DNA of 64,000 nucleotides from an uncultured virus (IMG/VR IMGVR_UViG_3300044679_000029). Taxonomy: Duplodnaviria; Heunggongvirae; Uroviricota; Caudoviricetes. The notes under the pieces were generated by a model. That model had not been told where the DNA came from. It made no database searches and saw only the letters and a program-made list of their open reading frames with translations. Below, piece by piece: positions 1 to 64,000 of the stretch. The DNA is taken from IMG/VR virus record IMGVR_UViG_3300044679_000029, positions 32,001-96,000 of that record; one strand, given 5' to 3'. Both the position numbers and the translations under genes were made by a program. The number at the start of each line of letters is the position of its first letter. Positions within the stretch are counted from its first letter, which is position 1.

Positions 1-161
1 TTTTCTAGGTGAATGCTAAACTTGGAACCAGCAATAGGAAAAGCTGCCTGGATACCCTCCAGGAGTTTTGTTCTTAATTGCTTGCGGTGTTCTTCGGCCG
101 GAAGAGATAGGGCTTCGAGAATCATGACTAATTATAGCCTTGGTCGGATAAGGGTGGAATG

Positions 162-171
162 TGGTATAAGA
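162..171 (+). promoter_or_regulatory. TGGTATAAGA promoter-like motif (extended -10)
   Basis: Same 10-mer at 351, 4248, 22135 and 57734, each upstream of + strand gene clusters. Confidence 0.6.
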
Positions 172-214
172 GATATGGTATACTGCAATATAACCATTCA
201 CCAAGGAGAATGCA

Positions 215-331
215 ATGTATTTTACTCTCGTAGCCTGTGTTGCTGTTGGCTGTCTTCCTGTAATCTGTGAGGGCATCAAGTGGTATTGGAAAACCGGTTT
301 TGCCTATATCTTCGACGGATTCGGCGATTAA
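215..331 (+). CDS. small hydrophobic hypothetical protein (MYFTLVACVAVG...)
   Basis: AAGGAG RBS upstream; follows promoter motif; 38 aa. Confidence 0.5.
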   Translation: MYFTLVACVAVGCLPVICEGIKWYWKTGFAYIFDGFGD

Positions 332-350
332 GCAATTAATCACCGTTTTA

Positions 351-360
351 TGGTATAAGA
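351..360 (+). promoter_or_regulatory. TGGTATAAGA promoter-like motif
   Basis: Repeated motif upstream of the small-gene operon. Confidence 0.6.
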
Positions 361-402
361 TATAGACATCTAAACCCCCATTTTCAGCCGGAGACCCCAA
401 AC

Positions 403-558
403 ATGGAAAAGCTCAAGAAGGCAGTCAACCGAACGGTTCGCGCGGCCCTGTTCACAATAGCGTTTTACACAATCTCATTCGGAGTAGCGTACGCTGTAAC
501 TGCGGCGTATGACAAACTATTCACCCCCAAATCCAAGGATAAGGAGAGCCGAAAATGA
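403..558 (+). CDS. small membrane protein (MEKLKKAVNR...)
   Basis: GGAG RBS, one hydrophobic segment, ATGA overlap with next gene. Confidence 0.6.
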   Translation: MEKLKKAVNRTVRAALFTIAFYTISFGVAYAVTAAYDKLFTPKSKDKESRK

Positions 559-695
559 TGAAGCTCGCAGATGCAATAGTCAAGACAGCCGTTGACACGT
601 TGTGTCTGATCGTCGCTGGCGCTTTCGTAATTGCACTCCTTGATTCTGAGGAAACAGAAGAAGATTCTTCTCCAGCCAAGCCGGAGGTTCATTAA
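555..695 (+). CDS. small membrane protein (MMKLADAIVK...)
   Basis: AAGGAG RBS, hydrophobic segment, acidic tail. Confidence 0.6.
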   Translation: MMKLADAIVKTAVDTLCLIVAGAFVIALLDSEETEEDSSPAKPEVH

Positions 696-696
696 C

Positions 697-1011
697 ATGC
701 AATACCAGGGTTGGAATGACTACTGGGTCATTCAGAGAAATCGCAAGTTCACGCAGTGGCTAAGCATTCTTCTTGCGGTCATTGCGCTGGTCATGTGCGC
801 GTTTGTAGCAAAGCGCGCACGCGCAGCAGAACCAGATGCCGCCGTAATGTTGCGACCTTGGCAATTCTGCCGTCGTCGCGTCGACAAGTATTCTCACAGG
901 CGAAAGTGGTGCTGGAACACCGACATCTGCTATAAATCACGCCAGATCTGCAACCGCTCTTTGACCGAGCAACTGCAATTTGAGCGTAGTACGGGTGCCA
1001 AAACCAGGTGA
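697..1011 (+). CDS. hypothetical membrane/secreted protein
   Basis: GGAGG RBS before ATG 697; TM segment; Cys-containing C-terminus. Confidence 0.6.
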   Translation: MQYQGWNDYWVIQRNRKFTQWLSILLAVIALVMCAFVAKRARAAEPDAAVMLRPWQFCRRRVDKYSHRRKWCWNTDICYKSRQICNRSLTEQLQFERSTGAKTR

Positions 1012-1298
1012 ACCCTCAACCAGGAGTACACTTGAAAAGATCAATACATAGCAGAGCAGAAGTGGATGAAATCATCGTTAGAACGTGTCGCATGGAATCA
1101 CAGGTAGAACTGTTGGTGATCCAAATTGAGGAAGCCAAAATAGAACTACCATTCTTGCCGCCGATGCTACAGGCGAGAACCCTCCAAAATATCATTCAAT
1201 GGCAGAGTGCTATTTCGGATGTAGAGCGAACCATTGCTCGGGCAAAAAAGGCGCTAGTAATGATAATAGCGTCGAACAAGGACGTAGCGCGCGCATGA
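1008..1298 (+). CDS. hypothetical protein
   Basis: GTGA overlap with upstream gene; tightly packed operon. Confidence 0.6.
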   Translation: MNPQPGVHLKRSIHSRAEVDEIIVRTCRMESQVELLVIQIEEAKIELPFLPPMLQARTLQNIIQWQSAISDVERTIARAKKALVMIIASNKDVARA

Positions 1299-1483
1299 GT
1301 AGAAGCAGTCGAAAGAAAGAAGATGCGAAGGTTCTTTGTTGGTACGTTCGGAGGCACCTCGGACGGAAGCACGATACCGACCTGTATATAAGAGCGGTAT
1401 TTGCCATCCACGAGTTCAGGGCTAAGTACCCTGAAGTTCGTGTTGAGGAGATAGCTAAGTATGGCGACAAAGCTGGCAGTTAA
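1295..1483 (+). CDS. hypothetical protein
   Basis: ATGA overlap; operon packing. Confidence 0.5.
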   Translation: MSRSSRKKEDAKVLCWYVRRHLGRKHDTDLYIRAVFAIHEFRAKYPEVRVEEIAKYGDKAGS

Positions 1484-1676
1484 CGTACACGACGACAGCT
1501 GTATTTCCTGCAAGAAGCCCGTCGATCCCTCGAAGCAACGACAGGCTTTCATCCACGATCACTGCGAGCCAATTCAATTTTGGCCAAAGTGGCGGCGAGA
1601 GCAGGTTTTCGTAGACCGCGAGAAGGTTCTCGCCAATCGGGCGAAGAAGCTCGCTTCAGCAGAGGCATCTCGGTAG
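1461..1676 (+). CDS. hypothetical Zn-binding protein
   Basis: CxxC...HxxC; GAGGAG RBS. Confidence 0.6.
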   Translation: MATKLAVNVHDDSCISCKKPVDPSKQRQAFIHDHCEPIQFWPKWRREQVFVDREKVLANRAKKLASAEASR

Positions 1677-1811
1677 ATGTGGGTGAGGACGCTGTGGGTC
1701 TTTGCGTCCCATCCTGTTTCAAAGAAGTTACTTCTCGTGCTCGGAACTGCGACGAAAAAGGCGCTCGGGTTCTGAACACACTGGTAGCAAACCCCAATCG
1801 GGAAGGCATTT

Positions 1812-2036
1812 ATGGGCAGAAAGCTTTTGAGGTTTCTCGACGAGTTGAACGCAAAATCAGCGGACCGTCTCCCCGAACACACGATAGCAAGATTCATCCG
1901 GGAAGCAGTTGGGACTGATTCACCCGTCGATAATGCAGAGCTTGATGCACAGCTGGATCAGCTGATTGGGCTTGCAAAGCAGGCCCGAAATCAGCTGAAA
2001 TCTAAGCACAAGGAAAACGCAGAATATGAGAATTAG
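1812..2036 (+). CDS. hypothetical protein
   Basis: RBS-like GGAAGG; overlaps S12 start. Confidence 0.55.
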
Positions 2037-2439
2037 TCAGTTGGTCCGTTTGGGCCGAAAGAAAGTCCACAAGAAGAGCAAGTCGCCTGCATTGATGGGC
2101 AGCCCACAACTCAGCGGGACTGTTCTCCAAAGCAAGGTCATGAAGCCAAAGAAGCCGAATAGCGCAAATCGTCACATCGCGCGCATCCGACTGAGTAATG
2201 GCCGTGAAGTCACCGCTTACTGCGGTGGAGAGAACTCCAACGTGCAAGAGCACGCTCACGTTCTCGTTCGCGGTGGCCGAGTCCCGGATTTGCCGGGTGT
2301 GAAGTATCACATCGTACGCGGCGCTTTGGATTATTCCGGCGCCAATTGCATGAGCAAGTGCACCGCTGAACCCGGCAACGCTGGTGACAAGAAGATGCGT
2401 AACCAGGGCCGGTCGAAGTACGGTGTGAAGGCTCATTAA
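2026..2439 (+). CDS. rpsL: ribosomal protein S12 (uS12) homolog, divergent
   Basis: [46 protein letters not shown] and RSKYGVK motifs of S12. Confidence 0.95.
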
Positions 2440-2444
2440 CAGAT

Positions 2445-2499
2445 TGACAAACAAGCGGACCGTAGGCTTAGAAGTAGCCATCGGTCCGCTTGTTTGTCA
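2445..2499 (+). terminator. 18-bp perfect stem-loop after rpsL (terminator or processing site)
   Basis: TGACAAACAAGCGGACCG (2445-2462) pairs with CGGTCCGCTTGTTTGTCA (2482-2499). Confidence 0.6.
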
Positions 2500-2849
2500 T
2501 GTTGTCTTGTGGACACACTAACCAAGGAATAGCAATATGTCAACCAAAGTAATCGAAGCCGAGATAGTACAACCGTCGTAAAGCCGGAGTTGATCGACAA
2601 CCGCGTGACGCGAGGCAAGCTCGGAGCGTTCAAGAACAGCCTCAAGGGTGGCGCCGCGCAGTTGGCACTTCCTCCCGCGAAGAAGAACAAGAAGACTAAG
2701 TAACACCTTGTGGGCACACCAGAAACAAACTAGACCACTTGGGGATGAGTCGGCTAATCCATAGCGTCTATCTCGCATCTGGTCATTTAAAGTGCTGGTC
2801 ACTGCCCCACGTTTTATGCCCCGTCGTAACACCAACCAAGGAGAACACA

Positions 2850-3062
2850 ATGTCGCTAGACACAGAGCCACTCGTATTCGATGTGCTTGGCCCGGATGGC
2901 GAGCCAGTTCAATTCGAAAGAGCACATAGCATTCCGCTGCGCGTCACTGAGAATGAATTGACGTGGCTGTTTGCTGTCGTGAAGAAGCACGATCCAAAAG
3001 GGCAAATGGAGAGCATCCATGAGCAGCTCTTGGCTCAACTCACAAGGTGGTCGAGCCTGTAA
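2850..3062 (+). CDS. hypothetical protein
   Basis: AAGGAG RBS before ATG 2850. Confidence 0.65.
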   Translation: MSLDTEPLVFDVLGPDGEPVQFERAHSIPLRVTENELTWLFAVVKKHDPKGQMESIHEQLLAQLTRWSSL

Positions 3063-3070
3063 TTAAGGTC

Positions 3071-3157
3071 GGGCCTGTGGCGAAACTGGTAGACGCACTG
3101 GACTCAAAATCCGGCGCCCTTCGATAAGGCATCTCGGTTCGAGTCCGAGCGGGCCCA
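3071..3157 (+). tRNA. tRNA-Leu(CAA)
   Basis: GGGCCTG/CGGGCCC acceptor stem, TGGTAGAC D arm, CTGGA-CT CAA AA-TCCGG anticodon arm, long variable arm, GGTTCGAGTCC T arm. Confidence 0.93.
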
Positions 3158-3169
3158 TAAGGAGATAAC

Positions 3170-3466
3170 ATGCAACAAGTTTTCATCGTAATTGGTTCTA
3201 CCGGCGAGTATGACGACCATACTGAATGGACGGTAGCGGCGTACGCGACGGAGATCGAAGCAACTTGGCATGCGCGCAAAGCTGAGATGTGGGCGGATGC
3301 TAATGCGGAACAGTTTAGGGAACATAGTTGCTCTTGTAGTCCACTAGTAAATCCGTACGACGAGGATATGCAAATGGATTACAGCGGCACTAGCTATTCT
3401 GTTCAGGGGCCGCTCGCTATTCTAACGCGGAAACAAACTGAGGACCGCGTTAAGGGAATAACATGA
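3170..3466 (+). CDS. hypothetical phage protein
   Basis: AAGGAG RBS; 98 aa. Confidence 0.7.
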   Translation: MQQVFIVIGSTGEYDDHTEWTVAAYATEIEATWHARKAEMWADANAEQFREHSCSCSPLVNPYDEDMQMDYSGTSYSVQGPLAILTRKQTEDRVKGIT

Positions 3467-3599
3467 AAATCATCTGCGACAGGAACACGAAATGACAACG
3501 GTAGAAATAACAAAAACGACATCGAAGTCGCTCTGAGCAGGGCCACCGAAGGAAACGTTACAATTTATGTCGACGATCTTGTTCGACTAGGAGACTAAA

Positions 3600-4232
3600 A
3601 TGAAATGGTTCTCAGAAGTAAAACCACTCGGGGACATTCGTCTCCCGGCTTTCATGGGTATCAGAATTCAGATGATGCCCGTGATTCTGGGCTACATGGA
3701 TAGCATTCCGTACGAGCTTCGGCACTTTCGAGAGACCATTCTCAGAATATTCTGCTTGATGGATCAGAAGCACATCGGACAGACTGGCTACTTGACCATC
3801 GATGAGAAGTTCGTCAGATTCGGTCAATTCCACCGGCGGTCGGGTTTGCACGTCGATGCTGGTGGGTGGGGTGGCAGTGGACCAAGGCATCCCGCCGCGA
3901 GCGCAGACAATGGCATGATCGTGACGCAGAGCCACGAGCACACTGTTGCCTACCACCAAGCATTCGAAGGTGAGATTGGTGAAGAGGGTGATTGCAAGTG
4001 TTTGCGTCGACAGGCAATAGCACCGAATCCTCTCAAGGCTTTCAAAGCCTACTGGCTCAGTGGGCTGACAGTCCACGGACACATCTCGCCAATGCTTCAA
4101 GACACAGCACGGCAATTCGTGCGACTGAGTTTGCCGTCTGACGCGCCGTGGTTTGACGGCTACACCGAAAACCCTTTGGGCGTCAAACCTACAGGTCCGG
4201 TGCTACCAAGACGCAAGTTCATGGATTTGTGA
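3600..4232 (+). CDS. putative 2OG-Fe(II) oxygenase-like phage protein
   Basis: HRRSGLHVD (HxD), later H (TVHG) and RQFVRL. Confidence 0.55.
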   Translation: MKWFSEVKPLGDIRLPAFMGIRIQMMPVILGYMDSIPYELRHFRETILRIFCLMDQKHIGQTGYLTIDEKFVRFGQFHRRSGLHVDAGGWGGSGPRHPAASADNGMIVTQSHEHTVAYHQAFEGEIGEEGDCKCLRRQAIAPNPLKAFKAYWLSGLTVHGHISPMLQDTARQFVRLSLPSDAPWFDGYTENPLGVKPTGPVLPRRKFMDL

Positions 4233-4241
4233 TTTCGGGTC

Positions 4242-4257
4242 AAAATCTGGTATAAGA
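4242..4257 (+). promoter_or_regulatory. AAAATCTGGTATAAGA promoter motif
   Basis: Identical 16-mer at 22129 and 57728. Confidence 0.7.
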
Positions 4258-4259
4258 TA

Positions 4260-4910
4260 TTGATCCGCGAATCATCGCTTCGCGATGCATGAGGCGGTAG
4301 ATCAATCCTGGTCTGGATAGTTCCAGGACCTTGGGTCTATCGCCTCACGTTAACTCTGGGCCTGTAAGCGTGTGTGCCAGCACAGTATGAGAACATCCGG
4401 TCGTTACAGCCGGTTAGGGACCAGTGACCCCCGGACATTGGTCCGGGGATAGGCCTGATGTAACCTCCGTCGCTGGCTTGGCGACGAACCTGAAATGCGT
4501 GCTCATTTGTGGGCCGCTGATTGTAAGGGACAAGTCAAACCACTTGGCTGCGGGTCGCCACCGCGGTGTTTCGAGAATTATAAGTGGGCCAGGGTTTCTC
4601 GTTACCTGGCACTTTTCAAACTGCCCGGCCGAAACGAGACCGGTTTAAAGTGTTCGCGAACTTCAGATCAGTTGGGACTGAACTAGTTCCCAGGTCAAGT
4701 CGCGATCTAAAAATCTCCTACAAAAAGCCCGATCCTGCAAGACCGGGTAATAAAAAGGAGTAGCCTTGCAGGGCGTTTAACGGGATGACGTAAATCGGGC
4801 GCGCGAGGCTGATACCTTGCGATGCTGACAGAATACGAAAACTCTCGTCAGGTTTGTGCTCTGGACCCATGGGTGGACGCCGGGGCACAAACCTGCTGTG
4901 TTCTTCGCAG
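4260..4910 (+). ncRNA. candidate large structured RNA / leader
   Basis: No credible ORF; successive hairpins e.g. 4290-4347, 4429-4448, 4468-4486, 4851-4893; starts right after the promoter motif. Confidence 0.55.
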
Positions 4911-4941
4911 CACAAACCCGTAGCAAGAAAGAGGCAATCAC

Positions 4942-5127
4942 ATGAGAACCGTTGAGTACTACTCCAAACTGAACGCGATCTGTGCTGAGTACTGCCCCAA
5001 GCTGGACGCGTGCGACGCTGAGTCCTGCTCCAAACTGAACGCGCTCAAAGCCGAGTTCAAGTCCAAGCTGGACGCGCTCGACGCTGAGTCCCACCTCAAC
5101 CAGCCCGCCGTCAGCACAAACCCGTAG
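4942..5127 (+). CDS. 11-mer repeat mini-protein 1
   Basis: GAAAGAGG RBS; SKLxAxxAEYx repeats. Confidence 0.75.
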   Translation: MRTVEYYSKLNAICAEYCPKLDACDAESCSKLNALKAEFKSKLDALDAESHLNQPAVSTNP

Positions 5128-5145
5128 CAAGAAAGAGGCAATCAC

Positions 5146-5382
5146 ATGAGAACCGTTGACAAATTCAATTCCAATGAGTACTGCTCCAAGCTGGACGCGA
5201 TCAATGCTGAGCGCGACTCCAAGCTGGACGCGATCAATGCTGAGTACTTCTCCAAGCTGGACGCGATCAATGCTGAGCGCGACTCCAAGCTGGACGCGAT
5301 CAGTGCTGAGCGCGACTCCAAGCTGGACGCGCTCGACGCTGAGTACCACCTCAACGAGCCCGCCGTCAGCACAAACCCGTAG
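5146..5382 (+). CDS. 11-mer repeat mini-protein 2
   Basis: Same RBS and repeats. Confidence 0.75.
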   Translation: MRTVDKFNSNEYCSKLDAINAERDSKLDAINAEYFSKLDAINAERDSKLDAISAERDSKLDALDAEYHLNEPAVSTNP

Positions 5383-5400
5383 CAAGAAAGAGGCAATCAC

Positions 5401-5817
5401 ATGAAAACCTTTGTTGACGAAATCAAGTCCAAGATGAACGCGTTCAGTGCTGAGTACTTCTCCAAGCTGGACGCGCGCGACGCTGAGTACAAGTCCAGGC
5501 TGGACGCGATCAGTGCTGAGTACAAGTCCAAGGCTGAGTTCAAGTCCAAGCGGAACGCGATCAATGCTGCGTACGACTCCAAGCGGAACGCGATCAACGC
5601 TGGGTACTTCTCCAAGCTGAACGCGTTCAGAGCCGAGTGCAGGTCCAAGCTGAACGCGCTCAGTGCTGAGTACGACTCCAAGCTGAACGCGATCAACGCT
5701 GGGTACTTCTCCAAGCTGAACGCGTTCAGAGCCGAGTGCAGGTCCAAGCTGAACGCGCTCAGTGCTGAGTACTTCCCCAAGCTGGAAGCGCTCATTGCTG
5801 AGTACCACCTCAACTAG
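5401..5817 (+). CDS. 11-mer repeat mini-protein 3
   Basis: Same RBS and repeats; longest copy. Confidence 0.75.
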   Translation: MKTFVDEIKSKMNAFSAEYFSKLDARDAEYKSRLDAISAEYKSKAEFKSKRNAINAAYDSKRNAINAGYFSKLNAFRAECRSKLNALSAEYDSKLNAINAGYFSKLNAFRAECRSKLNALSAEYFPKLEALIAEYHLN

Positions 5818-5859
5818 CCCGCCGTCAGCACAAACCCGTAGCAAGAAAGAGGCAATCAC

Positions 5860-6024
5860 ATGAGAACCGTTGACAAATTCAATTCCAAGCTGTACGCGCT
5901 CGGTGCTGAGTACGACTCCAAGCTGTACGCGATCAACGCTGAGTACAGATCCAAGCTGAACGCGATCAATGCTGAGTACTTATCCAAGCTGAAAGCGCTC
6001 GACGCTGAGTCCCACCTCAACTAG
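5860..6024 (+). CDS. 11-mer repeat mini-protein 4 (54 aa, not in ORF track)
   Basis: MRTVDKFNSKLYALGAEYDSKLYAINAEY...HLN*; same RBS. Confidence 0.75.
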   Translation: MRTVDKFNSKLYALGAEYDSKLYAINAEYRSKLNAINAEYLSKLKALDAESHLN

Positions 6025-6066
6025 CCCGCCGTCAGCACAAACCCGTAGCAAGAAAGAGGCAATCAC

Positions 6067-6348
6067 ATGAGAACCGTTGACAAATTCAATTCCAAACTGA
6101 ACGCGATCAGTGCTGAGTCCAGGATAAACGCGATCAGTGCTGAGTACGACTCCGAGCTGAACGCGATCAATGCTGAGTACTGCTCCAAGATGAACGCGCT
6201 CAGTGCTGAGTACTGCTCCGAGCTGGACGCGTGCGACGCTGGTCACTGCTCCAAACTGAACGCGCTCAAAGCCGAGCTCAAGTCCGAGCTGGACGCGCTC
6301 GACGCTGAGTCCCACCTCAACCAGCCCGCCGTCAGCACAAACCCGTAG
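6067..6348 (+). CDS. 11-mer repeat mini-protein 5
   Basis: Same RBS and repeats. Confidence 0.75.
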   Translation: MRTVDKFNSKLNAISAESRINAISAEYDSELNAINAEYCSKMNALSAEYCSELDACDAGHCSKLNALKAELKSELDALDAESHLNQPAVSTNP

Positions 6349-6362
6349 CTCAAACCGGAGGT

Positions 6363-6572
6363 GTGCAAGTGATAATCAAGCCGAATCAGTTGACTCCCAT
6401 CCCAGAGGGCATCAAGATCAAGAAGATTTCGGCAGGCGAAACCAGCGGAGTCTTCTTTGTGATCAGCCACATCACAAGGTTCATGTCGCGGGAAAACAAG
6501 AATTCGCGGCGTAAGCCAGACCAGTATCAGCCCAGAAATCTCTCGGGCTTCGATCCGGTCGAGAGCGAATAA
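6363..6572 (+). CDS. hypothetical protein
   Basis: GGAGG upstream (start may be GTG 6369); follows the array. Confidence 0.5.
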   Translation: MQVIIKPNQLTPIPEGIKIKKISAGETSGVFFVISHITRFMSRENKNSRRKPDQYQPRNLSGFDPVESE

Positions 6573-6724
6573 TCTTCTAGACTTTCTCCCGGGCTAAGGT
6601 CATGCCTGGTAATGGCCCTAATTAGTCAATGCGGGCTAGAAAGCGGGAATCCCATGAAGTGGACCTAGCGATCCGACAATCTAATGCATAGATTAGCACT
6701 AGAATAACTCTGAGAAAACTGTGA

Positions 6725-6837
6725 GCCCACAAGAAGATATCTTCTTGTATATACGTTTATAACCCCCCAATCTGACAGAAATTGTCGGAACGGCAATGGG
6801 AATAAACGTGTATACGTGAGGATATCTTCTTGTGGGC
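6725..6837. repeat. long imperfect inverted repeat with internal 20-bp palindrome
   Basis: GCCCACAAGAAGATATCTT...TATACGTTTAT versus ATAAACGTGTATAC...GATATCTTCTTGTGGGC. Confidence 0.85.
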
Positions 6838-6861
6838 AATTAAGATTTGTCGGTTTTTAGG

Positions 6862-6890
6862 TTGACTTCCTATAACATCTGAATTATACT
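6862..6890 (+). promoter_or_regulatory. sigma70-type promoter
   Basis: TTGACT-17-TATACT upstream of portal. Confidence 0.7.
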
Positions 6891-6936
6891 AGACATGATT
6901 AGCGGAACTATAATTTAGTACTAGGAAGACAAACTA

Positions 6937-8688
6937 ATGCCTTTATATACCGACGCAGTTCAAGGGAGCTTATTTCCCTCTAGTAACAGTCAACCCAATC
7001 CTTTATTTACTTATCTCCAGGGGTTTATTCCCAGAAAACTCAAGGACCTATTTAGGTGGTTGGAATATCTATCCTATAACTCAACGCATATCTATGCCGG
7101 ACTATATAAGCTCGCGGATTATTCGGTTACAGACGTTCAATACTTAACCGATTCCACCCAGGAAAAAACTCGGCATAAAGATTTACTTGAGAAGACGTTA
7201 CACATTAAATCGTTACTTAAAGCAGCGTCACGCGACCGCCTTATATACGGAAATAGTTTCATATCTCTATACATGCCGTTTATCCGCAATATGGTGTGCA
7301 CTGGTTGTAAGATTAAGCGCAATATAGATACTGTCGACTATAAGTTTAAGTGGAAGAATCTTACGTTTAACTGGCTTTGCAAGGAATGCGGCCAATCAAA
7401 CATGACTGGCGTCGACGATTTTGAGGATATCAAAGTCCCCAACCATAAGCGTATTAACGTTATCCGGTGGGACCCCAAGCTGATAGACATCGATTATAAT
7501 CCCCTAACCGGTGAAAGCACAATCTACTACACGATTCCAAAAGAAGTTAAGGAGAAGATTCGTGCTGGTAATAAGCATCTTCTAAATTCGATGCCTGTTG
7601 GATTTTTAAAGGCCGTCAAAGAAGATCGTCTATTTAAGTTCGACAGAGGTCAAGTCTTCCATATGAAGATCGATGCACCAGCCGGTATCGATTCTCAGTG
7701 GGGCTTCTCACCGTTACTAGCAACTATTCCTAGCTTCCTGTATGTGGCCGTATTACGTAAGGCCAACGAAGCCATCGCATTAGATTTCGCTGTACCTCTT
7801 CGTATTCTTCACCCGGCACAATCGTCTTCTAACGCTGATCCGGTGTCGACTATTAACTTAGGTAACTGGACTGAGAAGACACGCGAAAATATTCGTAAGT
7901 GGCGTCGAGACCCCTTGCACATCATGTTTGCGCCTGTGCCATTAGGAATAACTCAGATGGGTGGGACTGCAAAATTGCTCTTAACTGCAACTGAGATTCG
8001 TGACGTAGAGGATAACATTATTACTGCTCTAGGTATTCCTCGTGAATTTATTTACGGCGGGATGACTATGACCGGGTCTAGCGTAACACTACGCATGTTA
8101 GAGAACCAACTTCTAACTCAGACCAAAGATCTAGAAGACTTAATGGGTTGGATTGACGACAAGTGTGCGACATTCTTAGGGTGGGGTAAGATACATACTG
8201 AGCTACTGCCGTTTAAACTTGTGGACGATGTTGCGCAAAAAAATGTTCTAGTTCAAATTAATCAAGTTAAACCGATTATTTCTGATACTACAATCGCAGA
8301 AGTCTTCGGCTACGATCTTAAGAAAGAGCGAAAGCTTAGAATGCAAGAAGCATTGGACGAGGCGCGCTTCCAGATGGAAATGCAGAAGAGCGTTTCTGAT
8401 ATACAAAATAACCTTGGCCAGCAAGCACGGACACAAGCGGGATCCGCACCGCCATATAATCCTCAGCAGATTGTACAACAGGCTGATCAACTCGTACAAC
8501 AGTTATCGGGACTCGATCACGGTTCCCGCAAATCTGAACTAGATAAACTAAAAAAAGAAGACTTCGTTCTATACGCGGTAACAGCGAAACGTCTTGAGGA
8601 CTATAACAATACTCAAACTCAGGCAGCCAAAAGTCAACAAACAGGTGGCGGACAACCGGCACCGCAACCGTCGGGCGGAGCAAAGTAG
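6937..8688 (+). CDS. portal protein
   Basis: Portal-like layout (D.LIYGNSF, QVFHMK, WGFSPL, IITALGIPREF), Q-rich tail, 583 aa. Confidence 0.75.
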   Translation: MPLYTDAVQGSLFPSSNSQPNPLFTYLQGFIPRKLKDLFRWLEYLSYNSTHIYAGLYKLADYSVTDVQYLTDSTQEKTRHKDLLEKTLHIKSLLKAASRDRLIYGNSFISLYMPFIRNMVCTGCKIKRNIDTVDYKFKWKNLTFNWLCKECGQSNMTGVDDFEDIKVPNHKRINVIRWDPKLIDIDYNPLTGESTIYYTIPKEVKEKIRAGNKHLLNSMPVGFLKAVKEDRLFKFDRGQVFHMKIDAPAGIDSQWGFSPLLATIPSFLYVAVLRKANEAIALDFAVPLRILHPAQSSSNADPVSTINLGNWTEKTRENIRKWRRDPLHIMFAPVPLGITQMGGTAKLLLTATEIRDVEDNIITALGIPREFIYGGMTMTGSSVTLRMLENQLLTQTKDLEDLMGWIDDKCATFLGWGKIHTELLPFKLVDDVAQKNVLVQINQVKPIISDTTIAEVFGYDLKKERKLRMQEALDEARFQMEMQKSVSDIQNNLGQQARTQAGSAPPYNPQQIVQQADQLVQQLSGLDHGSRKSELDKLKKEDFVLYAVTAKRLEDYNNTQTQAAKSQQTGGGQPAPQPSGGAK

Positions 8689-8728
8689 CATTTGAAAGTA
8701 TTACGTACCACCAACAAGAGAGTAAATC

Positions 8729-9076
8729 ATGCCTCGAAGACCAAAAACAGATCCTAATACAGACTTCGCTAATTTAGTTAACGAGATTAGTAATGCTAAT
8801 ACTGAAATAGATTTGGCACCAGCGCACCCTACACAGAATCAATCGGCGTCATCTGACTTGCTAGACGACCATTTTACATACACGTGTAAGGTCGAGCGAT
8901 TTGAAATTGGTACCGATAATAGTAAATACGAACAATTAATGACGGATGGCGTAAACGGTAAGATTAATATTATTCGTGAGCGGTTTGTTGATACTAAGGA
9001 AGGCAAAACGTTTTGTGTCCTCGTGTATCTTGTTCCGAAGCCGAAGCTCCTGAAGCCTGCTCCTCCGCCGCTATAA
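8729..9076 (+). CDS. hypothetical protein
   Basis: Co-oriented ORF between portal and helicase. Confidence 0.7.
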   Translation: MPRRPKTDPNTDFANLVNEISNANTEIDLAPAHPTQNQSASSDLLDDHFTYTCKVERFEIGTDNSKYEQLMTDGVNGKINIIRERFVDTKEGKTFCVLVYLVPKPKLLKPAPPPL

Positions 9077-9091
9077 GATAAATATCAAATC

Positions 9092-10873
9092 ATGACAGCA
9101 ACCCTGGAATTAAAATTCGCAGGTGCACTACCTCTATTGTCTCTGCCAGCAAGCACGCCTGGTGCCGACAGAATCTTTGGGGCACAATTATCTAAAGATA
9201 AAACGAAATTTCTGTACCCAGGTTTTTTCCCACAGCATGAAATAGTTATTAGCGATATAAAAACCAGCGAATTGAACGTAATCATTCCTGAAAACGTGGC
9301 TAATCATATTACACAGGAGAGTAGTCATAAGGATCTAATTTTAGACCCAAACTTCCAATTTATCACTAAACCATTTGACCATCAAATTGAATCGCTAAAG
9401 TACTGCATTAGCCGGTTGCGTAGCGCACTTTTATTAGACTGTGGTTTGGGAAAATCTAAAGTCGCAATAGACATGTTGCGCTACCAAAAGTTTATCGGTA
9501 AGCCATGCAAGACTATTGTTGTGTGCCCGAAAACTGTGTTGTTTAGTTGGGAAAACGAGATAGCTAAACATAGCGGAAATGAACTAACAACTACTGTTAT
9601 AGATGGTACGCCTAAGAAAAAATTAGAGTTACTTAACAAGGATACCGACGTCTATCTTATTACATATAGCGCTCTAGCCAAAAAAGAATTTCTTAAAACT
9701 GTAATCGATATTATTCCCTATGATACAGTTATATTGGACGAGAGTCACAACCTACAAAGTCCGTCTTCGCAGAAGACTAAAGCGTGTTTAGCCCTATGCC
9801 AAAAAGCAGCCAGACGCGTTATTATGAGCGGGACCGTAACTTTTGGGTCGCCCATTCATCTATATGGTCAATTAAAATTCCTTGGTAATTTTCTAATACC
9901 GGAAGGCGATTCGTGGAAGTTTTGTAATCGATTCGTTAACTACGGACAAAAGTTTAATCATAAGGTTATTGTCGGATATAAGAATACTGACGTACTGGAG
10001 AAGCGCCTTTCCAGTGTTAGTGTGAAATACACGAAGGAGGTTTGCTTAGATTTACCTGAACGGTACATAATCGATGAGCCGTATCAGGTATCAGAAGAAC
10101 AAAAACAAGAATATAATGCATTCATAGAAGCGCCCATGCAAGAAGTTGCCTCGCGTTTAAACGTAAGTAATGACGCGGCGGCGGCAGTACGACTAATAAA
10201 GTTAACACAAATTCTATCTGGCTTTCGAATAGAAAGCAATAAAGACCATAAAATTTGTGATAATTGCGAGTTCGTAAATGGGTGTGTTGAGAATAAAATT
10301 CTACCGTATACCAACGATTGTCAAAAAATAAAAATATCTCCCCCAGACACAATTCATAAATATCCAAATCCCAAACTAGATCGAGCCGAGAACTTATTAA
10401 CTAGTATTCTCTCTGAGCCGACTTCAAAAGTGGTGGTATGGTACCATTACAAACTGGAGCTGGAGTCTATAGAAATGATGTTGCACGCCTTGGGCGTGCA
10501 GGAGATTATAATAAATGGCAGTAAAGATTCAAGAAGTATTAGAACTGATATTGAGCGGTTTGAAACGGATCCAGGAGTTAGGGCCTGCGTTTGCCAAGTT
10601 GGTTGCTCTAGCGGTTTCACTATTTGTAGAGCTAACTACGTTATCTACTACGGTGTAGATTTCTCGCTGGCTAACTACCTCCAGAGTATCGACAGGAATT
10701 ACCGCATCGGTCAAGACCGTAAAGTAATTTGCTATAGATTGTACGCACCAGGATCGGTAGAAGAATTGATCTTCAAAGCTCTAGATAGCAAAGAAGAAAT
10801 CAAGAACGCCCTTATGGGCAAAACCGAAGTCTCTGAGATGCTACGATATATAGTTAGACCGAAGCCGCTATAA
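9092..10873 (+). CDS. SNF2-like superfamily 2 helicase
   Basis: DCGLGKS, ILDESH, MSGT, QSIDRNYRIGQ motifs. Confidence 0.9.
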   Translation: MTATLELKFAGALPLLSLPASTPGADRIFGAQLSKDKTKFLYPGFFPQHEIVISDIKTSELNVIIPENVANHITQESSHKDLILDPNFQFITKPFDHQIESLKYCISRLRSALLLDCGLGKSKVAIDMLRYQKFIGKPCKTIVVCPKTVLFSWENEIAKHSGNELTTTVIDGTPKKKLELLNKDTDVYLITYSALAKKEFLKTVIDIIPYDTVILDESHNLQSPSSQKTKACLALCQKAARRVIMSGTVTFGSPIHLYGQLKFLGNFLIPEGDSWKFCNRFVNYGQKFNHKVIVGYKNTDVLEKRLSSVSVKYTKEVCLDLPERYIIDEPYQVSEEQKQEYNAFIEAPMQEVASRLNVSNDAAAAVRLIKLTQILSGFRIESNKDHKICDNCEFVNGCVENKILPYTNDCQKIKISPPDTIHKYPNPKLDRAENLLTSILSEPTSKVVVWYHYKLELESIEMMLHALGVQEIIINGSKDSRSIRTDIERFETDPGVRACVCQVGCSSGFTICRANYVIYYGVDFSLANYLQSIDRNYRIGQDRKVICYRLYAPGSVEELIFKALDSKEEIKNALMGKTEVSEMLRYIVRPKPL

Positions 10874-10907
10874 TGAGACGGAGGGTTGTATCAACCCTGT
10901 CTCACAC

Positions 10908-10936
10908 TTGACTTTAAGCAGTACAACGGTTATACT
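10908..10936 (+). promoter_or_regulatory. sigma70-type promoter
   Basis: TTGACT-17-TATACT. Confidence 0.7.
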
Positions 10937-10957
10937 AAAACACGAAAGGACGTTAAC

Positions 10958-11176
10958 ATGGCAAAAACAGAATTCAAGGCAGGGGACAAAGTCCACCACA
11001 AGACTGGTTCGCCACAGATGGTAATCGCCTCTATAAATAACGCGGGCGCAATTAGGTGCACGTGGTTCATCGGGTGGTATAGACAGGATGAAACATTTAC
11101 AGCAGCCGAATTGGAACTATCTGACCCTCGGGCTATAAATGTTGATACGTTGCTTGTTATGGAACAATTGGACTAA
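10958..11176 (+). CDS. YodC/DUF2158-like small protein
   Basis: FKAGDKV.HKTGSPQMVI...CTWF...F..AEL pattern; AAGGA RBS. Confidence 0.75.
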   Translation: MAKTEFKAGDKVHHKTGSPQMVIASINNAGAIRCTWFIGWYRQDETFTAAELELSDPRAINVDTLLVMEQLD

Positions 11177-11179
11177 TTC

Positions 11180-11677
11180 ATGCGTATTATATTATCTCCA
11201 GAAGACGTTAATCTCTACTTGTCTGAGATGCTTAACCAGGCGGGCATGACGATTGATGGTACGATCGAATGGACTTGGGATGAAGATGTTGGTCCAAGCG
11301 CGGTTGTAACTCTCGGAGCACCAAAGCCAGTGCCTGCTGCGGTGCCGCAACCATTTGTAGAACCACCGAAACCGCGCGTTGATAAGGTTACAGTTAAGTT
11401 ACCAAGTCGGCCTGTAGAAGAACTAGAAGAACTAACACTCGCCAATGTTGGCAACTTACCAGAAAGTAATACAGAAATGCCGAAGACAAAGAAGAAAACT
11501 CGTGGTCCAGGAAAGAAAACGCTTACTAAGCCGAGTTCACAACTTAATGTAACGCCTCGTGTTAGAGCGTACCAAGAAGAGGTAGCGAAGAATGCTAAAT
11601 TGCTGATTCACCCGCTTACGGGGGATGTGGTTAACGGGTCGGCTGCGTCGAGTACGGAATATCCTGCTAAGGAATAA
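11180..11677 (+). CDS. hypothetical protein
   Basis: Operon packing; Pro/Lys-rich linker. Confidence 0.65.
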   Translation: MRIILSPEDVNLYLSEMLNQAGMTIDGTIEWTWDEDVGPSAVVTLGAPKPVPAAVPQPFVEPPKPRVDKVTVKLPSRPVEELEELTLANVGNLPESNTEMPKTKKKTRGPGKKTLTKPSSQLNVTPRVRAYQEEVAKNAKLLIHPLTGDVVNGSAASSTEYPAKE

Positions 11678-12646
11678 ATGAGCGATAAACTGAAGGTATT
11701 TGGTAATGCTATAGAGCTTGCCGATACGCCAAAACCGACAACCAGAATCGCTTGGTTGGACGACATCGGCGGCGGTAATCCTTATCAAGATGGTGTAGAA
11801 AAATTAATTAGCGAAGGCAAGATTAAACGTAGCGAGTTTACTTTGCCGTTGCCGTATCTATCTGTGAGCCAAGTAGAACAATATTTGAAGTGCCCAAAAC
11901 AGTATGAATTTAGATATGTGAATGGAATCAAGTCTCCTCCCGGTATCGCGATGGTCCAGGGCAGTACAGTTCATAAAGGACTTGAGGCCGGCTATAAGTA
12001 CATGAAGAAAAATAAGATCGTTCCGCCGCTGGAAATGATTCTAGATGAATACTCTGGCGAGTTTACGAAGAATCTAACCGGCGATATTGTGTTAGGAGAG
12101 GGCGAGACCGAAGCTGCAACTAGGGCCCAGGGTGAAGCCTTAATCAAGAAGTGGCACGAAACTAAGGCACCCCTAATAAAGCCCGTTGCTATAGAATCTA
12201 AATTCATTGCCGAATTTGGTGGCGTGCCTGTAGTAGGTGCCTTAGACCTAATCGACCGTGTTGACATTCCATTGTCCGAATCGCAGCGTTGGGAAAACAA
12301 GACGGATGACAGCACGAATCCGATGCTTGATATGATCGTCGATAATAAGGTCGTGGCTAAGACGTATTCGCAGGCCGACGTAAACAATTCATTGCAAATG
12401 AGTTTGTATGCTTATGCTACTGGTATACCACGCCAACGATATGATTTATATGTTAAATCTAAAGTACCCAAACTCGAAGAAATGCTTACCGGCCGTGATG
12501 AAAAAGCTATTAAGTGGGCAGCTAAGATCTTTAATAATGTAGCACGACAAATTTCCCAGGGTAACTTTCCAGAATGTAGTCCATCGTCGTGGTGTTGTAA
12601 CGCCAAGTACTGCGGTTATTTTTATTCCTGTAGAGGTAAGGAATAA
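11678..12646 (+). CDS. Cas4/RecB-like PD-(D/E)XK exonuclease
   Basis: LSVSQ..YLKCP, GSTVH, G.LDLI, IVDNK, QMSLYA, C-terminal Cys cluster. Confidence 0.85.
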   Translation: MSDKLKVFGNAIELADTPKPTTRIAWLDDIGGGNPYQDGVEKLISEGKIKRSEFTLPLPYLSVSQVEQYLKCPKQYEFRYVNGIKSPPGIAMVQGSTVHKGLEAGYKYMKKNKIVPPLEMILDEYSGEFTKNLTGDIVLGEGETEAATRAQGEALIKKWHETKAPLIKPVAIESKFIAEFGGVPVVGALDLIDRVDIPLSESQRWENKTDDSTNPMLDMIVDNKVVAKTYSQADVNNSLQMSLYAYATGIPRQRYDLYVKSKVPKLEEMLTGRDEKAIKWAAKIFNNVARQISQGNFPECSPSSWCCNAKYCGYFYSCRGKE

Positions 12647-12763
12647 AAGATATGGAAAGCCCCGCGGCTGGTTATGCAACGACCACAATAATGCCCTAGG
12701 TAAACTCGGTGATAACGTTACTGGTGTAGAAGCAGTACTAAATTATTTAGAAAGATACAAATA

Positions 12764-13330
12764 ATGGGTCCATTACAATATTTAATAAATGCGTTGATTA
12801 GTATGTTTAGTAAGAAGCAGGTAGTTGATGAGAACCCACTAATTACTACTGCCCCACCATCTGACTCCCCAAACGGAGTACAGTTAGACGCGCTCATAAC
12901 AAAACACGAGGGTATTCGTCTAAACGTGTATAAAGACCAATACGGCAATCCGACTATTGGGATAGGACACAATCTCAATGCTTCACCACTTCCGGTGGGA
13001 TGGACAACGCCATTAACGGTTCAACAGGCGCAATCACTATTACAGAATGACGTCTGTGTTGTTGGTGACAAACTATCGGCCTCGTTATCGTGGTTCGAGG
13101 AGCTTGAAGACTCAGATCAAGTTCGTGCAGCTGTGTTAGTGGACATGGGCTTTAATATGGGTGTCGCAGACTTACTGACATTCAAAACGTTCTTGTCTCT
13201 GGTATCAGCAGGCGAATACGACAAAGCAGCAGATGATTTAACGAATACGTTGTGGGCGAAGCAGGTGCCTGTAAGAGCAGCCGAAGATATACAGATGATT
13301 AGAACTGGGCAGTGGCCCGAAGGAATTTAA
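12764..13330 (+). CDS. endolysin, T4-like/GH24 lysozyme
   Basis: HEGIRL.VYKD..G.PTIGIGH; VDMGFNMG; WAKQVP.RA. Confidence 0.9.
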   Translation: MGPLQYLINALISMFSKKQVVDENPLITTAPPSDSPNGVQLDALITKHEGIRLNVYKDQYGNPTIGIGHNLNASPLPVGWTTPLTVQQAQSLLQNDVCVVGDKLSASLSWFEELEDSDQVRAAVLVDMGFNMGVADLLTFKTFLSLVSAGEYDKAADDLTNTLWAKQVPVRAAEDIQMIRTGQWPEGI

Positions 13331-13677
13331 TGTCTAAAAAGATAAAGACCAAAAAAGAAAGAATTAATTGTGCTGTGTCATTAGCCGATTGTGGTGACCC
13401 AGATCAGTGGAGTGGTGATTTTTCGAGATTGCCGCCAAATAAGGTATATAACCTAAGAATCGATTACCCGTGCACACCAACGATCTTCGCTATCAAGACA
13501 GGTAAGAAGGGCCTTAGTCTGATAAATTTGATGCACAAGATAATCCTTTCATACGGTAAGATTTACGATAATGTCGATAAATACAACGTATGGGGACACG
13601 ATATGGACGACTTGGTTATTGCTGAAATAGAGGTAAACCATAAAACTAAGACTATTAGTCTTGGAGTTGATTCATAA
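13330..13677 (+). CDS. hypothetical protein
   Basis: TAATG coupling to lysozyme; AAGGA RBS. Confidence 0.65.
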   Translation: MSKKIKTKKERINCAVSLADCGDPDQWSGDFSRLPPNKVYNLRIDYPCTPTIFAIKTGKKGLSLINLMHKIILSYGKIYDNVDKYNVWGHDMDDLVIAEIEVNHKTKTISLGVDS

Positions 13678-13847
13678 TGATCGAAAAACTAGGCGTCGTA
13701 GTAAATCCAGAACCCGATAAGACGGCATCGTCTGAATCGGAAAAGACTTGTCCGAATTGTTTGATTCTATTAAGCACTGATACGAATGTTAAGTGTTGCC
13801 CAAATTGCGGGACTAACCCCTTCGAAAGCAGAGATGAATCTAATTAA
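13677..13847 (+). CDS. small Zn-ribbon protein
   Basis: CPNC...CPNCG; TAATG coupling; 56 aa. Confidence 0.6.
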   Translation: MIEKLGVVVNPEPDKTASSESEKTCPNCLILLSTDTNVKCCPNCGTNPFESRDESN

Positions 13848-14671
13848 TCTAAATCGAGTAAGTCATCTGATGAATTAATCCCATTATATTCGAGATATTT
13901 CTTAATCTGTGCTAGTGCCCGAAGCTTTATTTGACGAACCCTCTCGCTCGATATGCCCAGCACCGCAGCTATTGATTTTAAACTTAAGGGAGGGTCAGAC
14001 ACCATTCCCATATATCCCATTATGACAAAACGCTCCCTTACAGGGAGCATACTAATAACGTACTCCATATAAGCCGCGCCCGACCGGTTTGTCACTGAAC
14101 GCTCTATGTTTTCCTCGTTGGCTGGCGCGTGAACAAGAGCATCTATTGAGCAAACTTCCACGTGTTCGGCCAAGAGCCTCTCAACCTGTTTCACTGACAT
14201 GCCGGTCGATTTCGACAGTTCAAGTGACGTAGGTTCGCGACCAAGCTCTTTGCGTGACTTCTGTAAAGTATTATTGAGCTTACGTAAAGCCTTCTTGCGA
14301 CCAAGCTGTATGGTCACGACGGAGTTTTTATGTAACTCTTCGCGTATGCTTAACAGAACCCACCAAGCAGCATATGATAACAACCGTGTACCGTGGGTAG
14401 TCTCGTACCGGTCGAGGGCGATCAATAGCCCTTCGTTACCTGCTGATATCAAAAGTTGTTGTAAGTCGAAGTTCTGTCCAGCATAAGACCGCGCGACCTT
14501 AACTACGAAACGAAGTCCAGATTCTATGAGTCTCCGCTTAGCATCCAAATCGCCAGTTTTCTTATATAGCCTGAAAAGCTTCTTCTCTGTCTTAGCGTCT
14601 AAGATGATTACTTTTGACAGGTCATTAGCGTATATAGCAGCACTGTCGATTGAATTAAGCGGTTTCGGCAT
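13844..14671 (-). CDS. RNA polymerase sigma-70 family factor
   Basis: LIESGLRFVVKVARSY, GNEGLL.A.DRY, LSYAAWW, GREPT, LGISSERVRQI. Confidence 0.92.
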   Translation of the reverse strand: MPKPLNSIDSAAIYANDLSKVIILDAKTEKKLFRLYKKTGDLDAKRRLIESGLRFVVKVARSYAGQNFDLQQLLISAGNEGLLIALDRYETTHGTRLLSYAAWWVLLSIREELHKNSVVTIQLGRKKALRKLNNTLQKSRKELGREPTSLELSKSTGMSVKQVERLLAEHVEVCSIDALVHAPANEENIERSVTNRSGAAYMEYVISMLPVRERFVIMGYMGMVSDPPLSLKSIAAVLGISSERVRQIKLRALAQIKKYLEYNGINSSDDLLDLD

Positions 14672-14738
14672 ATGGTAGGACCTCAGGATTTCAGTTAGTT
14701 ACGGCTGTTCATTGAAGTTATAATGGGTATGTAATAGT

Positions 14739-14900
14739 TTGTCAAGTAAATATAAATGTAAGAAGTGCGGCATTAAAAAGAAACACAACAGATTTCCTAT
14801 AAAGTACGATGGAACTGGCAGAATGTCGACTTGTTATAACTGTCAAGACCAGAAAGTAATAGGTAAATTAATTGAAACTCACCTGTCCAAAGTGTCCTAA
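14739..14900 (+). CDS. Zn-finger mini-ORF resembling an HNH endonuclease N-terminus
   Basis: CKKCG..K....F....G....CYNC; TTG start; no catalytic domain. Confidence 0.4.
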   Translation: MSSKYKCKKCGIKKKHNRFPIKYDGTGRMSTCYNCQDQKVIGKLIETHLSKVS

Positions 14901-15057
14901 ACACCACCAGAAAACATTCACCGGCGAAGCTCTAAGTTCAGAATACTGGACAATGGATAAAGATGGTGAATGTGTTAATATGGATGGCGGTGAAGTATAC
15001 AAACCACCAGAAGTCTACTTCTGCGATGTATGTGGTACACAAGCTGAGAAGTCTTAA
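14872..15057 (+). CDS. small Zn-ribbon protein
   Basis: CPKC...CDVC. Confidence 0.55.
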   Translation: MKLTCPKCPKHHQKTFTGEALSSEYWTMDKDGECVNMDGGEVYKPPEVYFCDVCGTQAEKS

Positions 15058-15287
15058 TGTATATCCTAACAGTAACATACACACCCGAAGAACTACCCGA
15101 CTATGAATTTGATGTTAGCCTGGATGATTTGGTCGGTATCGAACATAAATCATGTAACTTTAAAAATGGTATTCGCCAGATTTGTTGGCGGTTTGAATCT
15201 GAGAAGCAAGCGAAGTCGGCAAGCCGAAAGCTTAAAAAGTTCGATTCGCCGTTGAAGTTAAAAGTAGAAGTTTGTGAAGAAGAATAG
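15057..15287 (+). CDS. hypothetical protein
   Basis: TAATG coupling. Confidence 0.6.
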   Translation: MYILTVTYTPEELPDYEFDVSLDDLVGIEHKSCNFKNGIRQICWRFESEKQAKSASRKLKKFDSPLKLKVEVCEEE

Positions 15288-15316
15288 TTGACAAGCAACA
15301 CTAACGCAGTTATACT
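15288..15316 (+). promoter_or_regulatory. sigma70-type promoter
   Basis: TTGACA-17-TATACT. Confidence 0.75.
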
Positions 15317-15333
15317 GTAACACAAGGAGCAAC

Positions 15334-15591
15334 GTGGATAATACAAAGCAATTAACATACGAAGATATTAAGAAGGTTGAATACAAGTTATACGTACTAG
15401 GTTCGTTATTAGCCGATAAGCTTGAAGAGGCAGACGGCGAAGGTATAAGTTTAACTTGGGCGGAGACACAAGTAATAACAGATAGCATCTGGGAAAGCCA
15501 TGAGCATCTAGCTTCATTCGATCCTGTCAAGGTTATCGTAGACCACGACCACATTGAACCGGTTAAGCTTAAGCCTGTAAATAACAACTAA
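15334..15591 (+). CDS. hypothetical protein
   Basis: AAGGAG RBS, GTG start. Confidence 0.65.
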   Translation: MDNTKQLTYEDIKKVEYKLYVLGSLLADKLEEADGEGISLTWAETQVITDSIWESHEHLASFDPVKVIVDHDHIEPVKLKPVNNN

Positions 15592-15680
15592 AGTAGTTGC
15601 ATTTTTCCACCGAAGCATTATACTGTAAGTGCGACCGATGTTGTCTCGCATTACTAAATAACTAAGGAATAAATTAAAAT

Positions 15681-16511
15681 ATGAGTTCAGAAATCGTAAA
15701 ATTATTCAAGTCAGCAGATATCACTGTTCCATCCGATGCGATGGATAAGTACACTACACTGTTCAAGCAGATGACTGGTGAGAGTACCTCTATTGCTCTA
15801 TCAGAAGTCGGTAGTACCTGGCGCCCGGCGCAGTTAAAGCTAGTGCATCCAGTCACCGATGATCAGATGAAGCCAGACTCCGCTAAGACTGGAGATTTCT
15901 ATTGGACCGGTGGTCTAGTAAAGCGTCCACTACACGTTCTCGTTGCTTATGCGTATCCTACGCGCGCACGATTCCTCAAGGGTGTAGACAAGTCACCGTC
16001 TTGCCGTTCGGAGAACGTAGACATGAAGGGACGTGGTAAGTTTGATAAGTCAAAGTCCGTGTATGGTGATTCATGTGCGGCCTGTCCTTATAACGACCAG
16101 CCGTTTACTAACGGTAAGCAGACTAATTGCGTAGACCAAATGAATGTTGTTTTAGTTCCCGAGGATCTTAGTACGGTCTTCATCATGACGTTTAAGTCGT
16201 CTTCCGCGCAGATTGGACGTCGACTTATCGATATGATTCGTAGCACACCGAGTCCGTGGAGCCGGTTCTACGCTATTGATAGCGAGACCAAGAAGCGCGA
16301 CACTGGTGGTGTGTACGCTGTTCCTACTGTCACACCTGTAGCCGATAAGGCAGTTCCTGCACACCTAGCTAAGTTCGCTAGTGATATTGTTTGTGCTCAG
16401 GTTCATTCGGCTCGTCTGGAAGCTAAGGATATTCAGCTCCAACGCCAAGAAGCGGTCGCATCTGTTCTTGGTAAGGTTACTGACGAAGGTTCCGTCCGAG
16501 ATAGTATGTAA
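15681..16511 (+). CDS. putative ssDNA-binding/replication protein
   Basis: Located before nuclease and polymerase; P.C.S, C..C, C pattern typical of phage OB-fold SSB-like proteins. Confidence 0.5.
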   Translation: MSSEIVKLFKSADITVPSDAMDKYTTLFKQMTGESTSIALSEVGSTWRPAQLKLVHPVTDDQMKPDSAKTGDFYWTGGLVKRPLHVLVAYAYPTRARFLKGVDKSPSCRSENVDMKGRGKFDKSKSVYGDSCAACPYNDQPFTNGKQTNCVDQMNVVLVPEDLSTVFIMTFKSSSAQIGRRLIDMIRSTPSPWSRFYAIDSETKKRDTGGVYAVPTVTPVADKAVPAHLAKFASDIVCAQVHSARLEAKDIQLQRQEAVASVLGKVTDEGSVRDSM

Positions 16512-16519
16512 TAATCAAT

Positions 16520-16550
16520 AGTATAAACGAGAGCATCTCTCGTCTATACT
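16520..16550 (+). terminator. hairpin after SSB-like gene
   Basis: AGTATAAACGAGAG-CAT-CTCTCGTCTATACT. Confidence 0.45.
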
Positions 16551-16594
16551 GCACAGCTATATTATGAGCGAAGCATACTACAGCGGACTAAAAA

Positions 16595-17425
16595 ATGTCT
16601 GATATATTAAAGAAATATGCCCCCTGGAGCTTATCAAAAGCACAGATGGCTAGTCAATGCACTCTTAATTTTAAGTTCACATATATAGATAAACTACCAA
16701 GGCATACCACCACCGGTTCAGCAGCACGGGTCGGTTCGGCGGCGCATAAGTGTCTCGAACTTTTACTTAAGGGTGAAAATATAAATCGTGCAATAAACGT
16801 TGGAGCGGTCGATAACAAATTAGTCTATAACGAAATTGAAGAATTAGCATGCATGAAAGACGGCATGCTCGATTTTATTAATCGACTAGCCAGGTGGAAG
16901 TCTACTCACCCCGTCGAGAAACAGTTCGTCGAAATGAAGTTTGGTATCAATGAAGATTTTAAGCCAACTGGGTTCTGGGATAAGGACGCCGTATTCCGTG
17001 GCGCTTTCGACCTTGGAATGAAAACACAGAAGAACGGGTTGGTTATTATCGACCATAAGTCCGGAACAGAAAAGGCCATATCGGCCTATAAAGACCAGTT
17101 AAATTGCTACGCTCTATCCGGGCAAATTCTATTTCCAGAAATTACTGGTGTTGACACAGCGGTTCATTATATTCAGTCTAAAAATATTGTCTGGGGTGAC
17201 TACATCCCCTCCGAAAAAATTAAGTCTGAGCTATTTCCGTGGCTTGTTGCATTTCTTGAGCAAGCGACTTATAACGTAGATAGTGAAATAGCGAAACCAA
17301 CAAAGGGTTGGTTCTGTAATTTTTGTAGTTATAAACCGATTTGTCCCGCCTGGAATGATACCAAGGTTGCAACCCCAATTGAAGCCGACGTCCCACTAGC
17401 AAAAAACGATCCCTCAAATATATGA
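16595..17425 (+). CDS. second Cas4-like PD-(D/E)XK nuclease
   Basis: WSLSK...QC, GSAAH, RGAFDL, IIDHKSG, QLNCYA, CNFCSYKPICP. Confidence 0.85.
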   Translation: MSDILKKYAPWSLSKAQMASQCTLNFKFTYIDKLPRHTTTGSAARVGSAAHKCLELLLKGENINRAINVGAVDNKLVYNEIEELACMKDGMLDFINRLARWKSTHPVEKQFVEMKFGINEDFKPTGFWDKDAVFRGAFDLGMKTQKNGLVIIDHKSGTEKAISAYKDQLNCYALSGQILFPEITGVDTAVHYIQSKNIVWGDYIPSEKIKSELFPWLVAFLEQATYNVDSEIAKPTKGWFCNFCSYKPICPAWNDTKVATPIEADVPLAKNDPSNI

Positions 17426-20109
17426 ACACGTGGTTGTCTGGTACCAAATTAACATTTTTAGCTGAGAGTCCGTCGTACGCTTCCACCAGGGGTAAGGACC
17501 CGTTGACGCCGACTGGTGATGGTATGAAGCGCCTGATTTCAAACATCGCAGCTCGTCTAGCTGTTCAATACGAGAAGCCAGGATTCGTGCTAGAGTACAA
17601 TACTGCGTACGCCGTCGATAGGGTTGGCAAGCCATCTGCCAAACTAATTGAAGAGCATCGTAATGTTTGGCAACAAGAGTGGTCTGATAATACTGCTGGC
17701 GACCAAGTTATTATCGCCTTCGGTATGGCTGCGGTTAAGAGTCTTGGTATTAAGGCGCGCAAGATAAAAGATATCCGCGGAACAGTAATGAAGGCTGTTA
17801 TAAATGGGCGAGAAGTTACTGTAGTACCAACTTTATCTTTTTCGCACGTATACTTGCAGCCTGGTCTTATTAATATATTCCTCCGCGACATAACTCTAGC
17901 AGCTAAAGTTGCTTATTTTGGTGAGACTGTAAAGCCAAAGACTATCGGGGAACTTAGTAAGGACTATATCTACCCCAAGTCTGTTCAAGAGGTTTCAGAC
18001 CTGGTTGATATGATTCTTGCGTATAAAGACCCCGCGAAGATGGACGACGCGGATAAGTGGCCTATCTCTATCGATACGGAAACCAATACACTTAAGACGT
18101 ATAAGCCAGGTGCGAAAGTAATCGTTGTTTCGACCGCGTGGGATAGTGGTAAGGCTGCTGCGATTATTCTTGACCACGACCAAGCGCCGTATGATCCCCG
18201 GGAAGCGTGGGTTCATGTTAAGCGCCTGTTAGAATCGCCTAAGCCGAAGATATTCCACAATGCCAAGTACGACCTGACTATGCTAGAATTAGTATCTGGT
18301 TGTAAAGTTAATAATGTATATTGGGATAGCCTTTGCGCTGAACATTTTTTAGACGAAGATAAAAAAGGTTTTTACGGCTTAAAGAATCTAGCACCATTTT
18401 ATACCCCCGAACTTTCTGGCTACGAGGACGATCTCCATGAGCAACTGCACAAGCAAGAGATTGAGGATGATGAGGCAGAAGACGATGCGGGCGAGGATGC
18501 TGAATTCGAGGAGTATAAGGAAGAAGACGACGGTAAAGCTAAGCCTCAAGAAGACGGAGCCTTTGAGCGCGTCGATCTTAACATCCTGCTACCCTACGCT
18601 GCGGCCGACGCTGACGTTACCAGAGAACTCTGTCGAAATCAATTCCGTACAGTTCTTAGACGAAAAGAAGATACAGACGCCCACAAGGTAATGGACGATC
18701 TGTATATTCCTGGCTCGCGTACACTCGGACGCATGGAACATCGCGGCTGTAAGATTGATTTAGCATTACTATCTGAGTATGAAACTGCATTGACTAAACT
18801 TATTTCCGAAACTAAAACTGAAATCTTTAGACTCGCGGGTAAGGAATTCAATATTAACGCAGCTAAGCAAATCTCAGATACACTGCTGAATCTTAACTTC
18901 GAACTATTTAAGCAAACTAAGAAGGGCAAGATCTCAACAGACAAATCTGTATTTGTTTCGTTACAGGCGAAGTATGTTAGTAATAAAAACCAACCAGATT
19001 TTATTGCCGGCGCTATTACTGACGGCGGAAGACTTCGATTAGTCGAGGCGTTGCTACTATATAAATCAGTCACTAAGATGAAGACGTCGTTCATCAAGAA
19101 TATCAGAAACTATACGGCGATCGACGGCAGACTTCATACATCGTTTAATCTCAATGGAACAGCTACGGGAAGACTATCATCTTCTAGACTAAATCTACAG
19201 AATCTACCGCTCTATATGTGTCGTATTCTGCGGCCGGATGGTTCAGTTGTGTATGCCGGTTTCAATGTTAAATCACTTATCGTACCGGATACGGACAACG
19301 AGGTATGGTTTAATCTCGATATCAAGTCGGCTGAGCTGCGAGTACTAGCGTATTACACACAGGACGCGGAACTTATCAAGAACCTTCGTCCAGATGAAAA
19401 CGGTAAGTTATTAGACGTTCATACGTACTTCATGGCAAAGATTTTGAATCCTGGTGTTGCCGGTGATGAAATTCTTGAGAAATACCGAGAACTAAAGACT
19501 AGGTTAGATGGTGGGGATGATGATTTAAAATTATTTAGAGTAGCCATTAAAAAGACCGTCTTTGGGACACTCTACGGGGCTGGAGGAGCGAAGATAGCTC
19601 AGCAGTTAGGTGATGTTACACCAGAATCAATAAACCAAGCCAAGAAAACGATTGCTGATTTGTTCGCGGCGTTTCCAACGTTGAAGAACTACATCGATAG
19701 CACGCATACCGACGTTAATCGTTATGGAGAAGTTAAGACTGTGTTTGGTCGTCGGCGTAGATTCGGACTAATGGAAACTGGAAGTCAGATGCGGTCGGCA
19801 GCACAACGTGAAGCAGTTAACTTCAAGATTCAATCGACTAGCAGTGACCTTGTAGCTTCTCAGTTGGTTGAAATAGAAGCTCATGCACACGAGATTGGTG
19901 CGAAGGCATTACTTACAGTTCACGATAGTATCAGTGGAACTATACAGAAAAGCCGAGTCAAGGAACTAAAGCCATTCCTGGACAAATATATGATTGACCG
20001 AATCAAAGAAAAATTTCCTTGGTTGCCGGTTGATTTTAGTTACGATTTAGAAATAGGTAAAAATTATGGTCAGCATATTCAGTATTCTGAATATATAAAA
20101 GGATTATAG
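17422..20109 (+). CDS. polA: family A DNA polymerase with 3'-5' exonuclease and N-terminal UDG-like domain
   Basis: IDTET, HNAKYD, YAAAD; TATGRLSS, NLQN, DIKSAELR, KKTVFGTLYG, NFKIQS, TVHDS. Confidence 0.95.
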   Translation: MNTWLSGTKLTFLAESPSYASTRGKDPLTPTGDGMKRLISNIAARLAVQYEKPGFVLEYNTAYAVDRVGKPSAKLIEEHRNVWQQEWSDNTAGDQVIIAFGMAAVKSLGIKARKIKDIRGTVMKAVINGREVTVVPTLSFSHVYLQPGLINIFLRDITLAAKVAYFGETVKPKTIGELSKDYIYPKSVQEVSDLVDMILAYKDPAKMDDADKWPISIDTETNTLKTYKPGAKVIVVSTAWDSGKAAAIILDHDQAPYDPREAWVHVKRLLESPKPKIFHNAKYDLTMLELVSGCKVNNVYWDSLCAEHFLDEDKKGFYGLKNLAPFYTPELSGYEDDLHEQLHKQEIEDDEAEDDAGEDAEFEEYKEEDDGKAKPQEDGAFERVDLNILLPYAAADADVTRELCRNQFRTVLRRKEDTDAHKVMDDLYIPGSRTLGRMEHRGCKIDLALLSEYETALTKLISETKTEIFRLAGKEFNINAAKQISDTLLNLNFELFKQTKKGKISTDKSVFVSLQAKYVSNKNQPDFIAGAITDGGRLRLVEALLLYKSVTKMKTSFIKNIRNYTAIDGRLHTSFNLNGTATGRLSSSRLNLQNLPLYMCRILRPDGSVVYAGFNVKSLIVPDTDNEVWFNLDIKSAELRVLAYYTQDAELIKNLRPDENGKLLDVHTYFMAKILNPGVAGDEILEKYRELKTRLDGGDDDLKLFRVAIKKTVFGTLYGAGGAKIAQQLGDVTPESINQAKKTIADLFAAFPTLKNYIDSTHTDVNRYGEVKTVFGRRRRFGLMETGSQMRSAAQREAVNFKIQSTSSDLVASQLVEIEAHAHEIGAKALLTVHDSISGTIQKSRVKELKPFLDKYMIDRIKEKFPWLPVDFSYDLEIGKNYGQHIQYSEYIKGL

Positions 20110-20110
20110 C

Positions 20111-20212
20111 GTGAAACTCACACAGTCTGATAAAATACGATTCGAGGAAAAATACACACCTGAGCCAAACTCTGGTTGCTGGTTATGGGTTCACCTATTC
20201 AAGAAAAAATAA
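20111..20212 (+). pseudogene. HNH homing endonuclease N-terminal remnant
   Basis: RFEEKYTPEPNSGCWLW then stop after 33 aa. Confidence 0.6.
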
Positions 20213-20524
20213 ATGACTGAACTCTGGGCCATAGTAACTAGTGTACCCGGTACCTATATCATAGGCGACATCGCTTATGGTTTCGGGTATCAGTACGGGA
20301 ATCAAACTATAACACTAAATGAGCCGCTAGTCATTAAAGTTAAAGGCACAAAATTAGTTATAGAAGAATACGACGCGCTAGAAGGCAACGTAACCTTTCC
20401 GTTATCTAACTCCCCGGTAGGTAAACTTAAGAAAAGCTTATACGCCCCAGTAATTCAATACCGGGAGCTTAAAGCGTCTGGTAAGAGCTTTGAGGAAATG
20501 GCGAAGGATATAAGTGAAGATTAA
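20213..20524 (+). CDS. hypothetical protein
   Basis: Co-oriented ORF. Confidence 0.6.
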   Translation: MTELWAIVTSVPGTYIIGDIAYGFGYQYGNQTITLNEPLVIKVKGTKLVIEEYDALEGNVTFPLSNSPVGKLKKSLYAPVIQYRELKASGKSFEEMAKDISED

Positions 20525-20538
20525 TCTGGTGTAATTTT

Positions 20539-22095
20539 TTAGTATACATCGAATTTACCGAGTTGCGTCATCGCAGCCAGTTGGGCAAACGTTAAACTAT
20601 ATAAACTATCATCCGGCAATAGTGGAGATCGTTTCCATAATTTACGATTTGAATTCTCGCTAATCTCTTCAAAATCAGCGAGCACATCATCAAACATAAC
20701 TTTACACTGTTGTTCTTTCGGGAATATCCAATCGCCGCGTTTTACAGATAGCATAAACGTGTCGACCACAGTAGTTTTGTCTGCTATATAACGGTCTTGC
20801 TGATTCCACCTCAGAGGTTTTGCTTGACTCCCCAACTGTACCTGAAAAATAGTATTAGCTGGTAAATTTTCTTTAAGGAGGCTATTCGGGACAGCGCCAC
20901 CGCCGGCATCGCAAAAACATATAGACGGGCCATAACGTCGAAGTATATCAGTCACCTGACGCACTTCCTCACTCGGTGAGATACCTGACGCGAAGATCTT
21001 ATGATGAATAACTCGGTATCGACCGTCATGCGTAATTCCTACTACAGTACAGGCGGTACGAGACATGGCGTTTGGACCAGTAGAGCCGCCAGACCAGTCG
21101 ATGCCTGCGACAATACCTTGGTACTTCTTTTTTTCGATCATCTGAAAGCCGGCATTAATATCTAGCGTTGGGTCACAAAGTGCCTTAAGATCTTCCAAAC
21201 CAACTAGACGTGTGCCTAATGAATCTGATACACCGAGCACTTCGTTCAAGAAAGAACTGGGAGAATACAGTTCCATTTTCTCCAAGATACGTGCCCAGCG
21301 CGACGGACTTTCGCTATTAAGCGGAAGAATTAATTGGCTAATGTGATAACCTTTTATTCGAGCGGTCGGTTTAAGATCGACCCACTTACCACTTCGTGCG
21401 TGAAGCGTATGACCGCAACTAGCGCAGATAATCCCCTTAAGACCAATCGAACGCACTGAATCAATAAAATTTGATTTATTACAACCGTCGCACTTCATCA
21501 CCCACTCGGATGAAGTTGACTGATCAAACAACCATTGTATACCGTTATCGTTAGTTTTAGGTGTACCAGTATATAATATATAACCGTAAGGGCTGTTAGC
21601 TGAACACTCCTTAATAATCGGGAGTAGAGAGATAACATCTAGATCCTGGACCTCGTCCAAGAAGATTCGATCAGCTGAAATACCTCGGATACGATCTGCG
21701 TCTTCCTGCGCGTATGACAAAGCAATTTCCGACCCGTTGGACATAATCTTTAAGAACACGTTTGCAGTAGATCCATAACCACAAAAATTACGACGCACCA
21801 GCGGGGAGTAATTCAATGTCTTAGACAGACGCGTAGTACTAAATTTTGAAGTCTGGTTCTCCGACGGCGACACGTATAACGTCTTCCAGTGTGCTCTAGC
21901 TATACTCTCTGAGATAATGAAGTTTGAGGCCATCGTAGACTTGGAGCACTGACGACCAGATTTAACAATAATTTCTGGCGCGTTACGATCATATATGTCG
22001 TAGGCCCACGGGTAGTCGCGTAAAGATACTGGTTTCCCGTCTAAGTATAATAGACTTTCAACCAGCCTAGATTTGGTTACATTGTACCGGCTCAT
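20539..22095 (-). CDS. terminase large subunit (gpA-like)
   Basis: KSGRQCSKST Walker A, RGISADRIFLDEVQD, GTPKT, CxxC/CxxC, AGIDW nuclease, PDD. Confidence 0.9.
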   Translation of the reverse strand: MSRYNVTKSRLVESLLYLDGKPVSLRDYPWAYDIYDRNAPEIIVKSGRQCSKSTMASNFIISESIARAHWKTLYVSPSENQTSKFSTTRLSKTLNYSPLVRRNFCGYGSTANVFLKIMSNGSEIALSYAQEDADRIRGISADRIFLDEVQDLDVISLLPIIKECSANSPYGYILYTGTPKTNDNGIQWLFDQSTSSEWVMKCDGCNKSNFIDSVRSIGLKGIICASCGHTLHARSGKWVDLKPTARIKGYHISQLILPLNSESPSRWARILEKMELYSPSSFLNEVLGVSDSLGTRLVGLEDLKALCDPTLDINAGFQMIEKKKYQGIVAGIDWSGGSTGPNAMSRTACTVVGITHDGRYRVIHHKIFASGISPSEEVRQVTDILRRYGPSICFCDAGGGAVPNSLLKENLPANTIFQVQLGSQAKPLRWNQQDRYIADKTTVVDTFMLSVKRGDWIFPKEQQCKVMFDDVLADFEEISENSNRKLWKRSPLLPDDSLYSLTFAQLAAMTQLGKFDVY

Positions 22096-22128
22096 AGTAT
22101 AATAATAGACTGATTTATATTTTAGCTA

Positions 22129-22144
22129 AAAATCTGGTATAAGA
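22129..22144 (+). promoter_or_regulatory. AAAATCTGGTATAAGA promoter motif
   Basis: Identical to 4242 and 57728. Confidence 0.7.
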
Positions 22145-22184
22145 ACTTGCTTCTAAAGCATTCATGCTTAGATGGGAGAACAAA

Positions 22185-22442
22185 ATGGCAAAGCTAATAA
22201 ACGAGAATATGTTTGAGTTGGATGACGGTCGTGTCGCTTGTTTTGTCTTTGGGCAGAAGTACGCCCTCAAAGACGGCCGAGTTGGTGAGTACACTGGGTG
22301 TTGTGGCTCCGATATCGAACTGTCTATTGGCGCTGGATCCGCTGGCGGGGTCTACATCATCACGGTTACCGCTGAGGACGTTGAGGACACAGATATCGTT
22401 ACCTTTAAATCCGAGCACCGGAAGTTCAGTTATGAGAACTAA
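22185..22442 (+). CDS. hypothetical protein
   Basis: GGGAG RBS before ATG 22185. Confidence 0.65.
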   Translation: MAKLINENMFELDDGRVACFVFGQKYALKDGRVGEYTGCCGSDIELSIGAGSAGGVYIITVTAEDVEDTDIVTFKSEHRKFSYEN

Positions 22443-22473
22443 AGCACTCATGCTTAGAATGAGGAGATAAATA

Positions 22474-22860
22474 ATGAACTTCAACGCCGGCCGTATTTTG
22501 CTAGGAACATTTAAGCAACATATTACGCGGCTTAATAGTACTACCAAAAAGTACAATGTCACTGGAAGTCGAGATGCTAACTCAATATGTATTACACCAG
22601 TTGACAACCAAGAGTATGAAGTAAAGATATCTATTTATGGTCACGTAGACACTGGTGTAATGTTTCTACGTTTGGGCTTTATACGTACGCCTAAAATTGC
22701 CTGCGCAGATACATTTTCGTTCAAAACTGATTTTAAGCAAGACGAGCTAGCTGAACTTTTAGACACCGTCGACAGAATATTCGCCGGTGAGCTTACAGGA
22801 ACTAATTCACTCGACAAACTTTTAAATGAATGCTATAGTAAAAATATTACTGTAGCTTAG
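22474..22860 (+). CDS. hypothetical protein
   Basis: GAGGAG RBS. Confidence 0.65.
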   Translation: MNFNAGRILLGTFKQHITRLNSTTKKYNVTGSRDANSICITPVDNQEYEVKISIYGHVDTGVMFLRLGFIRTPKIACADTFSFKTDFKQDELAELLDTVDRIFAGELTGTNSLDKLLNECYSKNITVA

Positions 22861-22868
22861 GATATAAC

Positions 22869-23275
22869 ATGACAAAACCAAATTCAGATTTTTATTTTGG
22901 TATCTACAAGAAGGTACTGGACCGTGTGTACTTAGTGTCATAGATAAGTCTTTCTGGGATACGAACCACACGCTTAAAAGCACCGGTATTGTCGACGATG
23001 ACACCAAGGATAAAATTGATAATGATTTTCTAAAGCAGAATTGTAGCAACTCGACCTGCAGTAGTAGTACGTGGTTTCCTGGAAAACGGGTTGATACTAC
23101 TTATGCTAAGTCATGTAGGGACTACCACAATAGTGAATTTAAGACTGAAGAAACCGCGTCTTCGCCGTCAGAAGTACGCAAGATTGTGGAACAGCACGGG
23201 TTTAAGTATAATCAAGATATATCAGATCTTGTGCGAGCCGCAACTGATAAAGCCATGGAGTTGCTAAATGGATAA
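22869..23275 (+). pseudogene. gene apparently split by a 1-nt frameshift
   Basis: ATG 22869 frame stops after 24 aa; the -1 frame runs about 120 codons (EGTGPCVLSVIDKSFWD...MELLNG*) with no upstream start. Confidence 0.5.
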
Positions 23276-23380
23276 AATTTTTGGCTTGTTCGATGGCTGG
23301 AAAGTAACAGTAACGCCTAGCAAGACCCCGTAGCGAATAGCAGTACAGAGTGCATCATTCTATAACAAGGATTCAAATAT

Positions 23381-24625
23381 ATGTCAAAGACTACAGCAGA
23401 GAGCCCAGATACTAATAAGCAGGCGGATGTTGAGCAGTTCAAGTTGATGAAGATGCAGTGGGGCGATCCGGCGTTCGTGAAGGCACACATTAAGGCGTGC
23501 ATGGATACGAATGAGGTCGCCGGAGTCATTGGTAAGGCCGGTATCGGTAAGACCGATATCGTTCAGCAGCTCGTGAAGGAATTGTCCGAGAGTACGGGCA
23601 AGACGTGGGGATGTCGTGTTATCCAACTCCAGCATTTGGAGAAGGAGGACATCGCGGGATTTCCGTTCCCAGATCCTGATAACAGTCACAGCGTGGTGAT
23701 GCGTCTTCTGAAGCGGTTGCCTCGCGAAGGTGATTGTGAGGAGTGTGGCATTATCTTCTTCGATGAGTTCAATCGAGCAGATAAGTCAGTCACGAATGCT
23801 GTCTTCCCCGTCATGGAGGAGCGTCGTATCGGTGACTGGTACGTTCCAAAGGGTTGGCACGTTGTTCTCGCTGGTAACGTCTCTGATGACGCCTACGCGG
23901 TGAATGAGGCGGAGAAGGATCCCGCTATTCGTCGCCGTGTGTGCTGGGTCGGTGCTGTGTGCAATAGCCGTCAGTGGTTGGAGTATGCGCGGTCTGTCGG
24001 TATGCACCAGTCTGTGATCGAGTTCATCGCTGCAAATCCCCCGGCTCTGTACGATGACACCGCGCATCGCAATGGTGCGATTGGTGCTTCTCCTGCGTCT
24101 TGGGAGAAGGTTTCCAAGTCGATGCACGCTGCCGGAAAGAATGGAAAGGCTGTCCTCAGCAAGATCGCCGGAAACATTGGTCTTCCGCGGGCGCTCGATT
24201 TCGTTAAGTTCGCCGAAGAGATCAGCAATAAGCCACCTCCACCGCTTGAAATTCTCTTGAATTTCACTACGGATGAGAATCTACAGCGTCGAGTCAAGAT
24301 GCTGGAGCCGGGTGAGACTGCAAACCTCAGTTCGTCCGTCTTGCACGCTCTCAACGAGTTGAGTGCAGACGCCGATCAGAAGGTCGTTGAGACCAATCTG
24401 GCCGAGTATCTGAATACTCTCACGAGCGACGGGTTCGCCAACTTCATCGAGTTGGTGGTTCAGTCGGTGGCAACTAACATGTCACCGATTGCGGCGAGCG
24501 TGTTGGAGAGCATGTCGCAGGACAAGAAGTATAAGGCTCGCGCCAAGAAGGTCCAGAAGTCGATTGCCTCGTTGAACGGCAAGTCGGTGGTATTGACTGA
24601 TGGCGATAAGACGGTGACAGTCTAG
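23381..24625 (+). CDS. MoxR-like AAA+ ATPase
   Basis: GKAGIGKT, IFFDEFNRA, LAGN, DPAIRRR, SPASWE. Confidence 0.88.
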   Translation: MSKTTAESPDTNKQADVEQFKLMKMQWGDPAFVKAHIKACMDTNEVAGVIGKAGIGKTDIVQQLVKELSESTGKTWGCRVIQLQHLEKEDIAGFPFPDPDNSHSVVMRLLKRLPREGDCEECGIIFFDEFNRADKSVTNAVFPVMEERRIGDWYVPKGWHVVLAGNVSDDAYAVNEAEKDPAIRRRVCWVGAVCNSRQWLEYARSVGMHQSVIEFIAANPPALYDDTAHRNGAIGASPASWEKVSKSMHAAGKNGKAVLSKIAGNIGLPRALDFVKFAEEISNKPPPPLEILLNFTTDENLQRRVKMLEPGETANLSSSVLHALNELSADADQKVVETNLAEYLNTLTSDGFANFIELVVQSVATNMSPIAASVLESMSQDKKYKARAKKVQKSIASLNGKSVVLTDGDKTVTV

Positions 24626-25476
24626 ATTAGACTGTTACAAGCAGTTGTGTAGGACGTAAGACAGTCCAGCAAGTGGTTCTCCACAGAGGCTAATTTGCCT
24701 AGTTGGATGTCTAACGGGGTCTCAGAGAAGGTGGTAGTAGTGAGGTCGTTCTTGTTCGTCTCCGACCAAGCTGCTACCACCTCTTCTGTTGACAGCCCTG
24801 TTCCATTGCGATTCAAATATTTAAGTTCTTCGGCAGCAAAAGTTAATACATCTGGACATACAAGCATACCATATTCATGTAGACATCCAGCCGTGTATAC
24901 GCGCGGTTCTCTGTCTAACGTGGTACCAAAAGCGCCGGTATTTTCTAAGACAAAATCGGCCTCGATACACGCCCAGGCTAAATATGCTGGAGTTACCGGG
25001 CGTAAGATTTCTGTGTCAGGAATTTCTCCGGCAAATGCGGCAACCGTTGTAGCGAAGACATTAGCGTCCATTAAGAATACTGGCATATCAATGAGAAGCA
25101 TCGCGGATAGGAGTTTATTCCTATTTTCATGGGATAAGTCTATATCATGCTCATCAGCTAGTGTATGCCAGATAGTATCTGGGTCAAAAGTAGTTATTAA
25201 TGGGCCTAAAACATTCGTGGCTGCAAGCAAGACTAAACTGGCATTAGTGTCGGGGTTAGCCAATAAAACCTTACTACGGGTCTGCCAGGCCCCCGTACCA
25301 GTCTTATAGTTAATAGTCCTATCCTCATAATGACCCGCGATCTCAGATTGATTACGTTTGCAGGCCGATGCTGCAGCATCAAATGCTGCCTTGGCTTTTA
25401 TAATTGCTTTATTTAGGGCTGGGCTATTCTTAGTGCGCCCAATAGGATCTAAGGCATACGGTTCTTCGATTGTCAT
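24622..25476 (-). CDS. hypothetical protein (probable head-associated)
   Basis: 284-aa ORF coupled to 25481-26467. Confidence 0.65.
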   Translation of the reverse strand: MTIEEPYALDPIGRTKNSPALNKAIIKAKAAFDAAASACKRNQSEIAGHYEDRTINYKTGTGAWQTRSKVLLANPDTNASLVLLAATNVLGPLITTFDPDTIWHTLADEHDIDLSHENRNKLLSAMLLIDMPVFLMDANVFATTVAAFAGEIPDTEILRPVTPAYLAWACIEADFVLENTGAFGTTLDREPRVYTAGCLHEYGMLVCPDVLTFAAEELKYLNRNGTGLSTEEVVAAWSETNKNDLTTTTFSETPLDIQLGKLASVENHLLDCLTSYTTACNSLI

Positions 25477-25480
25477 ATCT

Positions 25481-26467
25481 TTATCGTCTATACCCGAGAT
25501 TATCGACTAAGATATTTTGAAGATCACGAGGCATGCCAGGTAACTCTCGGCCTAACGCGTCCGGGTCCAAATCGCCGTCTGGTGCCACGGAATTCTGAAA
25601 ATCTTCTCCGAAAATATCGCCGTACAGTTCAGGTGGTGAACCAAGTAATCTAGACATACCCACGTCTCGACCACCCACATTAACTTGCTCTTCCGCCAAT
25701 TTTGAAGTATTAAAAATAGTTAATACCGCATCCGGAATTGAGTGGCCATAAAACCTTTCAACTTCTGACTTTTCGTCTAGTTCTGAGATACTCTGAGCCA
25801 GCTTAACAAGGGACTTGCGATCGTGACTTTCAGTAATTTTAACGCTAGCTAGTTTATCTGCCATATCGCGATAGGCTATTGAATTAGCCTCGTTGTTGGC
25901 AATCATAGACCTTACCTCAAGCCAGTCTCTCACGGCTGTGAGATCTGAACGGACGCATCCTGACAACTTCTCCACAGCAACATTTACTGGCACATTCAAC
26001 TGTGCAGCCTTCGTCATTAGTCGAACGGCCGCCTGAACTCGTTGCGCGACTGGCATCGTAGTGGCTTCCGCGATAGCCTCAGAAGCTAGCTTAACGGTTT
26101 CAGCGTCCTTAACAGCCCAACGCTTTTCATCTGGCAGCAAATAAAATTTATCATCTATAGCAGCAGCAGTTTTAATAGTTGGGATTGCAATACCGTAAAT
26201 ATCGCAGGCTTCCTTTACGGCAAGCTTAATAGAATCCGGAACAGACGGGTCAGTCGCATACAAATATGACAGGGCGGCGTGCGCTGATTCATGAATAGGA
26301 AACTTACGACCATTCTGGTCGGCGAATGCGGAATCAGGTAAATTATCATATTCATCTGGTCCGACAGAAGCTGTCTTAATAAGTTCGCTAGCATCGGGAT
26401 AAGACTTAAGTAAAGATGCTAACCGACGAAAACTGGGGTCTGAAAACTGATCTGTTAGATTAGGCAT
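25481..26467 (-). CDS. hypothetical protein (probable internal head protein)
   Basis: LPDSAFA..RKFPIH motif; recurrent K[TL]A motifs; AGGAG RBS. Confidence 0.65.
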   Translation of the reverse strand: MPNLTDQFSDPSFRRLASLLKSYPDASELIKTASVGPDEYDNLPDSAFADQNGRKFPIHESAHAALSYLYATDPSVPDSIKLAVKEACDIYGIAIPTIKTAAAIDDKFYLLPDEKRWAVKDAETVKLASEAIAEATTMPVAQRVQAAVRLMTKAAQLNVPVNVAVEKLSGCVRSDLTAVRDWLEVRSMIANNEANSIAYRDMADKLASVKITESHDRKSLVKLAQSISELDEKSEVERFYGHSIPDAVLTIFNTSKLAEEQVNVGGRDVGMSRLLGSPPELYGDIFGEDFQNSVAPDGDLDPDALGRELPGMPRDLQNILVDNLGYRR

Positions 26468-26566
26468 TTAAGGCTCCTTACAACGATATACAATAATAGG
26501 ATGTAGGTATCACAGGTATTATGGCCCCGTTTCGAACAGAAGTCAACTAATAACAAAGGTATTTTA

Positions 26567-28048
26567 ATGGCAGACGAAAAGACAGATATTGTTGTAGCAC
26601 CGCCACAAGAAGAGACTAAGATCGACCATGGGGATATGCCAACCATCCATGATATTCTTGGATATCTCATTATGACCCGCGGAAACGAGTCTTTCTACGC
26701 AAATATGCTCAGCCGATTGAAGATTCGCGAAGAGCGACAAATCCCTTCGATCATGGGTGTTTCGTGGGAGGGTAATGGATACTGCCTTCTGTATAATCCA
26801 GACTATCAGGCTACCGAAGTTATGACTATGCAGCCGGGTGAGCGCCTGACTTATCTGAAGAGTGTAGTCGCGCACGAAGCCATGCATATTCTGCTGAACC
26901 ACATTCCTCGTATGGCTCGGATGGCATCGATTTTGCCGACAGCCAAGTCACGTACATTGTTTGCGCCAACCGTTCCTGATCGTAGTGGAAAACCGACGTA
27001 TACGATTCAGAACATTGCAACGGACGCAGCGGTCAATGAAAATCTTGCTCCGTCTTTCCCGAACATTGGAAATAGTAAACAGGGCTGGGTTCTTCCTGGA
27101 ACTATTGGTGCGCCTGAGAAGTGCACCGCTGAACAATATGCCGAACTTCTTTTGTCTAAGACTCCGTCGATGACTACGCAGCAGCTTGCGCAGATGATTC
27201 AGGACGCTCTGGAACGAAAGAAAAATAAGGCCAACGGGCAGGGTAAGGGGCAGCAGGGTAAGGGTGATAAGCAAGGGCCGCCACAGAACGGTAAGGGCCA
27301 GCAGGGTGGAAATGGTCAGGGCGGCTTCGACGTATCTCACGAAGGAGCGCACGACGATTGGGCGTCAAAGCTCGATGAAATGACTCCTGAAGAGCTAGAG
27401 AATATGGCCCAGACTCTCGAACAAGAGTCGCAGCGTCTTGTTAACGAGGTTGCTCGTACGTGCGGCAATATTCCTGGGGAGATTCAGGAAATCTTGTCGC
27501 GGCTCGAAAAGGCCGGAGAAGTTCCGTGGCACCGGCTGCTCAAAAATCAGATCGTCAATAAGATCCAGTCCAAGAAGAAGCGCAGTCTACAACGTAGTAA
27601 CCGCCGCAGTGGCAGTGGCGGAGGTTGTCTATACCCCGGGCGAGTTCCTGAGTTTAACTTCAGGATCAAGTGGGGCGTAGATGAATCTGGCTCAATGTCC
27701 GATACTGCTTTGGCAGCCGGTCTTGTCGAAATGCAGAATTTGATTCGACAATTTCCTGGTGTTGAAGTCGAGGTCGTTGAGTTTGACTGTAAGATTGATC
27801 GTATTTATACGGTCAATAAGAAGTCTGAAATTAAGTATGACGCGATGGGTAGAGGTGGAACTAGCTTCGACCCGTTCTTTGAGTATGTTGCCGAAAAAGG
27901 CGGTGCCGATTTCGTTGTCATATTCACTGATGGTTTTGCACCTGCGCCACAAACTCGCCCAAAAGTCCCGCTGATTTGGTGTCTCACAGCCAATGGGGAA
28001 TGTCCCTGCCCAGAGTACGGGAAGCAAATTCGTATCAGCGAGGGTTAA
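26567..28048 (+). CDS. HExxH metallopeptidase-like plus VWA domain protein (DUF2201-like)
   Basis: AHEAMHI, NIATDAAVN, Q/G linker, VDESGSM, GRGGTSF, FTDG. Confidence 0.85.
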   Translation: MADEKTDIVVAPPQEETKIDHGDMPTIHDILGYLIMTRGNESFYANMLSRLKIREERQIPSIMGVSWEGNGYCLLYNPDYQATEVMTMQPGERLTYLKSVVAHEAMHILLNHIPRMARMASILPTAKSRTLFAPTVPDRSGKPTYTIQNIATDAAVNENLAPSFPNIGNSKQGWVLPGTIGAPEKCTAEQYAELLLSKTPSMTTQQLAQMIQDALERKKNKANGQGKGQQGKGDKQGPPQNGKGQQGGNGQGGFDVSHEGAHDDWASKLDEMTPEELENMAQTLEQESQRLVNEVARTCGNIPGEIQEILSRLEKAGEVPWHRLLKNQIVNKIQSKKKRSLQRSNRRSGSGGGCLYPGRVPEFNFRIKWGVDESGSMSDTALAAGLVEMQNLIRQFPGVEVEVVEFDCKIDRIYTVNKKSEIKYDAMGRGGTSFDPFFEYVAEKGGADFVVIFTDGFAPAPQTRPKVPLIWCLTANGECPCPEYGKQIRISEG

Positions 28049-28060
28049 TAAAACCAGATG

Positions 28061-28097
28061 AAAGCTGGCGGTGGTAATAATACTGCCGCCAGCTTTT
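28061..28097 (+). terminator. intrinsic terminator
   Basis: AAAGCTGGCGGTGGTA-ATAA-TACTGCCGCCAGCTTTT. Confidence 0.7.
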
Positions 28098-28405
28098 CGT
28101 CTACAACTAGCGAGGTACATTTCATCGTGAGTGGAGAAATCCACAATCATAGTAGCATTACTGTAACAACGAATATCCCTAAGCCGATGTATAATCGATT
28201 TCGCGTCTTAGTATTCAAGGCAAAAGTAGAAGGCTGGAAGTCTGTTTATGGGCTACCAGCAGAAGCAGTTTCTGATACTCAAAAGTATGAGTATGTTCAT
28301 AAGAAGCTCTGCTTTTATCAAAAGCTCAACCCAGAATCTAGAAAGATTGCCAGGATGCTGGCTAAGGTTGAAGCGACTAAGCCCAACGAGGGCTAAAAAG
28401 CTAAA

Positions 28406-28437
28406 AAGCCCGGAGACCTTAAATGGTCTCTGGGCTT
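28406..28437. terminator. hairpin terminator between convergent genes
   Basis: AAGCCCGGAGACC-TTAAAT-GGTCTCTGGGCTT with A-run on the left. Confidence 0.7.
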
Positions 28438-28465
28438 GGAAGCTTTCAGGATTAATTTTTTTAGA

Positions 28466-29425
28466 TTAACTTAGGGTAGTACCAACATTGGTTACTAGAC
28501 CCCAAACCAGTCCGCTGGACTTACTAATTGCCTCTAGAACAACAAACTGTCCGACAGCAGTGAAATCGATATGAGTATGTGCGTTATCGAACTCTGCGGC
28601 GACAGTAACAGTCCGAGTTCCAGAGCCAACTGTATTTGCGCTAATAATCATCTTCTGACCGATAAACGTGGGAATCGCCAGAGTATTAGTTTCTGGTCCT
28701 GCGGAACCGATTGTGAGAGCAACGTTAGCAGAACGAGTTACACCGATTGCTGCGCCAGTCCCTGGGTCTGCGAGTGTTAGCGGGATATAGTGCTTAAGAG
28801 CGTCAATGCCAGCCTGAACTGTGGACGGGCTGCCGACCGAGGCAACGAAGGTGGTGTCGTTATATGTGGTGCCTGCAGCAGAAGCAGAGGTAGCGGTCTG
28901 AGTAAAAGTTAGATTGGTAGTACCAACCACAATCGGATTCTTTGTGGTTAGAAGCCACTGAGTTCCAGCATACGTAGTGCCTTCCATAACAGTTACAGTC
29001 TCACCTGCAGATACTGAACTCTCACCGTTAGGACCGACAAGTCGTGTCCAGGTTCCGGTCGAGGCGACGTAAAGACCATTGGCTGGAGCGGAAGCCTGAT
29101 CTGTTAGAAGAACGATATCACCAGCCGCGATAGCACCAGTATCGACGGCGGAAAGCCCGTTGGTAGCAAGATTGATTGCGGCGGCGGCTACATACCTGGC
29201 TACGTAAGCGGTACCTGAGCTGGTAAAGTAGTCGATCGTGCCGGCAGCGGCTAGAGCATCTAGACCGCCCTGCATATTAGCGAAAGTCGCCTCTGTGAGT
29301 GGTGTAGAAACAGTAGTACTAGCGGGAACAGTAATTACTGTCGCTGTCTGGTCATACCCGGTCGGGTCCGATACGACAACTTCCGATGTCGCTAGGTTCT
29401 TAATAAATAAGGTAGTAGTGGACAT
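28466..29425 (-). CDS. virion decoration/fibre protein
   Basis: VLLTDQ...ANGLYV....WTR motif of phage fibre proteins; Thr/Ala-rich; GGAGG RBS. Confidence 0.7.
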   Translation of the reverse strand: MSTTTLFIKNLATSEVVVSDPTGYDQTATVITVPASTTVSTPLTEATFANMQGGLDALAAAGTIDYFTSSGTAYVARYVAAAAINLATNGLSAVDTGAIAAGDIVLLTDQASAPANGLYVASTGTWTRLVGPNGESSVSAGETVTVMEGTTYAGTQWLLTTKNPIVVGTTNLTFTQTATSASAAGTTYNDTTFVASVGSPSTVQAGIDALKHYIPLTLADPGTGAAIGVTRSANVALTIGSAGPETNTLAIPTFIGQKMIISANTVGSGTRTVTVAAEFDNAHTHIDFTAVGQFVVLEAISKSSGLVWGLVTNVGTTLS

Positions 29426-29494
29426 AAGGCGTGCTCCTCCAAAAGACTTTGTACATTAAATTTAGGATAGGCTGGTTTCTTAGCCAACTACCTT

Positions 29495-30619
29495 TTAACT
29501 AAGGCTAGCTGCTGGATTACCAGGATCAAAATCTGGGCAAACTGCTACTACAGCCGCTAACGCCGAGTTAGCCATATTTTGAGCTGCTATAAGATTCTGG
29601 GCTGTTATAGCGGCATTAGCAGCGGCCGAGTTAAAACTATTGGTCGTAGACTGTACAGCAGACTGGGCTGCCTGGATAGCCGTTGTTACGGCCGTGGTAG
29701 CTGGAATGAACGGCGTAGCCGGAAAAGCAGCGTCTAATACTTTATAGAGATTTACAATCGTTGTCGACCCGCCTGCGGGCTGAAAAATCTGCAATGCATT
29801 AGAAAGATCAGTCTGTGCCGGAGACGTAGGAAAATTCGGTAAATCCTGTATGACACTATACATAAACGTTGCTAATTGACTAAATAAATCAGTACCTACG
29901 CGCGTAGATACCGTAACAGGAAATCCGGCCGGTGGCGTGCCCAGGTCGGCTAACGCAGCTGTTATCTGTGTCTCTAGTTCTTCCTGGTTATCTAGGAGTG
30001 CGGTCGCTGCTGCGGACAATGGTGCAACGACATTCGTATTTATATTCGTTACTACACTAAGTAAATTCTGTGCATTAGTTAAATTAGATTGACTTTGTGC
30101 CAAGGTAGCCGCCGCAGTCGTAGCAGACGTCTGTGCTGTAACTACACTATTCTGAGCAGTTTGCCAAGTAGTAATAAGACCAGATAAGATCGACGGGTCA
30201 GATGTTGGATAGTAAACTGTAGAGGGTGTAAGAGTCTGAAACGAAGTAGAGAATGCCTCATAAGCGTTGACTAACGCATCAATATTATTGTTTAAGCTAG
30301 TCTGTCCAGCCGTAGCAGTATTTACGTCGTTAAACGTAATAGTCATCTGTGGCGTACGATAATACGTTTGTCCTGCCGCTATAGCGTTCCAGCGGCTTAG
30401 ACCGTATCCGCCACTAGTAATGGCACCGTAATCTGATAGCGTTGCGACTCGTGTAAACGTATCTGTTGTTGGGTCAGCATTAGCACCGATCTGATACAGA
30501 AAAAATCCGTTATCCGGAAGTGTTCCGGCGTTAGTAACGACCGCCACTATTTGAAGCAGTGTTCCATTTACGCCGGCTATAGCCGTTCTAGTTTGTGATA
30601 CTGTAGCAGAGCTTGACAT
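29495..30619 (-). CDS. virion structural protein
   Basis: Ala/Thr/Gln-rich with coiled coil; in late block. Confidence 0.6.
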   Translation of the reverse strand: MSSSATVSQTRTAIAGVNGTLLQIVAVVTNAGTLPDNGFFLYQIGANADPTTDTFTRVATLSDYGAITSGGYGLSRWNAIAAGQTYYRTPQMTITFNDVNTATAGQTSLNNNIDALVNAYEAFSTSFQTLTPSTVYYPTSDPSILSGLITTWQTAQNSVVTAQTSATTAAATLAQSQSNLTNAQNLLSVVTNINTNVVAPLSAAATALLDNQEELETQITAALADLGTPPAGFPVTVSTRVGTDLFSQLATFMYSVIQDLPNFPTSPAQTDLSNALQIFQPAGGSTTIVNLYKVLDAAFPATPFIPATTAVTTAIQAAQSAVQSTTNSFNSAAANAAITAQNLIAAQNMANSALAAVVAVCPDFDPGNPAASLS

Positions 30620-30621
30620 GA

Positions 30622-30975
30622 TTAACCTGAATACGTGTTTGTTAGGGTGCCGGGGAATGTACCGGCAGCTTCGGTATATAAGTCTACAAGGCTTGCTACC
30701 CGCTGCTGCATGGCTGTGATATTATTTTCTGCGTCTTGAAGATTAGAGAATACTTGGGTTACTGTGGATAGGCGATAATAACCTTGCCCTGGTGTTGGGG
30801 ATGTTGGAAAATTATTTACATCGAATAAAGTTGAAACATGCCAGAACTTATTCGTGGTGTAATCAAACGTAAAGATCTGGGGCGGCATAGAACTATCTGG
30901 TGACGTAGCTGTACTAACTGTTTGATAGCCGCCAGCAATTATCGTATTTACTTGGACTAAAGTAATTTCAGCCAT
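30622..30975 (-). CDS. virion structural protein
   Basis: Shares the ...YYR...T..F motif with the N-terminus of 29495-30619. Confidence 0.6.
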   Translation of the reverse strand: MAEITLVQVNTIIAGGYQTVSTATSPDSSMPPQIFTFDYTTNKFWHVSTLFDVNNFPTSPTPGQGYYRLSTVTQVFSNLQDAENNITAMQQRVASLVDLYTEAAGTFPGTLTNTYSG

Positions 30976-30977
30976 GA

Positions 30978-32099
30978 TTAACTTCCAGAGAGATTATAGC
31001 CAGTGACGCCTAGAAGACTGCCGCCGCCCACGAGCAAAGATTGTGATTCCTGATTGAGTAGCGAACTAACTAGAGACTGGACAGATATAGAGTGTGCTAA
31101 AGCCGAATTAGCGGAACTGTAGTAGCTACAGAAATTCGAGTCTAAGAATATAGTACTGTTGCCATAGTCGCTGCGGGTGATAACAGCGTCAGTAATCGTA
31201 TTAACGCCACCATTCCAGGTTAACTTTGAACCAGTAGCATCCGGGCTTGACCAAACACTAATATCGGTTGGAAATGGGGAAGACGAAGTTATGAACGGAA
31301 TTGAGCTAGATAGGGTTGTTGAGGCTGAAGCGGTGCCTTGAGCAGATAAGTTCATTCCTGATACTGAAGTTGGGGGTGGAATATTTAGAATACAAGATGG
31401 AAAAAAGCTCGCCCCAACACGGCCGCCAACAGGCCCAAATTGCGGTATGATTTGGGTAGCCGGGCTATAGGATAATACATTGAATGTATCCTGATACGAA
31501 ATTATACCGGTCGTCCGTGGCGCTAGTGTTCCCTGATACGCGTAGGGCAGATCTGATGGAGTCCCGATCGAATACGTTACTGTTTGTCCGGTTTCAGTTG
31601 GACCGAGAGGAAAGTAGTTTGGGGGTGCTAGATTAATAGCATTGGCAAGCGATAGCGAATTTGTCGCGATAGGAATTAGTAGTGGACTACCAGAATTGTA
31701 TGTTCCGTAGCCACCAGTAATTTTAATAAACGCGTTAGTGGGTATAACGAGACTATTTAATGCACCAGCCTGATCAGTAAATTTTGTGGCGTTTAATATT
31801 GAATTCCATGTCGCTGGGTATGTATTAAACTTTATGGATGCTGGTGTTAAACTTGCGGCATACAAATATTGCCACGCTGAAGACGCCATTGCGTTTAGAG
31901 GATTAGGATTTAGAACATTTAAGTCGTTAGGAGAAGCTATTCGGAGTAGAACTTCTATTGGTCCGTCTACACTTCCAGTCCTTAGAATAACGAAGCTATT
32001 GGCTAAAATAGACGGCGAAGCTATAGGAAGCCAGTCGACAGCAAGTGTCGCTGAATTACTAGTATTCTCTCTGTCCTGAATTAAGGTGGCCGTTGCCAT
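30978..32099 (-). CDS. virion structural protein
   Basis: Ser/Thr/Pro-rich; AAGGA RBS. Confidence 0.6.
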   Translation of the reverse strand: MATATLIQDRENTSNSATLAVDWLPIASPSILANSFVILRTGSVDGPIEVLLRIASPNDLNVLNPNPLNAMASSAWQYLYAASLTPASIKFNTYPATWNSILNATKFTDQAGALNSLVIPTNAFIKITGGYGTYNSGSPLLIPIATNSLSLANAINLAPPNYFPLGPTETGQTVTYSIGTPSDLPYAYQGTLAPRTTGIISYQDTFNVLSYSPATQIIPQFGPVGGRVGASFFPSCILNIPPPTSVSGMNLSAQGTASASTTLSSSIPFITSSSPFPTDISVWSSPDATGSKLTWNGGVNTITDAVITRSDYGNSTIFLDSNFCSYYSSANSALAHSISVQSLVSSLLNQESQSLLVGGGSLLGVTGYNLSGS

Positions 32100-32674
32100 T
32101 CGTTTTCCTTATACTAATAATAGCTGTGTGCCCTATCCCTCAAAAATCAGTTTATCTTGGTGTAGACCAGAGTCTTAGGTCTACTGGTGTATTCTGGCTA
32201 GGAGAAGGTATAACTGGTTGGTCTAAGATTGAGACAAAGAAGTTGCGTGGTATAGAACGGTTAAAATACATCAAAGATGTACTACTTAAAATTATAACAA
32301 ATGACTTGGATGGCTATATAGTTCAACGAGTTTGTATCGAAGGTTACGCCTATGGCATCCGAGGTGGCCGGGTTTTTGAGTTAGGAGAATTGGGGGGCGT
32401 ACTGAAAATCGCCTTGACAGAGGTATGTTGTAACTCTATAACAGCGGTACCACCTACTTCGCTAAAGAAGTTTACTGGTTTTGGTGGCGCTGAAAAGGAA
32501 GATGTCGTAAAATTTATCAATAAGGAATTAGGTTTGAGCTTTACTATAAAAGATAACGATATTTGCGATGCTGCTGTTTTATCAATGATTGCAAGAGAAT
32601 TAGACGAGACGACTACGAAGTTACGCCATCAGTTAGAAGTCCTTAAGACTATCAAAGATTCAGCCGAGGGATAA
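32093..32674 (+). CDS. RuvC-like Holliday junction resolvase (true start probably downstream)
   Basis: YLGVDQSLRSTG, IEGYAYG, LGELGGVLK, VPPTSLKKF, NDICDA. Confidence 0.85.
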   Translation: MPFVFLILIIAVCPIPQKSVYLGVDQSLRSTGVFWLGEGITGWSKIETKKLRGIERLKYIKDVLLKIITNDLDGYIVQRVCIEGYAYGIRGGRVFELGELGGVLKIALTEVCCNSITAVPPTSLKKFTGFGGAEKEDVVKFINKELGLSFTIKDNDICDAAVLSMIARELDETTTKLRHQLEVLKTIKDSAEG

Positions 32675-32681
32675 CCGTTAC

Positions 32682-32780
32682 ATGACTAAGTTTAGATTTT
32701 GCTCCGTTCACGGATGCAGAGTGATACATTACGCCAAAGACTTGTGTTATAAAGCAAAATATCTAAGGACCGGTCTATAA
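32682..32780 (+). pseudogene. HNH-associated Zn-finger remnant
   Basis: CSVHGC...YAKDLC; 32 aa directly before RNR. Confidence 0.45.
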
Positions 32781-35714
32781 ATGCAAAACATAATGAGCGC
32801 GGCTCAGGAATTTGTATTCACTAGAACATACGCCAGGTGGATTGAAGATAAGAAGCGCCGAGAAACATGGTCTGAAGCGGTAGACAGATATTTCAGTTTT
32901 ATGCAGAAGCACTTTTATGATAAGGTGCCAACAAAAGTTTGGACTAAAACAAAAGAATTAGTCCTGTCGATGGACGTCATGCCCAGCATGCGCGCTTTAG
33001 CCGCTGCTGGACCAGCCCTAGAAAAAAATAATCTTGTTGGCTACAACTGCACAGCCATGGCCTTTAAAGATTTACAGTCTCCGGTCGAGCTTTTTTTTAT
33101 ATTAATGTGTGGCTGCGGTGCGGGATTTAGTGTTGAGGAAGAATTTATTTCACAGATGCCGTCTGTAGCAAAATTCACTGGTTATCATCGGGGGACGCAC
33201 GTCGTAGGCGATAGTCGTGAAGACTGGTGTTTAGCGCTTAAGGCCGGTTTAGAAGTATGGTTTGCCGGTGAGGATATTGATTTCGATGTCTCACAAGTAA
33301 GGCCTAAAGGCTCTCGATTGATTACCATGGGTGGGAGGGCTAGCGGTCCTGAACCACTACAAAAACTACTGTCATTTGTACGAGATATTGTATTAAAGGC
33401 GCAGGGGCGAAAATTAACAAGCATTGAATGGCTAGACGTAGGAAACATGATTGGGCAGGCTGTTGTGGTCGGTGGAGTAAGACGTTCTAGTGAGATCTCC
33501 TTCTCTGACTTAAATGACGAAGCTATGCGTCATGCTAAAGATTTCCCTATTCCTCCACACCGCTATATGAGCAATAACAGCGCCGTGTATAAAACAAAAC
33601 CGGATATGATTACTTTTATTCGTGAGTGGGGAGCACTAGCTTCTAGTGGAAGTGGCGAACGTGGAATATGTAATATAGAGGCCGCTAAAAAAGCTAGCCC
33701 GCGCCGCAATCCGTCAGATGCGCTAAGATTTAACCCTTGTCAGCCCGCCGGCGCCTCGTTGCTAACTCCAGCCGGGATACGAACTATGGGGGAAATGCAA
33801 ATTGGCGATACGGTGTGGTCCGGTAAACGATGGACGAAAATAACTAATAAGGTTGCTACCGGTGTCAAACCCGTTTTTTCCTATCGCACGAAAGCTGGCG
33901 TTTTTGTGGGTACAGAAAACCACAGAGTGGTATCTGCTGGCATTAAAATAATGGCACAAGACGCAGAATCGATTGATATTGCTTGTGGCGAGCTATATAA
34001 AAAAATACTGCCGATCTGCCCAGCAGATGTGATGGACGGATTAGTTGTGGGCGACGGAACAGTACACAGAGCCTCAAACAATCTAGTGCTTCTACTAGTA
34101 GGTGCTAAAGACTTGTCGTGGCTTACAAGTGAGGTAAAAGATTTATTTAAAACTGCCAGGCCCGGCGTGGGGGCGTATGAATACGAAATTAACACGACAA
34201 TTACCGACACAGAACTGCCTAGAACTTATGACCAGCGTGTGCCTCCGCGATTTATTTATGGCAACTTAAATAAAGTATGTGGCTTTCTACGCGGGTTATA
34301 CTCTGCTAACGGATCTATATGCGGCGGCAGAGTTACTCTGAAAGCGTCAAGTCTACAAATAATAACTGACGTGCAATGTATGTTATCTGCGCTTGGCATT
34401 ACTTCGTACTATACAACTAACAAACCGCATAACGTAGAATTCGACAATGGCGTATATACGTGTAAACAAAGCTATGATCTAAATATCACAACTGACCGAC
34501 GAAAATTTAATGATCTTATAGGATTTATACAACCAGATAAACAAACTCGGCTAGACGACTGTTGTGAAATAATTCCGTCTGGCAAACGGAAAGAAACATA
34601 CGACATCGTTGATATCGTTGCTCTAGGAGAGGAACCGGTATTTGATATTACTGTTGATGACGACGAACATACATATTGGACTGGAGGTCTACTAGTTTCA
34701 AACTGCTCGGAGATTATTCTGCGAGCGGATAAAACGCAGGCGTGTAATCTATCCGAAGTAGTTGTTCGTGCTAGCGATAAAATGGATGATCTTACCGAAA
34801 AAGTTAAAGCCGCAACTTGGTTAGGTGCCATGCAGTCGTGTCTAACAAACTTCCCTTTCATGCGCCCAAGTTTTAAAGAGATGTGTGAAGAAGAAAGATT
34901 ATTGGGTGTTAGTCTAACTGGGCAAATGGATAACCCAAAAATGATGACAGCTGAGCGACTAGAAGATTTACGTAATCTAGCTATAAAAACGTGTAGAAAA
35001 GCTAGTAAGGCACTTGATATAAACATGTCCGTCGCTATAACCACAACTAAACCAAGCGGGACCGTATCACAACTAGTAAATTCTGCGTCCGGTGCTCATC
35101 CACGTTACGCGAAGTATTACATTAGACGCTATCGTATCAGTGGTACGGATCCATTGTTTAAAATGATGCAGGCTCAAGGTATTAAGTTTTCCCCCGAGAA
35201 CGGCGAGCGGCCGGAAGATCTTGAGCAGCGACGTAAAGATCTCATTTCTAAGGGACGAACTGTTGAAGAAGTGCGTGCATTAATCCCGGAATGGAATGCT
35301 GAATCTGTAATGACCTGGGTGGTCTCGTTTCCAGAAGCGGCGCCTAAAAACGCTATAACTAGAGAGCAAGTTACAGCAATAGACCAACTTGAGTGGTATC
35401 TTAAATTAAAGCAAAATTGGGTAGAACATAATTCTAGTATTACTGTTTATGTTCGTGATAATGAGTGGCTAAAAGTTGGCGCTTGGGTATATGACCATTT
35501 TGATGATATCGTAGGTGTTTCATTTCTTCCGTACGATGGTGGAAACTATTCACAAACGCCGTATGAGGAAATAGCCAAGGAACAATACGATAAAATGATC
35601 TCAGAGATGCCGAAGATAGATTACGCCAAATTGGCCGATTTTGAGGTAGAAGATAGTACTACGGGAATCGGCGCCATCGCTTCCTGTACTGGTACATCAT
35701 GTGAGCTGAAATAA
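32781..35714 (+). CDS. nrdJ: class II (B12-dependent) ribonucleotide reductase with intein
   Basis: RTYARW, PSMR, GYNC, LMCGCGAGFSV, ASGPEPL, VVVGGVRRS, NP/CSE, CNLSEV, KPSGTVSQL, C-terminal CTGTSCE. Confidence 0.93.
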   Translation: MQNIMSAAQEFVFTRTYARWIEDKKRRETWSEAVDRYFSFMQKHFYDKVPTKVWTKTKELVLSMDVMPSMRALAAAGPALEKNNLVGYNCTAMAFKDLQSPVELFFILMCGCGAGFSVEEEFISQMPSVAKFTGYHRGTHVVGDSREDWCLALKAGLEVWFAGEDIDFDVSQVRPKGSRLITMGGRASGPEPLQKLLSFVRDIVLKAQGRKLTSIEWLDVGNMIGQAVVVGGVRRSSEISFSDLNDEAMRHAKDFPIPPHRYMSNNSAVYKTKPDMITFIREWGALASSGSGERGICNIEAAKKASPRRNPSDALRFNPCQPAGASLLTPAGIRTMGEMQIGDTVWSGKRWTKITNKVATGVKPVFSYRTKAGVFVGTENHRVVSAGIKIMAQDAESIDIACGELYKKILPICPADVMDGLVVGDGTVHRASNNLVLLLVGAKDLSWLTSEVKDLFKTARPGVGAYEYEINTTITDTELPRTYDQRVPPRFIYGNLNKVCGFLRGLYSANGSICGGRVTLKASSLQIITDVQCMLSALGITSYYTTNKPHNVEFDNGVYTCKQSYDLNITTDRRKFNDLIGFIQPDKQTRLDDCCEIIPSGKRKETYDIVDIVALGEEPVFDITVDDDEHTYWTGGLLVSNCSEIILRADKTQACNLSEVVVRASDKMDDLTEKVKAATWLGAMQSCLTNFPFMRPSFKEMCEEERLLGVSLTGQMDNPKMMTAERLEDLRNLAIKTCRKASKALDINMSVAITTTKPSGTVSQLVNSASGAHPRYAKYYIRRYRISGTDPLFKMMQAQGIKFSPENGERPEDLEQRRKDLISKGRTVEEVRALIPEWNAESVMTWVVSFPEAAPKNAITREQVTAIDQLEWYLKLKQNWVEHNSSITVYVRDNEWLKVGAWVYDHFDDIVGVSFLPYDGGNYSQTPYEEIAKEQYDKMISEMPKIDYAKLADFEVEDSTTGIGAIASCTGTSCELK
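33738..34703 (+). mobile_element. intein with LAGLIDADG homing endonuclease (322 aa)
   Basis: Starts CQPAG after FNP, ends LLVSN before CSEI; TENH block B; GLVVGDG and FLRGLYSANGS motifs. Confidence 0.92.
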
Positions 35715-36179
35715 ATGCTCCTCCAACCAGTCCTAGCCCAGGACTTAGTCACATATTTTCAGACTCAGGAACAAACTGCTTTACAAGCAGCGCAAGCCTT
35801 CGCGAATGCGTATGTTAATAACTACGCAAACGCGATGACCTATATCGTTCCTGGGACACTAAATAGTCTAACTAGTATCATCACACAAATCATAGCAGCC
35901 GTACCACCATCACCGATACCCGGAACTTGGGCGTTAGCCGTTGACGCCGCGCTAGTAGCATTTTGGCCGGCAGTATCAGGTATAACTGTTCCGTCAGGAG
36001 TAATAACTCCTACAGCACCTGGAACAGGTGCGACACTGATACTCGGATCATTAACACCTGGGGCATTAGCGGGACTCCCGCCCACAGGACTAGCCCAACT
36101 TTTAGCAACTGCGTTAGACACATATACAAGAACATTCGTAATTTCATTTGACATTGGTGGTACTTCTCCATTAACATAG
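35715..36179 (+). CDS. hypothetical protein, probable virion component
   Basis: No Lys, one Arg; composition matches the tail block. Confidence 0.6.
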   Translation: MLLQPVLAQDLVTYFQTQEQTALQAAQAFANAYVNNYANAMTYIVPGTLNSLTSIITQIIAAVPPSPIPGTWALAVDAALVAFWPAVSGITVPSGVITPTAPGTGATLILGSLTPGALAGLPPTGLAQLLATALDTYTRTFVISFDIGGTSPLT

Positions 36180-36186
36180 GTAGACA

Positions 36187-37260
36187 ATGCGATTTAAGCC
36201 TACGTATCTGAACAAAACATATCTTGAAACAGCGCCACTATACCAATTCGTTGAAGAGTGCCAGGCAGTCGGTAAGACAGCTTACATAGTTAGAAAGTTT
36301 AACTGTATCGATAATAGCCAGTTGGGTAAATTCTCTACAGAACTAAAAGAGAAGTTTGGTGGCAAGACCATCATCGTTGAGTACACTGATGATGATCATG
36401 CTGGCGAGCATATTGAGATCGAAGACGGTTATGTCCATCTTGAGCCAAATTCACGCGAGACTGGTGACCCGAGCTGGATGGCTAGCACCGATAAAATTAA
36501 AGTAGAATGGTTCAGGAACCGGCTAAATGAGATTTCAGCCGAACCCGTAGAGGATAAGTCAAAGTTGTTTTGCCTCGTGAGCAATGGTCAAGGCTTGTAT
36601 CTACAGGACTTTAAACTGGACTCTCAGGCGCTAGTTCTGGACAACTATCATGAAAGTGTTTCTCCACAAGTTGATCATCTTTGTTCAGAAATAATTTCTA
36701 AGACTCCGTGCGGGAAGTTGACGATTATCAGCGGAGAACCAGGAACCGGGAAGACATTTCTTATTAAGGGAATTATTTCAAAGATCCCTGAGTGCGTCTT
36801 CGTATTTCTACCGGCTAGTAGCATCGAGAGCATCGCGTCACCACAAATAATTCCGGTGTTCTTCAACTCTGTCCTAAAGGACAAGACTACTGTTCTGATT
36901 CTTGAGGACGCGGATTCATGTTTAGAGAGACGAGACGGAAGTAACACATCACTGGTTAGTACTCTTCTTAACGCTACTGATGGTTTGCTTGGTGATATTC
37001 TTAATCTACGTATCATCGCGACAACGAACGTTCACAAGGCAGATATTGACCCGGCGGTTACTCGTGCTGGCCGTCTATGCCAGTTCATGAATGTCGGTAA
37101 GTTGTCGCCGGAACGCTGTGTTAAAGTGTTCAAGCGGCTGCAACCAGGTAAGCCGGTGCCTGCGTTTAACTCCCCGAAGGTGTTAGCGGAAATATATCGT
37201 GAAATTAAAGGCGCTCCGTCACTGGATCTGCCAGAAGAGGAAACACTAGGATTCAAATGA
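36187..37260 (+). CDS. AAA+ ATPase
   Basis: GEPGTGKT, LILEDAD, LLNATDG, ATTN, DPAVTRAGR. Confidence 0.9.
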   Translation: MRFKPTYLNKTYLETAPLYQFVEECQAVGKTAYIVRKFNCIDNSQLGKFSTELKEKFGGKTIIVEYTDDDHAGEHIEIEDGYVHLEPNSRETGDPSWMASTDKIKVEWFRNRLNEISAEPVEDKSKLFCLVSNGQGLYLQDFKLDSQALVLDNYHESVSPQVDHLCSEIISKTPCGKLTIISGEPGTGKTFLIKGIISKIPECVFVFLPASSIESIASPQIIPVFFNSVLKDKTTVLILEDADSCLERRDGSNTSLVSTLLNATDGLLGDILNLRIIATTNVHKADIDPAVTRAGRLCQFMNVGKLSPERCVKVFKRLQPGKPVPAFNSPKVLAEIYREIKGAPSLDLPEEETLGFK

Positions 37261-38156
37261 GCTACGAAAAGGAAATTAAGTTGTTAGACCATGGGTACGT
37301 AAAGTACGTATGCCATATGGGGTCAGATACAGCTATCGTGGAGGCAGCCCGTATGTCGACGGGCTCCTCCTCGAAGGGCGATGAGGCAGATAGGAAATTA
37401 CTAGATTTTCTGTTTCGGCATGAGCACACATCCCCCTTTGAAATGGCGGAACTTGTGTTGGAAGTTCAAATGCCAATTTTTGTGTTCCGTGAATGGGATC
37501 GACATAGAACACAGGAACTTATAGAAACTGAAATACTGGCTATCTCGACTACGGATAACGCATCTCGCATGTTCGTTAGTAAAAACGAATTCTCTGGCCG
37601 CTACTCAGAAATGCCTGCCATCAGCTATCTACCAACAGCAGATCGACTTGGTAAACAAGGCAAGATTAACAAGCAAGGCACAGAGGGTGACTTGGACGAC
37701 GTAGTTAAGAAGTCCATACTCGATGATCTTAGATTAGATCAGGAAGATGTTAGATCACATTACGAAATGCATCTAGAATACGGTTTGAGCCGAGAAGTCG
37801 CGAGAATTAATCTTGGATTATCGCAATACACCAAGATGCGAATCAAGGCTAACGTTCTCAACTGGTGTCGCTTTCTAGATAAACGACTACGCAACAACGC
37901 TCAATATGAAATTCGAGTTTACGCGCAGGCTGTTGCACAGATTGTTCAAGAACTATTTCCGTGGACTTGGGCTTCATTTGAAGAACACGCGTACAACGCT
38001 GTAAAGTTTAGTGCGTCTGAAATGAAACTTCTTAAGACGTTGTTAAATAGCGTGAATGAAGAAAAGATCGCGCCAGCAATAAATCATCTAAACTGGCCTA
38101 AGTCACGGGTCGAAGAATTTCTACAGAAGTTGGCACTAAATTCAGAGGATCTATAA
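37257..38156 (+). CDS. thyX: flavin-dependent thymidylate synthase
   Basis: AARMS, HTSPFE, RHR...S.NE.SGRY, REVAR, AQYEIR. Confidence 0.92.
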   Translation: MSYEKEIKLLDHGYVKYVCHMGSDTAIVEAARMSTGSSSKGDEADRKLLDFLFRHEHTSPFEMAELVLEVQMPIFVFREWDRHRTQELIETEILAISTTDNASRMFVSKNEFSGRYSEMPAISYLPTADRLGKQGKINKQGTEGDLDDVVKKSILDDLRLDQEDVRSHYEMHLEYGLSREVARINLGLSQYTKMRIKANVLNWCRFLDKRLRNNAQYEIRVYAQAVAQIVQELFPWTWASFEEHAYNAVKFSASEMKLLKTLLNSVNEEKIAPAINHLNWPKSRVEEFLQKLALNSEDL

Positions 38157-38157
38157 A

Positions 38158-38682
38158 ATGTTAATAGGGGTTGGATATAAAGCGCGCGTGGGTAAGGATG
38201 TAACCGGAGATTATCTTGTCCGGCAATACGGTTATCAGAAAATTGCCTTTGCAGACCCGCTGAAATCAGCGGCTCACTGCATATTTGGTTTCTCAGACGC
38301 GCAATTAAATGGCGCGTATAAAGAAGTAGTTGACCCATTCTGGGGTATCTCGCCACGCGAAGTGCTTCAGAAGTTGGGGACCGACGGGTGTCGTTCTCTT
38401 TTTGGAGATGATATTTGGGTCAAGGCACTTGTACGCCGCCTTGACCCAAACGTTAATACAGTTGTGGTTGACATACGTTTCCCCAACGAAGGAAAAGCCA
38501 TCAAGCAAAATGGTGGGATCTTAATCAATGTCGTTAGAGATAATGGTATACCAGGAACCACCCATTCCCACATTAGCGAATCTGCTATGGATAGTTTTAC
38601 GGATTGGGATGGCGTATTGCGGAACAATGGCAGCTTCGCCGATCTGTATAAACAGATTGACGACCTGGTAATGACGTTTTAG
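38158..38682 (+). CDS. deoxynucleoside monophosphate kinase
   Basis: GYKARVGKD, AFADPLK, REVLQKLGT, DIRFPNE, HISE. Confidence 0.9.
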   Translation: MLIGVGYKARVGKDVTGDYLVRQYGYQKIAFADPLKSAAHCIFGFSDAQLNGAYKEVVDPFWGISPREVLQKLGTDGCRSLFGDDIWVKALVRRLDPNVNTVVVDIRFPNEGKAIKQNGGILINVVRDNGIPGTTHSHISESAMDSFTDWDGVLRNNGSFADLYKQIDDLVMTF

Positions 38683-41600
38683 ATAATCGTATTTGGTGCT
38701 AGGTACAGGGGGCCACCGGTAGCTAAGTTTGAGGGGGGCAATATAGGCCAAACATAATTAGTCAAATAAGTTATATTATTATCGTCGTAAAAACCTGGAG
38801 AGGCAGTCATGTTACCGGTGATACTAATATTTTCGTCTCCTGATAACGCTAAGGAACTATCGCTACTAAATAGTATTGATACAACAGGCGTACCGGTCGC
38901 ATACGGGGTGGTTATCGCCCCGGTAGAGGCATCAATTATTGCCTGACTATAGTGTGTTGTACCACTCCCAGAATATATGGTTATTGCCGGGCCTGCATTA
39001 ATTACGTTATTAGCCACTAATATATTCTCGCGACTATTAAAGAAACTAACTAAGCCGGTGCAAGTTGCGTCTATATAATTACCACTAAAATTACAAGAAC
39101 TCGTTCCTGTAAATGCAGCCACTGTTAGTAATTTATCAGCGGGAATATAGATATAAGAATATCCGACGCTATTCATAAATGAATTATTAACAACAGACAC
39201 ACCAGATATATAACACGCTGCCGATGACACAGTCCCGATAAATAATGGCGCGCTTGGTGGTGACGGATAGGTTAGAACCACAGCTTCCGATCCTGTATTA
39301 AAAAAAGAATTTCCGGATATCATTATATTACAAATATTGTTAACTTCATTTGACCACATCCCTAGGATTCCGCCGTTCTGAAAAAGAGAGAACTGATTTC
39401 CTGAAATAGTCGCGGTAATATTATTTGCTCCTGTAACTAAATTACCGCCGAGATACACGCCGGTATGATCAACGCATGGGTAAGTAGTAATAGTATAACC
39501 GCCCAAAGTACCAATAAAATTATTACTAGAAATTGTGATTGTGCCGTCCGAGGCTGATGGTGTGTCGACGAAAACGCCGGCCATTACACCGTAACCAGAA
39601 CCTTGGCTACCGCCTACTAACGACCACACTGGCGCTTCTACTTGAAATACGTTACCGGTGATGGATACATCACCAAGACCATGCCAGTAAACACCACAGG
39701 ACATAATGGCGTACGGATTAGACCCAAGGGTCCATGAACCAGATAAGTTTATTTTTTGACTATTGTATACTGTATTACCAGTGAATGTCGTAAGTCCGCT
39801 GCTATTTAGGTAGCAAAGAGGTGAAGGAGCTGTACCTATAGAGCCGGTAGGGCTGCCATTAGTTTGAGTAGCAACACTAGAAATAGTATTACCTGTAAAA
39901 GTTCCGCCGCCAAGTACTTCGAGTAGATAGCAGTTGGCTTCAATCCAAGTTACACCGCTAGGCGCGCCCCATGAAATATTACTATTAGACACATTGGCTG
40001 GACACTCTAAAACCACCAGTGAGGGATTTCTAGCACCAGTCGCGCCGTTGGCCGTGTTACTAAGTGTACAGTTTGTAATAGCTATAGATTCACAGGTCGC
40101 GACTACTGCTGCAGCCTGACGATTTAACTGAATATTGCAATTAGATATAGTTGCAACCGAGTTATCTGAGAGTAACTGAAATATCGGAGTAATAAATGTT
40201 TCAGGTTGCGCGTCGACAAGTTGTACGTTATTTATAAATACTATGGGGGATGTTGCTGAGGTTGAGATAACTGCCCCGCCTACACCATCCTCTAAATAGC
40301 AGTTAGTAAAATAGAGCGAGTTAGAACCGGCTGCGGTATACGCGCTAAGGCAATAGGCTCCGATGTTCGCAAAATGACACTTATCTACAATAGCAGACGC
40401 CACCAGGGCTGTACCGACTAATATTGCGCCATTGGCAGTGGATGAAGGTGAACTACACACATTCTCAAATGAACAACCGTCGAACACAGTTGCAAAATCA
40501 CACGCGTCAGAAGAATGGTCCAAACTGGTACCCATCGTAGCTTTGATTGCTACTGCGGCGTCTGTGCTATTCATAAACGTACAATGTACGAACTCTGTTC
40601 GGCAATTACTTTCGTATTCTGAAACCGCTACAGGCGTTGTAAATGTTCCACCGGCAGCGTAGCCATCGAAAGTACAGTATACGAGCCTGCTACTTTGAAC
40701 TTGTAGCCAGTGAGTATCTGTGGCTGGCGAAGCGGCTACGAATTGAGATGCTGACGACCCAACGCTATCAACACAGAAAGATACGTTTTCAACAATACAA
40801 TTTCCCAGCGATAGTGTTATATAGTTCGCATTACTGATCGCAATCTCAACCAGATTTTCTGTCGTAGAACTCTGTTTTCCTACGATATGTATATTACTAA
40901 GTACTTTACTAGTAGCTCCACTAGTTGAACCGAATGCTGCGGCACCATTATATACCCATAACTCTTGAACCTGATTAGGGGACAGTGCTGCTATACCGGC
41001 CTTATTTATAGATTCCAAGAACGCAAAAGCATCATCCAGCTTTGAAAAATTCATCTCGGTGCCAGTACCGTCGCCGACCTTAATCGGTTGTCCGGTACCC
41101 ATGGACCAGCCATTAGCACAAACAGACCCAGATGTTCCTGTTTGGCCTGGGCCATAATAATTTGTGCCGTTCCAATATCCAATATACACATCTTGATTTG
41201 GATTAAACGACGCAGCCTCTCGAAGAAACATTGTGCCGTCATGAAACACAATCGTTCCTGCTGGTGTAGAACTTGGTGTGAGTGTCAACGGTGATGGTGT
41301 GACTACGCTATAATATGTTCCCTGAATAAATGCGCTAAGTGGTGTAGTGCAGGTCAACGTTGGACTTGTATACTGCACTGCGCCCTGTGTAAAGTAGTTA
41401 CCTATATTCTGAACTGCCTCGAACGTTGTCAGCGCGTTTTCGCAAACACCATTATAGACATCAGTTAAAGTTGCCTGAAGAGCGCCGGGAGGGATGTTTC
41501 CGAGTACGGGTGGTGATGTCGGATCAGTAAGTTGCGCGACACCAATCGTAGCTGCAATTAATCCATTAATATCTGCAGCAAGATCCTGTATCTGTTCGTA

Positions 41601-42908
41601 GGTAGTTCCTGCTGGAACTGTTAGCGTCTGTCCGGTTAGATACGCGTTATTCGTAGCTGTGGTAAACAAGGCGTCATACCCACCAATCGGGCTGGTTGCT
41701 GACCCTGAAACCGGATTAGGTAGAACTTCACCACTTGCTAAAATAAGTTCGCCGTTTAAAGCAACTTTAGCAATCGGTATTGCGTACTCAATAAGATTTG
41801 TAAACTGCGAAGTATTAACGATGCTAGCGGCAGTAACAGTCGTTCCGCTTGTAGGCAAAGACGTCTGAAAAGGATATACGCTGACGCTATAAACATTCGA
41901 ACCAAGTATCGAAGCGTTAGCAATAAACGAGACGGCTTGGGGCACAACTTGGGTGCGACGGTAATCCCAATTACCGAACATGATAGCCAAACCATCACCG
42001 ACTTTTAAGGGATTAGTCGAACCGTTAAAAGGAGAACTGCCGATGATAGAAAGACTACTAGCAAGAATATCGTGTCTTTCGGCGTCGAAACCGCCAGATA
42101 GTGTAAACGTTAGAGACGTGGTGACCGACGGATTTGGAAATACGAGATCAGTACCGGTGAACGACCCAGATGGATCTGGGTCGTTTCCAGATGTAACAGT
42201 AACAAGACCAGTTGACTGGCCGACGAGTGGCGCTGCTGACAGTGCAGCTGCTACGGTATCCCACGTAGTAGCTGGTCCGGCTGTAACATTAATTATATTT
42301 TGAAGAAGTGACGAGCCGCCGATATCTACTGGTACGCCAACAATATACCCACCGCTTAAAGATGGTGCCGATGCACTAGAACCGGCGACAGAAGAATAAG
42401 TTAAGACTAGTTGTATTGTATTACTGCCATGCATTTCTAGCCAGTTAGCCGCTAATGCAATGCCATTAGATTGTGAATACCCGGCGTTATAACACACTAC
42501 GCCGGCTAACGTATTTACGGCCGGAGAGTTTATGGGCTCTATATGTAGGGTTGAAGTCGGATTACCGTCCTGGCCTTGGTCGATCCAAACGGCACCTGAA
42601 CCATTAATACCGGTATTTGGGGAACCGCTAACATAAGGACCATCCCAATAAATAGAAGCTGCTACACCAGATGCACCGTCTAAGCAATAAGACAATCCGA
42701 GGTTATCAGTTATAATTGCCTCATGGTCATTTAAGAATTTACGAATTACTTCTGTGCGGTTACGAAGATTTTCTGTATCCCGATTAAGAGCTGCCGCATT
42801 GATCGGGTCCACGCCGTCTTGCATCGGTTGAATAGACGCCGGAAGATCCTGGCCGGTGTCTGTCACACCGACTATTACAGGGATTATTTCATAATTTACT
42901 GGCATCAA
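38679..42908 (-). CDS. large tail fibre/spike with beta-helix-like repeats
   Basis: 1409 aa; N-terminal NR.TENLRNRT; repeated TFTGN/ISGN/ITGN. Confidence 0.7.
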   Translation of the reverse strand: MMPVNYEIIPVIVGVTDTGQDLPASIQPMQDGVDPINAAALNRDTENLRNRTEVIRKFLNDHEAIITDNLGLSYCLDGASGVAASIYWDGPYVSGSPNTGINGSGAVWIDQGQDGNPTSTLHIEPINSPAVNTLAGVVCYNAGYSQSNGIALAANWLEMHGSNTIQLVLTYSSVAGSSASAPSLSGGYIVGVPVDIGGSSLLQNIINVTAGPATTWDTVAAALSAAPLVGQSTGLVTVTSGNDPDPSGSFTGTDLVFPNPSVTTSLTFTLSGGFDAERHDILASSLSIIGSSPFNGSTNPLKVGDGLAIMFGNWDYRRTQVVPQAVSFIANASILGSNVYSVSVYPFQTSLPTSGTTVTAASIVNTSQFTNLIEYAIPIAKVALNGELILASGEVLPNPVSGSATSPIGGYDALFTTATNNAYLTGQTLTVPAGTTYEQIQDLAADINGLIAATIGVAQLTDPTSPPVLGNIPPGALQATLTDVYNGVCENALTTFEAVQNIGNYFTQGAVQYTSPTLTCTTPLSAFIQGTYYSVVTPSPLTLTPSSTPAGTIVFHDGTMFLREAASFNPNQDVYIGYWNGTNYYGPGQTGTSGSVCANGWSMGTGQPIKVGDGTGTEMNFSKLDDAFAFLESINKAGIAALSPNQVQELWVYNGAAAFGSTSGATSKVLSNIHIVGKQSSTTENLVEIAISNANYITLSLGNCIVENVSFCVDSVGSSASQFVAASPATDTHWLQVQSSRLVYCTFDGYAAGGTFTTPVAVSEYESNCRTEFVHCTFMNSTDAAVAIKATMGTSLDHSSDACDFATVFDGCSFENVCSSPSSTANGAILVGTALVASAIVDKCHFANIGAYCLSAYTAAGSNSLYFTNCYLEDGVGGAVISTSATSPIVFINNVQLVDAQPETFITPIFQLLSDNSVATISNCNIQLNRQAAAVVATCESIAITNCTLSNTANGATGARNPSLVVLECPANVSNSNISWGAPSGVTWIEANCYLLEVLGGGTFTGNTISSVATQTNGSPTGSIGTAPSPLCYLNSSGLTTFTGNTVYNSQKINLSGSWTLGSNPYAIMSCGVYWHGLGDVSITGNVFQVEAPVWSLVGGSQGSGYGVMAGVFVDTPSASDGTITISSNNFIGTLGGYTITTYPCVDHTGVYLGGNLVTGANNITATISGNQFSLFQNGGILGMWSNEVNNICNIMISGNSFFNTGSEAVVLTYPSPPSAPLFIGTVSSAACYISGVSVVNNSFMNSVGYSYIYIPADKLLTVAAFTGTSSCNFSGNYIDATCTGLVSFFNSRENILVANNVINAGPAITIYSGSGTTHYSQAIIDASTGAITTPYATGTPVVSILFSSDSSLALSGDENISITGNMTASPGFYDDNNITYLTNYVWPILPPSNLATGGPLYLAPNTII

Positions 42909-42954
42909 AACCTCGTTACAGTAAGTATAGCAGCCGCTTTATTTTTAGCCAAAA

Positions 42955-44700
42955 TTAAGTCGGGAATAGGTCACTGAAGCAAAATGTATAACTCGGTTTT
43001 CCGGCCAGGATGACATCTTGGAACTGTGCATTAGTGAATGCTAGCCCAGCTGTAACTGTTGCGGAATCTACAACGATTTCAAATGAGTTCCATTTGATAT
43101 ATCGATTAAATACCTGATAGGCGTAGTTATGATGTAACGGTGGCCTATTGGCCAGATTTGGTATAAAGCCGTCCTCATCAGCCCCGCAGATTAACCCTGG
43201 GTCGCCGCACACTGGAACGTCATAGACGTCAGGTAGTACGTAACCACTGTATAGTTCGTTGAAATAGTTAACATCTCCCGTGCCTGTTGAGTCTACTGGT
43301 AGTCCACAGATTAACGGGTAAAGATTTGGTGTAACCTGTGAACGGCCGGCCCAGAATGCCGCGAAGTTCGCGACGTCTGTTGGGCTATTAACCACGTTAC
43401 CGGGTAATGGTGGAGGCGGTGCCAGTGTCAATAAATTAGGTGGAATATTTTGATCATACCACCACGTTGGGTCATTAACATAATCGTTGACGGTGAACGC
43501 CGAACTGAATGGTTCAAATGCTTGTAAAGGGAATGGTGAAGGTGGAATAGCCGTAATAGCAGACTGTATATCAGCGCGCAGCGGCATAGCTGAGTTAAAC
43601 GGCCCATATACGTCTAAGTTAGTCGTGAGTATCCCTGTAACAGAGTCGTATGACAGTGCTACCTCGCTATCTGAGGTCGCTACAGGAAAACCATTCATAA
43701 CATTAAGCGCAGCTTCCATACGCGTTACAGCTGGGCCTAACATGAAGTATTGAAACACGCCCTGGATTAAAAGCTTATAGGTTTCAGACGAGGGTTGAAA
43801 AATTCCAATCAGAGAGCCAAAATTATTAGCTAACCAAAACTCATCGATTTGGGCGTCTGGTGCCCACATACTTATTTGGGCGACTGTGGGCGCGCTTTGA
43901 AGAGACCACTGAACACCAACTGTCGGTTGTAGAAGTACGTTCTGTCCGGATACGAACGATAAAGTACAGTCGTTCTCGTCTGTGACTGTCGCTATAGCAT
44001 ACGTGCCGGATACGTTATTGACTGTAGAAGTCAACTGAAGCTGATGTGTCGTGTCATATGGCGTCAATTCAATGCTGTCTGAATGAAAGACATTTGACGC
44101 GGTAGAGGGCAAATTACCAACGATACCATCGCCACCAGTTTGATATACAACTGGAACTATGTTTACTTCGTTATATGGAACGCCAGCGACTACTGAACCA
44201 TTGTTAGCAGTAAACGGGTCGGAAAAGAATTGTATGTATGTAGTCTGCTCGGTTCCAGAGGGATCTACTTCCTGTAGTAATACATAATCTAATCCGTATT
44301 CCCAGATGACGTTTGGACCAAATATTTGATTATATAGGTATTTAATGTCTACGATATTATCAGGAAGTGCGATGTTATATGTCGCTGCGCCGGGACCAGT
44401 GCCCCACGGTGAACTTCCGCCCCACGGATAACCACCACCCCATACTGGGGTTCCTGTGTACGTAACTTCAACTTGCGCCTGGTTAAACACTAAGTTTTGC
44501 CAGAGTTCCGTATGAAAAACAGGGCAATTATTTATAGATGAGGTAAGAACAGTTTCAAGCATATTAAGATATACTTGTCCTAATAGCTGCTCAGTTCCCT
44601 GAAAATAGCCATTTAACGTCGCCTGATCGGCGAATAATCTCTGCCAAAAAGTCGAGAGACCGGTCAATAGGTTTTGGGAGTTGTTACTTACAATAGCCAT
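42955..44700 (-). CDS. baseplate wedge-like protein
   Basis: Next to baseplate J; C-terminal KPSYT. Confidence 0.6.
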   Translation of the reverse strand: MAIVSNNSQNLLTGLSTFWQRLFADQATLNGYFQGTEQLLGQVYLNMLETVLTSSINNCPVFHTELWQNLVFNQAQVEVTYTGTPVWGGGYPWGGSSPWGTGPGAATYNIALPDNIVDIKYLYNQIFGPNVIWEYGLDYVLLQEVDPSGTEQTTYIQFFSDPFTANNGSVVAGVPYNEVNIVPVVYQTGGDGIVGNLPSTASNVFHSDSIELTPYDTTHQLQLTSTVNNVSGTYAIATVTDENDCTLSFVSGQNVLLQPTVGVQWSLQSAPTVAQISMWAPDAQIDEFWLANNFGSLIGIFQPSSETYKLLIQGVFQYFMLGPAVTRMEAALNVMNGFPVATSDSEVALSYDSVTGILTTNLDVYGPFNSAMPLRADIQSAITAIPPSPFPLQAFEPFSSAFTVNDYVNDPTWWYDQNIPPNLLTLAPPPPLPGNVVNSPTDVANFAAFWAGRSQVTPNLYPLICGLPVDSTGTGDVNYFNELYSGYVLPDVYDVPVCGDPGLICGADEDGFIPNLANRPPLHHNYAYQVFNRYIKWNSFEIVVDSATVTAGLAFTNAQFQDVILAGKPSYTFCFSDLFPT

Positions 44701-46733
44701 TAGACCGCCTGAAACTGAATATCGTCAACGTTAAGGAGCGGCTGAACTGTGCGGCCAGAAATACCGAGTAGTGATGGATTAGAAATATAGAACGGGCTTG
44801 TAGAAGCCAGTTGAATATGATTCGTATCTATTAGCACGTAATCTGTTGTTTGATACGGTATTACGTTTCCGTTTGGGGCCCATAGGTCATAATTTACAGT
44901 GTAAAGTAAATTTGGAGTACCAGGGACATACGGGTAACACGATAGTAACATAGGGAAATTTGCTAGCACGAATGAAATTATATTCGACACGTGGAGAGTT
45001 TCACTTGCAGGAAACGTATTAACATAATTAACTATTGCCGTCGCGCACGCCTGCTCACTAAAGGCGCCCGCGTTAGCCGGGGGACTTGGATTCAAGGTGT
45101 AGCCCAATGTGAAATTTAGGTAGGCTGCGAATAGTCCCTTGGCTAAGATAGACGCTGCGGGATTCCTATTAAATTGATTCGTACAATACTCGTCTATGTC
45201 GCCGAAGTCAGCTATGGTGTCATACACAACCGTGATAGGATTTCCGTCTTGCGAATCATCGTTAGCTACATAAAGCAACACTAGTTGTTCGGCTGATGAC
45301 GCCCACGCGGGAGTGCCGCAATATAAAGCATAATCATTTAGTCCAAGACTAAATGTGGGGGGGGCACCGTTTTGCTGGGTGTACGAAACAAGACCGTTAG
45401 TATTAGCGAATGAACTAGTTGGGTCATAAACGTTTACAGACGAAACCTGATAAATTGGGGTCTGCGGCATTCCTACTGCGCCGGAGATAAACATTATATC
45501 CGTGCACTCGCCGTTTTCGTTAGACGAAAGGTTATTAATCTTGTCATAATAGTTTGGTGCTACTGCTCCAATGCTATACGGCAACCCAGATGTGATTTGC
45601 GGGAATGGTGAGAGCGGTGATATTTGAAGATAGGGGCCGTTTACGGACTGAACCAGATAAGAATACGTGGTGCTCTCGAATACGATGTTTAGGACGTCAC
45701 CAAATACAATATTGCCGCCAATGGACGTTGAATTGAAAGTATTTCCGTTTGGTGTACCGTCTGAATTAAAGAAAGTACTATCGGTAAATATCGTAATATC
45801 GGGAGACGGATTGGTGAAGAAACCGCCGACTGTTCCAGTAAACGTTTGGTTGGGGGCTATAGTTCCGCCGACATATACGTCAACATTATCGCCGGCGTGT
45901 ATCAAGCCGATGGAGGACGCATCAGGTACTACGTCCCGTTGCATTTCTGGGTCGCCGTACGCTACCACGACCACTTCGCTAATCTGCGGGAAGTTGGTAG
46001 TTAGAGTTGTACTAATCGCACGATTTGAAGTCAGATCGCGGAGAGTTATAGCCGTTGGCGCTGCGGCTAGTAACTGTGAAGACGTTTCCGTGTCTAAGCC
46101 GCCCGTGAAGGTAGTAGTACTGACGATTTGTGTAATATACGGATTAAATGGAGTATAACTAAGAAATGTCGTTGGTTGAATATTGTACTGTACACCAACG
46201 CCAGTACTGATTACGGGGATGCTGCATTGATACTGTTGAATTACGCCCAGTGGGTTTACAATAGGAGTAAGTTGCGTAGACGGAATAAGAAGATTAGTGG
46301 TTGAGTTAAGTGTGAAAGATGTAGTAGCATTAGCATTAAACAACGCCGTAGGCGGAACTAACACGTCAGTGAGCTGACTCAGATAACAAACTACGAAACC
46401 GGTTGAGTTCTGTCCTGCCGTAGGTTGAACGAACAAGTTAGACATTAGAGCATTGACCGCGTTATCCTGGTCAGCTCCTGCCGGCATCGCTGCTACATTG
46501 GCGACACTTAATCCTTGCTGAATTGTCGTGATCTGATAATTAAAGTACGCTACGACGTATGAAATGGCGTTCACAGTTAGATCGTACAGTGCACTGCCCA
46601 CGGAGAAGTCGCCTTGTGGCAACGCGCTAGAGAGATACTGCTGCAAGAATGTATTAGCTGCGGAAAGATCGTCTGCGCTAATTGTGATAGTCTCCGCCGG
46701 AGTTGTTATGGTTTCTGGGTTTGTAGTAGCCAT
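44700..46733 (-). CDS. baseplate J-like protein
   Basis: D.SVGSAL.DL, G.QYNI, FTGGLDTET, GDPEMQRD. Confidence 0.75.
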   Translation of the reverse strand: MATTNPETITTPAETITISADDLSAANTFLQQYLSSALPQGDFSVGSALYDLTVNAISYVVAYFNYQITTIQQGLSVANVAAMPAGADQDNAVNALMSNLFVQPTAGQNSTGFVVCYLSQLTDVLVPPTALFNANATTSFTLNSTTNLLIPSTQLTPIVNPLGVIQQYQCSIPVISTGVGVQYNIQPTTFLSYTPFNPYITQIVSTTTFTGGLDTETSSQLLAAAPTAITLRDLTSNRAISTTLTTNFPQISEVVVVAYGDPEMQRDVVPDASSIGLIHAGDNVDVYVGGTIAPNQTFTGTVGGFFTNPSPDITIFTDSTFFNSDGTPNGNTFNSTSIGGNIVFGDVLNIVFESTTYSYLVQSVNGPYLQISPLSPFPQITSGLPYSIGAVAPNYYDKINNLSSNENGECTDIMFISGAVGMPQTPIYQVSSVNVYDPTSSFANTNGLVSYTQQNGAPPTFSLGLNDYALYCGTPAWASSAEQLVLLYVANDDSQDGNPITVVYDTIADFGDIDEYCTNQFNRNPAASILAKGLFAAYLNFTLGYTLNPSPPANAGAFSEQACATAIVNYVNTFPASETLHVSNIISFVLANFPMLLSCYPYVPGTPNLLYTVNYDLWAPNGNVIPYQTTDYVLIDTNHIQLASTSPFYISNPSLLGISGRTVQPLLNVDDIQFQAV

Positions 46734-46734
46734 A

Positions 46735-47253
46735 TTATGTTATCTCGATCCCGGGCGGTAGAGCATTCAATGTTGTTGGCGGTAGGAAGTCAAGCGGCAA
46801 ACCTAAGACCATTATTTGACCAGAGACAGACACAAGTTTGATATAAACGTCAAATCCACTGTTGTCAGTATTAAGTATTAAACTCGTGATATTCGCTCCG
46901 CCTAGCGCTTCATTAGGATCTGTCACCACGCCAGTTTGATAACCAATTATAGTGGCTGTAGTCTGGCTGACGCATGTTGTTAAGAAGTCTGCTAAGTCTG
47001 TGGAATTCGTGATGTTTGAAGAGAATAGCGCAGGAAACTGACTACCGTAGTTTTGGTCATTTAAATCAGTACCAGTCTGGGTCAATAAGCACTTAGTCCA
47101 TTTTAGCAGAGTTTTATAGAATCCTGTTGTTAGAGCAGACTTCTGTGTTGTGGTTCCCTGAACATTGCCGAATGTAAAATTAAATGTACCGGCGGGTGGA
47201 TTAGAACCTGGGACGGGAGTTACCTCAAGCAATAGATCATAAGTAGTAGCCAT
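46735..47253 (-). CDS. gp25/GpW-like baseplate protein
   Basis: KCLLTQTGTD...YGS, DPNEAL; position before J. Confidence 0.6.
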   Translation of the reverse strand: MATTYDLLLEVTPVPGSNPPAGTFNFTFGNVQGTTTQKSALTTGFYKTLLKWTKCLLTQTGTDLNDQNYGSQFPALFSSNITNSTDLADFLTTCVSQTTATIIGYQTGVVTDPNEALGGANITSLILNTDNSGFDVYIKLVSVSGQIMVLGLPLDFLPPTTLNALPPGIEIT

Positions 47254-47255
47254 GG

Positions 47256-49013
47256 TTATAATGCCTTGCCGTCGTTCCAGATACCCTTTATGAAGTCGAA
47301 TAATAATCCGACGACATTCGTCTGTGCTGGTATTTGGCTATCCGCTGTGGCCGTAGAATTTGTAATAGTATTAGAGCCATCTGCGTTATTCGTAGCGGTT
47401 GCATTCTGCGTCTGTGTTACTGCTGCTGAACTAAAATCACCGCGGTCGGCCGTACAAAGAAAGTTAGATCGGCTTTGAGCTTTTGCCAAATCATAGGCAT
47501 GTAAAACTACAGCCTTATAGCCCTTGGTGCTGGCGTTAGCGACAGCACCAAGAATATTATTGACGGCCTGGTTAGTGGGTTGTGCCAATACATCTTGCGG
47601 TGGTAGGAAAACAGAATTAAAAGCTGCCGGGCTATTAGCGGGGTTCTGGATTTGTGAGAATAAATCTGCAAATGGGAATCCGCCAAGTGTAGGGTCCGCC
47701 GGAACTTTCGGATGGTCCCAGGTTGTCCACGGTAAAACTCTCGTGGGCGTCTGGGGAATATTCAATCCGCCTTCTGCGCTGCCGCACTGGTTTATGACTT
47801 GCGCTAAAGCCGCGTTCATAGCAGCAGTGACTGGATCGCCATATCGACCCTCTAATACGATATGAACACAACTGGCGTCTAGCACACTCACGTTACTCTG
47901 TGATGGGGGGAACGTCTCGTATAGAGGACCGTCGCTTAATGCCGTAGTAGTTAAAAGTTTATGCCGACGGTTATTACTACCAGACAGAGTGTCGGCGAGA
48001 TTGGCAAACTGTGTCAAGAAACTAATTTGATAGTTAGAAGACCCTACTGCAATATTTTGTGACGCGATGTAGGCTCGTGTCTGATGTAAAAATTTGCTTA
48101 GTTTTTTTGGTCCGCCCTGCACGTTGGTGTCGTACAACATGGCAAATGCCCGTTGCGACGTAAGACTACAGGTTTTTGCAAACGGTACGGCGGTATCAAA
48201 ATAGAGCTGTCTTGCTAGTGTTCGCTGCACTTTTTGAAACGGGGCATACTGACCCGCTGCCGAAAACTGCAACCGATAACCAGATAGATTAGTGGCTCGA
48301 CTAGTTATCACGGACTTATTTAATAGCGTTGGAGCGAGAGAACCAAAAATAGAATTAAATTCTACACTGCTGGATTGATTCATTGCAACGCAAAGATTAT
48401 ACAAAGAACCTTTAATCTGGTTAAATTGAATAATACCGAATGCGATTCCATTATTATTATCGTTCGGATTAAACGCTGAGTACAGATTATCCCCGCCCTC
48501 GAACGATACTGTTAGTTCTATGATACCGTCGATCAAACCATCTGGTGTTAAGTCCATTGGGTTTGGTGGTGACTGCGGACCGAGTTGTAGGTAGTGAGCA
48601 GTATTAGCCAGGTCAACCATCTGAATGATGCTACCGTTATAGCCGATAGCGATGTGTGGAATAATTGGGTTTTGTGGTGTGTCTAAAAACGATTGAATGA
48701 CCGGTAGCAATGCCGCTTGCGAGATTGATGCGTTTGCTGTGCCAGCCCTGTTTAAAATAAAGTAAGTAGGCTGATACGACCCGCGTCCAGCGTCGTATTT
48801 AGCGCCTGGTGCGGCAGGGAAAAACTGTGCCGAAGTTAATACCTCACCAACAGTAATTTGAGACCCGACTGCCGGGGAAAGATTCTGGTAAGCTGATATA
48901 TTGCTGGCAGATAGTTGGCCCTGCTGAGCGATAAAGTTTTGAAAGCTCTGCGCAAAGCTGGCGCTAGCAGTCAAAGACTGGGACACTATAGCTGGAGGAG
49001 TTGCCGGTATCAC
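47256..49013 (-). CDS. tail-associated peptidoglycan hydrolase
   Basis: FEGG...GIAFGIIQFN lysozyme-like core flanked by amidase_2-like halves. Confidence 0.6.
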   Translation of the reverse strand: MIPATPPAIVSQSLTASASFAQSFQNFIAQQGQLSASNISAYQNLSPAVGSQITVGEVLTSAQFFPAAPGAKYDAGRGSYQPTYFILNRAGTANASISQAALLPVIQSFLDTPQNPIIPHIAIGYNGSIIQMVDLANTAHYLQLGPQSPPNPMDLTPDGLIDGIIELTVSFEGGDNLYSAFNPNDNNNGIAFGIIQFNQIKGSLYNLCVAMNQSSSVEFNSIFGSLAPTLLNKSVITSRATNLSGYRLQFSAAGQYAPFQKVQRTLARQLYFDTAVPFAKTCSLTSQRAFAMLYDTNVQGGPKKLSKFLHQTRAYIASQNIAVGSSNYQISFLTQFANLADTLSGSNNRRHKLLTTTALSDGPLYETFPPSQSNVSVLDASCVHIVLEGRYGDPVTAAMNAALAQVINQCGSAEGGLNIPQTPTRVLPWTTWDHPKVPADPTLGGFPFADLFSQIQNPANSPAAFNSVFLPPQDVLAQPTNQAVNNILGAVANASTKGYKAVVLHAYDLAKAQSRSNFLCTADRGDFSSAAVTQTQNATATNNADGSNTITNSTATADSQIPAQTNVVGLLFDFIKGIWNDGKAL

Positions 49014-49714
49014 TTCTTATCGCCCGCCTTTTGCATCTCTTGAATTCTAGTGACTAACTTCTTCTTGGCGTAATTTAACTGTCCTACATTCATCTCTAAT
49101 TTTTTAGCTAATTGCTTGGCGTTTAACTTCTCTGCGCCACCGTATCCGGTTAGGTGCTCAAATAGTTTCTGGTCTGCAGGAGCTAAGCCGTGATAGATAT
49201 AGACGATGTTTGAGTCGTCTTCAGCGTTACCCGAAACCGGCAAGGTAGTCAAGCTCTCGATATTCTCAGCGTGGCGAAAAGGTTGAAGCTTCTTGATTGA
49301 GGCTTGAGACCATGATAGATGATCAGCTAACTCGTCTATAGTTGGCTCCCGTCCGTGGTGGGCTTCGAGTTCTTTGGTCGCGCTGTTTAATGTATTGATT
49401 CGTAAAAGTGCGAGTTCCGGTATTCGCGCGAGGTTCTGACTTTCATAGACGATACGTGAAAGTTTTTGAAGACGGTTAGTAACGTGTGTACCTAAGGATG
49501 CGCCGAACTTAGGGTCATAAGAATGGAGTGCCTCGACAGCTAGGCGCCGAGCTTCTATAGTAAGCGGCACTGACGAAATGGCTCCGCTCCATCTACCGAC
49601 TTCTTTTCCTATCAGAGGCGTTAAATTATCCAGCAGCGGAGACAAGTTTTTGGACGTAGGAGTCTTCTTCCACGTTTTCCACAATTCTACGTCTTTATCT
49701 CTATTTATTGGCAT
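49010..49714 (-). CDS. sigma-70-like factor (possible late sigma)
   Basis: EALHSYDPKFGASLGTHV, GREPTIDELADHL, C-terminal HTH. Confidence 0.75.
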   Translation of the reverse strand: MPINRDKDVELWKTWKKTPTSKNLSPLLDNLTPLIGKEVGRWSGAISSVPLTIEARRLAVEALHSYDPKFGASLGTHVTNRLQKLSRIVYESQNLARIPELALLRINTLNSATKELEAHHGREPTIDELADHLSWSQASIKKLQPFRHAENIESLTTLPVSGNAEDDSNIVYIYHGLAPADQKLFEHLTGYGGAEKLNAKQLAKKLEMNVGQLNYAKKKLVTRIQEMQKAGDKK

Positions 49715-49723
49715 ATAGTAATT

Positions 49724-52489
49724 TTAACCACCCACAGGAACTTTACCAAGAACCTTATTTCTATAGTTCATGATAGCTGTGCCCCAGTCCTGGCTTAAAT
49801 CCGCGTCCACCGGTTGCGAAATATTACCAGACGTTGCAGGATACTCGACAGGTGGCGTAGCCGAAGCAACCGAATAATTCAGAATTTGGTTATAGTATAC
49901 TGCGCCTAAACCGCTTGAGCTGGTAGCTGCGACAGGGTCTATACGCACACCCTTAGGACCAATAAAGTCAATGTACTGATCTAGTGTGCATATGGGACGA
50001 GAACCAGCTATAAGAGCAGACGTAGAGTGCGCTGCTAGTTGCGCGTACAAAGGTTTTAATTGAAAATCTGGCTGGCCGTCTTGAGACGTTGCATTAGATT
50101 CTACTGCAGCCGCCTGTGTCTGACCTGGCAGCGGGGCTGTGACATCAAAATAAATATCATCCGGCGTTTGAGGACTATCAGGGTTGTACACACCTAACGC
50201 ATCACGCCAACTAAATACAGAAACCCGGTTAGCAGGAAGTTGCGCCTGAAAGAATAACTCACTGTAATACTGTGAGGCATTTCCTATGTTTTGGAATGTC
50301 TCGCGTATAATCGGGATTGGGGACGCAGGGCTAGCGTCGAGTGTGCCAGCTTGAAAACCCTGTAAAGTATTAACTTGTGTCTGAAGAGGCGTGACAACCG
50401 ATTGGGCGTTATTGGCGGCGGTTTGTGCGGCATTTAGGTCGGCGCTATCTGTAGCTAATTGTTCTTGCGCCGCGGATACTGCTTGCTGGTCTGCGGTTAT
50501 AACGTCCTCTGATGCGTTAGCCGCCTGGTCTGCGCGTAACTGAGCTTGTGCTGCAGCAACCGCCGCTTGATCGGCTGTTATAGTGGCAGATGATGACTGC
50601 TGAACGCCGGTGAGCGTAGCATTTGCTTCGTCTAAAGCCTGTTGTGCGACCGTTAGATTCGCCTGAGTTAATTGGTAATTAGCGGTATTAATCGCTACGT
50701 TGTCTGCGGCTATAACTGACTCGGCGGCATTTACTTTAGTGTCTGCTGCTAACTTTTCTTGCGCGTCTGTTAACTTTTGCTCCGCGGTTTCAACGTCTAC
50801 CTGCTGTGCATTAAAGTTATACCCGGCCGAAAAATTCGTAAACAAACCAATGTCGTTAGCATAGGCATCAAAGAAATCACTAAACGTTTGCGCGTATGTA
50901 TACCCGATTTGAGTTGAAAATTCGCTGGGCGATAAAGTATGTGTTACAGTAGTGAAATAGGCAAAGACGTGGTTACCAACTTCTAGATTATCAAAGACCA
51001 CACCGGGATGACCGGCGCATACGTACGGGTCAAATATGGTTACGACCGCACCAGACTTGGCTTGAGCTTGCATTCGTAGAAGTTCAGAGTCAGCATAAAG
51101 CTGATATATGATATTGTTATTAGCTGGAGTATTAGACTGGGATGTTGCCTGTGCTAAATACATAAACCAAGAAGGCGTAGCTTCTCTAGCTACCACTGGA
51201 CCTAAGAAATACTCCGTTGGCCATATTAGAAAGTTCTTACCAGAACGAATCATGTTTGGCTGATTTATTAAAGCCGCAATTTCTTGTTGTGCGCGCGCAG
51301 GAGCGGCGACTGTTGTCGCGTTTAATGCACTGAATCCTGCAGAACCAGACGCATCTGAAAGAATTAACGAAGATATCATTTCATCATTTATGTACGCACG
51401 CGTAGGCTGTTGTTGATAATTTTCACCGTAAGCGAACGACTTAATCATAGACGGGTACAAAACGTTACAGGATGGCGGTACACAAAACTGTAACGCCGGC
51501 TTAGTAACATAATTCATTAGTCGCACTGGATTGGTGGGTGAAGCGGGACCAGAGCCCGGTGTACCGGCTGTGGTGCTACCGCCGTTTGCAAACTGTGGCG
51601 GTCCTTGTACGACGCCGGATAAACTAGTTGTAACAATAGCTGGAGCAGGATTTAGACCAATCTCGTAATAAACCTTTTGGAATATGTTATGAAGAAGTTC
51701 CCACATATTACTCGAATTCGCTATGCGATCCCCTTGTTGTGCTAGAGCGGGCATAAATTGCTTTAAAGCTTCATCTGACTGTACAACTTGCATCAACGGA
51801 AATAAACTTCCGGGGTATTGACTAAGTTCGGCCTCTAATACGGGCGAGGGCGCGATTCTATTTAAAAAATTATTCTTACGAATCCATCGACTAAAAAAAT
51901 TTACCGTTACAGATGATTTGTATTGTTCGTAGCAAGACACCCCACAAAGGGCATTCAATAAATTCGATATAAAGTCAAAAGGTCTGGTTATGAATTTTCC
52001 GCTTGAATTATCTAGGCCCTGATAAAATAATGCCGCCGGAAAAGTAAACTCCGAGATAGGCATCGGGACTAGCGATGCTGGCGGCTCTATTGATCCTTGA
52101 AGAAGATCTCCGTAGTTTGTCATTAGATACGGAAATAACTGAGTAAATATGGAAAAATAATCCACAGCCTGAAACACCATGCTTCGGCCGTTAGACGTAT
52201 TCTGATACTGCCAGCCGACTATCTCGCCTTCAGCGAGCAACCTGAAATCAGGCGGTTTTCCTGTGGCCTGCGTATAAGCGTTATCTAAGTAAAAAACTTG
52301 TACTGGAACCCGGTCCGCCTTTCCTAAACGTATAAGCTCTCTATCAGGAGCGACTTCAATATTTATAGTTGGAAATTGCCATACACCCGAACTAACTGTC
52401 ACGCTAAGCGTCGGGCAGAATTGGCCAGCCACATAGACGATATAGCTGCCTCTTTGTGGTTGATTTGAGGAAAACTGTAGAGTTGCCAT
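49724..52489 (-). CDS. baseplate hub/tail protein
   Basis: 921 aa in tail block; coiled-coil insert; FDPYV.AG.PGVV. Confidence 0.6.
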   Translation of the reverse strand: MATLQFSSNQPQRGSYIVYVAGQFCPTLSVTVSSGVWQFPTINIEVAPDRELIRLGKADRVPVQVFYLDNAYTQATGKPPDFRLLAEGEIVGWQYQNTSNGRSMVFQAVDYFSIFTQLFPYLMTNYGDLLQGSIEPPASLVPMPISEFTFPAALFYQGLDNSSGKFITRPFDFISNLLNALCGVSCYEQYKSSVTVNFFSRWIRKNNFLNRIAPSPVLEAELSQYPGSLFPLMQVVQSDEALKQFMPALAQQGDRIANSSNMWELLHNIFQKVYYEIGLNPAPAIVTTSLSGVVQGPPQFANGGSTTAGTPGSGPASPTNPVRLMNYVTKPALQFCVPPSCNVLYPSMIKSFAYGENYQQQPTRAYINDEMISSLILSDASGSAGFSALNATTVAAPARAQQEIAALINQPNMIRSGKNFLIWPTEYFLGPVVAREATPSWFMYLAQATSQSNTPANNNIIYQLYADSELLRMQAQAKSGAVVTIFDPYVCAGHPGVVFDNLEVGNHVFAYFTTVTHTLSPSEFSTQIGYTYAQTFSDFFDAYANDIGLFTNFSAGYNFNAQQVDVETAEQKLTDAQEKLAADTKVNAAESVIAADNVAINTANYQLTQANLTVAQQALDEANATLTGVQQSSSATITADQAAVAAAQAQLRADQAANASEDVITADQQAVSAAQEQLATDSADLNAAQTAANNAQSVVTPLQTQVNTLQGFQAGTLDASPASPIPIIRETFQNIGNASQYYSELFFQAQLPANRVSVFSWRDALGVYNPDSPQTPDDIYFDVTAPLPGQTQAAAVESNATSQDGQPDFQLKPLYAQLAAHSTSALIAGSRPICTLDQYIDFIGPKGVRIDPVAATSSSGLGAVYYNQILNYSVASATPPVEYPATSGNISQPVDADLSQDWGTAIMNYRNKVLGKVPVGG

Positions 52490-52503
52490 ATATGTATGTT
52501 AAT

Positions 52504-53058
52504 TTAACTACCGCGTAAAGTCAAGACTGAAGATAAACAAATCGCCGTAGCTATACTACAAACTCTATATACTGGCGACTCCTGTTGAGAAACGTTAGAA
52601 CTTAGAAGATTAAGATGCGGGGTTGGAATACCTCTAGACGCCAGTTCAGCTGACATTCTTGGATACATGGGGTACAACCCGCTTAACGCGGCGTCTACCA
52701 CAGTAGTACGTTTGCGCTGACATAATATTCCGGTGTCAGGGAATAACCCAGGATATAAATCGTTTAGGATTCCGGATAAACCCGTAGTCGCCATATAGAA
52801 CAAAACTGTTCTAGCTATACTAACATTCCAGTTTGAATTAGTACAGTTATTAACGAATGTATTTCGAAATATTTCAGTGTAAGGGTAGTCAGGTTCTGGC
52901 GTAAGAATCTGTGTCTCTATAGCCGACAGAGTAGGTGGGGACATCGATGTTTGTAATGACTCAAAACATACAAGTGTTTCAGGTGTGGGAGGCGGAATCT
53001 CAAAGCCTAGCGGGTAGGCTAGGGGCGCGTTAAGTGAATTCCATCCGTATATTGGCAT
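52504..53058 (-). CDS. virion structural protein
   Basis: Operon packing. Confidence 0.55.
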   Translation of the reverse strand: MPIYGWNSLNAPLAYPLGFEIPPPTPETLVCFESLQTSMSPPTLSAIETQILTPEPDYPYTEIFRNTFVNNCTNSNWNVSIARTVLFYMATTGLSGILNDLYPGLFPDTGILCQRKRTTVVDAALSGLYPMYPRMSAELASRGIPTPHLNLLSSNVSQQESPVYRVCSIATAICLSSVLTLRGS

Positions 53059-53060
53059 AG

Positions 53061-54011
53061 TTAATTACCTGAAGTGTAGTCTTGCGCGGATGGGTCAGAT
53101 TCTGGTACTGGTGTATAAGTCCAGTCGTCCATTTGTTGCCCAGTGGTTTCGTCCGCGGGTGGTTCGTTATTATCCTGAGCCGCGTTAGGAGCAAGTCTGG
53201 GGGGAACACCCATAGCAGCAGATAGGGTCATAGGAACAAGTTGCGGTGGCTGTATAACTGACACACCAGTAAGCCCTGCCGTAAAACCAGTATTAAGCTG
53301 CGTAGGTTGCCAGGTTGGTTGAAGTGTTACATCAACCTGAGTTACAATCATCTGGAAGCTAAAATTGTAAGCCATCTGCATCTCTGCGCGCATTGACTTG
53401 CCAACGTTAATCATTGTGCCGGTGACAACCTTGTTATCGTATCGGAGTCTAAGAGTCTGTTGGATATCGGCCATCTTAGACGCACGCAAAACATTATCAT
53501 ATAGAATATCAAACGCGGCAGCCCAGTCATCCTGTTTCGTATTAAATAGCCAACCAGAAAAACTCCAGATTGGAGCGTGTTGCCCGAAAACGTAGGTAAC
53601 GAAGTCGTCTGATAATACTTCAGATATTTGGTATCGTTCGTCGCGGCGCTCCTCTACTTCTGACAATAGAAAATCTACATAACCAGTTCCGCCGGTTGCT
53701 GACCCCAATCCATTATCAGTGCCCATCAAAGCCAGTAACATGGGCTGGGCGTCCGGACTCTTAATAGCCCCAAATAACTGTGGATATAGTTGTGACGGAT
53801 CTCCCTGAACGTTTATAAACAACCGTGCCTGTGAAGCAATACTGGCGTCACCATTGGAATTATTATACTTTAACTGTGATGCTGGGAACTCAGCATACAC
53901 ACCCTGTTCATTAGATGTGACAGTAAGAACTTGTGTTAGAGGCGTAGCTGAAGCTGTGAGACCGGTGGCTCCGCCTAAAATAGTATTCTGTGGGTTTACT
54001 GAATCAGCCAT
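53061..54011 (-). CDS. tail tube-initiator-like protein
   Basis: FLL..VEE...ERYQI...YVFG....WSFSG pattern; follows tape measure. Confidence 0.55.
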   Translation of the reverse strand: MADSVNPQNTILGGATGLTASATPLTQVLTVTSNEQGVYAEFPASQLKYNNSNGDASIASQARLFINVQGDPSQLYPQLFGAIKSPDAQPMLLALMGTDNGLGSATGGTGYVDFLLSEVEERRDERYQISEVLSDDFVTYVFGQHAPIWSFSGWLFNTKQDDWAAAFDILYDNVLRASKMADIQQTLRLRYDNKVVTGTMINVGKSMRAEMQMAYNFSFQMIVTQVDVTLQPTWQPTQLNTGFTAGLTGVSVIQPPQLVPMTLSAAMGVPPRLAPNAAQDNNEPPADETTGQQMDDWTYTPVPESDPSAQDYTSGN

Positions 54012-54195
54012 TGGTGGTCGGCGTGTCCTGTGTAATTAGAGGGATAATTCCTTCATTATTAACTACTACTTCAGCGATAGCTTGAATAGGTAAAACACTA
54101 ACGGCCGGCGTTAATCCACGGCGTGCATTTGCGATTAGAAGTTGAGATATAAAATTTAGAACGTCGACTGGCGAAGGTTTTATAATTATATTCAT
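54004..54195 (-). CDS. small hypothetical protein
   Basis: Fills gap between tape measure and next gene. Confidence 0.5.
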   Translation of the reverse strand: MNIIIKPSPVDVLNFISQLLIANARRGLTPAVSVLPIQAIAEVVVNNEGIIPLITQDTPTTNG

Positions 54196-54196
54196 A

Positions 54197-57100
54197 TTAC
54201 CATCCGTTATCTGGGTTACTTACGGAATCAAGTGCCGGGCCTAGACCTAAATCGCCTAAAGCCTTAGAAATCAAAATAGCACTATGACCAAACGAGGATA
54301 CACTATCAGAAAATTCCGCCGAGGATTTCGCGAAAGCTTCCATGTTCGCAGCGGTGCTGGCGCTTCCTTCTGCTCCGGTTCTCGCGACAGCTGCGTTTAG
54401 ATCTATAACCTTAGTGGGGTCTAATCCCTTTTGGGCTGCTGCCATTGAATAAACTTTTTGGTCAGATTTTCCGACGGCAGCGTGACCCAAACTCTGTCGT
54501 AGACCAGCTACGCTGGTCACACCAAACGCGTTCTGTATGCCCTTTTCCTGTGCTGTCTGATTAATGCTTTCGCCGGCTAATGTCGCCGCTATTACATTAG
54601 ATCGCTTGTCAGCAGAGGTTGCTCCTCTAAAATGTTCTCTAAGACTACGCATTTCCCCATTACTACTACTTCTAACATCGGTCATTAACGCTTCAAACGC
54701 GGATCGCTGTTTATTCGTCTTTAAGGTTTTACTGAACTTTCGGAGACTTTGTGCGTCACCAAACATAGCTTCTGCAACCCACTTCTCGGCCTCGTTCTTA
54801 CCAGTCGCCCCGCCCTCGAATGCTCTATTCGCGAGACCCTGTAGTTGTACAGATTCGGTTGTAGCCGCTTTATTACTCCAAATACCAGACGAATACTTAT
54901 TCATCTCATTGTAGTTTGCTGACCGCGCTGCGTCGTGCACGGCGTCTATAGATGTAGCGTTTTCTATAGCCGTAAGTTCGCCGGCTGCGCCTCTTTCTCG
55001 TGCAACATGCCGCGCTATAAGTTCTGGACTTGTATTATCCTTTGCTGCCTGAAATCCGGCAGAGTGAAGCATTTTAATAGTATTTGGATCAGAAATAAGC
55101 GCTGCACGGTATTGCACGGGAATTTTTTGTAAAGCTTCCTGCATAGCAACATCTGTTGATTTATCCTTACTACCAAAAAGGCCGCCTAATACAGTGTCGC
55201 CGCTAGTGGCTGATGTCGCCAAAGAAGTACCATAGGCATCAATAAATGCCTGAGTTATCGCCTCTGGAACGTTCTTTTTCTTGAGAGCCGCTATAGCTTT
55301 ATCGTTTTGTTGATAATTCTGTGTAGCTGTGTTCTTTGACATCGTATCCAAGCGTCGAGCGTTTCTCTTTAATCTAGTCTCTCCTGCTTGTAAACCCGCT
55401 ATATGTCTTGGTGTGGCAGACATAAGACCCATACCGAGGATACCTTGGATGGGACCCATACCGGGGATACTACTTTGGATGGGACCCATACCTTGGATGG
55501 GACCCATACCGAGGATACCTTGGATGGTACCCATATCGATGATACTTTGGATGGGACCGGAGCGTGCTAATAATCCAGGTAGACCGCCTTGCGCCTCTGT
55601 AATACTTAATTGCGCCGCGCCTACGCCGTTTCGTGTTAACATTCTATTATACGCACCACCCACTGTAGGGTCGTGAGACAGATTGTTATAACCAGCGTAA
55701 TCAGCGAAACCGAATGAACGTTTTCCAGCATTTATTCCTATATCGCCAAAATCTTCTACATGTAAGCCCAGAGCAGCGTTACGCTCATTTTGTTCTTTTC
55801 CGGCAAGCCAGTCTCCAACTCTAGCGAAACCGGTATTCCACGCTTCTCCGACGGCACTTATACCGGTGGCTCTTGCTATACCGTGTCCTAATCTAGAGAA
55901 CGCTCCTGGAGCCCGCCGCATCTTCTCAGCATTTTCAACTCTAACTCGTGCGTCTTCATTTTGTGTCTGCTGCATCAAATTCTTATAGGTTTCTGGGTTA
56001 GAATATTGATTTACGAATGCCGTAGCTTCCGTACCGGACATGCCGAACGTATGACGCATAGCGGTAGTCAAAGAGATATTATTACCCATCTCTCTTTGAA
56101 CCATTTTAGCTATCTGTAATTGCATCAACGGCATCATTTCAGGACCGACTGCTTGCGCAAATTGGCTACGAAGTTCTGGCATCTGATTTGCTAGAGCCTG
56201 GATATCTGCTGGTCCGTGGATGTTGCCTGTACCGCGGGCGATGACAGAAGATAGAGTTCCGCCGGATGACATTAACTCCTTGATACGGCCGGGGTCCAAG
56301 GACAAATTACCGTTAGCTCCGTGCTGTACTAAGAACGGCATTAATTGCGCTAGACCTTGGCCACCTAAAAATCCTGCGGCGGCGTTAGTACGCGACTGGG
56401 CGACACCAGATACGCCGCCCAGTAGACCCAGTTGAAGATTTGAAATAGACCCTGTATTAACTGCTTGCTGTGCTTGCGCCAAGGATTGTGCCCCAAAACG
56501 CATTCCTTGGAAACCGCTTAGACCGGCGTTTTGAAACGCTAGTGCTCCAGGCATAGCGCCACGTTCCATAACACCTTGGAAATTTGTACCGGCCATTCTA
56601 GCAGCGGCGTCCATTCCTCGAACAGCTTCTAGCATCTCCGGTCTACTACCGCCCAGTCGGCGCATTTCTCCCATAAGAGAAATAGAGTGACGAATGTCGG
56701 GATCGCCGATTATTCTAGCAAAAGTTCCAACGATCTTGCTAATATCACGAACTGATGAAATAATCTGATCAGCGTTATGCGCCGCATCTAATAGGCCAAC
56801 ATCGCCGGCGTACTGAGTTATATTTACAATATCTCGACGATTAAACATACCATGAGATTGATCGGCTATTTGTCCGGCTGATCTGGCTACGCGCATGGCT
56901 CCTGGAAGAGCTAAACCCTGACCGGTGACGTCCATACCCTGGCCACCAACCATATATCTCTGTGAGGCTTGAGAAAGACGTATACCATATCCGTAGTCTC
57001 TCAACGCAGGTTGAAACATAGCAGACACAGTACCGTGCAAACCTGGGATAGCGTTCGCAGCAATTCCGCCGATAGCTGCGCCGGTCTGTGCCCCGCTAAC

Positions 57101-57691
57101 ACCACCGAAATATCCGCCGATACCTGCGCCGATAACCGTCCCTGCGATGTCTGTGAGAGTTGTAGCACCGGCGTTCATAGCCGCGATCTCTTGTGCGGCT
57201 GTATACCTGGCCTGCTGATTGCCGTAATTATAACCCATCATTTCAGGACGGCTGAACATAGACATTTCGGGCATCGCTGGAAATGGTGTATACGGCGTCA
57301 TGGGGCGTTGACGATAATTACCATAACTTAGCGGTGACGGTGTTATATTACGGAACCCGCCAAGCTGGGGCGGGGTAAGATATTGAAACTGCGGCAAATT
57401 CATAGACGTTTGCCCGTTTATACCACCGGCTATGGCTGCGGTTGCGTACGGCATCTGATATGAAGCTGCCAACGCCGGGTTACTAAATGTGATAGCTGGA
57501 GGCGTAATTGGAGCTGAAGGCGTAATTGGAGCTGGAGGCGTAATTAAGGTATGGTTATAGCTGGTGTAACTACCATATATATTTGGGGCCATTGCTGGCG
57601 TCTGAGAATAGCCAACACCGCCAGACCTGGTTGTGGTGTAGGCGTCAGCACCAATTATATCATTTAAGTCGCGGTCGCTACGGTCTGCCAT
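54197..57691 (-). CDS. tape measure protein
   Basis: 1164 aa, Gly/Ala/Met-rich, helical, at head of tail operon. Confidence 0.75.
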   Translation of the reverse strand: MADRSDRDLNDIIGADAYTTTRSGGVGYSQTPAMAPNIYGSYTSYNHTLITPPAPITPSAPITPPAITFSNPALAASYQMPYATAAIAGGINGQTSMNLPQFQYLTPPQLGGFRNITPSPLSYGNYRQRPMTPYTPFPAMPEMSMFSRPEMMGYNYGNQQARYTAAQEIAAMNAGATTLTDIAGTVIGAGIGGYFGGVSGAQTGAAIGGIAANAIPGLHGTVSAMFQPALRDYGYGIRLSQASQRYMVGGQGMDVTGQGLALPGAMRVARSAGQIADQSHGMFNRRDIVNITQYAGDVGLLDAAHNADQIISSVRDISKIVGTFARIIGDPDIRHSISLMGEMRRLGGSRPEMLEAVRGMDAAARMAGTNFQGVMERGAMPGALAFQNAGLSGFQGMRFGAQSLAQAQQAVNTGSISNLQLGLLGGVSGVAQSRTNAAAGFLGGQGLAQLMPFLVQHGANGNLSLDPGRIKELMSSGGTLSSVIARGTGNIHGPADIQALANQMPELRSQFAQAVGPEMMPLMQLQIAKMVQREMGNNISLTTAMRHTFGMSGTEATAFVNQYSNPETYKNLMQQTQNEDARVRVENAEKMRRAPGAFSRLGHGIARATGISAVGEAWNTGFARVGDWLAGKEQNERNAALGLHVEDFGDIGINAGKRSFGFADYAGYNNLSHDPTVGGAYNRMLTRNGVGAAQLSITEAQGGLPGLLARSGPIQSIIDMGTIQGILGMGPIQGMGPIQSSIPGMGPIQGILGMGLMSATPRHIAGLQAGETRLKRNARRLDTMSKNTATQNYQQNDKAIAALKKKNVPEAITQAFIDAYGTSLATSATSGDTVLGGLFGSKDKSTDVAMQEALQKIPVQYRAALISDPNTIKMLHSAGFQAAKDNTSPELIARHVARERGAAGELTAIENATSIDAVHDAARSANYNEMNKYSSGIWSNKAATTESVQLQGLANRAFEGGATGKNEAEKWVAEAMFGDAQSLRKFSKTLKTNKQRSAFEALMTDVRSSSNGEMRSLREHFRGATSADKRSNVIAATLAGESINQTAQEKGIQNAFGVTSVAGLRQSLGHAAVGKSDQKVYSMAAAQKGLDPTKVIDLNAAVARTGAEGSASTAANMEAFAKSSAEFSDSVSSFGHSAILISKALGDLGLGPALDSVSNPDNGW
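55427..55558 (-). repeat. MGPIQG-type tandem repeats in tape measure
   Basis: Repeated TTGGATGGGACCCATACC units. Confidence 0.85.
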
Positions 57692-57727
57692 AGATATCTA
57701 ATTTTAGCGTTCTCATTAACTTGAGCA

Positions 57728-57743
57728 AAAATCTGGTATAAGA
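57728..57743 (+). promoter_or_regulatory. AAAATCTGGTATAAGA promoter motif
   Basis: Identical to 4242 and 22129. Confidence 0.7.
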
Positions 57744-57782
57744 TAATGAAGTCCAAACGTTCGCATTGCGAACTAACCGCGA

Positions 57783-57989
57783 GTGAATATGAAGAGACGA
57801 AGTGTTGAGGCAGCTGTGTACACGGTTGACAGCAAGACAAACGAACCGATTTCTTTTCTCTGCACGGATAAGCGATGCTTGGAGAAGCTAGCCGGCGAAG
57901 AGGTTGTCATCGTGCGACTGAACAGCAAAATCATCAACAAGGAGCAGCCGTACTGCATGTCGTGCAGGACGCCGCTGTCCTACTGCTGA
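57783..57989 (+). CDS. small Cys-rich protein
   Basis: C...C and CMSC; follows promoter. Confidence 0.55.
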   Translation: MNMKRRSVEAAVYTVDSKTNEPISFLCTDKRCLEKLAGEEVVIVRLNSKIINKEQPYCMSCRTPLSYC

Positions 57990-58187
57990 TGCCTACAGAT
58001 TTTATGATCGCCACCTGGGTGGGTGCATGTGTGCTGGTCATTTTCGTGATCGACGTCGTCGAAACATACAAAGGGCGCTGATGGTCGGCGCAAGTTGGGA
58101 CAAATACACAAATCCCATGCTCGTGCGCTATTAGAACGAGAGACCGGTTGTCCTTGACATCGGGCAAGTACCTCTTATATTAATTGT

Positions 58188-58388
58188 ATGACAGAACAAG
58201 AACGACTCGCGGCTATGCACTGTCCAGGACATAAGGACATGGCAATGGTCTGTGAGATTTGCGCAGCCAACGAAATGAAAATAGTAGCCGGAGAAGAGCG
58301 GGCTAAAATCATAGCCGAATTAAAGGTCGGTGGATTTGAGGACGCGGTTAAGAGTTTAGAAGCAGCGATAACTGTTTCTGGCCGCTAG
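58188..58388 (+). CDS. hypothetical protein
   Basis: CxxH...CxxC; end overlaps tRNA. Confidence 0.5.
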   Translation: MTEQERLAAMHCPGHKDMAMVCEICAANEMKIVAGEERAKIIAELKVGGFEDAVKSLEAAITVSGR

Positions 58389-58451
58389 CTCAATTGGTAG
58401 AGCAGACAATCTATAATTGTCTGGTTCCTGGTTCGATCCCAGGGCGGCCAA
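58379..58451 (+). tRNA. tRNA-Ile(UAU), atypical C33
   Basis: TGGCCGC/GCGGCCA acceptor, GCTC-AATTGGTA-GAGC D arm, GACAA-TCTATAA-TTGTC anticodon arm, CCTGG-TTCGATC-CCAGG T arm. Confidence 0.8.
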
Positions 58452-58459
58452 TTAAAACC

Positions 58460-58488
58460 TTGACTTCGTAGCACGCAGGTGTTATACT
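58460..58488 (+). promoter_or_regulatory. sigma70-type promoter
   Basis: TTGACT-17-TATACT. Confidence 0.7.
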
Positions 58489-58544
58489 AGAGATGTAGCT
58501 AGTGTTGCAAAAAGAAGTAAAACCGTAGCAAAAGGAGTAACACA

Positions 58545-58778
58545 GTGGCACGTGGCCAACCATCCCATATTAAGTGTCGTAGTTGTAAAGGCACGACCGG
58601 CCTTTTTCTTACCGGTCGCAGCAAAACCGTAGCAAAGTACGGTAACCGGACCAACGTCGCGTTGCTTGAAGTTAAGCACGTTGGTTGTGGGCGGGCGTTC
58701 TGGACCAACCACGAGGAAGCAAAGCTTCTCTCGCAGGTTCAACCGGAACTACCGTCGTTAAATGTAGCCAATGGTTAA
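58545..58778 (+). CDS. Zn-ribbon protein
   Basis: CRSC...HVGC; AAGGAG RBS. Confidence 0.65.
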   Translation: MARGQPSHIKCRSCKGTTGLFLTGRSKTVAKYGNRTNVALLEVKHVGCGRAFWTNHEEAKLLSQVQPELPSLNVANG

Positions 58779-58784
58779 GCAGCT

Positions 58785-58808
58785 CGACCGGAAGATATCT
58801 TCCGGTCG
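58785..58808. repeat. 24-bp perfect palindrome
   Basis: CGACCGGAAGATATCTTCCGGTCG. Confidence 0.85.
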
Positions 58809-58873
58809 CTGCGTAGAAGCTTGGAATGACGTAATCTACACACTATTCTTTTTTTAGCTTTAGGAGATAACAA

Positions 58874-59401
58874 ATGGCAGAAACGATTGCAGTGAATTAT
58901 ACAAACGGTAATACCCCTCTCGATTCAGAACTTACGACCGCTACATTAAATAGCGGGGCGATGACTACTACAGGCATAATAGGTAATATGATTTCAACTT
59001 CGAACATTGGCTCAAGCCTCAATTATAACGGCTGGTACGACAGCCATTGGGCTTCGTACCCCTGGTGGGTGACCAGTACGGCTTACTACACCTATGGCAT
59101 GCTACGTGCGAATGTCATTGATGAAAAGGATAGTTACGTCATTGAGTTAGATGTTCCCGGTGTAAAGGGTAAACACGTCAACGCGTCTGTAACTGCGAGA
59201 ACTCTTACCGTTACAGTTAATTTCGGCGACAGGGCTGGAAGTGGCGATAGGCTATCTGGTGATCAAACTCGTTTTTTTTATCTGCCAGAAAATGTTAAGC
59301 CGACATCGTGCTCAGCAACATTAGACGCCGGTGTGCTGTCATTATCATTCTCACGGAATGCTGGACCGAAAACCCATAAGATTGAAATCGAGACCAAGTA
59401 A
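58874..59401 (+). other. Hsp20/alpha-crystallin small heat-shock protein
   Basis: YVIELDVPGV, R.F.LPENV, ATLDAGVLSL. Confidence 0.85.
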
Positions 59402-60049
59402 ATGTCTAATCCAACACCTCCGCAGAAGTCGCGCGTCCCCACTATAACCCCCGGTGTTAACGCCGATATAGACCGCTTCATGGGTATGATCCCGCCGGAT
59501 AATCTTGCAGCACCACTGCCTCCTGTGCTAAAGCAACCGACAGTGCCACTTCCTGATGAGCCTGTGGCAGCACAAGAGTCGACTGTAAAGCCAGAAGAGA
59601 TTGTGGTTAAGACACCGCATGAAGAATACCTTGAAGCACTAAAGGCCATTAATGTTACGCCAGATCAAGCGGCTAATATCGTCGATAGCCTTATTATACA
59701 AGGTTTCTACGAGGAGACGTTTCTTCTGAATAAGAAATTTCCTGTTAAGTTTCGGTCGCGCGACCAAGGCTCTAATCAGCGCATAGATCGCGCGCTAGCG
59801 GATCATAAGCCAGAGTATAACTCGTCGTATATGACGCTGGTCGTAACTCATAACATCGCGGCTTCATTAGTTCAATATGGTAAGTTTATATGTCAGCCGT
59901 ACGTCTCAGACGAAGAGTTTGATAAAACTCTAAAGATGGTTCAGAAAATTCCTCAGCCGATTTTTCAACTTCTAGTAGAGCAGTTATCGAAGTTCGACCA
60001 GAAACTATTAACAGTATCTAACTCGGCAGCGGTGATTTCAAATTTTTAG
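59402..60049 (+). CDS. tail assembly chaperone-like protein (short form)
   Basis: Ends ...ISNF* on slippery A AAT TTT. Confidence 0.65.
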   Translation: MSNPTPPQKSRVPTITPGVNADIDRFMGMIPPDNLAAPLPPVLKQPTVPLPDEPVAAQESTVKPEEIVVKTPHEEYLEALKAINVTPDQAANIVDSLIIQGFYEETFLLNKKFPVKFRSRDQGSNQRIDRALADHKPEYNSSYMTLVVTHNIAASLVQYGKFICQPYVSDEEFDKTLKMVQKIPQPIFQLLVEQLSKFDQKLLTVSNSAAVISNF

Positions 60050-60432
60050 CTCGACCTCTGAATCAAGCTAGGGCGTTTAAGTGGTACAGTGGTCTAACAG
60101 AATTTCCTAGCATATATGACGTCTCGTTGGTGGGGATGTTACGCAATGAACTTATTGTAAGATTGTGTTACCATGACAGAGAGCGCCAGGTTACTGAGTT
60201 AGACTACTTAGTTAATAGCATCGTGATGACCATAGGCATACCGAAAGAAGACATTCAAAAAAAACTTGCAGCAATGGGTAATTATAAACAACGATATGTC
60301 GAAAATTTGTACATGGATAAGTACAATCCAAATTATGAAAAAGCTAAAGAAAAGATCCAAACGAGTGAATCCGACATCGTCAAAAAGGTCGCTGGACTTG
60401 GTAGATCGGTCACAAAGCCTGGCACTAAATAA
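60046..60432 (+). CDS. -1 frameshift extension of 59402-60049
   Basis: Open -1 frame (LARPLNQARAFKWY...) runs into track ORF 60127-60432. Confidence 0.6.
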   Translation, partial: LARPLNQARAFKWYSGLTEFPSIYDVSLVGMLRNELIVRLCYHDRERQVTELDYLVNSIVMTIGIPKEDIQKKLAAMGNYKQRYVENLYMDKYNPNYEKAKEKIQTSESDIVKKVAGLGRSVTKPGTK

Positions 60433-60793
60433 GGTCTTAGACAAAGTAGTCCTGTTAGAGCCGTATGACCTGGTAACTCAGATGTATAAGAGTGTTGGTA
60501 TTAAAGCCGCGATCAAGACGCTTTTAGAAACACCTGAGGTCTCTGCGCTGCTAGAACTTGCTGTTGATAAATCAGTGCAACAGAAACTTGGAGCACGACT
60601 TATATATGAGTCTAAAATTTGTGCTAAGAGTCCTGTATGGACAGTGCCGTCACCATTTGAATACAGTATTAGTTCTTATATCGCCGTGTTACTTACTGTC
60701 GCGCCAGAATATAATGACATTGTAGCTCTGTGTATGCTTATATGTAAGGGGCTAGTTATGCCGCATAAAATTTATGCGGAATTAAGTAAATAA
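60266..60793 (+). CDS. hypothetical protein (true start probably near 60400)
   Basis: ORF track; overlaps the frameshift extension. Confidence 0.5.
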   Translation: MQQWVIINNDMSKICTWISTIQIMKKLKKRSKRVNPTSSKRSLDLVDRSQSLALNKVLDKVVLLEPYDLVTQMYKSVGIKAAIKTLLETPEVSALLELAVDKSVQQKLGARLIYESKICAKSPVWTVPSPFEYSISSYIAVLLTVAPEYNDIVALCMLICKGLVMPHKIYAELSK

Positions 60794-60795
60794 GT

Positions 60796-60824
60796 TTGAC
60801 TTTGGTTCGTATACGTATTAGTAT
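60796..60824 (+). promoter_or_regulatory. sigma70-type promoter
   Basis: TTGACT-17-TAGTAT. Confidence 0.55.
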
Positions 60825-60844
60825 AAAGTCATAGGAGATAGCAA

Positions 60845-61114
60845 ATGGCAAAGCCAAGTAATTCAGTTCAAACAGAAGTAGTTTATAAGTGTGATAAGTC
60901 TGGTCCCGGGTTTTTAACCCAGATTGTAGGCGGACCCGGAAAGCGTCTTAGTTTTAAGTGTGACCATTGTGGACTTACTATGTTTCCGGTCTTCCCTACC
61001 ATGAGCGTATCCGCCCACGGTAAGACTAAGGTGACCATTGGTCATACTCTTTTATCCGCTAGGCAATTAGGCGTGTCAGAAAGTGTAAAGCCACAGCCAA
61101 CCAAGGCTAAGTAG
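60845..61114 (+). CDS. hypothetical protein
   Basis: AGGAG RBS. Confidence 0.65.
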   Translation: MAKPSNSVQTEVVYKCDKSGPGFLTQIVGGPGKRLSFKCDHCGLTMFPVFPTMSVSAHGKTKVTIGHTLLSARQLGVSESVKPQPTKAK

Positions 61115-61115
61115 A

Positions 61116-61697
61116 GTGATCGCCAGCGAAGAGGCCGATAGCGGCTTTATTTTATACACGCATTCAAATGACGTAACTACAGCCCTATTCAAACTGGGTT
61201 TTAAACCTGATAACCAGTATACTCACGAGAATATAACTCTATTCCGATATACTCTGCCGAATAAAGATATTCTCAAAAATCCTGTTCTCGCCAAGTCTGT
61301 TATGGAATCAGCGATGGATCTTAAGCATATTATTAGGCGACTTGCCTTTCCTCTATACACTGTAGGCGATGACACCGGAGTTTTTCAGTGTACAGACGCT
61401 ACTAGCGATTCATATTTGGGCCTCTCGCGCGATCCGGTGCTGCTCGATGAAATATTACAAAAATCGAGTAATTCTGGTATAAGTATTAGTACAATAACTA
61501 TCGCTAATTATCAAGACTTATATGATACTCTAAAAGGTTTTCAAGAAAGCGGAATCAAGCACGTTGTACGATTTTTAGACGCAACCATAGTAGAGAAGTA
61601 CAAGTTAGAAACCGTATTAATTGCAGTAAGTTTTATGCTTGAAGACACGCCACACGACCCGTTAAGTGTAGTTACTGCAACTCCTACAAAAGATTAA
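61116..61697 (+). CDS. hypothetical protein
   Basis: Operon packing. Confidence 0.6.
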   Translation: MIASEEADSGFILYTHSNDVTTALFKLGFKPDNQYTHENITLFRYTLPNKDILKNPVLAKSVMESAMDLKHIIRRLAFPLYTVGDDTGVFQCTDATSDSYLGLSRDPVLLDEILQKSSNSGISISTITIANYQDLYDTLKGFQESGIKHVVRFLDATIVEKYKLETVLIAVSFMLEDTPHDPLSVVTATPTKD

Positions 61698-61706
61698 GGA
61701 CCTCCA

Positions 61707-62018
61707 TTGAGGTTTAAATTTTCGATGAGTCTTCCCTTCTGGGAAAAGACTATTGCGTACGTATCACAAAACCCAATTCCAACGTACAACTTTGAAGTTA
61801 CAGGTGATACTGATTACCAGACTATCACCTGTTCAAGTATTATTAGTGGACTGCTATACACATTAAAATCTAATGAGGTGGCGCCGTCTACTTCTGGGTA
61901 TACAACTACCCCTGTTGTGATGGGTATGGCTTCACTTTTAGGTGAGTGGACCGATAAAGAATTTACAGACAAGTTGGGGGAGTTATTTAACGCTATTGAC
62001 TCGGTTATTAGACTATGA
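61707..62018 (+). CDS. hypothetical protein
   Basis: AAGGA RBS; operon packing. Confidence 0.55.
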   Translation: MRFKFSMSLPFWEKTIAYVSQNPIPTYNFEVTGDTDYQTITCSSIISGLLYTLKSNEVAPSTSGYTTTPVVMGMASLLGEWTDKEFTDKLGELFNAIDSVIRL

Positions 62019-62242
62019 TGATTGTTTTGTTAGAGGAGTCAGCTTACTCAGCATATGATTTTTGGATCTCGCAAGCTATAGCTCTCAGAGATGACGCTGA
62101 TCTTGGGTTGTACTCAGTGCATTTCAAGGATGAGACAGACGCACATAAGTATTCAGTACTTATTAGAAAAACTCTAAATATACTATACAGTAACACCGGA
62201 GAACTAGATTCCGCAATTCTTGGTGCATGGTTTAATCTATGA
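62015..62242 (+). CDS. hypothetical protein
   Basis: ATGA overlap. Confidence 0.55.
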   Translation: MMIVLLEESAYSAYDFWISQAIALRDDADLGLYSVHFKDETDAHKYSVLIRKTLNILYSNTGELDSAILGAWFNL

Positions 62243-62574
62243 CTAGATTAAGGTCAGCCATATTTACAAAGATTCAAAAGTATTTAAGTAAACCAAGTAA
62301 AAATGAAACGTTCGAAATAAAAGACGGTATTCTGATGCTTAAAAATACTGACTTACCGATACAACATTTGCTCACAGAAATGGGTATTGGTTATACCATC
62401 TATGATATAGCCGACAGTGAAGGTGTCTTACCAGAAACTATTCAACAAGCTCTAAAAGATCTAGCCACCATATTTGGTGACGATACTACAAAAAATCCAG
62501 CGGAAATAGGTTCTTTTAAGGAACTATTTAAACTATTATATGAAGCTGGATTAGACAGATTAGGACCACGATGA
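62239..62574 (+). CDS. hypothetical protein
   Basis: ATGA overlap. Confidence 0.6.
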   Translation: MTRLRSAIFTKIQKYLSKPSKNETFEIKDGILMLKNTDLPIQHLLTEMGIGYTIYDIADSEGVLPETIQQALKDLATIFGDDTTKNPAEIGSFKELFKLLYEAGLDRLGPR

Positions 62575-63053
62575 AAATAAAAGAAACCTGTAAGCGCTGT
62601 GACAAAGCCGGACATAATACGAAAGTTAAAATCTCAGTTACTATTAATCCGGCGGATCGTGATACATACTTTAAGTTTTCAAGTCAGTACAAGCTTGATC
62701 TTATAAGTAAGAGAGATGACAGAGCATCGCAGTTATTTATGCCGCCGTCGAAGTATCCGAAGTCGGCACAAGCTCCACTAGTAATTCCTAATAGTTATGA
62801 GAGCCCCTGTGCTCACTGTAAATACGGTGAAGAAACTGTCGGACCTCGTGGGTGCGGTCGGGGTGATAATTGTCTTGCTCTAGCCTGCCATAATTTCCTG
62901 ACGAGTGGCAATATTAAGAACAACTCAGTTGTTACATCGTTTCTAAAAGGAACTCCGAATTGGGATTTGCCAACAAAGAAATACACAAAGAAAGCTATTG
63001 GTACTCCCACTACAGTAGCCGAGTTTGAGAATGCGAAAATCAAAAAAAAGTGA
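62571..63053 (+). CDS. Cys-rich protein with Zn-knuckle-like N-terminus
   Basis: CKRCDKAGHN; further Cys cluster. Confidence 0.6.
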   Translation: MKIKETCKRCDKAGHNTKVKISVTINPADRDTYFKFSSQYKLDLISKRDDRASQLFMPPSKYPKSAQAPLVIPNSYESPCAHCKYGEETVGPRGCGRGDNCLALACHNFLTSGNIKNNSVVTSFLKGTPNWDLPTKKYTKKAIGTPTTVAEFENAKIKKK

Positions 63054-63288
63054 ACTGGTAACGTGCGCGGTATACTGCGATCGCGGTAATGGTGATTTTG
63101 CTTTATATTCTAACTACGATGTTGAGGTTTCCTGTTATAGCACCATAGTTGCTACTAAAGTAAAATTTAAAGAATTTATTGACAGCGCTAAATACCATGA
63201 ACTACTGTGTGCTAGTTTTAGTCTGATATACAAATATCAGCGCGGTGAGGATGACGGCGCGGTGAATTGCTTTAATCTAGGACGATGA
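63025..63288 (+). CDS. hypothetical protein
   Basis: Operon packing. Confidence 0.5.
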   Translation: MRMRKSKKSELVTCAVYCDRGNGDFALYSNYDVEVSCYSTIVATKVKFKEFIDSAKYHELLCASFSLIYKYQRGEDDGAVNCFNLGR

Positions 63289-63824
63289 TGAACTGTAACT
63301 GTGGTGGGGTTTATAAAATAGGACCCGCTAAACGTTGTACTAAGTGCGGTAAAACAAATAAGCCGGGTGCTATCGCCAAAGAAACAGCATCACTAGAATG
63401 TCAGTCTATGATCAAACAATATGGCATTAAGGGTGACCTGTTTCCAAATATAAAATCACGTATAGAAGCTATAGGCGATGCGTCGACTACAGAAGAAGCT
63501 GAGCGCTTAGGATCACGCGTTGTTAATGCTATGTTTGCGCAATGCCTAGCCGCGTGGGCTGAGGGCAGGGCTGCTGGGCCAGAGACTCCTGAATCGCTTG
63601 AAGTTAAGGCCAAGAAGGCTGAGAGCCTGGCGAAGATGTTACTAAATAAAGATGACGATGCTGGTGCCGAGCGGCAAAAGAAACGCGCTCAAGAATTACG
63701 TGAAAAAGCTAAACAAGGACGGCCTGAAGTAATCATAACTGAATCGCCTAAAGGTCGGCGCTGCGGCAAATGTGGTGGTAACGGCCACAACAGCAGAACA
63801 TGCACAACTCAAACAGGAGATTAA
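63285..63824 (+). CDS. Zn-knuckle protein
   Basis: CGKCGGNGHNSRTC (CCHC) plus N-terminal CxC/CxxC. Confidence 0.7.
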   Translation: MMNCNCGGVYKIGPAKRCTKCGKTNKPGAIAKETASLECQSMIKQYGIKGDLFPNIKSRIEAIGDASTTEEAERLGSRVVNAMFAQCLAAWAEGRAAGPETPESLEVKAKKAESLAKMLLNKDDDAGAERQKKRAQELREKAKQGRPEVIITESPKGRRCGKCGGNGHNSRTCTTQTGD

Positions 63825-64000
63825 TGTCAACTAAGAAGTTCCGTACAACTATTGTACGAACCGAAGCGGAGAACCTTGAACGAGAAGAACTAATACGTAA
63901 GGCTGCCGATGGCGATGAGATTGCCTTTGAAACTTACTATAAGCAAAATATTAATCTCCTGCGTTCGATCGTAAATCGATGCCATAGACAGTGGCCGAGA
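63824..64000 (+). CDS. ECF-like sigma factor, 5' part (truncated by window)
   Basis: LIRKAADGDEIAFETYYK...LLRSIV; AGGAG RBS. Confidence 0.6.
   Translation, partial: MSTKKFRTTIVRTEAENLEREELIRKAADGDEIAFETYYKQNINLLRSIVNRCHRQWPR

Follow-up and report, generated by a model that had tools for sequence, protein, structure and literature searches.

Ribosomal protein uS12, encoded in bacteria by rpsL, lies beside h44 and the codon-anticodon helix of the A site, and governs accuracy, translocation and the response to streptomycin. It also acts as an RNA chaperone for the splicing of a phage T4 intron. Its residue D88 is the methylthiolated Asp of E. coli. Substitutions at the decoding interface are described as generally giving hyperaccuracy together with resistance, and changes at P90 as distorting h44 (PMC3884664). 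K87R confers streptomycin resistance, whereas an added K87, D88E and changes at P90 lead to dependence (PMC4182516). Dityromycin and GE82832 contact S12 only, in a position overlapping EF-G domain III and RRF, and depend on H76 (PMC5960728). According to the same source, T57, H76 and V78 form the pocket of S12 that serves EF-G domain III and dityromycin; T57 and V78 are sites of error-prone mutations, while H76 is active in EF-Tu signalling (PMC5960728). The contact of S12 with EF-G domain III is supported in PMC5207388 too.

Homologues of host ribosomal proteins are also encoded by viruses. Mizuno et al. 2019 describe the exchangeable proteins bS21, bL12, bL9, bL31 and bL33, and their main text contains no mention of S12 or uS12 (PMC6375957). 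For huge phages, the main text of Al-Shayeb et al. 2020 gives S4, S1, S21 and L7/L12, with no true mention of S12 (PMC7162821), and a preprint on PhiMa05 gives bS1, bL21, bL27, bL33, uL11 and uL1. S12 has been named once among huge-phage genes, in a study of glacier-foreland phages where KEGG annotation yielded S5, S12, S18, S20, S21, L7/L12 and L33 (PMC11748809). The likeness to the phage described here lies in the presence of S12 on huge soil phage genomes; in the text of that study S12 is an entry in a list, with no sequence, phylogeny or residues to set beside those of the present lineage. Full-text searches within one collection of papers surfaced no analysis of a phage S12. A first-pass annotation of the present locus had held that the viral ribosomal proteins usually reported are exchangeable ones and not S12. 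The main text of PMC6375957 agrees with this, but the list in PMC11748809 shows that S12 had in fact been reported.

The gene was found in a window of 64,000 nucleotides. This corresponds to bases 32001-96000 of an IMG/VR virus record that is 117101 b long and estimated by CheckV to be 65% complete. Like viral bS21, bL12, bL9 and similar proteins, it is a phage-borne homologue of a host ribosomal protein for which replacement of the host protein can be proposed. Those proteins are, however, described as loosely bound and exchangeable (PMC6375957; PMC7162821), whereas S12 adjoins the decoding site and lies outside the exchangeable set named in the main text of PMC6375957. Very probably, the window encodes an intact phage uS12 that belongs to a derived subclade of a separate viral lineage.

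An intact S12 gene on phage DNA

The coding sequence of the uS12 homologue (2026..2439, + strand) begins with ATG and specifies 137 aa in an intact frame. The protein matches the Pfam family PF00164 (Ribosom_S12_S23) over residues 17-103 with 100 bits against a cut-off of 22.3 (E 7.9e-29), and a PDB search returned solved S12 chains from chloroplast, Thermus, E. coli and other sources over residues 3-121 at E ~1e-35. The first-pass description of a full-length S12 in a phage gene string thus holds. An AlphaFold2 model derived from an alignment of 119 sequences has a pLDDT of 81 overall, with blocks of ten residues at 83-97 up to residue 100 and low confidence at residues 106-137. When this model was compared with the PDB using Foldseek, all of the best 50 matches were S12 chains (TMt 0.64-0.81), and the protein is predicted from the model to have the S12 OB-fold core. 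The gene is real and intact, and encodes a phage homologue of bacterial uS12. From P41 to G105 its residue numbers are the conventional E. coli/Klebsiella S12 numbers, a correspondence based on the mutant table of PMC4182516, in which P41/K42/K43/K87/D88/P90 stand where the window has P41/K42/K43/P87/D88/P90; residues 41-105 align with zero indels between the window and 155 cellular S12.

The start of S12 is overlapped by 11 nt by an ORF of 74 aa (1812..2036, + strand), as had been claimed, and this overlap may allow translational coupling. Two further small ORFs of the same gene string lie on the same strand (1008-1298 and 1461-1676), and none of the three has a family match. Directly behind the S12 stop codon is a very stable hairpin (2445..2499, + strand), with a U-rich stretch after it. 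The hairpin has an MFE of -43.1 kcal/mol (z -8.9), and none of 200 shuffles is equally stable; it was not called by a simple terminator scan, and judged by its predicted fold it may be terminator-like or transcript-stabilising. A tRNA-Leu(CAA) gene (3071..3157, + strand; ARAGORN, and 53 bits in Rfam) is located 630 nt downstream of S12. At gathering thresholds Rfam identified no group I intron, and no family besides tRNA, in the 64-kb window.

Elsewhere in the window are genes characteristic of a tailed phage, which is marked by a large terminase subunit (20539..22095, - strand; phrog_675, E 4.7e-61). PHROG matches also identify a helicase (9092-10873), an exonuclease (11678-12646), an endolysin (12764-13330), a DNA polymerase (17422-20109) and a ribonucleotide reductase (RNR; 32781-35714), as well as an ATPase and an HNH endonuclease within the window. 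The phage record, 65% complete by CheckV, yielded no RimO-type domain, S21 or EF-Tu-type GTPase, and at that completeness no wider ribosome-remodelling set is visible in it. As to RNA, one metatranscriptome contig (1868-2071) touches the start of S12, with DNA carry-over possible; in metatranscriptome X5 the RNA contigs have depth 0 over S12 positions 2101-2400 but, being contigs, are silent on expression.

S12 is located in an island of distinct composition that extends over ~996..6500 (edges approximate). Its GC content is 0.50-0.55, against 0.40-0.46 in the flanks, and in trinucleotide composition it correlates with the remaining genome at ~0 to -0.24, against 0.75-0.92 for both flanks. Of eight small island ORFs searched against PHROG and Pfam, the only one to give a match was a 210-aa gene (3600..4232, + strand) of the phage family phrog_8970, whose homologues are at most 51% identical and occur on contigs of up to 547 kb. 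The foreign composition of the island raises the question of a chimera, in which bacterial DNA has been mis-joined into a phage contig. There is some precedent for host DNA under a phage label: tblastn against GenBank phage records returned 15 records with S12, all below 60% identity (maximum 54%), and all three of those checked, which are unverified records, carry rpsL-rpsG-fusA and represent host DNA.

The locus was therefore compared with Logan contigs from four runs of four studies, aligned to window positions 1-9000. In peat run X2, a contig covering 567-2209 spans the left island edge into S12, and another covering 6066-6800 spans the right edge, both with 0 differences. Peat run X3 provides a contig over 59-1315 with 178 extra nt at 995/996, one over 2037-3306, which runs from 12 nt inside S12 through its end and the tRNA, and one over 6323-6722. 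Freshwater run X4, from a different study, provides 6480-6782 and, with 3 differences, 1915-2371; two of these differences produce N72G, at a position which varies within the subclade described below. Contigs from several samples, peat/soil and freshwater, thus extend over S12 and bridge both edges of the island, so that the island belongs to the phage in several samples and the suspicion of chimeric assembly does not apply. Moreover, the two flanks are of one composition, a phage family is represented inside the island at 3600-4232, and a tblastn search over 9.5 kb downstream of S12 found no S7 or EF-G homologue, bearing out the earlier remark that rpsG and fusA do not follow the gene. A mis-joined contig is hence largely refuted and can be regarded as far-fetched. 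Given the phage hallmark genes, the origin in an IMG/VR virus record and the bridging of the locus in other assemblies, S12 is encoded on bona fide viral DNA and not on a host flank.

The content of the island is nevertheless plastic. In addition to the 178-nt insertion at 995/996 in one sample, one contig joins 4907 to 6333, amounting to a 1425-nt deletion in a repeat array. Direct repeats of 11 nt or more (att-like) were not found flanking the island.

Stand-alone S12 genes in viruses

In bacteria S12 typically precedes rpsG and fusA. To place the window gene against this arrangement, S12, S7 and EF-G from the fetched loci were used as tblastn queries across all loci. In GTDB species-representative genomes rpsG follows S12 in 77 of 80 loci; two of the others are at contig ends and one, L048 from a Rickettsia endosymbiont, is stand-alone. 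The figures for metagenome contigs are similar, with rpsG following in 74 of 80 loci, five loci at contig ends and one (L143) with no S7 within 2.5 kb. Among 11 IMG/VR loci, by contrast, rpsG follows S12 in four, which are host flanks, one locus is at a contig end, and six are stand-alone. The 155 S12 with rpsG next to them (77 GTDB, 74 metagenome and 4 IMG/VR) make up the cellular comparison set used throughout.

The window phage is therefore not unique in carrying S12: six more IMG/VR contigs have a stand-alone gene, namely L002, L003, L004, L005, L008 and L009, on contigs of 11, 442, 193, 23, 128 and 96 kb, respectively. In all six, tblastn found no S7 or EF-G in the 8 kb downstream of S12, and ribosomal protein L14 is present in none of these records. 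The terminase family phrog_675 is common to the window and three of the six; the window TerL is 43.6% identical to that of the L009 phage. tRNA genes surround S12 in L003 (three, one of them ~60 nt after S12), L004 (19) and L005 (13). There is no synteny around S12 among the viral loci; S12 alone matches, apart from a weak match between the upstream ORFs of L003 and L004. These relatives were recovered by an alignment-based scan of IMG/VR, whereas a single-protein scan of the same collection gave none.

A lineage apart from cellular S12

The window protein was compared with 5.8 billion protein clusters, of which the best 8000 candidates were scored. Five close relatives, all from metagenomes only, stand out among the matches listed: P0002 (88% identity), P0004 (72%), P0003 (70%), P0006 (65%) and P0007 (64%). 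Below these is a band at 56-65% identity, also among the matches listed, where the first organism-named entries belong to Planctomycetota, Gemmatimonadota and Kiritimatiellae at 58-59%. In a GTDB scan the best cellular identity among the matches listed was 59%, from mixed phyla, and over the searches as a whole the best cellular identity was ~59-62% among the matches listed. When metagenomes were scanned with an alignment of the subclade, the matches listed were cellular-type S12 only, at no more than 66% identity. A near-identical cellular S12, which would suggest a borrowed host gene, is thus missing among the matches listed in both the 5.8-billion-cluster search and the GTDB scan.

Two trees were computed, both of them quick, on ~135 columns and with most inner forks lacking resolution. 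In a 97-row tree, a branch with an SH-aLRT of 88 divides 69 cellular-side rows from 28 others: the window with its five close relatives, the six stand-alone viral S12 and 16 further metagenomic S12. Within these, the window and its five close relatives form a clade with a support of 98 and a branch length of 0.53. A 49-row subset, from which 48 cellular or metagenomic rows picked before the result were omitted, gives a corresponding branch with an SH-aLRT of 98. On one side of it are 25 cellular rows that include Verrucomicrobiota, Hydrogenedentota, Planctomycetota, Chloroflexota, Bacteroidota, Bacillota, Pseudomonadota and Gemmatimonadota; on the other are the window, the six stand-alone IMG/VR S12 and 17 metagenomic S12. 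In an AU test on this subset, a topology uniting all 12 viral and subclade rows in a single clade was not rejected (p 0.64). The S12 phylogeny proposed in the first-pass annotation therefore places the window with viral stand-alone S12, apart from the cellular rows.

Core identities over residues 3-105 agree with this separation. Cellular S12 are on average 78.8% identical to one another (minimum 64.1%), as against a mean of 62.9% (range 57-68.9%) for the window versus cellular S12 and 58.6% for the subclade versus cellular S12. As judged from the trees and these identities, the window S12 appears to be a member of a lineage separate from all sampled cellular S12, to belong to the most derived, six-member subclade of that lineage, and not to be a recent host capture. 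Those lineage members whose context is legible are all on viral contigs and stand-alone, often beside phage tRNA genes.

The best match of the window TerL, at 78% identity, is on a JGI contig of 98217 b, and the relative P0004 is likewise on a JGI contig of 98217 b. From the equal contig sizes it is inferred that the two belong to one sister phage. If so, the two phages are less alike in S12 (72%) than in the terminase (78%).

Residues changed and residues kept

The window S12 shares with bacterial uS12 the Pfam family, the OB fold, the PNSA loop, D88, P90, G91, Q74-E75-H76 and the RSKYG tail. It differs in at least eight replaced positions that are invariant (155/155) in cellular S12, in K87P and in an insert of 16 aa. 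All of the substitutions named in the first-pass annotation were present when compared with the 155 cellular S12, i.e., K29L, R30S, L48N, K50H, G70N, H71S and K87P. In the cellular set the window states are rare or absent: S30 occurs in 2/155, P87 in 8/155, and N48, H50, N70 and S71 in 0/155 each. The decoding loop P41-A47 (PKKPNSA) and D88, described there as kept, are indeed present. That annotation passed over C33V, V36S, T40K, I66C, L73V and S77A, whose window states are found in 0/155 each, and T38V.

The replaced 155/155 positions are C33, V36, T40, K50, I66, H71, L73 and S77. Throughout the six-member subclade C33 is replaced by V, T40 by K, K50 by H, H71 by S or G, and L73 by V; five of the six members also have V36 replaced by S, I66 by C, and S77 by A or H. 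Further subclade changes affect T38 (154/155 in cells), G70N, R30 (148/155), V32T and L48N/Q, and the N-terminal P-T of cellular S12 (153/155) is lost in the window protein. At position 87, K is replaced by P in five members and by H in one, while cellular S12 have K in 138/155 and P in 8/155. In the K87-D-L-P-G91 loop of the window, P87 replaces K, and D88, L89, P90 and G91 are kept; as K42 is kept too, the window is substituted at one of the two streptomycin-resistance sites. It shares this with streptomycin-resistant or hyperaccurate rpsL alleles (K42, K87), but carries Pro, and one sibling His, in a natural lineage in which the substitution is fixed. K87P is not phage-specific, being present in Dehalococcoidia-type cellular S12.

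Against these changes stands extensive conservation. The residues retained in all six members are Q5, R11, P27, G31, P41-A47, R49, L56, E61, Y65, G68, Q74, H76, V79, R82-G84, V86, D88-V92, Y94-H95, R98-G99, D102, G105, R125, R129-S130 and Y132-G133. In total the six members, at 63-88% identity to the window, share 59 invariant columns.

The insert had been described as ~15 aa with a Cys before the tail. It proved to be 16 aa (residues 108-123, codons 2347..2394, + strand) with Cys108 and Cys112, and precedes the conserved R125-N-Q-G-R-S-K-Y-G tail. Its columns are gaps in 148-153 of the 155 cellular S12, and its pLDDT is ~51-67. Twelve metagenomic S12 carry an insert as well. A metal site formed by the insert cysteines was considered and rejected, because the Cys pattern is not conserved in the subclade: the insert of P0004 lacks Cys and that of P0006 contains a single one.

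The other six viral S12 retain most of the cellular-invariant residues that are replaced in the subclade. They share with it the insert site, a variable T40, S57 (5/6) and a polar residue 78 (4/6). Among all 12 viral-type rows, S occupies position 57 in 11, against 25/155 in cells, and H, Q or T occupies position 78 in 9, against 5/155.

It could be argued that these derived residues are typical of an unsampled bacterial group and that the phage merely copies the S12 of its host. The cellular comparison rests on the matches listed in the GTDB scan and the protein search, and context was read for one sibling of five (P0004), not for P0002, P0003, P0006 and P0007. Several features also have cellular parallels: P87 in 8/155, an insert between G105 and R125 in the cellular S12 of Verrucomicrobiota (L017 and L019) and Hydrogenedentota (L038 and L059), and, in Hydrogenedentota, S30 and T32 as in the window. 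Unlike the window gene, however, these four precede rpsG and fusA, retain every residue that is invariant in cells and group with the cellular rows in the trees. Furthermore, V33, S36, K40, H50, C66, S71, V73 and A77 occur in 0/155 rpsG-linked S12, the nearest relatives of known context are all viral, P0004 shares its JGI contig size of 98217 b with the 78%-identical terminase, and the sources of the subclade are metagenomes only among the matches listed. Capture from an unsampled host lineage is hence considered improbable.

A further possibility is that S12 came as a passenger in an island swapped recently, serves no selected function and is decaying. The gene does lie in a ~5.5-kb island of foreign composition whose content varies among samples, by the 178-nt insertion and the 1425-nt deletion described above, and the 98217-b contig lacks a close copy of the island gene at 3600-4232. 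Decay is at odds, however, with an intact frame and 59 invariant columns among six diverged members, and with derived states that are fixed across the subclade and not scattered; S12 moreover recurs in seven viral records with different neighbours. There is little to commend the passenger explanation, which is thought quite improbable.

A possible role in the host 30S subunit

The mechanism proposed here is that phage S12 is incorporated into the host 30S subunit, where it presents altered surfaces to h44 and to elongation factors; on the residue patterns this is tentatively put forward, at slightly short of an even chance. A small early-type operon would supply the protein during infection, and host 30S subunits assembled at that time would receive it instead of host S12. 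As S12 is not exchangeable, incorporation would require new 30S assembly during infection. Binding to 16S rRNA would be retained via the PNSA loop, the R82-H95 loop and the C-terminal tail, and the conservation of these rRNA-side motifs is the ground for arguing that the protein still docks where S12 docks.

Two surfaces would be altered. One is the h44/streptomycin side, through K87P. The other is the elongation-factor side, where S57, S71, V73, A77 and H78 would surround the kept Q74-E75-H76. Since the T57/H76/V78 pocket is known, the viral changes at 57, 71, 73, 77 and 78 can be said to surround the pocket in which factors and drugs dock, although the assignment of these residues as factor-facing is inferred from three residues named in a review (PMC5960728). 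The clustering of new residues near the K87 loop and at 57/71-78 suggests altered dealings with h44, streptomycin-type ligands, EF-Tu, EF-G and RRF. The outcome may be changed tRNA selection or translocation that favours synthesis of phage proteins, with altered sensitivity to S12-directed antibiotics as a possible addition. The recurrent tRNA neighbourhood fits a translation module.

The changes at at least eight 155/155-invariant positions could, however, equally mean release from ribosomal constraints. Other points that speak against incorporation are the place of S12 outside the exchangeable proteins, the lack of a wider ribosome-remodelling set in the 65%-complete phage record, and RNA evidence that amounts to one contig. 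The main rival explanation is an extraribosomal role, in which the protein has left the ribosome and chaperones RNA, regulates by binding RNA, or acts as a decoy for a host factor whose usual partner is S12. Constraints on the protein do appear altered, the N-terminal P-T is lost, and S12 acts as a chaperone in phage T4 intron splicing, as mentioned above. S12 is also not among the exchangeable ribosomal proteins in the main text of PMC6375957. Yet P41-A47, R82-V86, D88-V92, Y94-H95, R125 and R129-G133, on the rRNA side, are strictly kept across the subclade, which is hard to explain without a ribosomal binding site, and the intron-chaperone version gains no support from a 64-kb window in which Rfam finds no group I intron. 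An extraribosomal role is therefore viewed as unlikely, if worth keeping in mind.

Taken as a whole, a separate viral S12 lineage together with incorporation into the 30S subunit and a change of translation is the best explanation of the locus, and its chances are judged to be about even. A broader version, in which large phages of several related lineages keep a long-diverged S12 within a tRNA-linked translation module and build a phage-type 30S subunit that departs from the host's at the decoding site and at the surface where elongation factors dock, is more speculative and is put forward as a doubtful though serious possibility.

Implications

The virus-encoded ribosomal proteins described to date are peripheral and exchangeable, while S12 is a protein of the decoding site. 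If the proposal is correct, a virus rewrites the core of the decoding machinery and not just its periphery, and a side effect could be ribosomes that are insensitive to S12-directed antibiotics common in soil. A phage-specific S12 lineage with new residues fixed at positions invariant across bacterial phyla would show, as an experiment of nature, where S12 tolerates change. Should phage S12 enter ribosomes, this would indicate remodelling of the decoding centre itself by phages.

S12 genes in other records

Stand-alone S12 genes of three other large phages adjoin tRNA genes. A dense array of 19 tRNA genes (positions 1-5000) lies beside the S12 of the 193-kb viral contig L004, and one of 13 (7499-13711) beside that of the 23-kb contig L005, while in the 442-kb phage record L003 a tRNA-Arg gene (8457-8553) follows S12 about 60 nt on its 3' side. 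In the window itself, ARAGORN called a tRNA-Ile(TAT) at 58379-58451, although this gene was absent from the Rfam matches at the gathering threshold. The record that contains L004 has a further peculiarity, in that its terminase match (G003:C1:135533-138238) falls in two pieces inside a single open frame of 997 aa; a match split in this way suggests an inserted domain or an intein.

Three GenBank records filed as phage (UNVERIFIED), MT836236.1, OR846589.1 and OR844998.1 (L176-L178), contain bacterial DNA in the form of an uninterrupted rpsL-rpsG-fusA set, with all three genes present. Among cellular sequences, the S12 with the longest branch of the tree (1.13) is that of the Rickettsia endosymbiont of Cardiosporidium cionae (L048, from GTDB). 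RVPDLPG is present in this protein also, and neither rpsG nor fusA was found within 3 kb on the 3' side of its gene. In a metagenomic S12 of 179 aa (P0005), a segment of ~40 residues is duplicated internally, such that the stretch from PKKPNSA to RGGRV occurs twice. The duplication is probably an artefact of assembly or gene calling, and this protein was excluded from trees and alignments.

Edges of the compositional island

The left edge of the island around S12 coincides with a joint, 995/996, that is polymorphic between samples. One peat assembly has 178 additional letters at this point, and in a freshwater contig the sequence before 996 is unrelated to the window. At the right edge there is a long, near-perfect inverted repeat (6725-6839 and 6862-6890), with a weak, sub-threshold match to mir-1277 on both strands. 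It lies immediately 5' of both the best sigma-70-like site (10/12 matches) and the 583-aa gene at 6937.

Repeat genes and the adjacent noncoding stretch

Within the island, five tandem small ORFs of 54-138 aa occupy 4942-6348 on the + strand. Four begin MRTV(D/E) and the fifth MKTFVDE, and most end in HLN(Q/E)PAVSTNP. Their building block is a repeat unit of 33 nt (11 aa) resembling SKLDAINAEY. An antisense ORF of 360 aa that overlaps them (4777-5859) is probably their shadow. The length of the array differs among samples, since in one freshwater contig position 4907 is followed directly by 6333, with 1425 nt left out.

Metatranscriptome contig depth across window positions 1-9000 peaks in a noncoding stretch at 4233-4780, where it reaches 16-30, compared with ~2-6 in most other covered bins. 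This stretch has no Rfam match, and its predicted folding is more stable than that of shuffled sequence (z -3.8; none of 100 shuffles equally stable). It may encode a structured RNA or serve as the leader of the repeat genes.

Follow-up and report, generated by a model that had tools for sequence, protein, structure and literature searches.

Introduction

Helical repeats with a period of 11 residues build the hendecad (undecad, 11/3) coiled coils of tetrabrachion, of trimeric autotransporter stalks such as that of NadA3, and of the H tube of phiX174. Tandem 11/3 helices are also formed by the class-A 11-mer lipid-binding repeats of apolipoproteins A and E, α-synuclein, the perilipins, and the group 3 LEA proteins. 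At the level of gene organization, integrons offer a precedent for small ORFs, each complete in itself, that are lined up with an element of ~60 nt recurring between them.

The locus described here brings together an 11-residue helical repeat and a cassette-like arrangement of small ORFs. It belongs to a large tailed phage from peat metagenomes (IMG/VR record IMGVR_UViG_3300044679_000029, 117 kb (117,101 bp), estimated to be 65% complete), and the window, that is, the whole stretch of DNA analyzed, comprises 64,000 nucleotides (positions 32,001 to 96,000 of that record). A preliminary description had proposed an array of five mini-gene cassettes in this window. We consider it rather probable that the locus is a real + strand array of five paralogous, separately translated mini-genes (54-138 aa), encoding helical proteins, joined by linkers, and undergoing recombination.

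Organization of the array and its linkers

ORF calling on the window returned five + strand ATG ORFs of 61, 78, 138, 54, and 93 aa joined by a constant linker, which bears out the five-cassette array, and the described spacings between cassette starts (204, 255, 459, and 207 bp) were reproduced. Cassette 1 (4942-5127, + strand) encodes 61 aa with 4 units, a net charge of -2, and the tail HLNQPAVSTNP; cassette 2 (5146-5382, + strand) encodes 78 aa with 5 units and a net charge of -7; cassette 3 (5401-5817, + strand) encodes 138 aa with 11 units plus a 6-residue insert and a net charge of +7; cassette 4 (5860-6024, + strand) encodes 54 aa with 4 units and a net charge of +1; and cassette 5 (6067-6348, + strand) encodes 93 aa with 6 full units, one 9-residue unit, and a net charge of -7. 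The number of units had been thought to differ in each cassette; the counts are 4, 5, 11, 4, and 6 and are not all different, because cassettes 1 and 4 both hold 4. All five proteins share one layout, with a short MRTVDKFN-like head (7-13 aa before the repeats), 4-11 units, an optional tail HLN(QPAVSTNP), and little else.

The linker between the cassettes is constant, as described, but the strictly identical block measures 58 nt instead of ~70 bp, with near-identity extending roughly 10-25 nt beyond it on each side in most copies. On the + strand, this block is found at 5092-5149 (linker 1), 5347-5404 (linker 2), 5806-5863 (linker 3), and 6013-6070 (linker 4). A partial first copy (4908-4945, + strand) contains the TAG, GAGG, and ATG without the CACCTCAAC... 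half, and a terminal half linker (6313-6349, + strand) diverges past its TAG into the GGAGG-7 nt-GTG of the next ORF. The 5' half (CACCTCAACNAGCCCGCCGTCAGCACAAACCCGTAGC) and the 3' half (GCACAAACCCGTAGCAAGAAAGAGGCAATCACATGA) of the constant block each occur in five copies in the window with 0 mismatches, and neither half was matched in any of 100 window shuffles that preserved dinucleotides.

Each 58-nt linker combines the TAG stop of the previous cassette with GAGG-7 nt-ATG, and GAGG sits 7 nt 5' of every cassette ATG, so that the linker does carry stop, ribosome-binding site, and start, with a well-spaced set for each cassette. Among the long ORFs, 29 of 71 are preceded by Shine-Dalgarno (SD)-like 4-mers, versus 10% of random positions. 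No inverted repeat was found in the 58-nt linker, and its RNA fold had no extra stability relative to shuffles (z +0.42, + strand; z +1.21, - strand). A single variable base switches one linker codon between CAG (C, linker 1), GAG (G, linker 2), and TAG (T, linkers 3 and 4). In cassettes 3 and 4, this T creates a TAG 8 codons before the common TAG, which costs two of the five cassettes the 8-residue tail: cassette 3 stops at the early TAG 5815-5817, with a second in-frame TAG at 5839-5841, and cassette 4 stops at the early TAG 6022-6024, with a second TAG at 6046-6048. All five cassettes lie in one common reading frame, TAG being the sole separator, a feature that the preliminary description did not mention.

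Repetition at two nested levels, as noted earlier, was evident in the 33-bp units, whose periodicity was detected in every cassette by Tandem Repeats Finder, and in the cassettes with their constant linker. The view that the array is prone to recombination agrees with the mosaic similarity among cassettes, which points to recombination: the tail of cassette 1 matches that of cassette 5 at 124 of 132 nt (94% DNA identity), and cassette 3 contains an internal 99-bp duplication (96/99 match).

Conservation of the 11-residue unit

The full 33-bp units of the array number 30 and specify S-K-L-[N/D]-A-[I/L]-x-A-E-Y-x; they differ among themselves by 15-40%. A5 and A8 are invariant (30/30), followed by S1 (28/30), E9 (26/30), and K2 (25/30), and the variable positions are 4, 6, 7, 10, and 11. 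Within the A-[E/D]-[Y/F/W] triad, A8 was present in 30 units, E9 in 26, and Y10 in 18. When the unit is read as a hendecad, the a/d/h stripe is formed by L3 (25/30), I/L/F6 (27/30), and Y/F/L10 (20/30), and a second stripe consists of the small residues S1/A5/A8. Indels are all multiples of 3 (a 27-nt short unit and an 18-nt insert), and 0 frameshifts occur in the 30 units over 1.4 kb. Judged from the sequence, the pattern in which A5, A8, S1, E9, and K2 are kept and the other positions vary is one of position-specific constraint, not decay.

Among the units, pN/pS in the + frame was 1.86, the highest of the six frames; the antisense frame gave 0.74, and the four other non-sense frames gave 0.71-0.94. 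The value of 1.86 fits diversification but also relaxed constraint. Together with the invariant A5 and A8 it suggests diversification, a pattern typical of genes in phage-host conflict.

Genomic context and read support

The family-supported upstream neighbors, a 210-aa phrog_8970 gene (3600-4232), a uS12-like gene, and a tRNA-Leu, are all on the + strand, as are the plausible small ORFs upstream of the array. Downstream, the family-supported SNF2 helicase and a 583-aa ORF just beyond the array are also on the + strand; the latter had a sub-threshold Pfam match only, and its relatives were not found in viral_contigs. An extended -10-like motif (TGGTATAAGA core; 4248-4263, + strand) lies just 3' of the stop of the 210-aa gene. 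The motif occurs 11 times in the 117-kb record, always on the + strand and never on the - strand, and we regard the copy at 4248-4263 as a candidate promoter of the array-bearing unit. In a sigma-70 scan, no + strand promoter was called within 3000-6860.

Just 5' of the first linker copy lies a strong hairpin (4849-4895, + strand), an inverted repeat with 16-nt arms that are 88% complementary; the linker word GCACAAACC recurs in its 3' arm. Folding of 4840-4960 to minimum free energy gave it as a 15-bp stem, with a z-score for the whole stretch of only -1.63. A doubtful 33-aa leader ORF (4822-4923, + strand) is in the cassette frame and ends in ...STNP-TAG as the cassettes do; its translation is uncertain because the sole GAGG is 13 nt before its ATG. 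Downstream of the array, a 69-aa ORF (6363-6572, + strand), for which no family was found in Pfam or PHROGs, is probably part of the same transcription unit, the end of which may be marked by a large inverted repeat with 36-nt arms (6725-6837). The sigma-70 scan placed a sigma-70-like promoter after this repeat, at 6862-6890. Contigs of an RNA library (X3, see below) provided pieces up to 6699 and none over 6752-6900, a weak hint from one study. Rfam gave no match within the array. For the region 3000-9000, no DNA relative was found in 50,697 phage records save for a 71-nt stretch in the tRNA region, and the exact linker was not found in viral_contigs or metagenome_contigs, in scans that possibly mask the window's own record.

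Logan contigs of three DNA runs (X1, X2, and X4) and of X3 contained cassette-specific pieces at 99-100% identity. For each of the five cassettes, specific pieces with 0 differences came from two or more of the four runs. Contigs from independent runs carry both early TAGs with 0 differences: the variable T of linker 3 was found with 0 differences in X2 and X4, and that of linker 4 was matched by contigs of X1, X2, and X3. The X3 contigs may derive from DNA, and contigs carry no strand information. Every short-read Logan contig of the four runs stops in a linker, and none bridges the array, so that the order and number of cassettes rest on the original assembly alone. Cover was absent at 5240-5575 in X2, at 5408-5575 and 6080-6247 in X3, and at ~5156-5323 (next to nothing to 5407) and 5912-6247 (next to nothing to 6331) in X4; these gaps are not evidence for cassette loss. 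X4 also showed a 10-letter loose end before 4908.

Structural predictions

The AF2 model of the cassette 3 protein consisted of helices at residues 2-40 and 44-137 (mean pLDDT 92.2). Structure prediction of homo-oligomers, which had been suggested as a check, yielded for cassette 2 a homodimer model that passed its controls: the two chains are antiparallel, with an ipSAE of 0.55 versus 0.02 for the best control, at least 71% of contacts are shared between runs, and partner pLDDT is at least 81. Among proteins of solved structure, 21 of 30 pairs of one chain reached the ipSAE mark, as against 0 of 23 single chains. Residues K2, L3, I6, N7, E9, and Y/R10 make up the modeled interface. The expectation of 11-mer helices or hendecad coiled coils was supported by a confidently predicted α-helix, and the L3/I6/Y10 a/d/h stripe coincides with the modeled interface.

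Searched against the PDB, the cassette proteins had no sequence match at E<=1; a Foldseek search of it yielded nothing at E<=0.001 and returned generic helical hairpins only. A type I antifreeze-like face has the motif [S/T]-x2-[N/D]-A-x2-A; such a face was considered and set aside, and the one pointer to it was a non-significant Foldseek match (E 3.2) to a designed helix that binds ice.

Relatives of the cassette proteins

When the + frame was compared by HMMER with 1.84 billion representatives, 79 hits were obtained at E<=1e-3, 9 of them at E<=1e-10. As query we used the 516-aa translation of 4822-6369 with TAG read as Q, a concatenated repeat that inflates the E-values. An 11-residue periodicity was found in 65 of the 79 hits. 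In this search, small members such as P0003, P0009, P0011, P0012, and P0026 scored at inflated E-values of 7e-16 to 1e-4. Many small hits (e.g., P0011, P0026, P0033, P0041, and P0073) have the register [K/R]-x-D-A-[I/L]-x-A-E-Y in common, and these, with L266 and L275, share K-[R/L]-D-A-[I/L]-x-A-E-Y, a register identical to that of the cassettes. A word-indexed search with the 138-aa protein found no relative at near or longer lengths, and the ESM Atlas returned viral 'hypothetical' clusters only (scores <0.9).

The breadth of the class was measured by the degenerate DNA pattern AEY-x8-AEY-x8-AEY, with hits in at least 120 contigs from genomes and at least 119 from viruses. A two-repeat version was discarded, since it matched mostly phage scaffold-like proteins with a chance AEY pair. 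Among the matches listed, 210 of 239 fetched loci had an ORF with at least 3 periodic motifs. The relatives share with the cassettes an 11-residue helical repeat centered on A-E-Y, in a highly variable number of 3-19 repeats. They differ in their N-terminal domain of 40-140 aa, of 'GAC…W' or 'MCxF.SW' type, which the cassettes lack: among the matches listed, the N-terminal part exceeds 40 aa in 104 of 116 viral ORFs and is at most 15 aa in 8 of 116. HMMs of both domain types gave 0 hits in the six-frame translation of the 117-kb record. In 106 of 132 viral ORFs among the matches listed, the register is also a different one, AEY-x-[R/K]-[V/I]-x-A-P-A-W. Tandem paralogues occur in other viral contigs (e.g., L208, L212, and L200); identical stop/SD/start linkers were not seen at the fetched loci, where gene spacing alone was compared.

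Matches to phrog_8974, phrog_14818, or phrog_7241 were obtained for some viral members, and DUF7666 occurs in one relative. The AEY-type repeat proteins are covered by no Pfam family, and full-text searching of the literature found no paper on this class. A profile of 59 viral AEY-repeat proteins matched residues 558-657 of 7uvk_A (E 2.3e-11), an IgA1 protease with a streptococcal surface protein repeat region (Pfam RICH). This match belongs to the viral subfamily and not to the proteins of the window, which touch RICH at E 0.02, and is probably a likeness of charged helical repeats. On sequence grounds, we classify the cassettes as domain-less members of a widespread, uncharacterized class of phage and bacterial proteins.

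The preliminary description had further proposed decoy, anti-defense, or membrane-binding effectors. This proposal gained no direct support: PADLOC matched 0 families at E<=0.01 for three cassette proteins, and Pfam and PHROGs returned sub-threshold coiled-coil noise only. A diversity-generating retroelement (DGR) was dropped, as the variation is not adenine-specific, and a RiPP precursor array was considered and dropped as well.

Discussion

As separately translated mini-genes, the cassettes would each be translated from their own GAGG-7 nt-ATG and, since the linker also holds the TAG of the previous cassette, the arrangement would be typical of translational coupling or re-initiation. Each product would be a long amphipathic α-helix; in the models, L3/I6/Y10 pairs the helices into antiparallel two-helix coiled coils, which would leave the S1/A5/A8 stripe free for further packing, and acidic-to-basic cassettes may co-assemble. 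Unequal recombination between 33-bp units and between linkers would make the array grow, shrink, and shuffle. Either gene conversion or selection acting on the signals for translation may keep the linkers identical as the helix surfaces diversify. Some observations fit this interpretation less well, namely the single frame with TAG-only separation, the pN/pS of the + frame relative to the antisense frame, the early TAGs that remove the tail in two cassettes, the missing N-terminal domain that most listed viral relatives have, the failure of the word-indexed search to find relatives of the 138-aa protein, and a functional guess without a match in PADLOC, Pfam, or PHROGs. Under separate translation, we estimate that a common frame would arise by chance in roughly 1 of 15 cases. 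Regarding the role, we can offer a guess, an accessory host-interaction function under an arms race, which is conceivable although the balance of probability is against it.

Two alternatives absent from the preliminary description, read-through of the TAGs and coding on the - strand, also called for consideration. The shared frame is what one long gene would predict, in which a suppressor tRNA or leaky termination lets the TAGs be read through to give a protein of ~516 aa (4822-6372, with a TGA end) and the 'linkers' serve as flexible spacers between repeats (…HLNQPAVSTNPQQERGNHMRTVDKFN…). Every distance between cassette starts is a multiple of 3, the only stops in 4822-6372 are eight TAGs, the C/T change at the linker base would be silent if TAG encoded Q, and all eight TAGs are followed by C, a weak termination context. 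A suppressor tRNA could sit in the missing part of the incomplete record; the available 117,101 bp contain tRNA-Leu(CAA) and tRNA-Ile(TAT) only and no suppressor tRNA(CUA). However, TAG terminates 20 of 86 long ORFs, including the 583-aa neighbor and an 895-aa DNA polymerase (with 22 and 6 open codons past the TAG, respectively), table 11 leaves ORFs of 895-1409 aa uninterrupted, and for the three best TAG-joined candidates elsewhere no family match supports continuation through the TAG; in one of the three, a new gene visibly begins past it. Moreover, the well-spaced GAGG-7 nt-ATG of every linker would be a coincidence, and the relatives contain one block of 3-19 repeats rather than several blocks, so we regard read-through of a single gene as very unlikely. 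A phage with TAG recoded to Q was rejected on the avoidance of TAG as a terminator, which was not seen, on the intact table 11 ORFs, and on the unsupported joined pairs. Still more improbable, to the point of being nearly dismissed, is a true gene on the - strand encoding an antisense repeat protein (…VERVQLGVALSTDRVQLG…), with the + strand mini-ORFs as its by-product. The codon-for-codon antisense frame is open from ~6375 to 4777 except for one TAA (5980-5982), which breaks it into two ORFs (360 and 111 aa). A hairpin followed by a T-run, at 4747-4728 on the - strand and 30 nt past the ORF end, resembles a terminator, and the antisense pN/pS of 0.74 is below that of the + frame. Yet 0.74 is not distinct from the values of the other four non-sense frames, five terminator-like sites were found versus 4.4 expected in shuffles, and the frame is probably open simply through the few codon types that the repeat uses, its openness then counting as one or two independent trials. 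The antisense translation had no Pfam match above noise, whereas the + frame has relatives, two of which in the same register (L266 and L275) have 0 stops in the sense frame and 3 and 6 in the antisense frame; the family-supported neighbors and the recurrent promoter-like motif are all on the + strand.

The repeats could also be a minisatellite-like stretch, unstable and largely neutral, or a mosaic of one shaped by assembly; the cassettes would then exist as DNA, but the number, order, and perhaps integrity of the mini-ORFs would have no selected function. Such an origin would agree with the Logan contigs of all four runs ending in a linker, with no record across the array, with a pN/pS above 1 in the + frame, with premature TAGs in two of five cassettes, with the failure to find relatives of this register in IMG/VR, and with the absence of a function-bearing domain in Pfam, PHROGs, and PADLOC searches. 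We nevertheless consider it unlikely, given 1.4 kb of repeats without a frameshift and with indels in multiples of 3 only, the specific constraint on unit positions such as A5 and A8, linkers identical across 58 nt while the units diverge, and the recurrence of exactly matching pieces of all five cassettes in two or more runs each. A similarly low probability is assigned to the helices being 11/3 amphipathic binders of membranes or lipid surfaces, in the style of apolipoprotein, α-synuclein, and perilipin, instead of soluble coiled coils. The 11-residue periodicity and one hydrophobic stripe suit such binders, membrane-like segments were seen by eye in a few distant 11-periodic hits (P0008 and P0044), and a faint Pfam Apolipoprotein match was obtained for cassette 3 and, with higher scores, in relatives. 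The cassette 3 score, however, was 24.6 bits against a gathering cut-off of 90 (PF01442), the stripe is narrow (3 of 11 positions) with charged residues on either side, three of the five proteins are acidic (-2, -7, and -7), and the self-pairing model passed its controls.

The proposed array of mini-genes may have a more specific purpose, which we put forward as a long shot: a recombination-driven diversification locus in which the linker is a portable joint that lets unequal crossing-over shuffle, add, and drop hendecad modules, a kit of acidic-to-basic helices that changes within the phage population co-assembles via L/I/Y and S/A/A faces into hetero-oligomers and binds a variable host factor, and the linker base and common frame allow tail-less, tailed, and occasional fused read-through forms. 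If true, this would be a new phage route to combinatorial small-protein diversity and a first functional handle on a large unannotated class of phage proteins. The array in any case draws attention to the large AEY-type class that has no Pfam model. It presents this class at its simplest, as repeats alone in five separately initiated mini-proteins, and is therefore a convenient structural and functional entry point. Identical linkers, one frame, and TAG-only separators also make it a natural test case for translational coupling versus read-through in an uncultured phage.

Compared with described hendecad coiled coils, the cassette proteins are likewise 11-periodic, with an a/d/h core, long unbroken helices, and predicted self-association; they differ in their modeled assembly of two antiparallel chains instead of a parallel trimer, tetramer, or decamer, and in showing no sequence or fold match in the PDB searches. 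With the class-A lipid-binding repeats they share the tandem 11/3 helices, without the proline-punctuated 22-mers of the apolipoprotein type. The likeness to integron-type cassette arrays is one of architecture only: instead of an attC-like palindrome, the linker carries translation signals, and the cassettes are paralogues of one another.

Organization of the cassette array

ORF calling identified five mini-ORFs on the + strand (cassettes 1 to 5; 61, 78, 138, 54, and 93 aa; window 4942-6348), exactly bearing out the preliminary description, which had given start spacings of 204, 255, 459, and 207 bp. The constant block between cassettes is 58 nt long, CACCTCAAC-N-AGCCCGCCGTCAGCACAAACCCGTAG-CAAGAAAGAGGCAATCAC-ATGA; each of two overlapping linker halves was present in five copies with no mismatches, compared to zero matches in 100 shuffles. 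The first, partial linker copy (4908-4945, +) lies 5' of cassette 1, and the last, half copy (6313-6349, +) continues into the GGAGG-GTG of a 69-aa ORF. The cassettes contain 30 full 11-residue units (S-K-L-[N/D]-A-[I/L]-x-A-E-Y-x), split 4, 5, 11, 4, and 6 over cassettes 1-5, and irregular pieces in the form of a 6-residue insert in cassette 3 and a 9-residue unit in cassette 5.

Every length difference within the array is a multiple of three. One reading frame, overlooked in the preliminary description, is common to the five cassettes and a 33-codon leader ORF of doubtful status (4822-4923), and the eight stops in it from 4822 up to the TGA at 6370-6372 are all TAG. Also overlooked was the variable linker base N, which gives CAG, GAG, TAG, TAG, and CAG in turn; because it makes a TAG in cassettes 3 and 4, these two stop eight codons sooner. 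The tails of cassettes 1 and 5 are identical at 124 of 132 nt, and a 99-bp internal duplicate matches at 96 of 99 positions, suggesting that the array was expanded and shuffled by unequal recombination. The linkers may have been kept alike by homogenization.

Sequencing runs from four studies of peat metagenomes, which contain sequence near-identical to the record, yielded cassette-specific pieces at 99-100% identity in three DNA runs and one RNA library. Both early TAG codons were among the pieces seen in independent runs. All contigs ended in linkers, and none in the four runs spanned the whole array, so that cassette order and number are those of the original assembly only.

Genomic context of the array

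The window makes up bases 32001-96000 of the IMG/VR record, which is 117,101 bp long and is listed as linear, with a completeness of about 65%. It encodes a large terminase, a family-A-like DNA polymerase, a ribonucleotide reductase, an HNH endonuclease, an SNF2 helicase, a PD-(D/E)XK nuclease, and a lysozyme, and from this gene content its source is judged to be a large tailed phage. The array belongs to a module (window 1-6600) with a GC content of 50-55%, compared to about 40-47% elsewhere (~44%), composed of small + strand ORFs mostly without assigned families. Among them are a uS12-like ribosomal protein gene 2.5 kb upstream of the array (137 aa; window 2026-2439, +; Pfam PF00164, E 7.9e-29, 100 bits), which is overlapped by a probably spurious 159-aa antisense ORF (2002-2481), and a + strand gene for a 210-aa phrog_8970 protein (PHROGs). 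A tRNA-Leu(CAA) gene also lies inside the module (3071-3157, +).

The 210-aa gene and the array are separated by about 590 nt (4233-4821) with no convincing ORF, and this stretch may serve as a long 5' leader or encode a small RNA. RNA-library contigs covered it from 4400, the start of the compared stretch, with depth figures of 10-30. One hairpin was located within this interval (4728-4747) and another, with a 15-bp stem, just 5' of the array (4849-4895). The + strand of the 117-kb record contains 11 copies of the word TGGTATAAGA, often with AAAAT[G/C] in front, and the - strand contains none (window 162, 351, 4248, 22135, and 57734, and six more in the record); the copy at 4248 follows the upstream gene. 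The word resembles an extended -10 phage promoter.

On the 3' side, an inverted repeat with 36-nt arms of 89% complementarity (6725-6760 and 6802-6837), each arm containing the palindrome GAAGATATCTTC, separates the array unit from a sigma-70-like promoter (6862-6890). An Rfam search of this repeat returned nothing but a sub-threshold miRNA-like match. In the RNA library, pieces from 4400 to 6699 were covered and none from 6752 to 6900; coverage stopped just before the inverted repeat, and the uncovered stretch begins within the repeat and takes in the promoter. This gives a weak hint of a transcription unit end near 6725-6837, the contigs being strandless and the library possibly including DNA carry-over.

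Coding strand and reading frame

A further feature absent from the preliminary description is an antisense frame, in codon-for-codon register, that runs without a stop from about 6375 to 4777 except for one TAA, with a terminator-like hairpin on the - strand just past its end. The antisense frame had a pN/pS of 0.74, other wrong frames spanning 0.71-0.94, and terminator-like sites were not in excess over shuffles; for these reasons we read the antisense ORF as a probable by-product of the small codon set of the repeat. The family-supported neighbor genes of the array are all on the + strand, as is the 583-aa ORF directly downstream, which gave only a sub-threshold Pfam match.

When the + frame was translated with TAG as Q (516 aa) and searched against 1.84 billion representative proteins, 79 matches at E<=1e-3 were obtained, of which 65 showed 11-residue periodicity. 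The unit register of the window is common to many small matches, such as P0011 (AEYQPKRDAIDAEY) and the similar P0026, P0033, P0041, P0073, and P0057. Two metagenome loci in the same register, L266 and L275, retain an intact sense frame, including an N-terminal domain free of the repeat; the antisense frames of these loci are interrupted by three and six stops, respectively. By sequence comparison, the + frame is homologous to a class of 11-periodic proteins.

Separate mini-genes or a single read-through gene

The common frame could also be taken as a single gene read through its TAG codons. Under the mini-gene reading, a shared frame with TAG-only separators would, by our own estimate, arise by coincidence in perhaps 1 of 15 cases. 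Every linker, in turn, has GAGG followed after 7 nt by ATG, and a well-placed SD and ATG inside a mere protein spacer would be a rarer coincidence than that; SD-like words were found 5' of 29 of 71 long ORFs, compared to 10% of random sites. Folding of the linker RNA gave structure no stronger than that of shuffles (z +0.42).

Elsewhere, the genome uses the standard genetic code. TAG terminates 20 of 86 long ORFs, including the neighboring 583-aa gene and the 895-aa polymerase, in both of which the open stretch behind the TAG is short; table 11 leaves ORFs as long as 1409 aa unbroken, and the only tRNAs found in the 117 kb are tRNA-Leu(CAA) and tRNA-Ile(TAT) (58379-58451), the second tRNA of the window. 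We infer that the five mini-proteins are translated separately, with coupling; some read-through may occur in addition to separate initiation.

Candidates for TAG-joined genes elsewhere in the record were without support. In the stretch 23381-25476, a 414-aa AAA_5-type ATPase ORF (+) ends at a TAG followed by 234 open in-frame codons, which overlap a 284-aa - strand ORF; no family was found for either of the two overlapping readings.

Predicted structure and variation of the cassette proteins

AF2 modeling of the 138-aa protein predicted helices at residues 2-40 and 44-137 (mean pLDDT 92.2), with the break coinciding with the 6-residue insert. On an 11/3 wheel, L3, I6, and Y10 form a narrow stripe, and S1, A5, and A8 the opposite one. 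Conservation within units is position-specific: A5 and A8 are invariant in all 30 units and S1 is kept in 28, nearly all variation falling at positions 4, 6, 7, 10, and 11. This variation is mostly non-synonymous (+ frame pN/pS 1.86), and net charge ranges from -7 to +7 across cassettes.

Modeling of the 78-aa protein in two copies gave an antiparallel dimer, with a score of 0.55 compared to 0.02 for the best control; among proteins of solved structure, 21 of 30 one-chain pairs and none of 23 single chains reached the mark used for this score. Contact agreement between runs was at least 71% and partner pLDDT at least 81, and the modeled interface comprised K2, L3, I6, N7, E9, and Y/R10. The model supports self-pairing of the 78-aa protein, and the cassette proteins are predicted to be helical and to pair in antiparallel fashion. 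An accessory role in host interaction would be our guess.

Relationship to the wider AEY-type class

A DNA-pattern scan for AEY-x8-AEY-x8-AEY matched at least 120 contigs from genomes and at least 119 from viruses; among the matches listed, 210 of 239 fetched loci contained an ORF carrying three or more periodic motifs. When ORFs cut by a locus end were excluded, the stretch before the repeats exceeded 40 residues in 104 of 116 viral ORFs among the matches listed and was at most 15 residues in 8. Two N-terminal domain types recur among relatives, one marked by 'GAC…W' and the other starting with 'MCxF.SW', and HMMs of both found no match in the 117-kb record. In viral contigs L147-L265, a small N-terminal domain of either type is followed by 3-19 11-mers of the form AEY-x-[R/K]-[V/I]-x-A-P-A-W. 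In other viral contigs, paralogues are commonly arranged in tandem, with three adjacent genes in L208 (342-2154), five in L212 (8370-11533), and four in L200 (2719-5637).

The register differed from that of the window in 106 of 132 viral ORFs among the matches listed, and the window's register appeared in 0 of 220 ORFs listed from the AEY-pattern scans. A register-specific pattern retrieved 18 metagenome stretches, four of them with periodic ORFs, and nothing in viral contigs. For 59 viral members, Pfam gave no consistent family, and PHROGs assigned 14 to phrog_8974 and 10 to phrog_14818, both of no known function, and 8 to phrog_7241, labeled a transcriptional regulator. The portions of the full-text literature retrieved included no paper that describes repeats of this kind from phages.

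Within this uncharacterized but common class of phage proteins, the array represents a new variant, one that is domain-less and unusually regular. Outside phages, the repeat region of the IgA1 protease entry 7uvk_A matches the profile of the 59 viral members (E 2.3e-11), a resemblance that probably reflects similarity at the level of the repeat.

Follow-up and report, generated by a model that had tools for sequence, protein, structure and literature searches.

A stretch of about 680 nt in the genome of an uncultivated phage is read here, with moderate confidence, as the GC-rich, non-coding 5′ leader of a small operon that consists of six repeat mini-genes and a 69-aa ORF. The leader is real and orphan, and is probably cis-acting. 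Transcription would start at approximately 4263, a few bases past an extended −10 element (4248–4256), and would run through the leader into the mini-genes. The leader RNA would fold into a series of stable local hairpins, of which the largest are predicted at 4290–4347 and 4850–4894, and these hairpins may influence RNA stability or processing in cis and also form a partial stop. Near 4628–4640, after a weak hairpin-plus-U element at 4588–4616, some transcripts would end or be cut, leaving an abundant 5′ fragment of approximately 360 nt; the remaining transcripts would pass the 15-bp hairpin at 4850–4894 and continue into the mini-genes and the 69-aa ORF. Of this scheme, the point of initiation, the partial termination (or processing) and any regulatory role are inferred from the observations set out below.

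Genomic setting, upstream motif and non-coding character

The window, i.e. the whole 64,000-nt stretch of DNA that was analysed, comprises bases 32001–96000 of a linear phage record in IMG/VR, which is 117,101 bp long and is estimated to be 65 % complete. Its genes include those for a family A DNA polymerase, for an SNF2 helicase and for a ribonucleotide reductase with a LAGLIDADG insert. The source lineage is an uncultivated phage, and near-identical sequence is present in 24 public runs (peat, soil, freshwater and lake samples), including six RNA libraries. Planctomycetota is possibly the host phylum, a lead that comes from the similarity of the uS12 homologue only. Positions 1–7000 of the window form a GC-richer island (GC content of 0.48–0.56 versus about 0.40–0.47 in most of the remaining sequence), which contains, in + strand order, two copies of the promoter motif, small unannotated ORFs, a uS12 gene, a tRNA-Leu gene, a 210-aa ORF, the leader, the mini-gene array and the 69-aa ORF. 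A 2OG-oxygenase-like protein is also encoded in this setting. The features referred to below are as follows.

1.8 kb upstream of the leader: full-length uS12 ribosomal-protein homologue
3071–3157: tRNA-Leu, 1.1 kb upstream of the leader
3600–4232, + strand: 210-aa ORF directly upstream of the leader, with its stop codon overlapped by the promoter
4227–4256, + strand: putative promoter with a −35-like TTGTGA (4227–4232), an 18-nt spacer and the extended −10 TGGTATAAG (4248–4256)
4263–4941, + strand: non-coding leader (about 680 nt) between the inferred transcription start and the first mini-gene ATG
4272–4628, + strand: abundant RNA-library contig over the 5′ part of the leader, possibly an attenuated or processed 5′ fragment
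4290–4347, + strand: irregular long hairpin with a 14-bp lower stem, including two G–U pairs, and a tip helix (pair probability 0.96)
4429–4448, + strand: GC-rich 8-bp hairpin with a 4-nt loop (pair probability 0.97)
4588–4616, + strand: 6-bp hairpin (4588–4593/4605–4610) followed by ACTTTTC (pair probability 0.85), a weak partial-terminator candidate
4640–4834, + strand: invariant core, including a hairpin at 4654–4705 and a CUCCU/AGGAG-closed domain at 4715–4760
4850–4894, + strand: 15-bp hairpin with two U–G pairs (pair probability 0.97), inverted repeat I4
3′ of the hairpin at 4850–4894, + strand: U-rich stretch and 6-bp hairpin (4895–4911)
4908–4944, + strand: first copy of the 17-nt junction repeat (4908–4924), Shine–Dalgarno AGAGG (4930–4934) and ATG of mini-gene 1 (4942)
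4942–6348, + strand: six mini-genes of 33-nt (11-aa) repeats, each with a Shine–Dalgarno sequence and an ATG
6363–6572, + strand: 69-aa ORF downstream of the mini-gene array

The 210-aa protein encoded upstream of the leader has 182 relatives, the best non-self ones being 49–51 % identical. Searches with the 78-aa mini-gene protein returned no homologues, and those with the 69-aa ORF returned none beyond its own cluster. The junction repeat (family D3) is present in six identical copies and, in a self-BLAST within the genome, only this repeat and the promoter motif recur. On the opposite strand, a 360-aa open frame runs through the array, ends at 4777 and is interrupted at 5860–5979; the promoter scan called a single − strand site in 3400–7100, upstream at 3498–3469, and none to the right of the array. 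Neither flanking inverted or direct repeats nor iterons were found around the leader, and a mobile element was rejected for lack of such flanking repeats. A retroelement-linked RNA (a retron, DGR or DRT template) was dropped because the reverse transcriptase family PF00078 has no matches in the 117-kb record; since the record is estimated to be 65 % complete, the rest of the phage may still carry one.

The sequence AAAATCTGGTATAAGA ends at 4256 and its core, TGGTATAAGA, is a motif of the extended −10 type. With up to two mismatches, the 12-mer TCTGGTATAAGA occurs 18 times in the window (15 of the copies on the + strand) compared with an expected 5.8, and none of 100 shuffles reached 18. At the genome level, each of the 17 copies that deviate by no more than one mismatch lies on the + strand, and most of them are intergenic. 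The match to this consensus suggests that 4227–4256 functions as a promoter, and the first-pass annotation, a reading of the sequence alone that had placed a phage promoter just upstream of the stretch, is borne out in that the motif is recurrent, enriched and, genome-wide, restricted to the + strand. The distance from the motif to the next Shine–Dalgarno-preceded ORF is 27–67 nt in eight of the 17 copies versus 679 nt at the leader, which makes the leader exceptional for this promoter class; gaps of that length are otherwise found at the copies at genome positions 24488 (679 nt) and 29740 (2266 nt).

The leader stretch is non-coding, as had been claimed for 4260–4910. Between the stop of the 210-aa ORF and the ATG at 4942 (4233–4941), the longest ORFs with ATG, GTG or TTG starts encode 74, 63 and 59 aa on the + strand and 65 aa on the − strand, and the tail of the 360-aa antisense frame of the repeat array also extends into the leader. 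Searches of Pfam and PHROGs with nine stop-to-stop frames of the region gave nothing below an E value of 0.03. The natural-variant indels in the leader (+1, +8, −1, +1, +2, +1, +1, −1 and +2, plus a 52-nt deletion) are not multiples of three. A protein-coding gene or pseudogene was rejected on the basis of the short ORFs, the lack of a family match, the frame-breaking indels and the 52-nt deletion. The further claim that the stretch is unusually long for a compact genome holds in part. When gaps of 300 nt or more that lack any ORF of 80 aa or more are counted, the record contains 17, and the leader gap, which measures 544 nt when counted in this way, is only the eighth longest of them. Its GC content of 0.528 (0.541 for 4258–4910) is the highest of the 17, followed by 0.478 for the next gap and 0.365–0.471 for the others, and is similar to that of its flanks (0.533).

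Predicted fold and natural variants

All six stems listed in the first-pass annotation are present in the sequence, and four of them are among the helices to which the partition function assigns a mean pair probability of at least 0.76 (4290–4303/4334–4347, 4429–4436/4441–4448, 4468–4474/4480–4486 and 4673–4676/4689–4692). The CCTGCAAG/CTTGCAGG stem competes with an alternative fold and the CTGAC/GTCAG stem is absent from the high-probability helices. The competing helices are mutually exclusive and lie around an AAGGAG box in the invariant core, with CTCCT/AGGAG and GCCCG/CGGGT on one side and CCTGCAAG/CTTGCAGG on the other; as a speculation from the predicted fold, they could form a switch. 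The two biggest hairpins (4290–4347 and 4850–4894) have two G–U pairs each, which would be A–C mismatches on the − strand. Over the whole fold, G–U counts give no strand preference (23 of 219 pairs on one strand versus 22 of 215 on the other), and a choice of strand by this measure was dropped. The 3′ arm of the hairpin at 4850–4894 resembles the 17-nt junction repeat of the array. Pairing of the leader with the junction repeat and its ribosome-binding site was dropped as a candidate because its best duplex (−42.9 kcal/mol) is not significant, shuffled sequences attaining that energy in 25 of 300 and in 36 of 300 cases.

The fold of 670 nt gave z scores of −4.55 on the + strand and −4.02 on the − strand, neither of which was reached by any of 100 shuffles, and the − strand value ranged from −4.02 to −5.11 across shuffle sets. 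Four 670-nt control windows elsewhere in the island gave z scores of −4.48, −2.61, −4.19 and −3.34, of which the last two belong to windows over the genes for uS12 and the 210-aa protein. Seven windows elsewhere in the phage ranged from −1.90 to +1.83. This indicates that the folding excess is a property of the island and not of this stretch. The comparison with shuffled sequence that had been proposed as a check separates the leader from its shuffles, but the leader folds no better than its island neighbours. Tiles of 200 nt with strong z scores were found at 4201–4400 (−3.05), 4701–4900 (−3.36) and 4801–5000 (−2.67), with values of −0.21 to −1.5 for the tiles between the two ends of the leader. 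Locally, the leader is hairpin-rich at its two ends only, and its middle 350 nt or so are without a structure signal at this tile size. Tiles in the upstream gene reached −3.77 and −3.97, and three of 40 random control tiles were below −2. A scan of 3400–7100 called no terminator on the + strand, including at the 4588–4616 candidate, which has 6 bp and four U and is located 12 nt before a contig end at 4628. The only canonical hairpin and T-run terminator in the region is on the − strand (4747–4728).

Natural variants were taken from four of the 24 public runs, in all cases as assembled contigs, and represent approximately three other lineages that are about 98 % identical. Run X6 (freshwater DNA) has ten substitutions and 14 gap letters over 4056–4663 and no differences over 4640–4907; in this run, position 4907 is fused to 6333 at copies of the 17-nt repeat and the whole array is missing. 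Run X15 (lake DNA) has the X6 changes at 4291, 4322, 4323 and 4325 and, over 4592–4870, a single difference at 4623. Run X9 (a soil RNA library) carries private changes at 4440, 4441 and 4444, has no differences over 4650–4834 and a shorter array, and skips 4835–4886 (52 nt); the hairpin at 4850–4894 is dispensable in this one lineage.

The four changes shared by X6 and X15 hit the tip and the second pair of the hairpin at 4290–4347 and are uncompensated. Of the X9 changes in the hairpin at 4429–4448, that at 4440 is in the loop, that at 4441 breaks the closing pair and that at 4444 produces a G–U pair, and an A>G change at 4591 keeps a pair of the 4588–4616 hairpin as G–U. Among the nine leader substitutions in these lineages of about 98 % identity, four keep a pair by a one-sided change, four break a pair, one is in a loop and none is compensated, and eight of the nine are at positions with a pair probability of at least 0.82. 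This pattern is as expected of neutral transitions and the variants therefore give no support for a conserved fold. Three of nine indels (4427, 4506 and 4579) fall between low-pairing positions, four (4284, 4286, 4509 and 4571) are borderline and two (4329 and 4498) are in stems, a distribution which, for nine indels and a predicted fold, may hint that indels avoid stems. The listed substitutions in the upstream gene (4007, 4148 and 4154, with the ORF starting at 3600) are all at third codon positions. Divergence is 1–2 % in the 5′ part of the leader and the upstream gene versus zero over 4640–4834 in the three other lineages. The invariance of 4640–4834 suggests constraint, although a recent recombination tract would look alike.

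RNA-library contigs and searches for relatives

Contigs from RNA libraries of two studies cover the leader. This evidence consists of weak hints, as contig depths, ends and strand are crude and both PCR duplicates and DNA carry-over are possible. In RNA run X4, contigs span 4272–4628 (depth 30.5), 4599–4937 (depth 10.6) and 4926–5089 (depth 8.9), together with parts of the array, and two contigs in the upstream gene have a depth of 4. This series bridges the leader into the first mini-gene. In run X9, from the second study, one contig ends at 4640 with a depth of 7.39 and the next starts from 4650 with a depth of 3.1, a break that is bridged by the DNA run X15. The X9 contig begins at 4032, before the promoter, and so shows no start site. 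Parts not covered in X4 (3600–3882 and 4164–4257) were not taken as evidence since contigs cannot show absence.

Loose adapter-like letters, which we take to be Illumina adapter sequence, abut the abundant X4 contig before 4272 and behind 4628. They suggest that many fragments share these two ends, with the proviso that the contig could be one over-amplified fragment. Position 4272 is 16 nt after the −10 element and near the expected start site. If the library was stranded, the orientation of the adapter would put the second mate on the + strand, a weak indication of + strand RNA. The search for a transcript, which had been proposed as a check on the original annotation, thus had a weakly positive outcome. 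Co-transcription as a leader with the mini-genes, also proposed there, is the best reading because the RNA contigs (4272–4628, 4599–4937 and 4926–5089) bridge into the first mini-gene, and it is further supported by the upstream motif and the non-coding stretch.

Scans for known RNA families returned little. An Rfam 15 cmscan of the whole window at gathering thresholds found tRNA-Leu alone. An E-value scan of 3900–5300 (4227 families, E up to 10) gave four matches, all with E of at least 1.2 and 16–19 bits and all to unrelated miRNA or sRNA models, and a scan of 1–7100 gave nothing further inside the leader. ARAGORN detected no tmRNA, and no tRNA within the leader. RNase P RNA, tmRNA, group I and II introns and known riboswitches and ribozymes were rejected for want of a covariance-model or ARAGORN match, in line with the earlier statement that signatures of RNase P, tmRNA and group I/II introns are absent. 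Membership of GOLLD or ROOL was rejected on the same basis, since their covariance models failed to match even when E values up to 10 were allowed. The contextual feature of these classes, i.e. a phage location near tRNA genes, is present and is not specific.

Homologue searches were applied to several datasets. With blastn in a distant mode, the leader had no match among 50,697 phage records. At 31 IMG/VR loci with a relative of the 210-aa protein, similarity to the leader was absent (best blastn E of 0.51; nothing with nhmmer) and no conserved gap was seen downstream, and locus searches with the 210-aa, 583-aa and SNF2 proteins singly found none. An exact 25-mer of the array junction had no matches, and neither did an exact 27-mer of the invariant core in IMG/VR and JGI metagenome contigs, collections from which close neighbours of this record may be missing. 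When the leader was compared by BLAST with 30 related phage records in full, only matches of 14–25 nt appeared, with E of at least 0.025. A covariance model of 4640–4834 (R1), built from one sequence and its predicted structure, matched only itself when run against 31 records. Five Planctomycetota genomes gave one 25-nt match (E of 0.054) and, in a set of 401 Planctomycetota genomes, five had matches of 21–26 nt with E of 0.0025–0.0096, which is chance level. The leader is an orphan, without a homologue in IMG/VR, the JGI contigs, the 30 related records or the 401 Planctomycetota genomes.

Alternative explanations and relation to known leaders

Several observations count against the leader mechanism described above, namely the lack of a called + strand terminator, a folding z score at the level of the island, the unstructured middle, the uncompensated changes and the loss of the 3′ hairpin in X9. 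The stretch could instead be a neutral spacer, consisting of decayed or imported DNA in a GC-rich island that is transcribed by position and whose hairpins are incidental; this is a possibility that deserves weight, although we favour it only to a minor degree. It is consistent with the better-than-shuffled folding of the whole island, including windows over recognised genes, with a gap GC content equal to that of the flanks (0.528 versus 0.533), with the orphan status of a module without homologues, with a rate of change in the 5′ half that is about that of third codon positions in the neighbouring gene and with the tolerance of pair-breaking changes and a 52-nt deletion. However, no remnant of a protein family was found in any frame, the leader is intact in the array-deleted lineage X6 (4640–4907 unchanged) and three lineages have no differences over 4640–4834 where approximately two to five would be expected at 1–1.7 %, an excess of identity that recent recombination could explain. 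It is also rare for phage genomes to retain useless DNA of 650 nt. A large ncRNA of a new class that is independent and either trans-acting or structural, comprising the whole 650 nt or the 4272–4628 species and perhaps linked to uS12 or tRNA-Leu, is unlikely. Its supporting points are the length of the stretch, the highest GC content among the 17 ORF-free gaps, a full-length z score of −4.5 (0 of 100 shuffles), the abundant 4272–4628 contig, which is flanked by adapter-like letters on both sides and is three times as deep as the contig downstream, the retention of the leader in X6 despite loss of the array, the invariant core at 4640–4834 and the presence of a tRNA 1.1 kb and a uS12 homologue 1.8 kb upstream. 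Against these stand the failure of all 4227 Rfam families to match at E up to 10, the lack of a homologue anywhere searched and hence of covariation evidence, a z score not above that of neighbouring island windows with a locally unstructured middle of 350 nt, substitutions that disrupt and preserve predicted pairs in equal number (four versus four) and the greater variability of the half of the leader that corresponds to the abundant 5′ fragment. A novel large ncRNA of the GOLLD/ROOL kind, as put forward in the first-pass annotation, gained no positive support, given the missing Rfam match, the z score matched by the island and the zero compensatory changes. It is improbable that the leader or its 4272–4628 part is the first member of a new class of large structured phage RNAs that has its own strong promoter, is expressed in the phage populations of peat, soil and lakes, persists where the array is lost and tunes or takes over host translation; if such a class were real, a role in host translation would be suggested by the island setting beside the uS12 homologue, the tRNA and the 2OG-oxygenase-like protein.

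A role on the other strand or at the DNA level, in which the stretch would be the 3′ region of an antisense transcript with its terminator or a site of recombination or replication, is very improbable. The main basis for an antisense transcript is that the sole canonical terminator (− strand, 4747–4728) lies just past the end of the 360-aa frame at 4777, and the − strand also folds as well as the + strand (z scores of −4.02 to −5.11). Nevertheless, 17 of 17 copies of the promoter motif are on the + strand, every mini-gene has a + strand Shine–Dalgarno sequence and ATG, no − strand promoter was found to the right of the array, the 360-aa frame is interrupted at 5860–5979 and the 65-aa − strand ORF would be thrown out of frame by the deletion of 52 nt in X9; the adapter orientation fits + strand RNA as well, if weakly. 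A DNA-level role is in keeping with the recombinogenic nature of the array, as seen in the joining of 4907 to 6333 between 17-nt repeat copies in X6, but the stretch is GC-rich, unlike typical AT-rich origins, and has neither iterons nor flanking inverted repeats.

Taken as the 5′ leader of the mini-gene operon, the stretch can be compared with several known systems. Lytic phages have long untranslated early leaders with RNase III-type hairpins, for example T7 upstream of gene 0.3. As in the T7 early leader, a strong promoter would be followed by several hundred untranslated bases, long irregular hairpins and then a string of small genes. In contrast to T7, there is no sequence relation, and the leader described here is longer (about 680 nt), is GC-rich for its genome and precedes a hypervariable repeat array. 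By analogy, its large hairpins appear similar to RNase III substrates in length and irregularity. Attenuation and riboswitch leaders share with it a promoter-proximal position, structure, a 5′ part that in the RNA libraries is more abundant than the downstream mRNA and mutually exclusive helices; unlike them, it has no known aptamer and no called + strand terminator, is far longer and suggests no ligand or partner. GOLLD and ROOL are large, ornate RNAs with Rfam families (PMC5737381, PMC12286853). The leader is similar in being several hundred nucleotides long, non-coding, phage-carried and near a tRNA gene, and differs in that it gave no model match, no family of homologues, no covariation and no sign of an ornate conserved fold and in being hairpin-rich at its ends only. 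By functional analogy, the leader comes closest to the long, hairpin-bearing early leaders of lytic phages and to leaders of the attenuator type. It lies outside every curated RNA family and fits best as a new orphan among structured 5′ leaders or ncRNA candidates.

The lineage is present in metatranscriptomes, and raw reads that bear on RNA ends, strand and variation therefore already exist. Should the stretch be no more than a leader, it is an ordinary 5′ untranslated RNA of a phage, albeit of unusual length, and annotates the expression unit of a hypervariable array. If the 5′ species is stable and has a function of its own, it would be a large orphan ncRNA of an uncultivated phage lineage whose hosts are possibly Planctomycetota, and would be an RNA linked to a phage-borne set of translation-related genes.

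Folding and repeats in the GC-rich island

Compositional bias and folding potential coincide at the start of the window, where the GC content exceeds that of the genome (~0.43-0.46).

Window 1-7000: GC-rich island, GC 0.48-0.56
Window 4942-6348 (+): array of six mini-genes of 33-nt (11-aa) repeats
Window 6725-6837: 36-nt inverted repeat, with arms 89% complementary and 41 nt apart

Folding was better than that of shuffled sequence throughout the island, with z-scores of -2.6 to -4.5 for fold energy in 670-nt windows. This signal also covers positions 600-2000, whose ORFs are all short, overlap one another, start with TTG or GTG and gave no family matches. The island may conceal further non-coding RNA or foreign DNA.

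At the inverted repeat, a 200-nt tile gave z = -9.35, stronger than any other local fold signal observed. The repeat sits in an AT-rich gap directly upstream of the sigma-70-like promoter (window 6862-6890) of a 583-aa gene. The single Rfam match at this repeat was to a miRNA model and was judged to be spurious.

Between adjacent mini-genes of the array lies an identical junction sequence, 17-37 nt long, that contains an RBS, and every unit length is a multiple of 3. Copy number differs among lineages (near-identical variants in public metagenome and RNA runs), one of which lacks the whole array. No homologues were found in a search with the 78-aa mini-gene. Antisense to the mini-genes, a 360-aa frame is open across four units, and hence the coding strand is worth a proper test.

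ORF-free stretches elsewhere in the record

Another copy of the recurrent extended -10 type promoter motif occurs outside the window.

Genome 24488-25174: promoter motif copy, with no SD-preceded ORF in the ~680 nt behind it

The length matches that of the probable leader ahead of the mini-genes in the window, but this stretch is AT-rich, with a GC content of 0.365. Eight ORF-free gaps of 307-1297 nt each (genome 105584-114914) fall within the final 12 kb of the record. The whole record has only two tRNAs.

Phage-encoded enzymes and a ribosomal protein

Window 32781-35714 (+): ribonucleotide reductase gene with a LAGLIDADG domain
Window 2026-2439 (+): full-length ribosomal protein uS12 homologue
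Window 3600-4232 (+): 210-aa protein, directly upstream of the probable leader of the mini-genes

The LAGLIDADG domain fits the insertion of an intein or a homing endonuclease into the reductase gene. The uS12 homologue, an uncommon cargo for a phage, matched Pfam S12/S23 (E 7.9e-29) and S12 chains in the PDB (E ~1e-35). In GTDB genomes, its top matches share only 51-59% identity and derive mainly from Planctomycetota MAGs; as a host, Planctomycetota would be only a weak lead, drawn from sequence similarity.

The 210-aa protein belongs to a large family without a name (182 relatives), in which H84 and D86 are invariant and H159 is near-invariant. Pfam and PDB sequence searches gave no matches. 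Foldseek, applied to an AlphaFold model (pLDDT 82.7), returned Fe(II)/2-oxoglutarate dioxygenases, some of them ribosomal oxygenases. These model-based matches are weak (best E 1.8e-3, TM 0.3-0.4) but consistent with each other. The position of a putative 2-oxoglutarate oxygenase-like enzyme adjoining uS12 is suggestive of a possible connection between the two.
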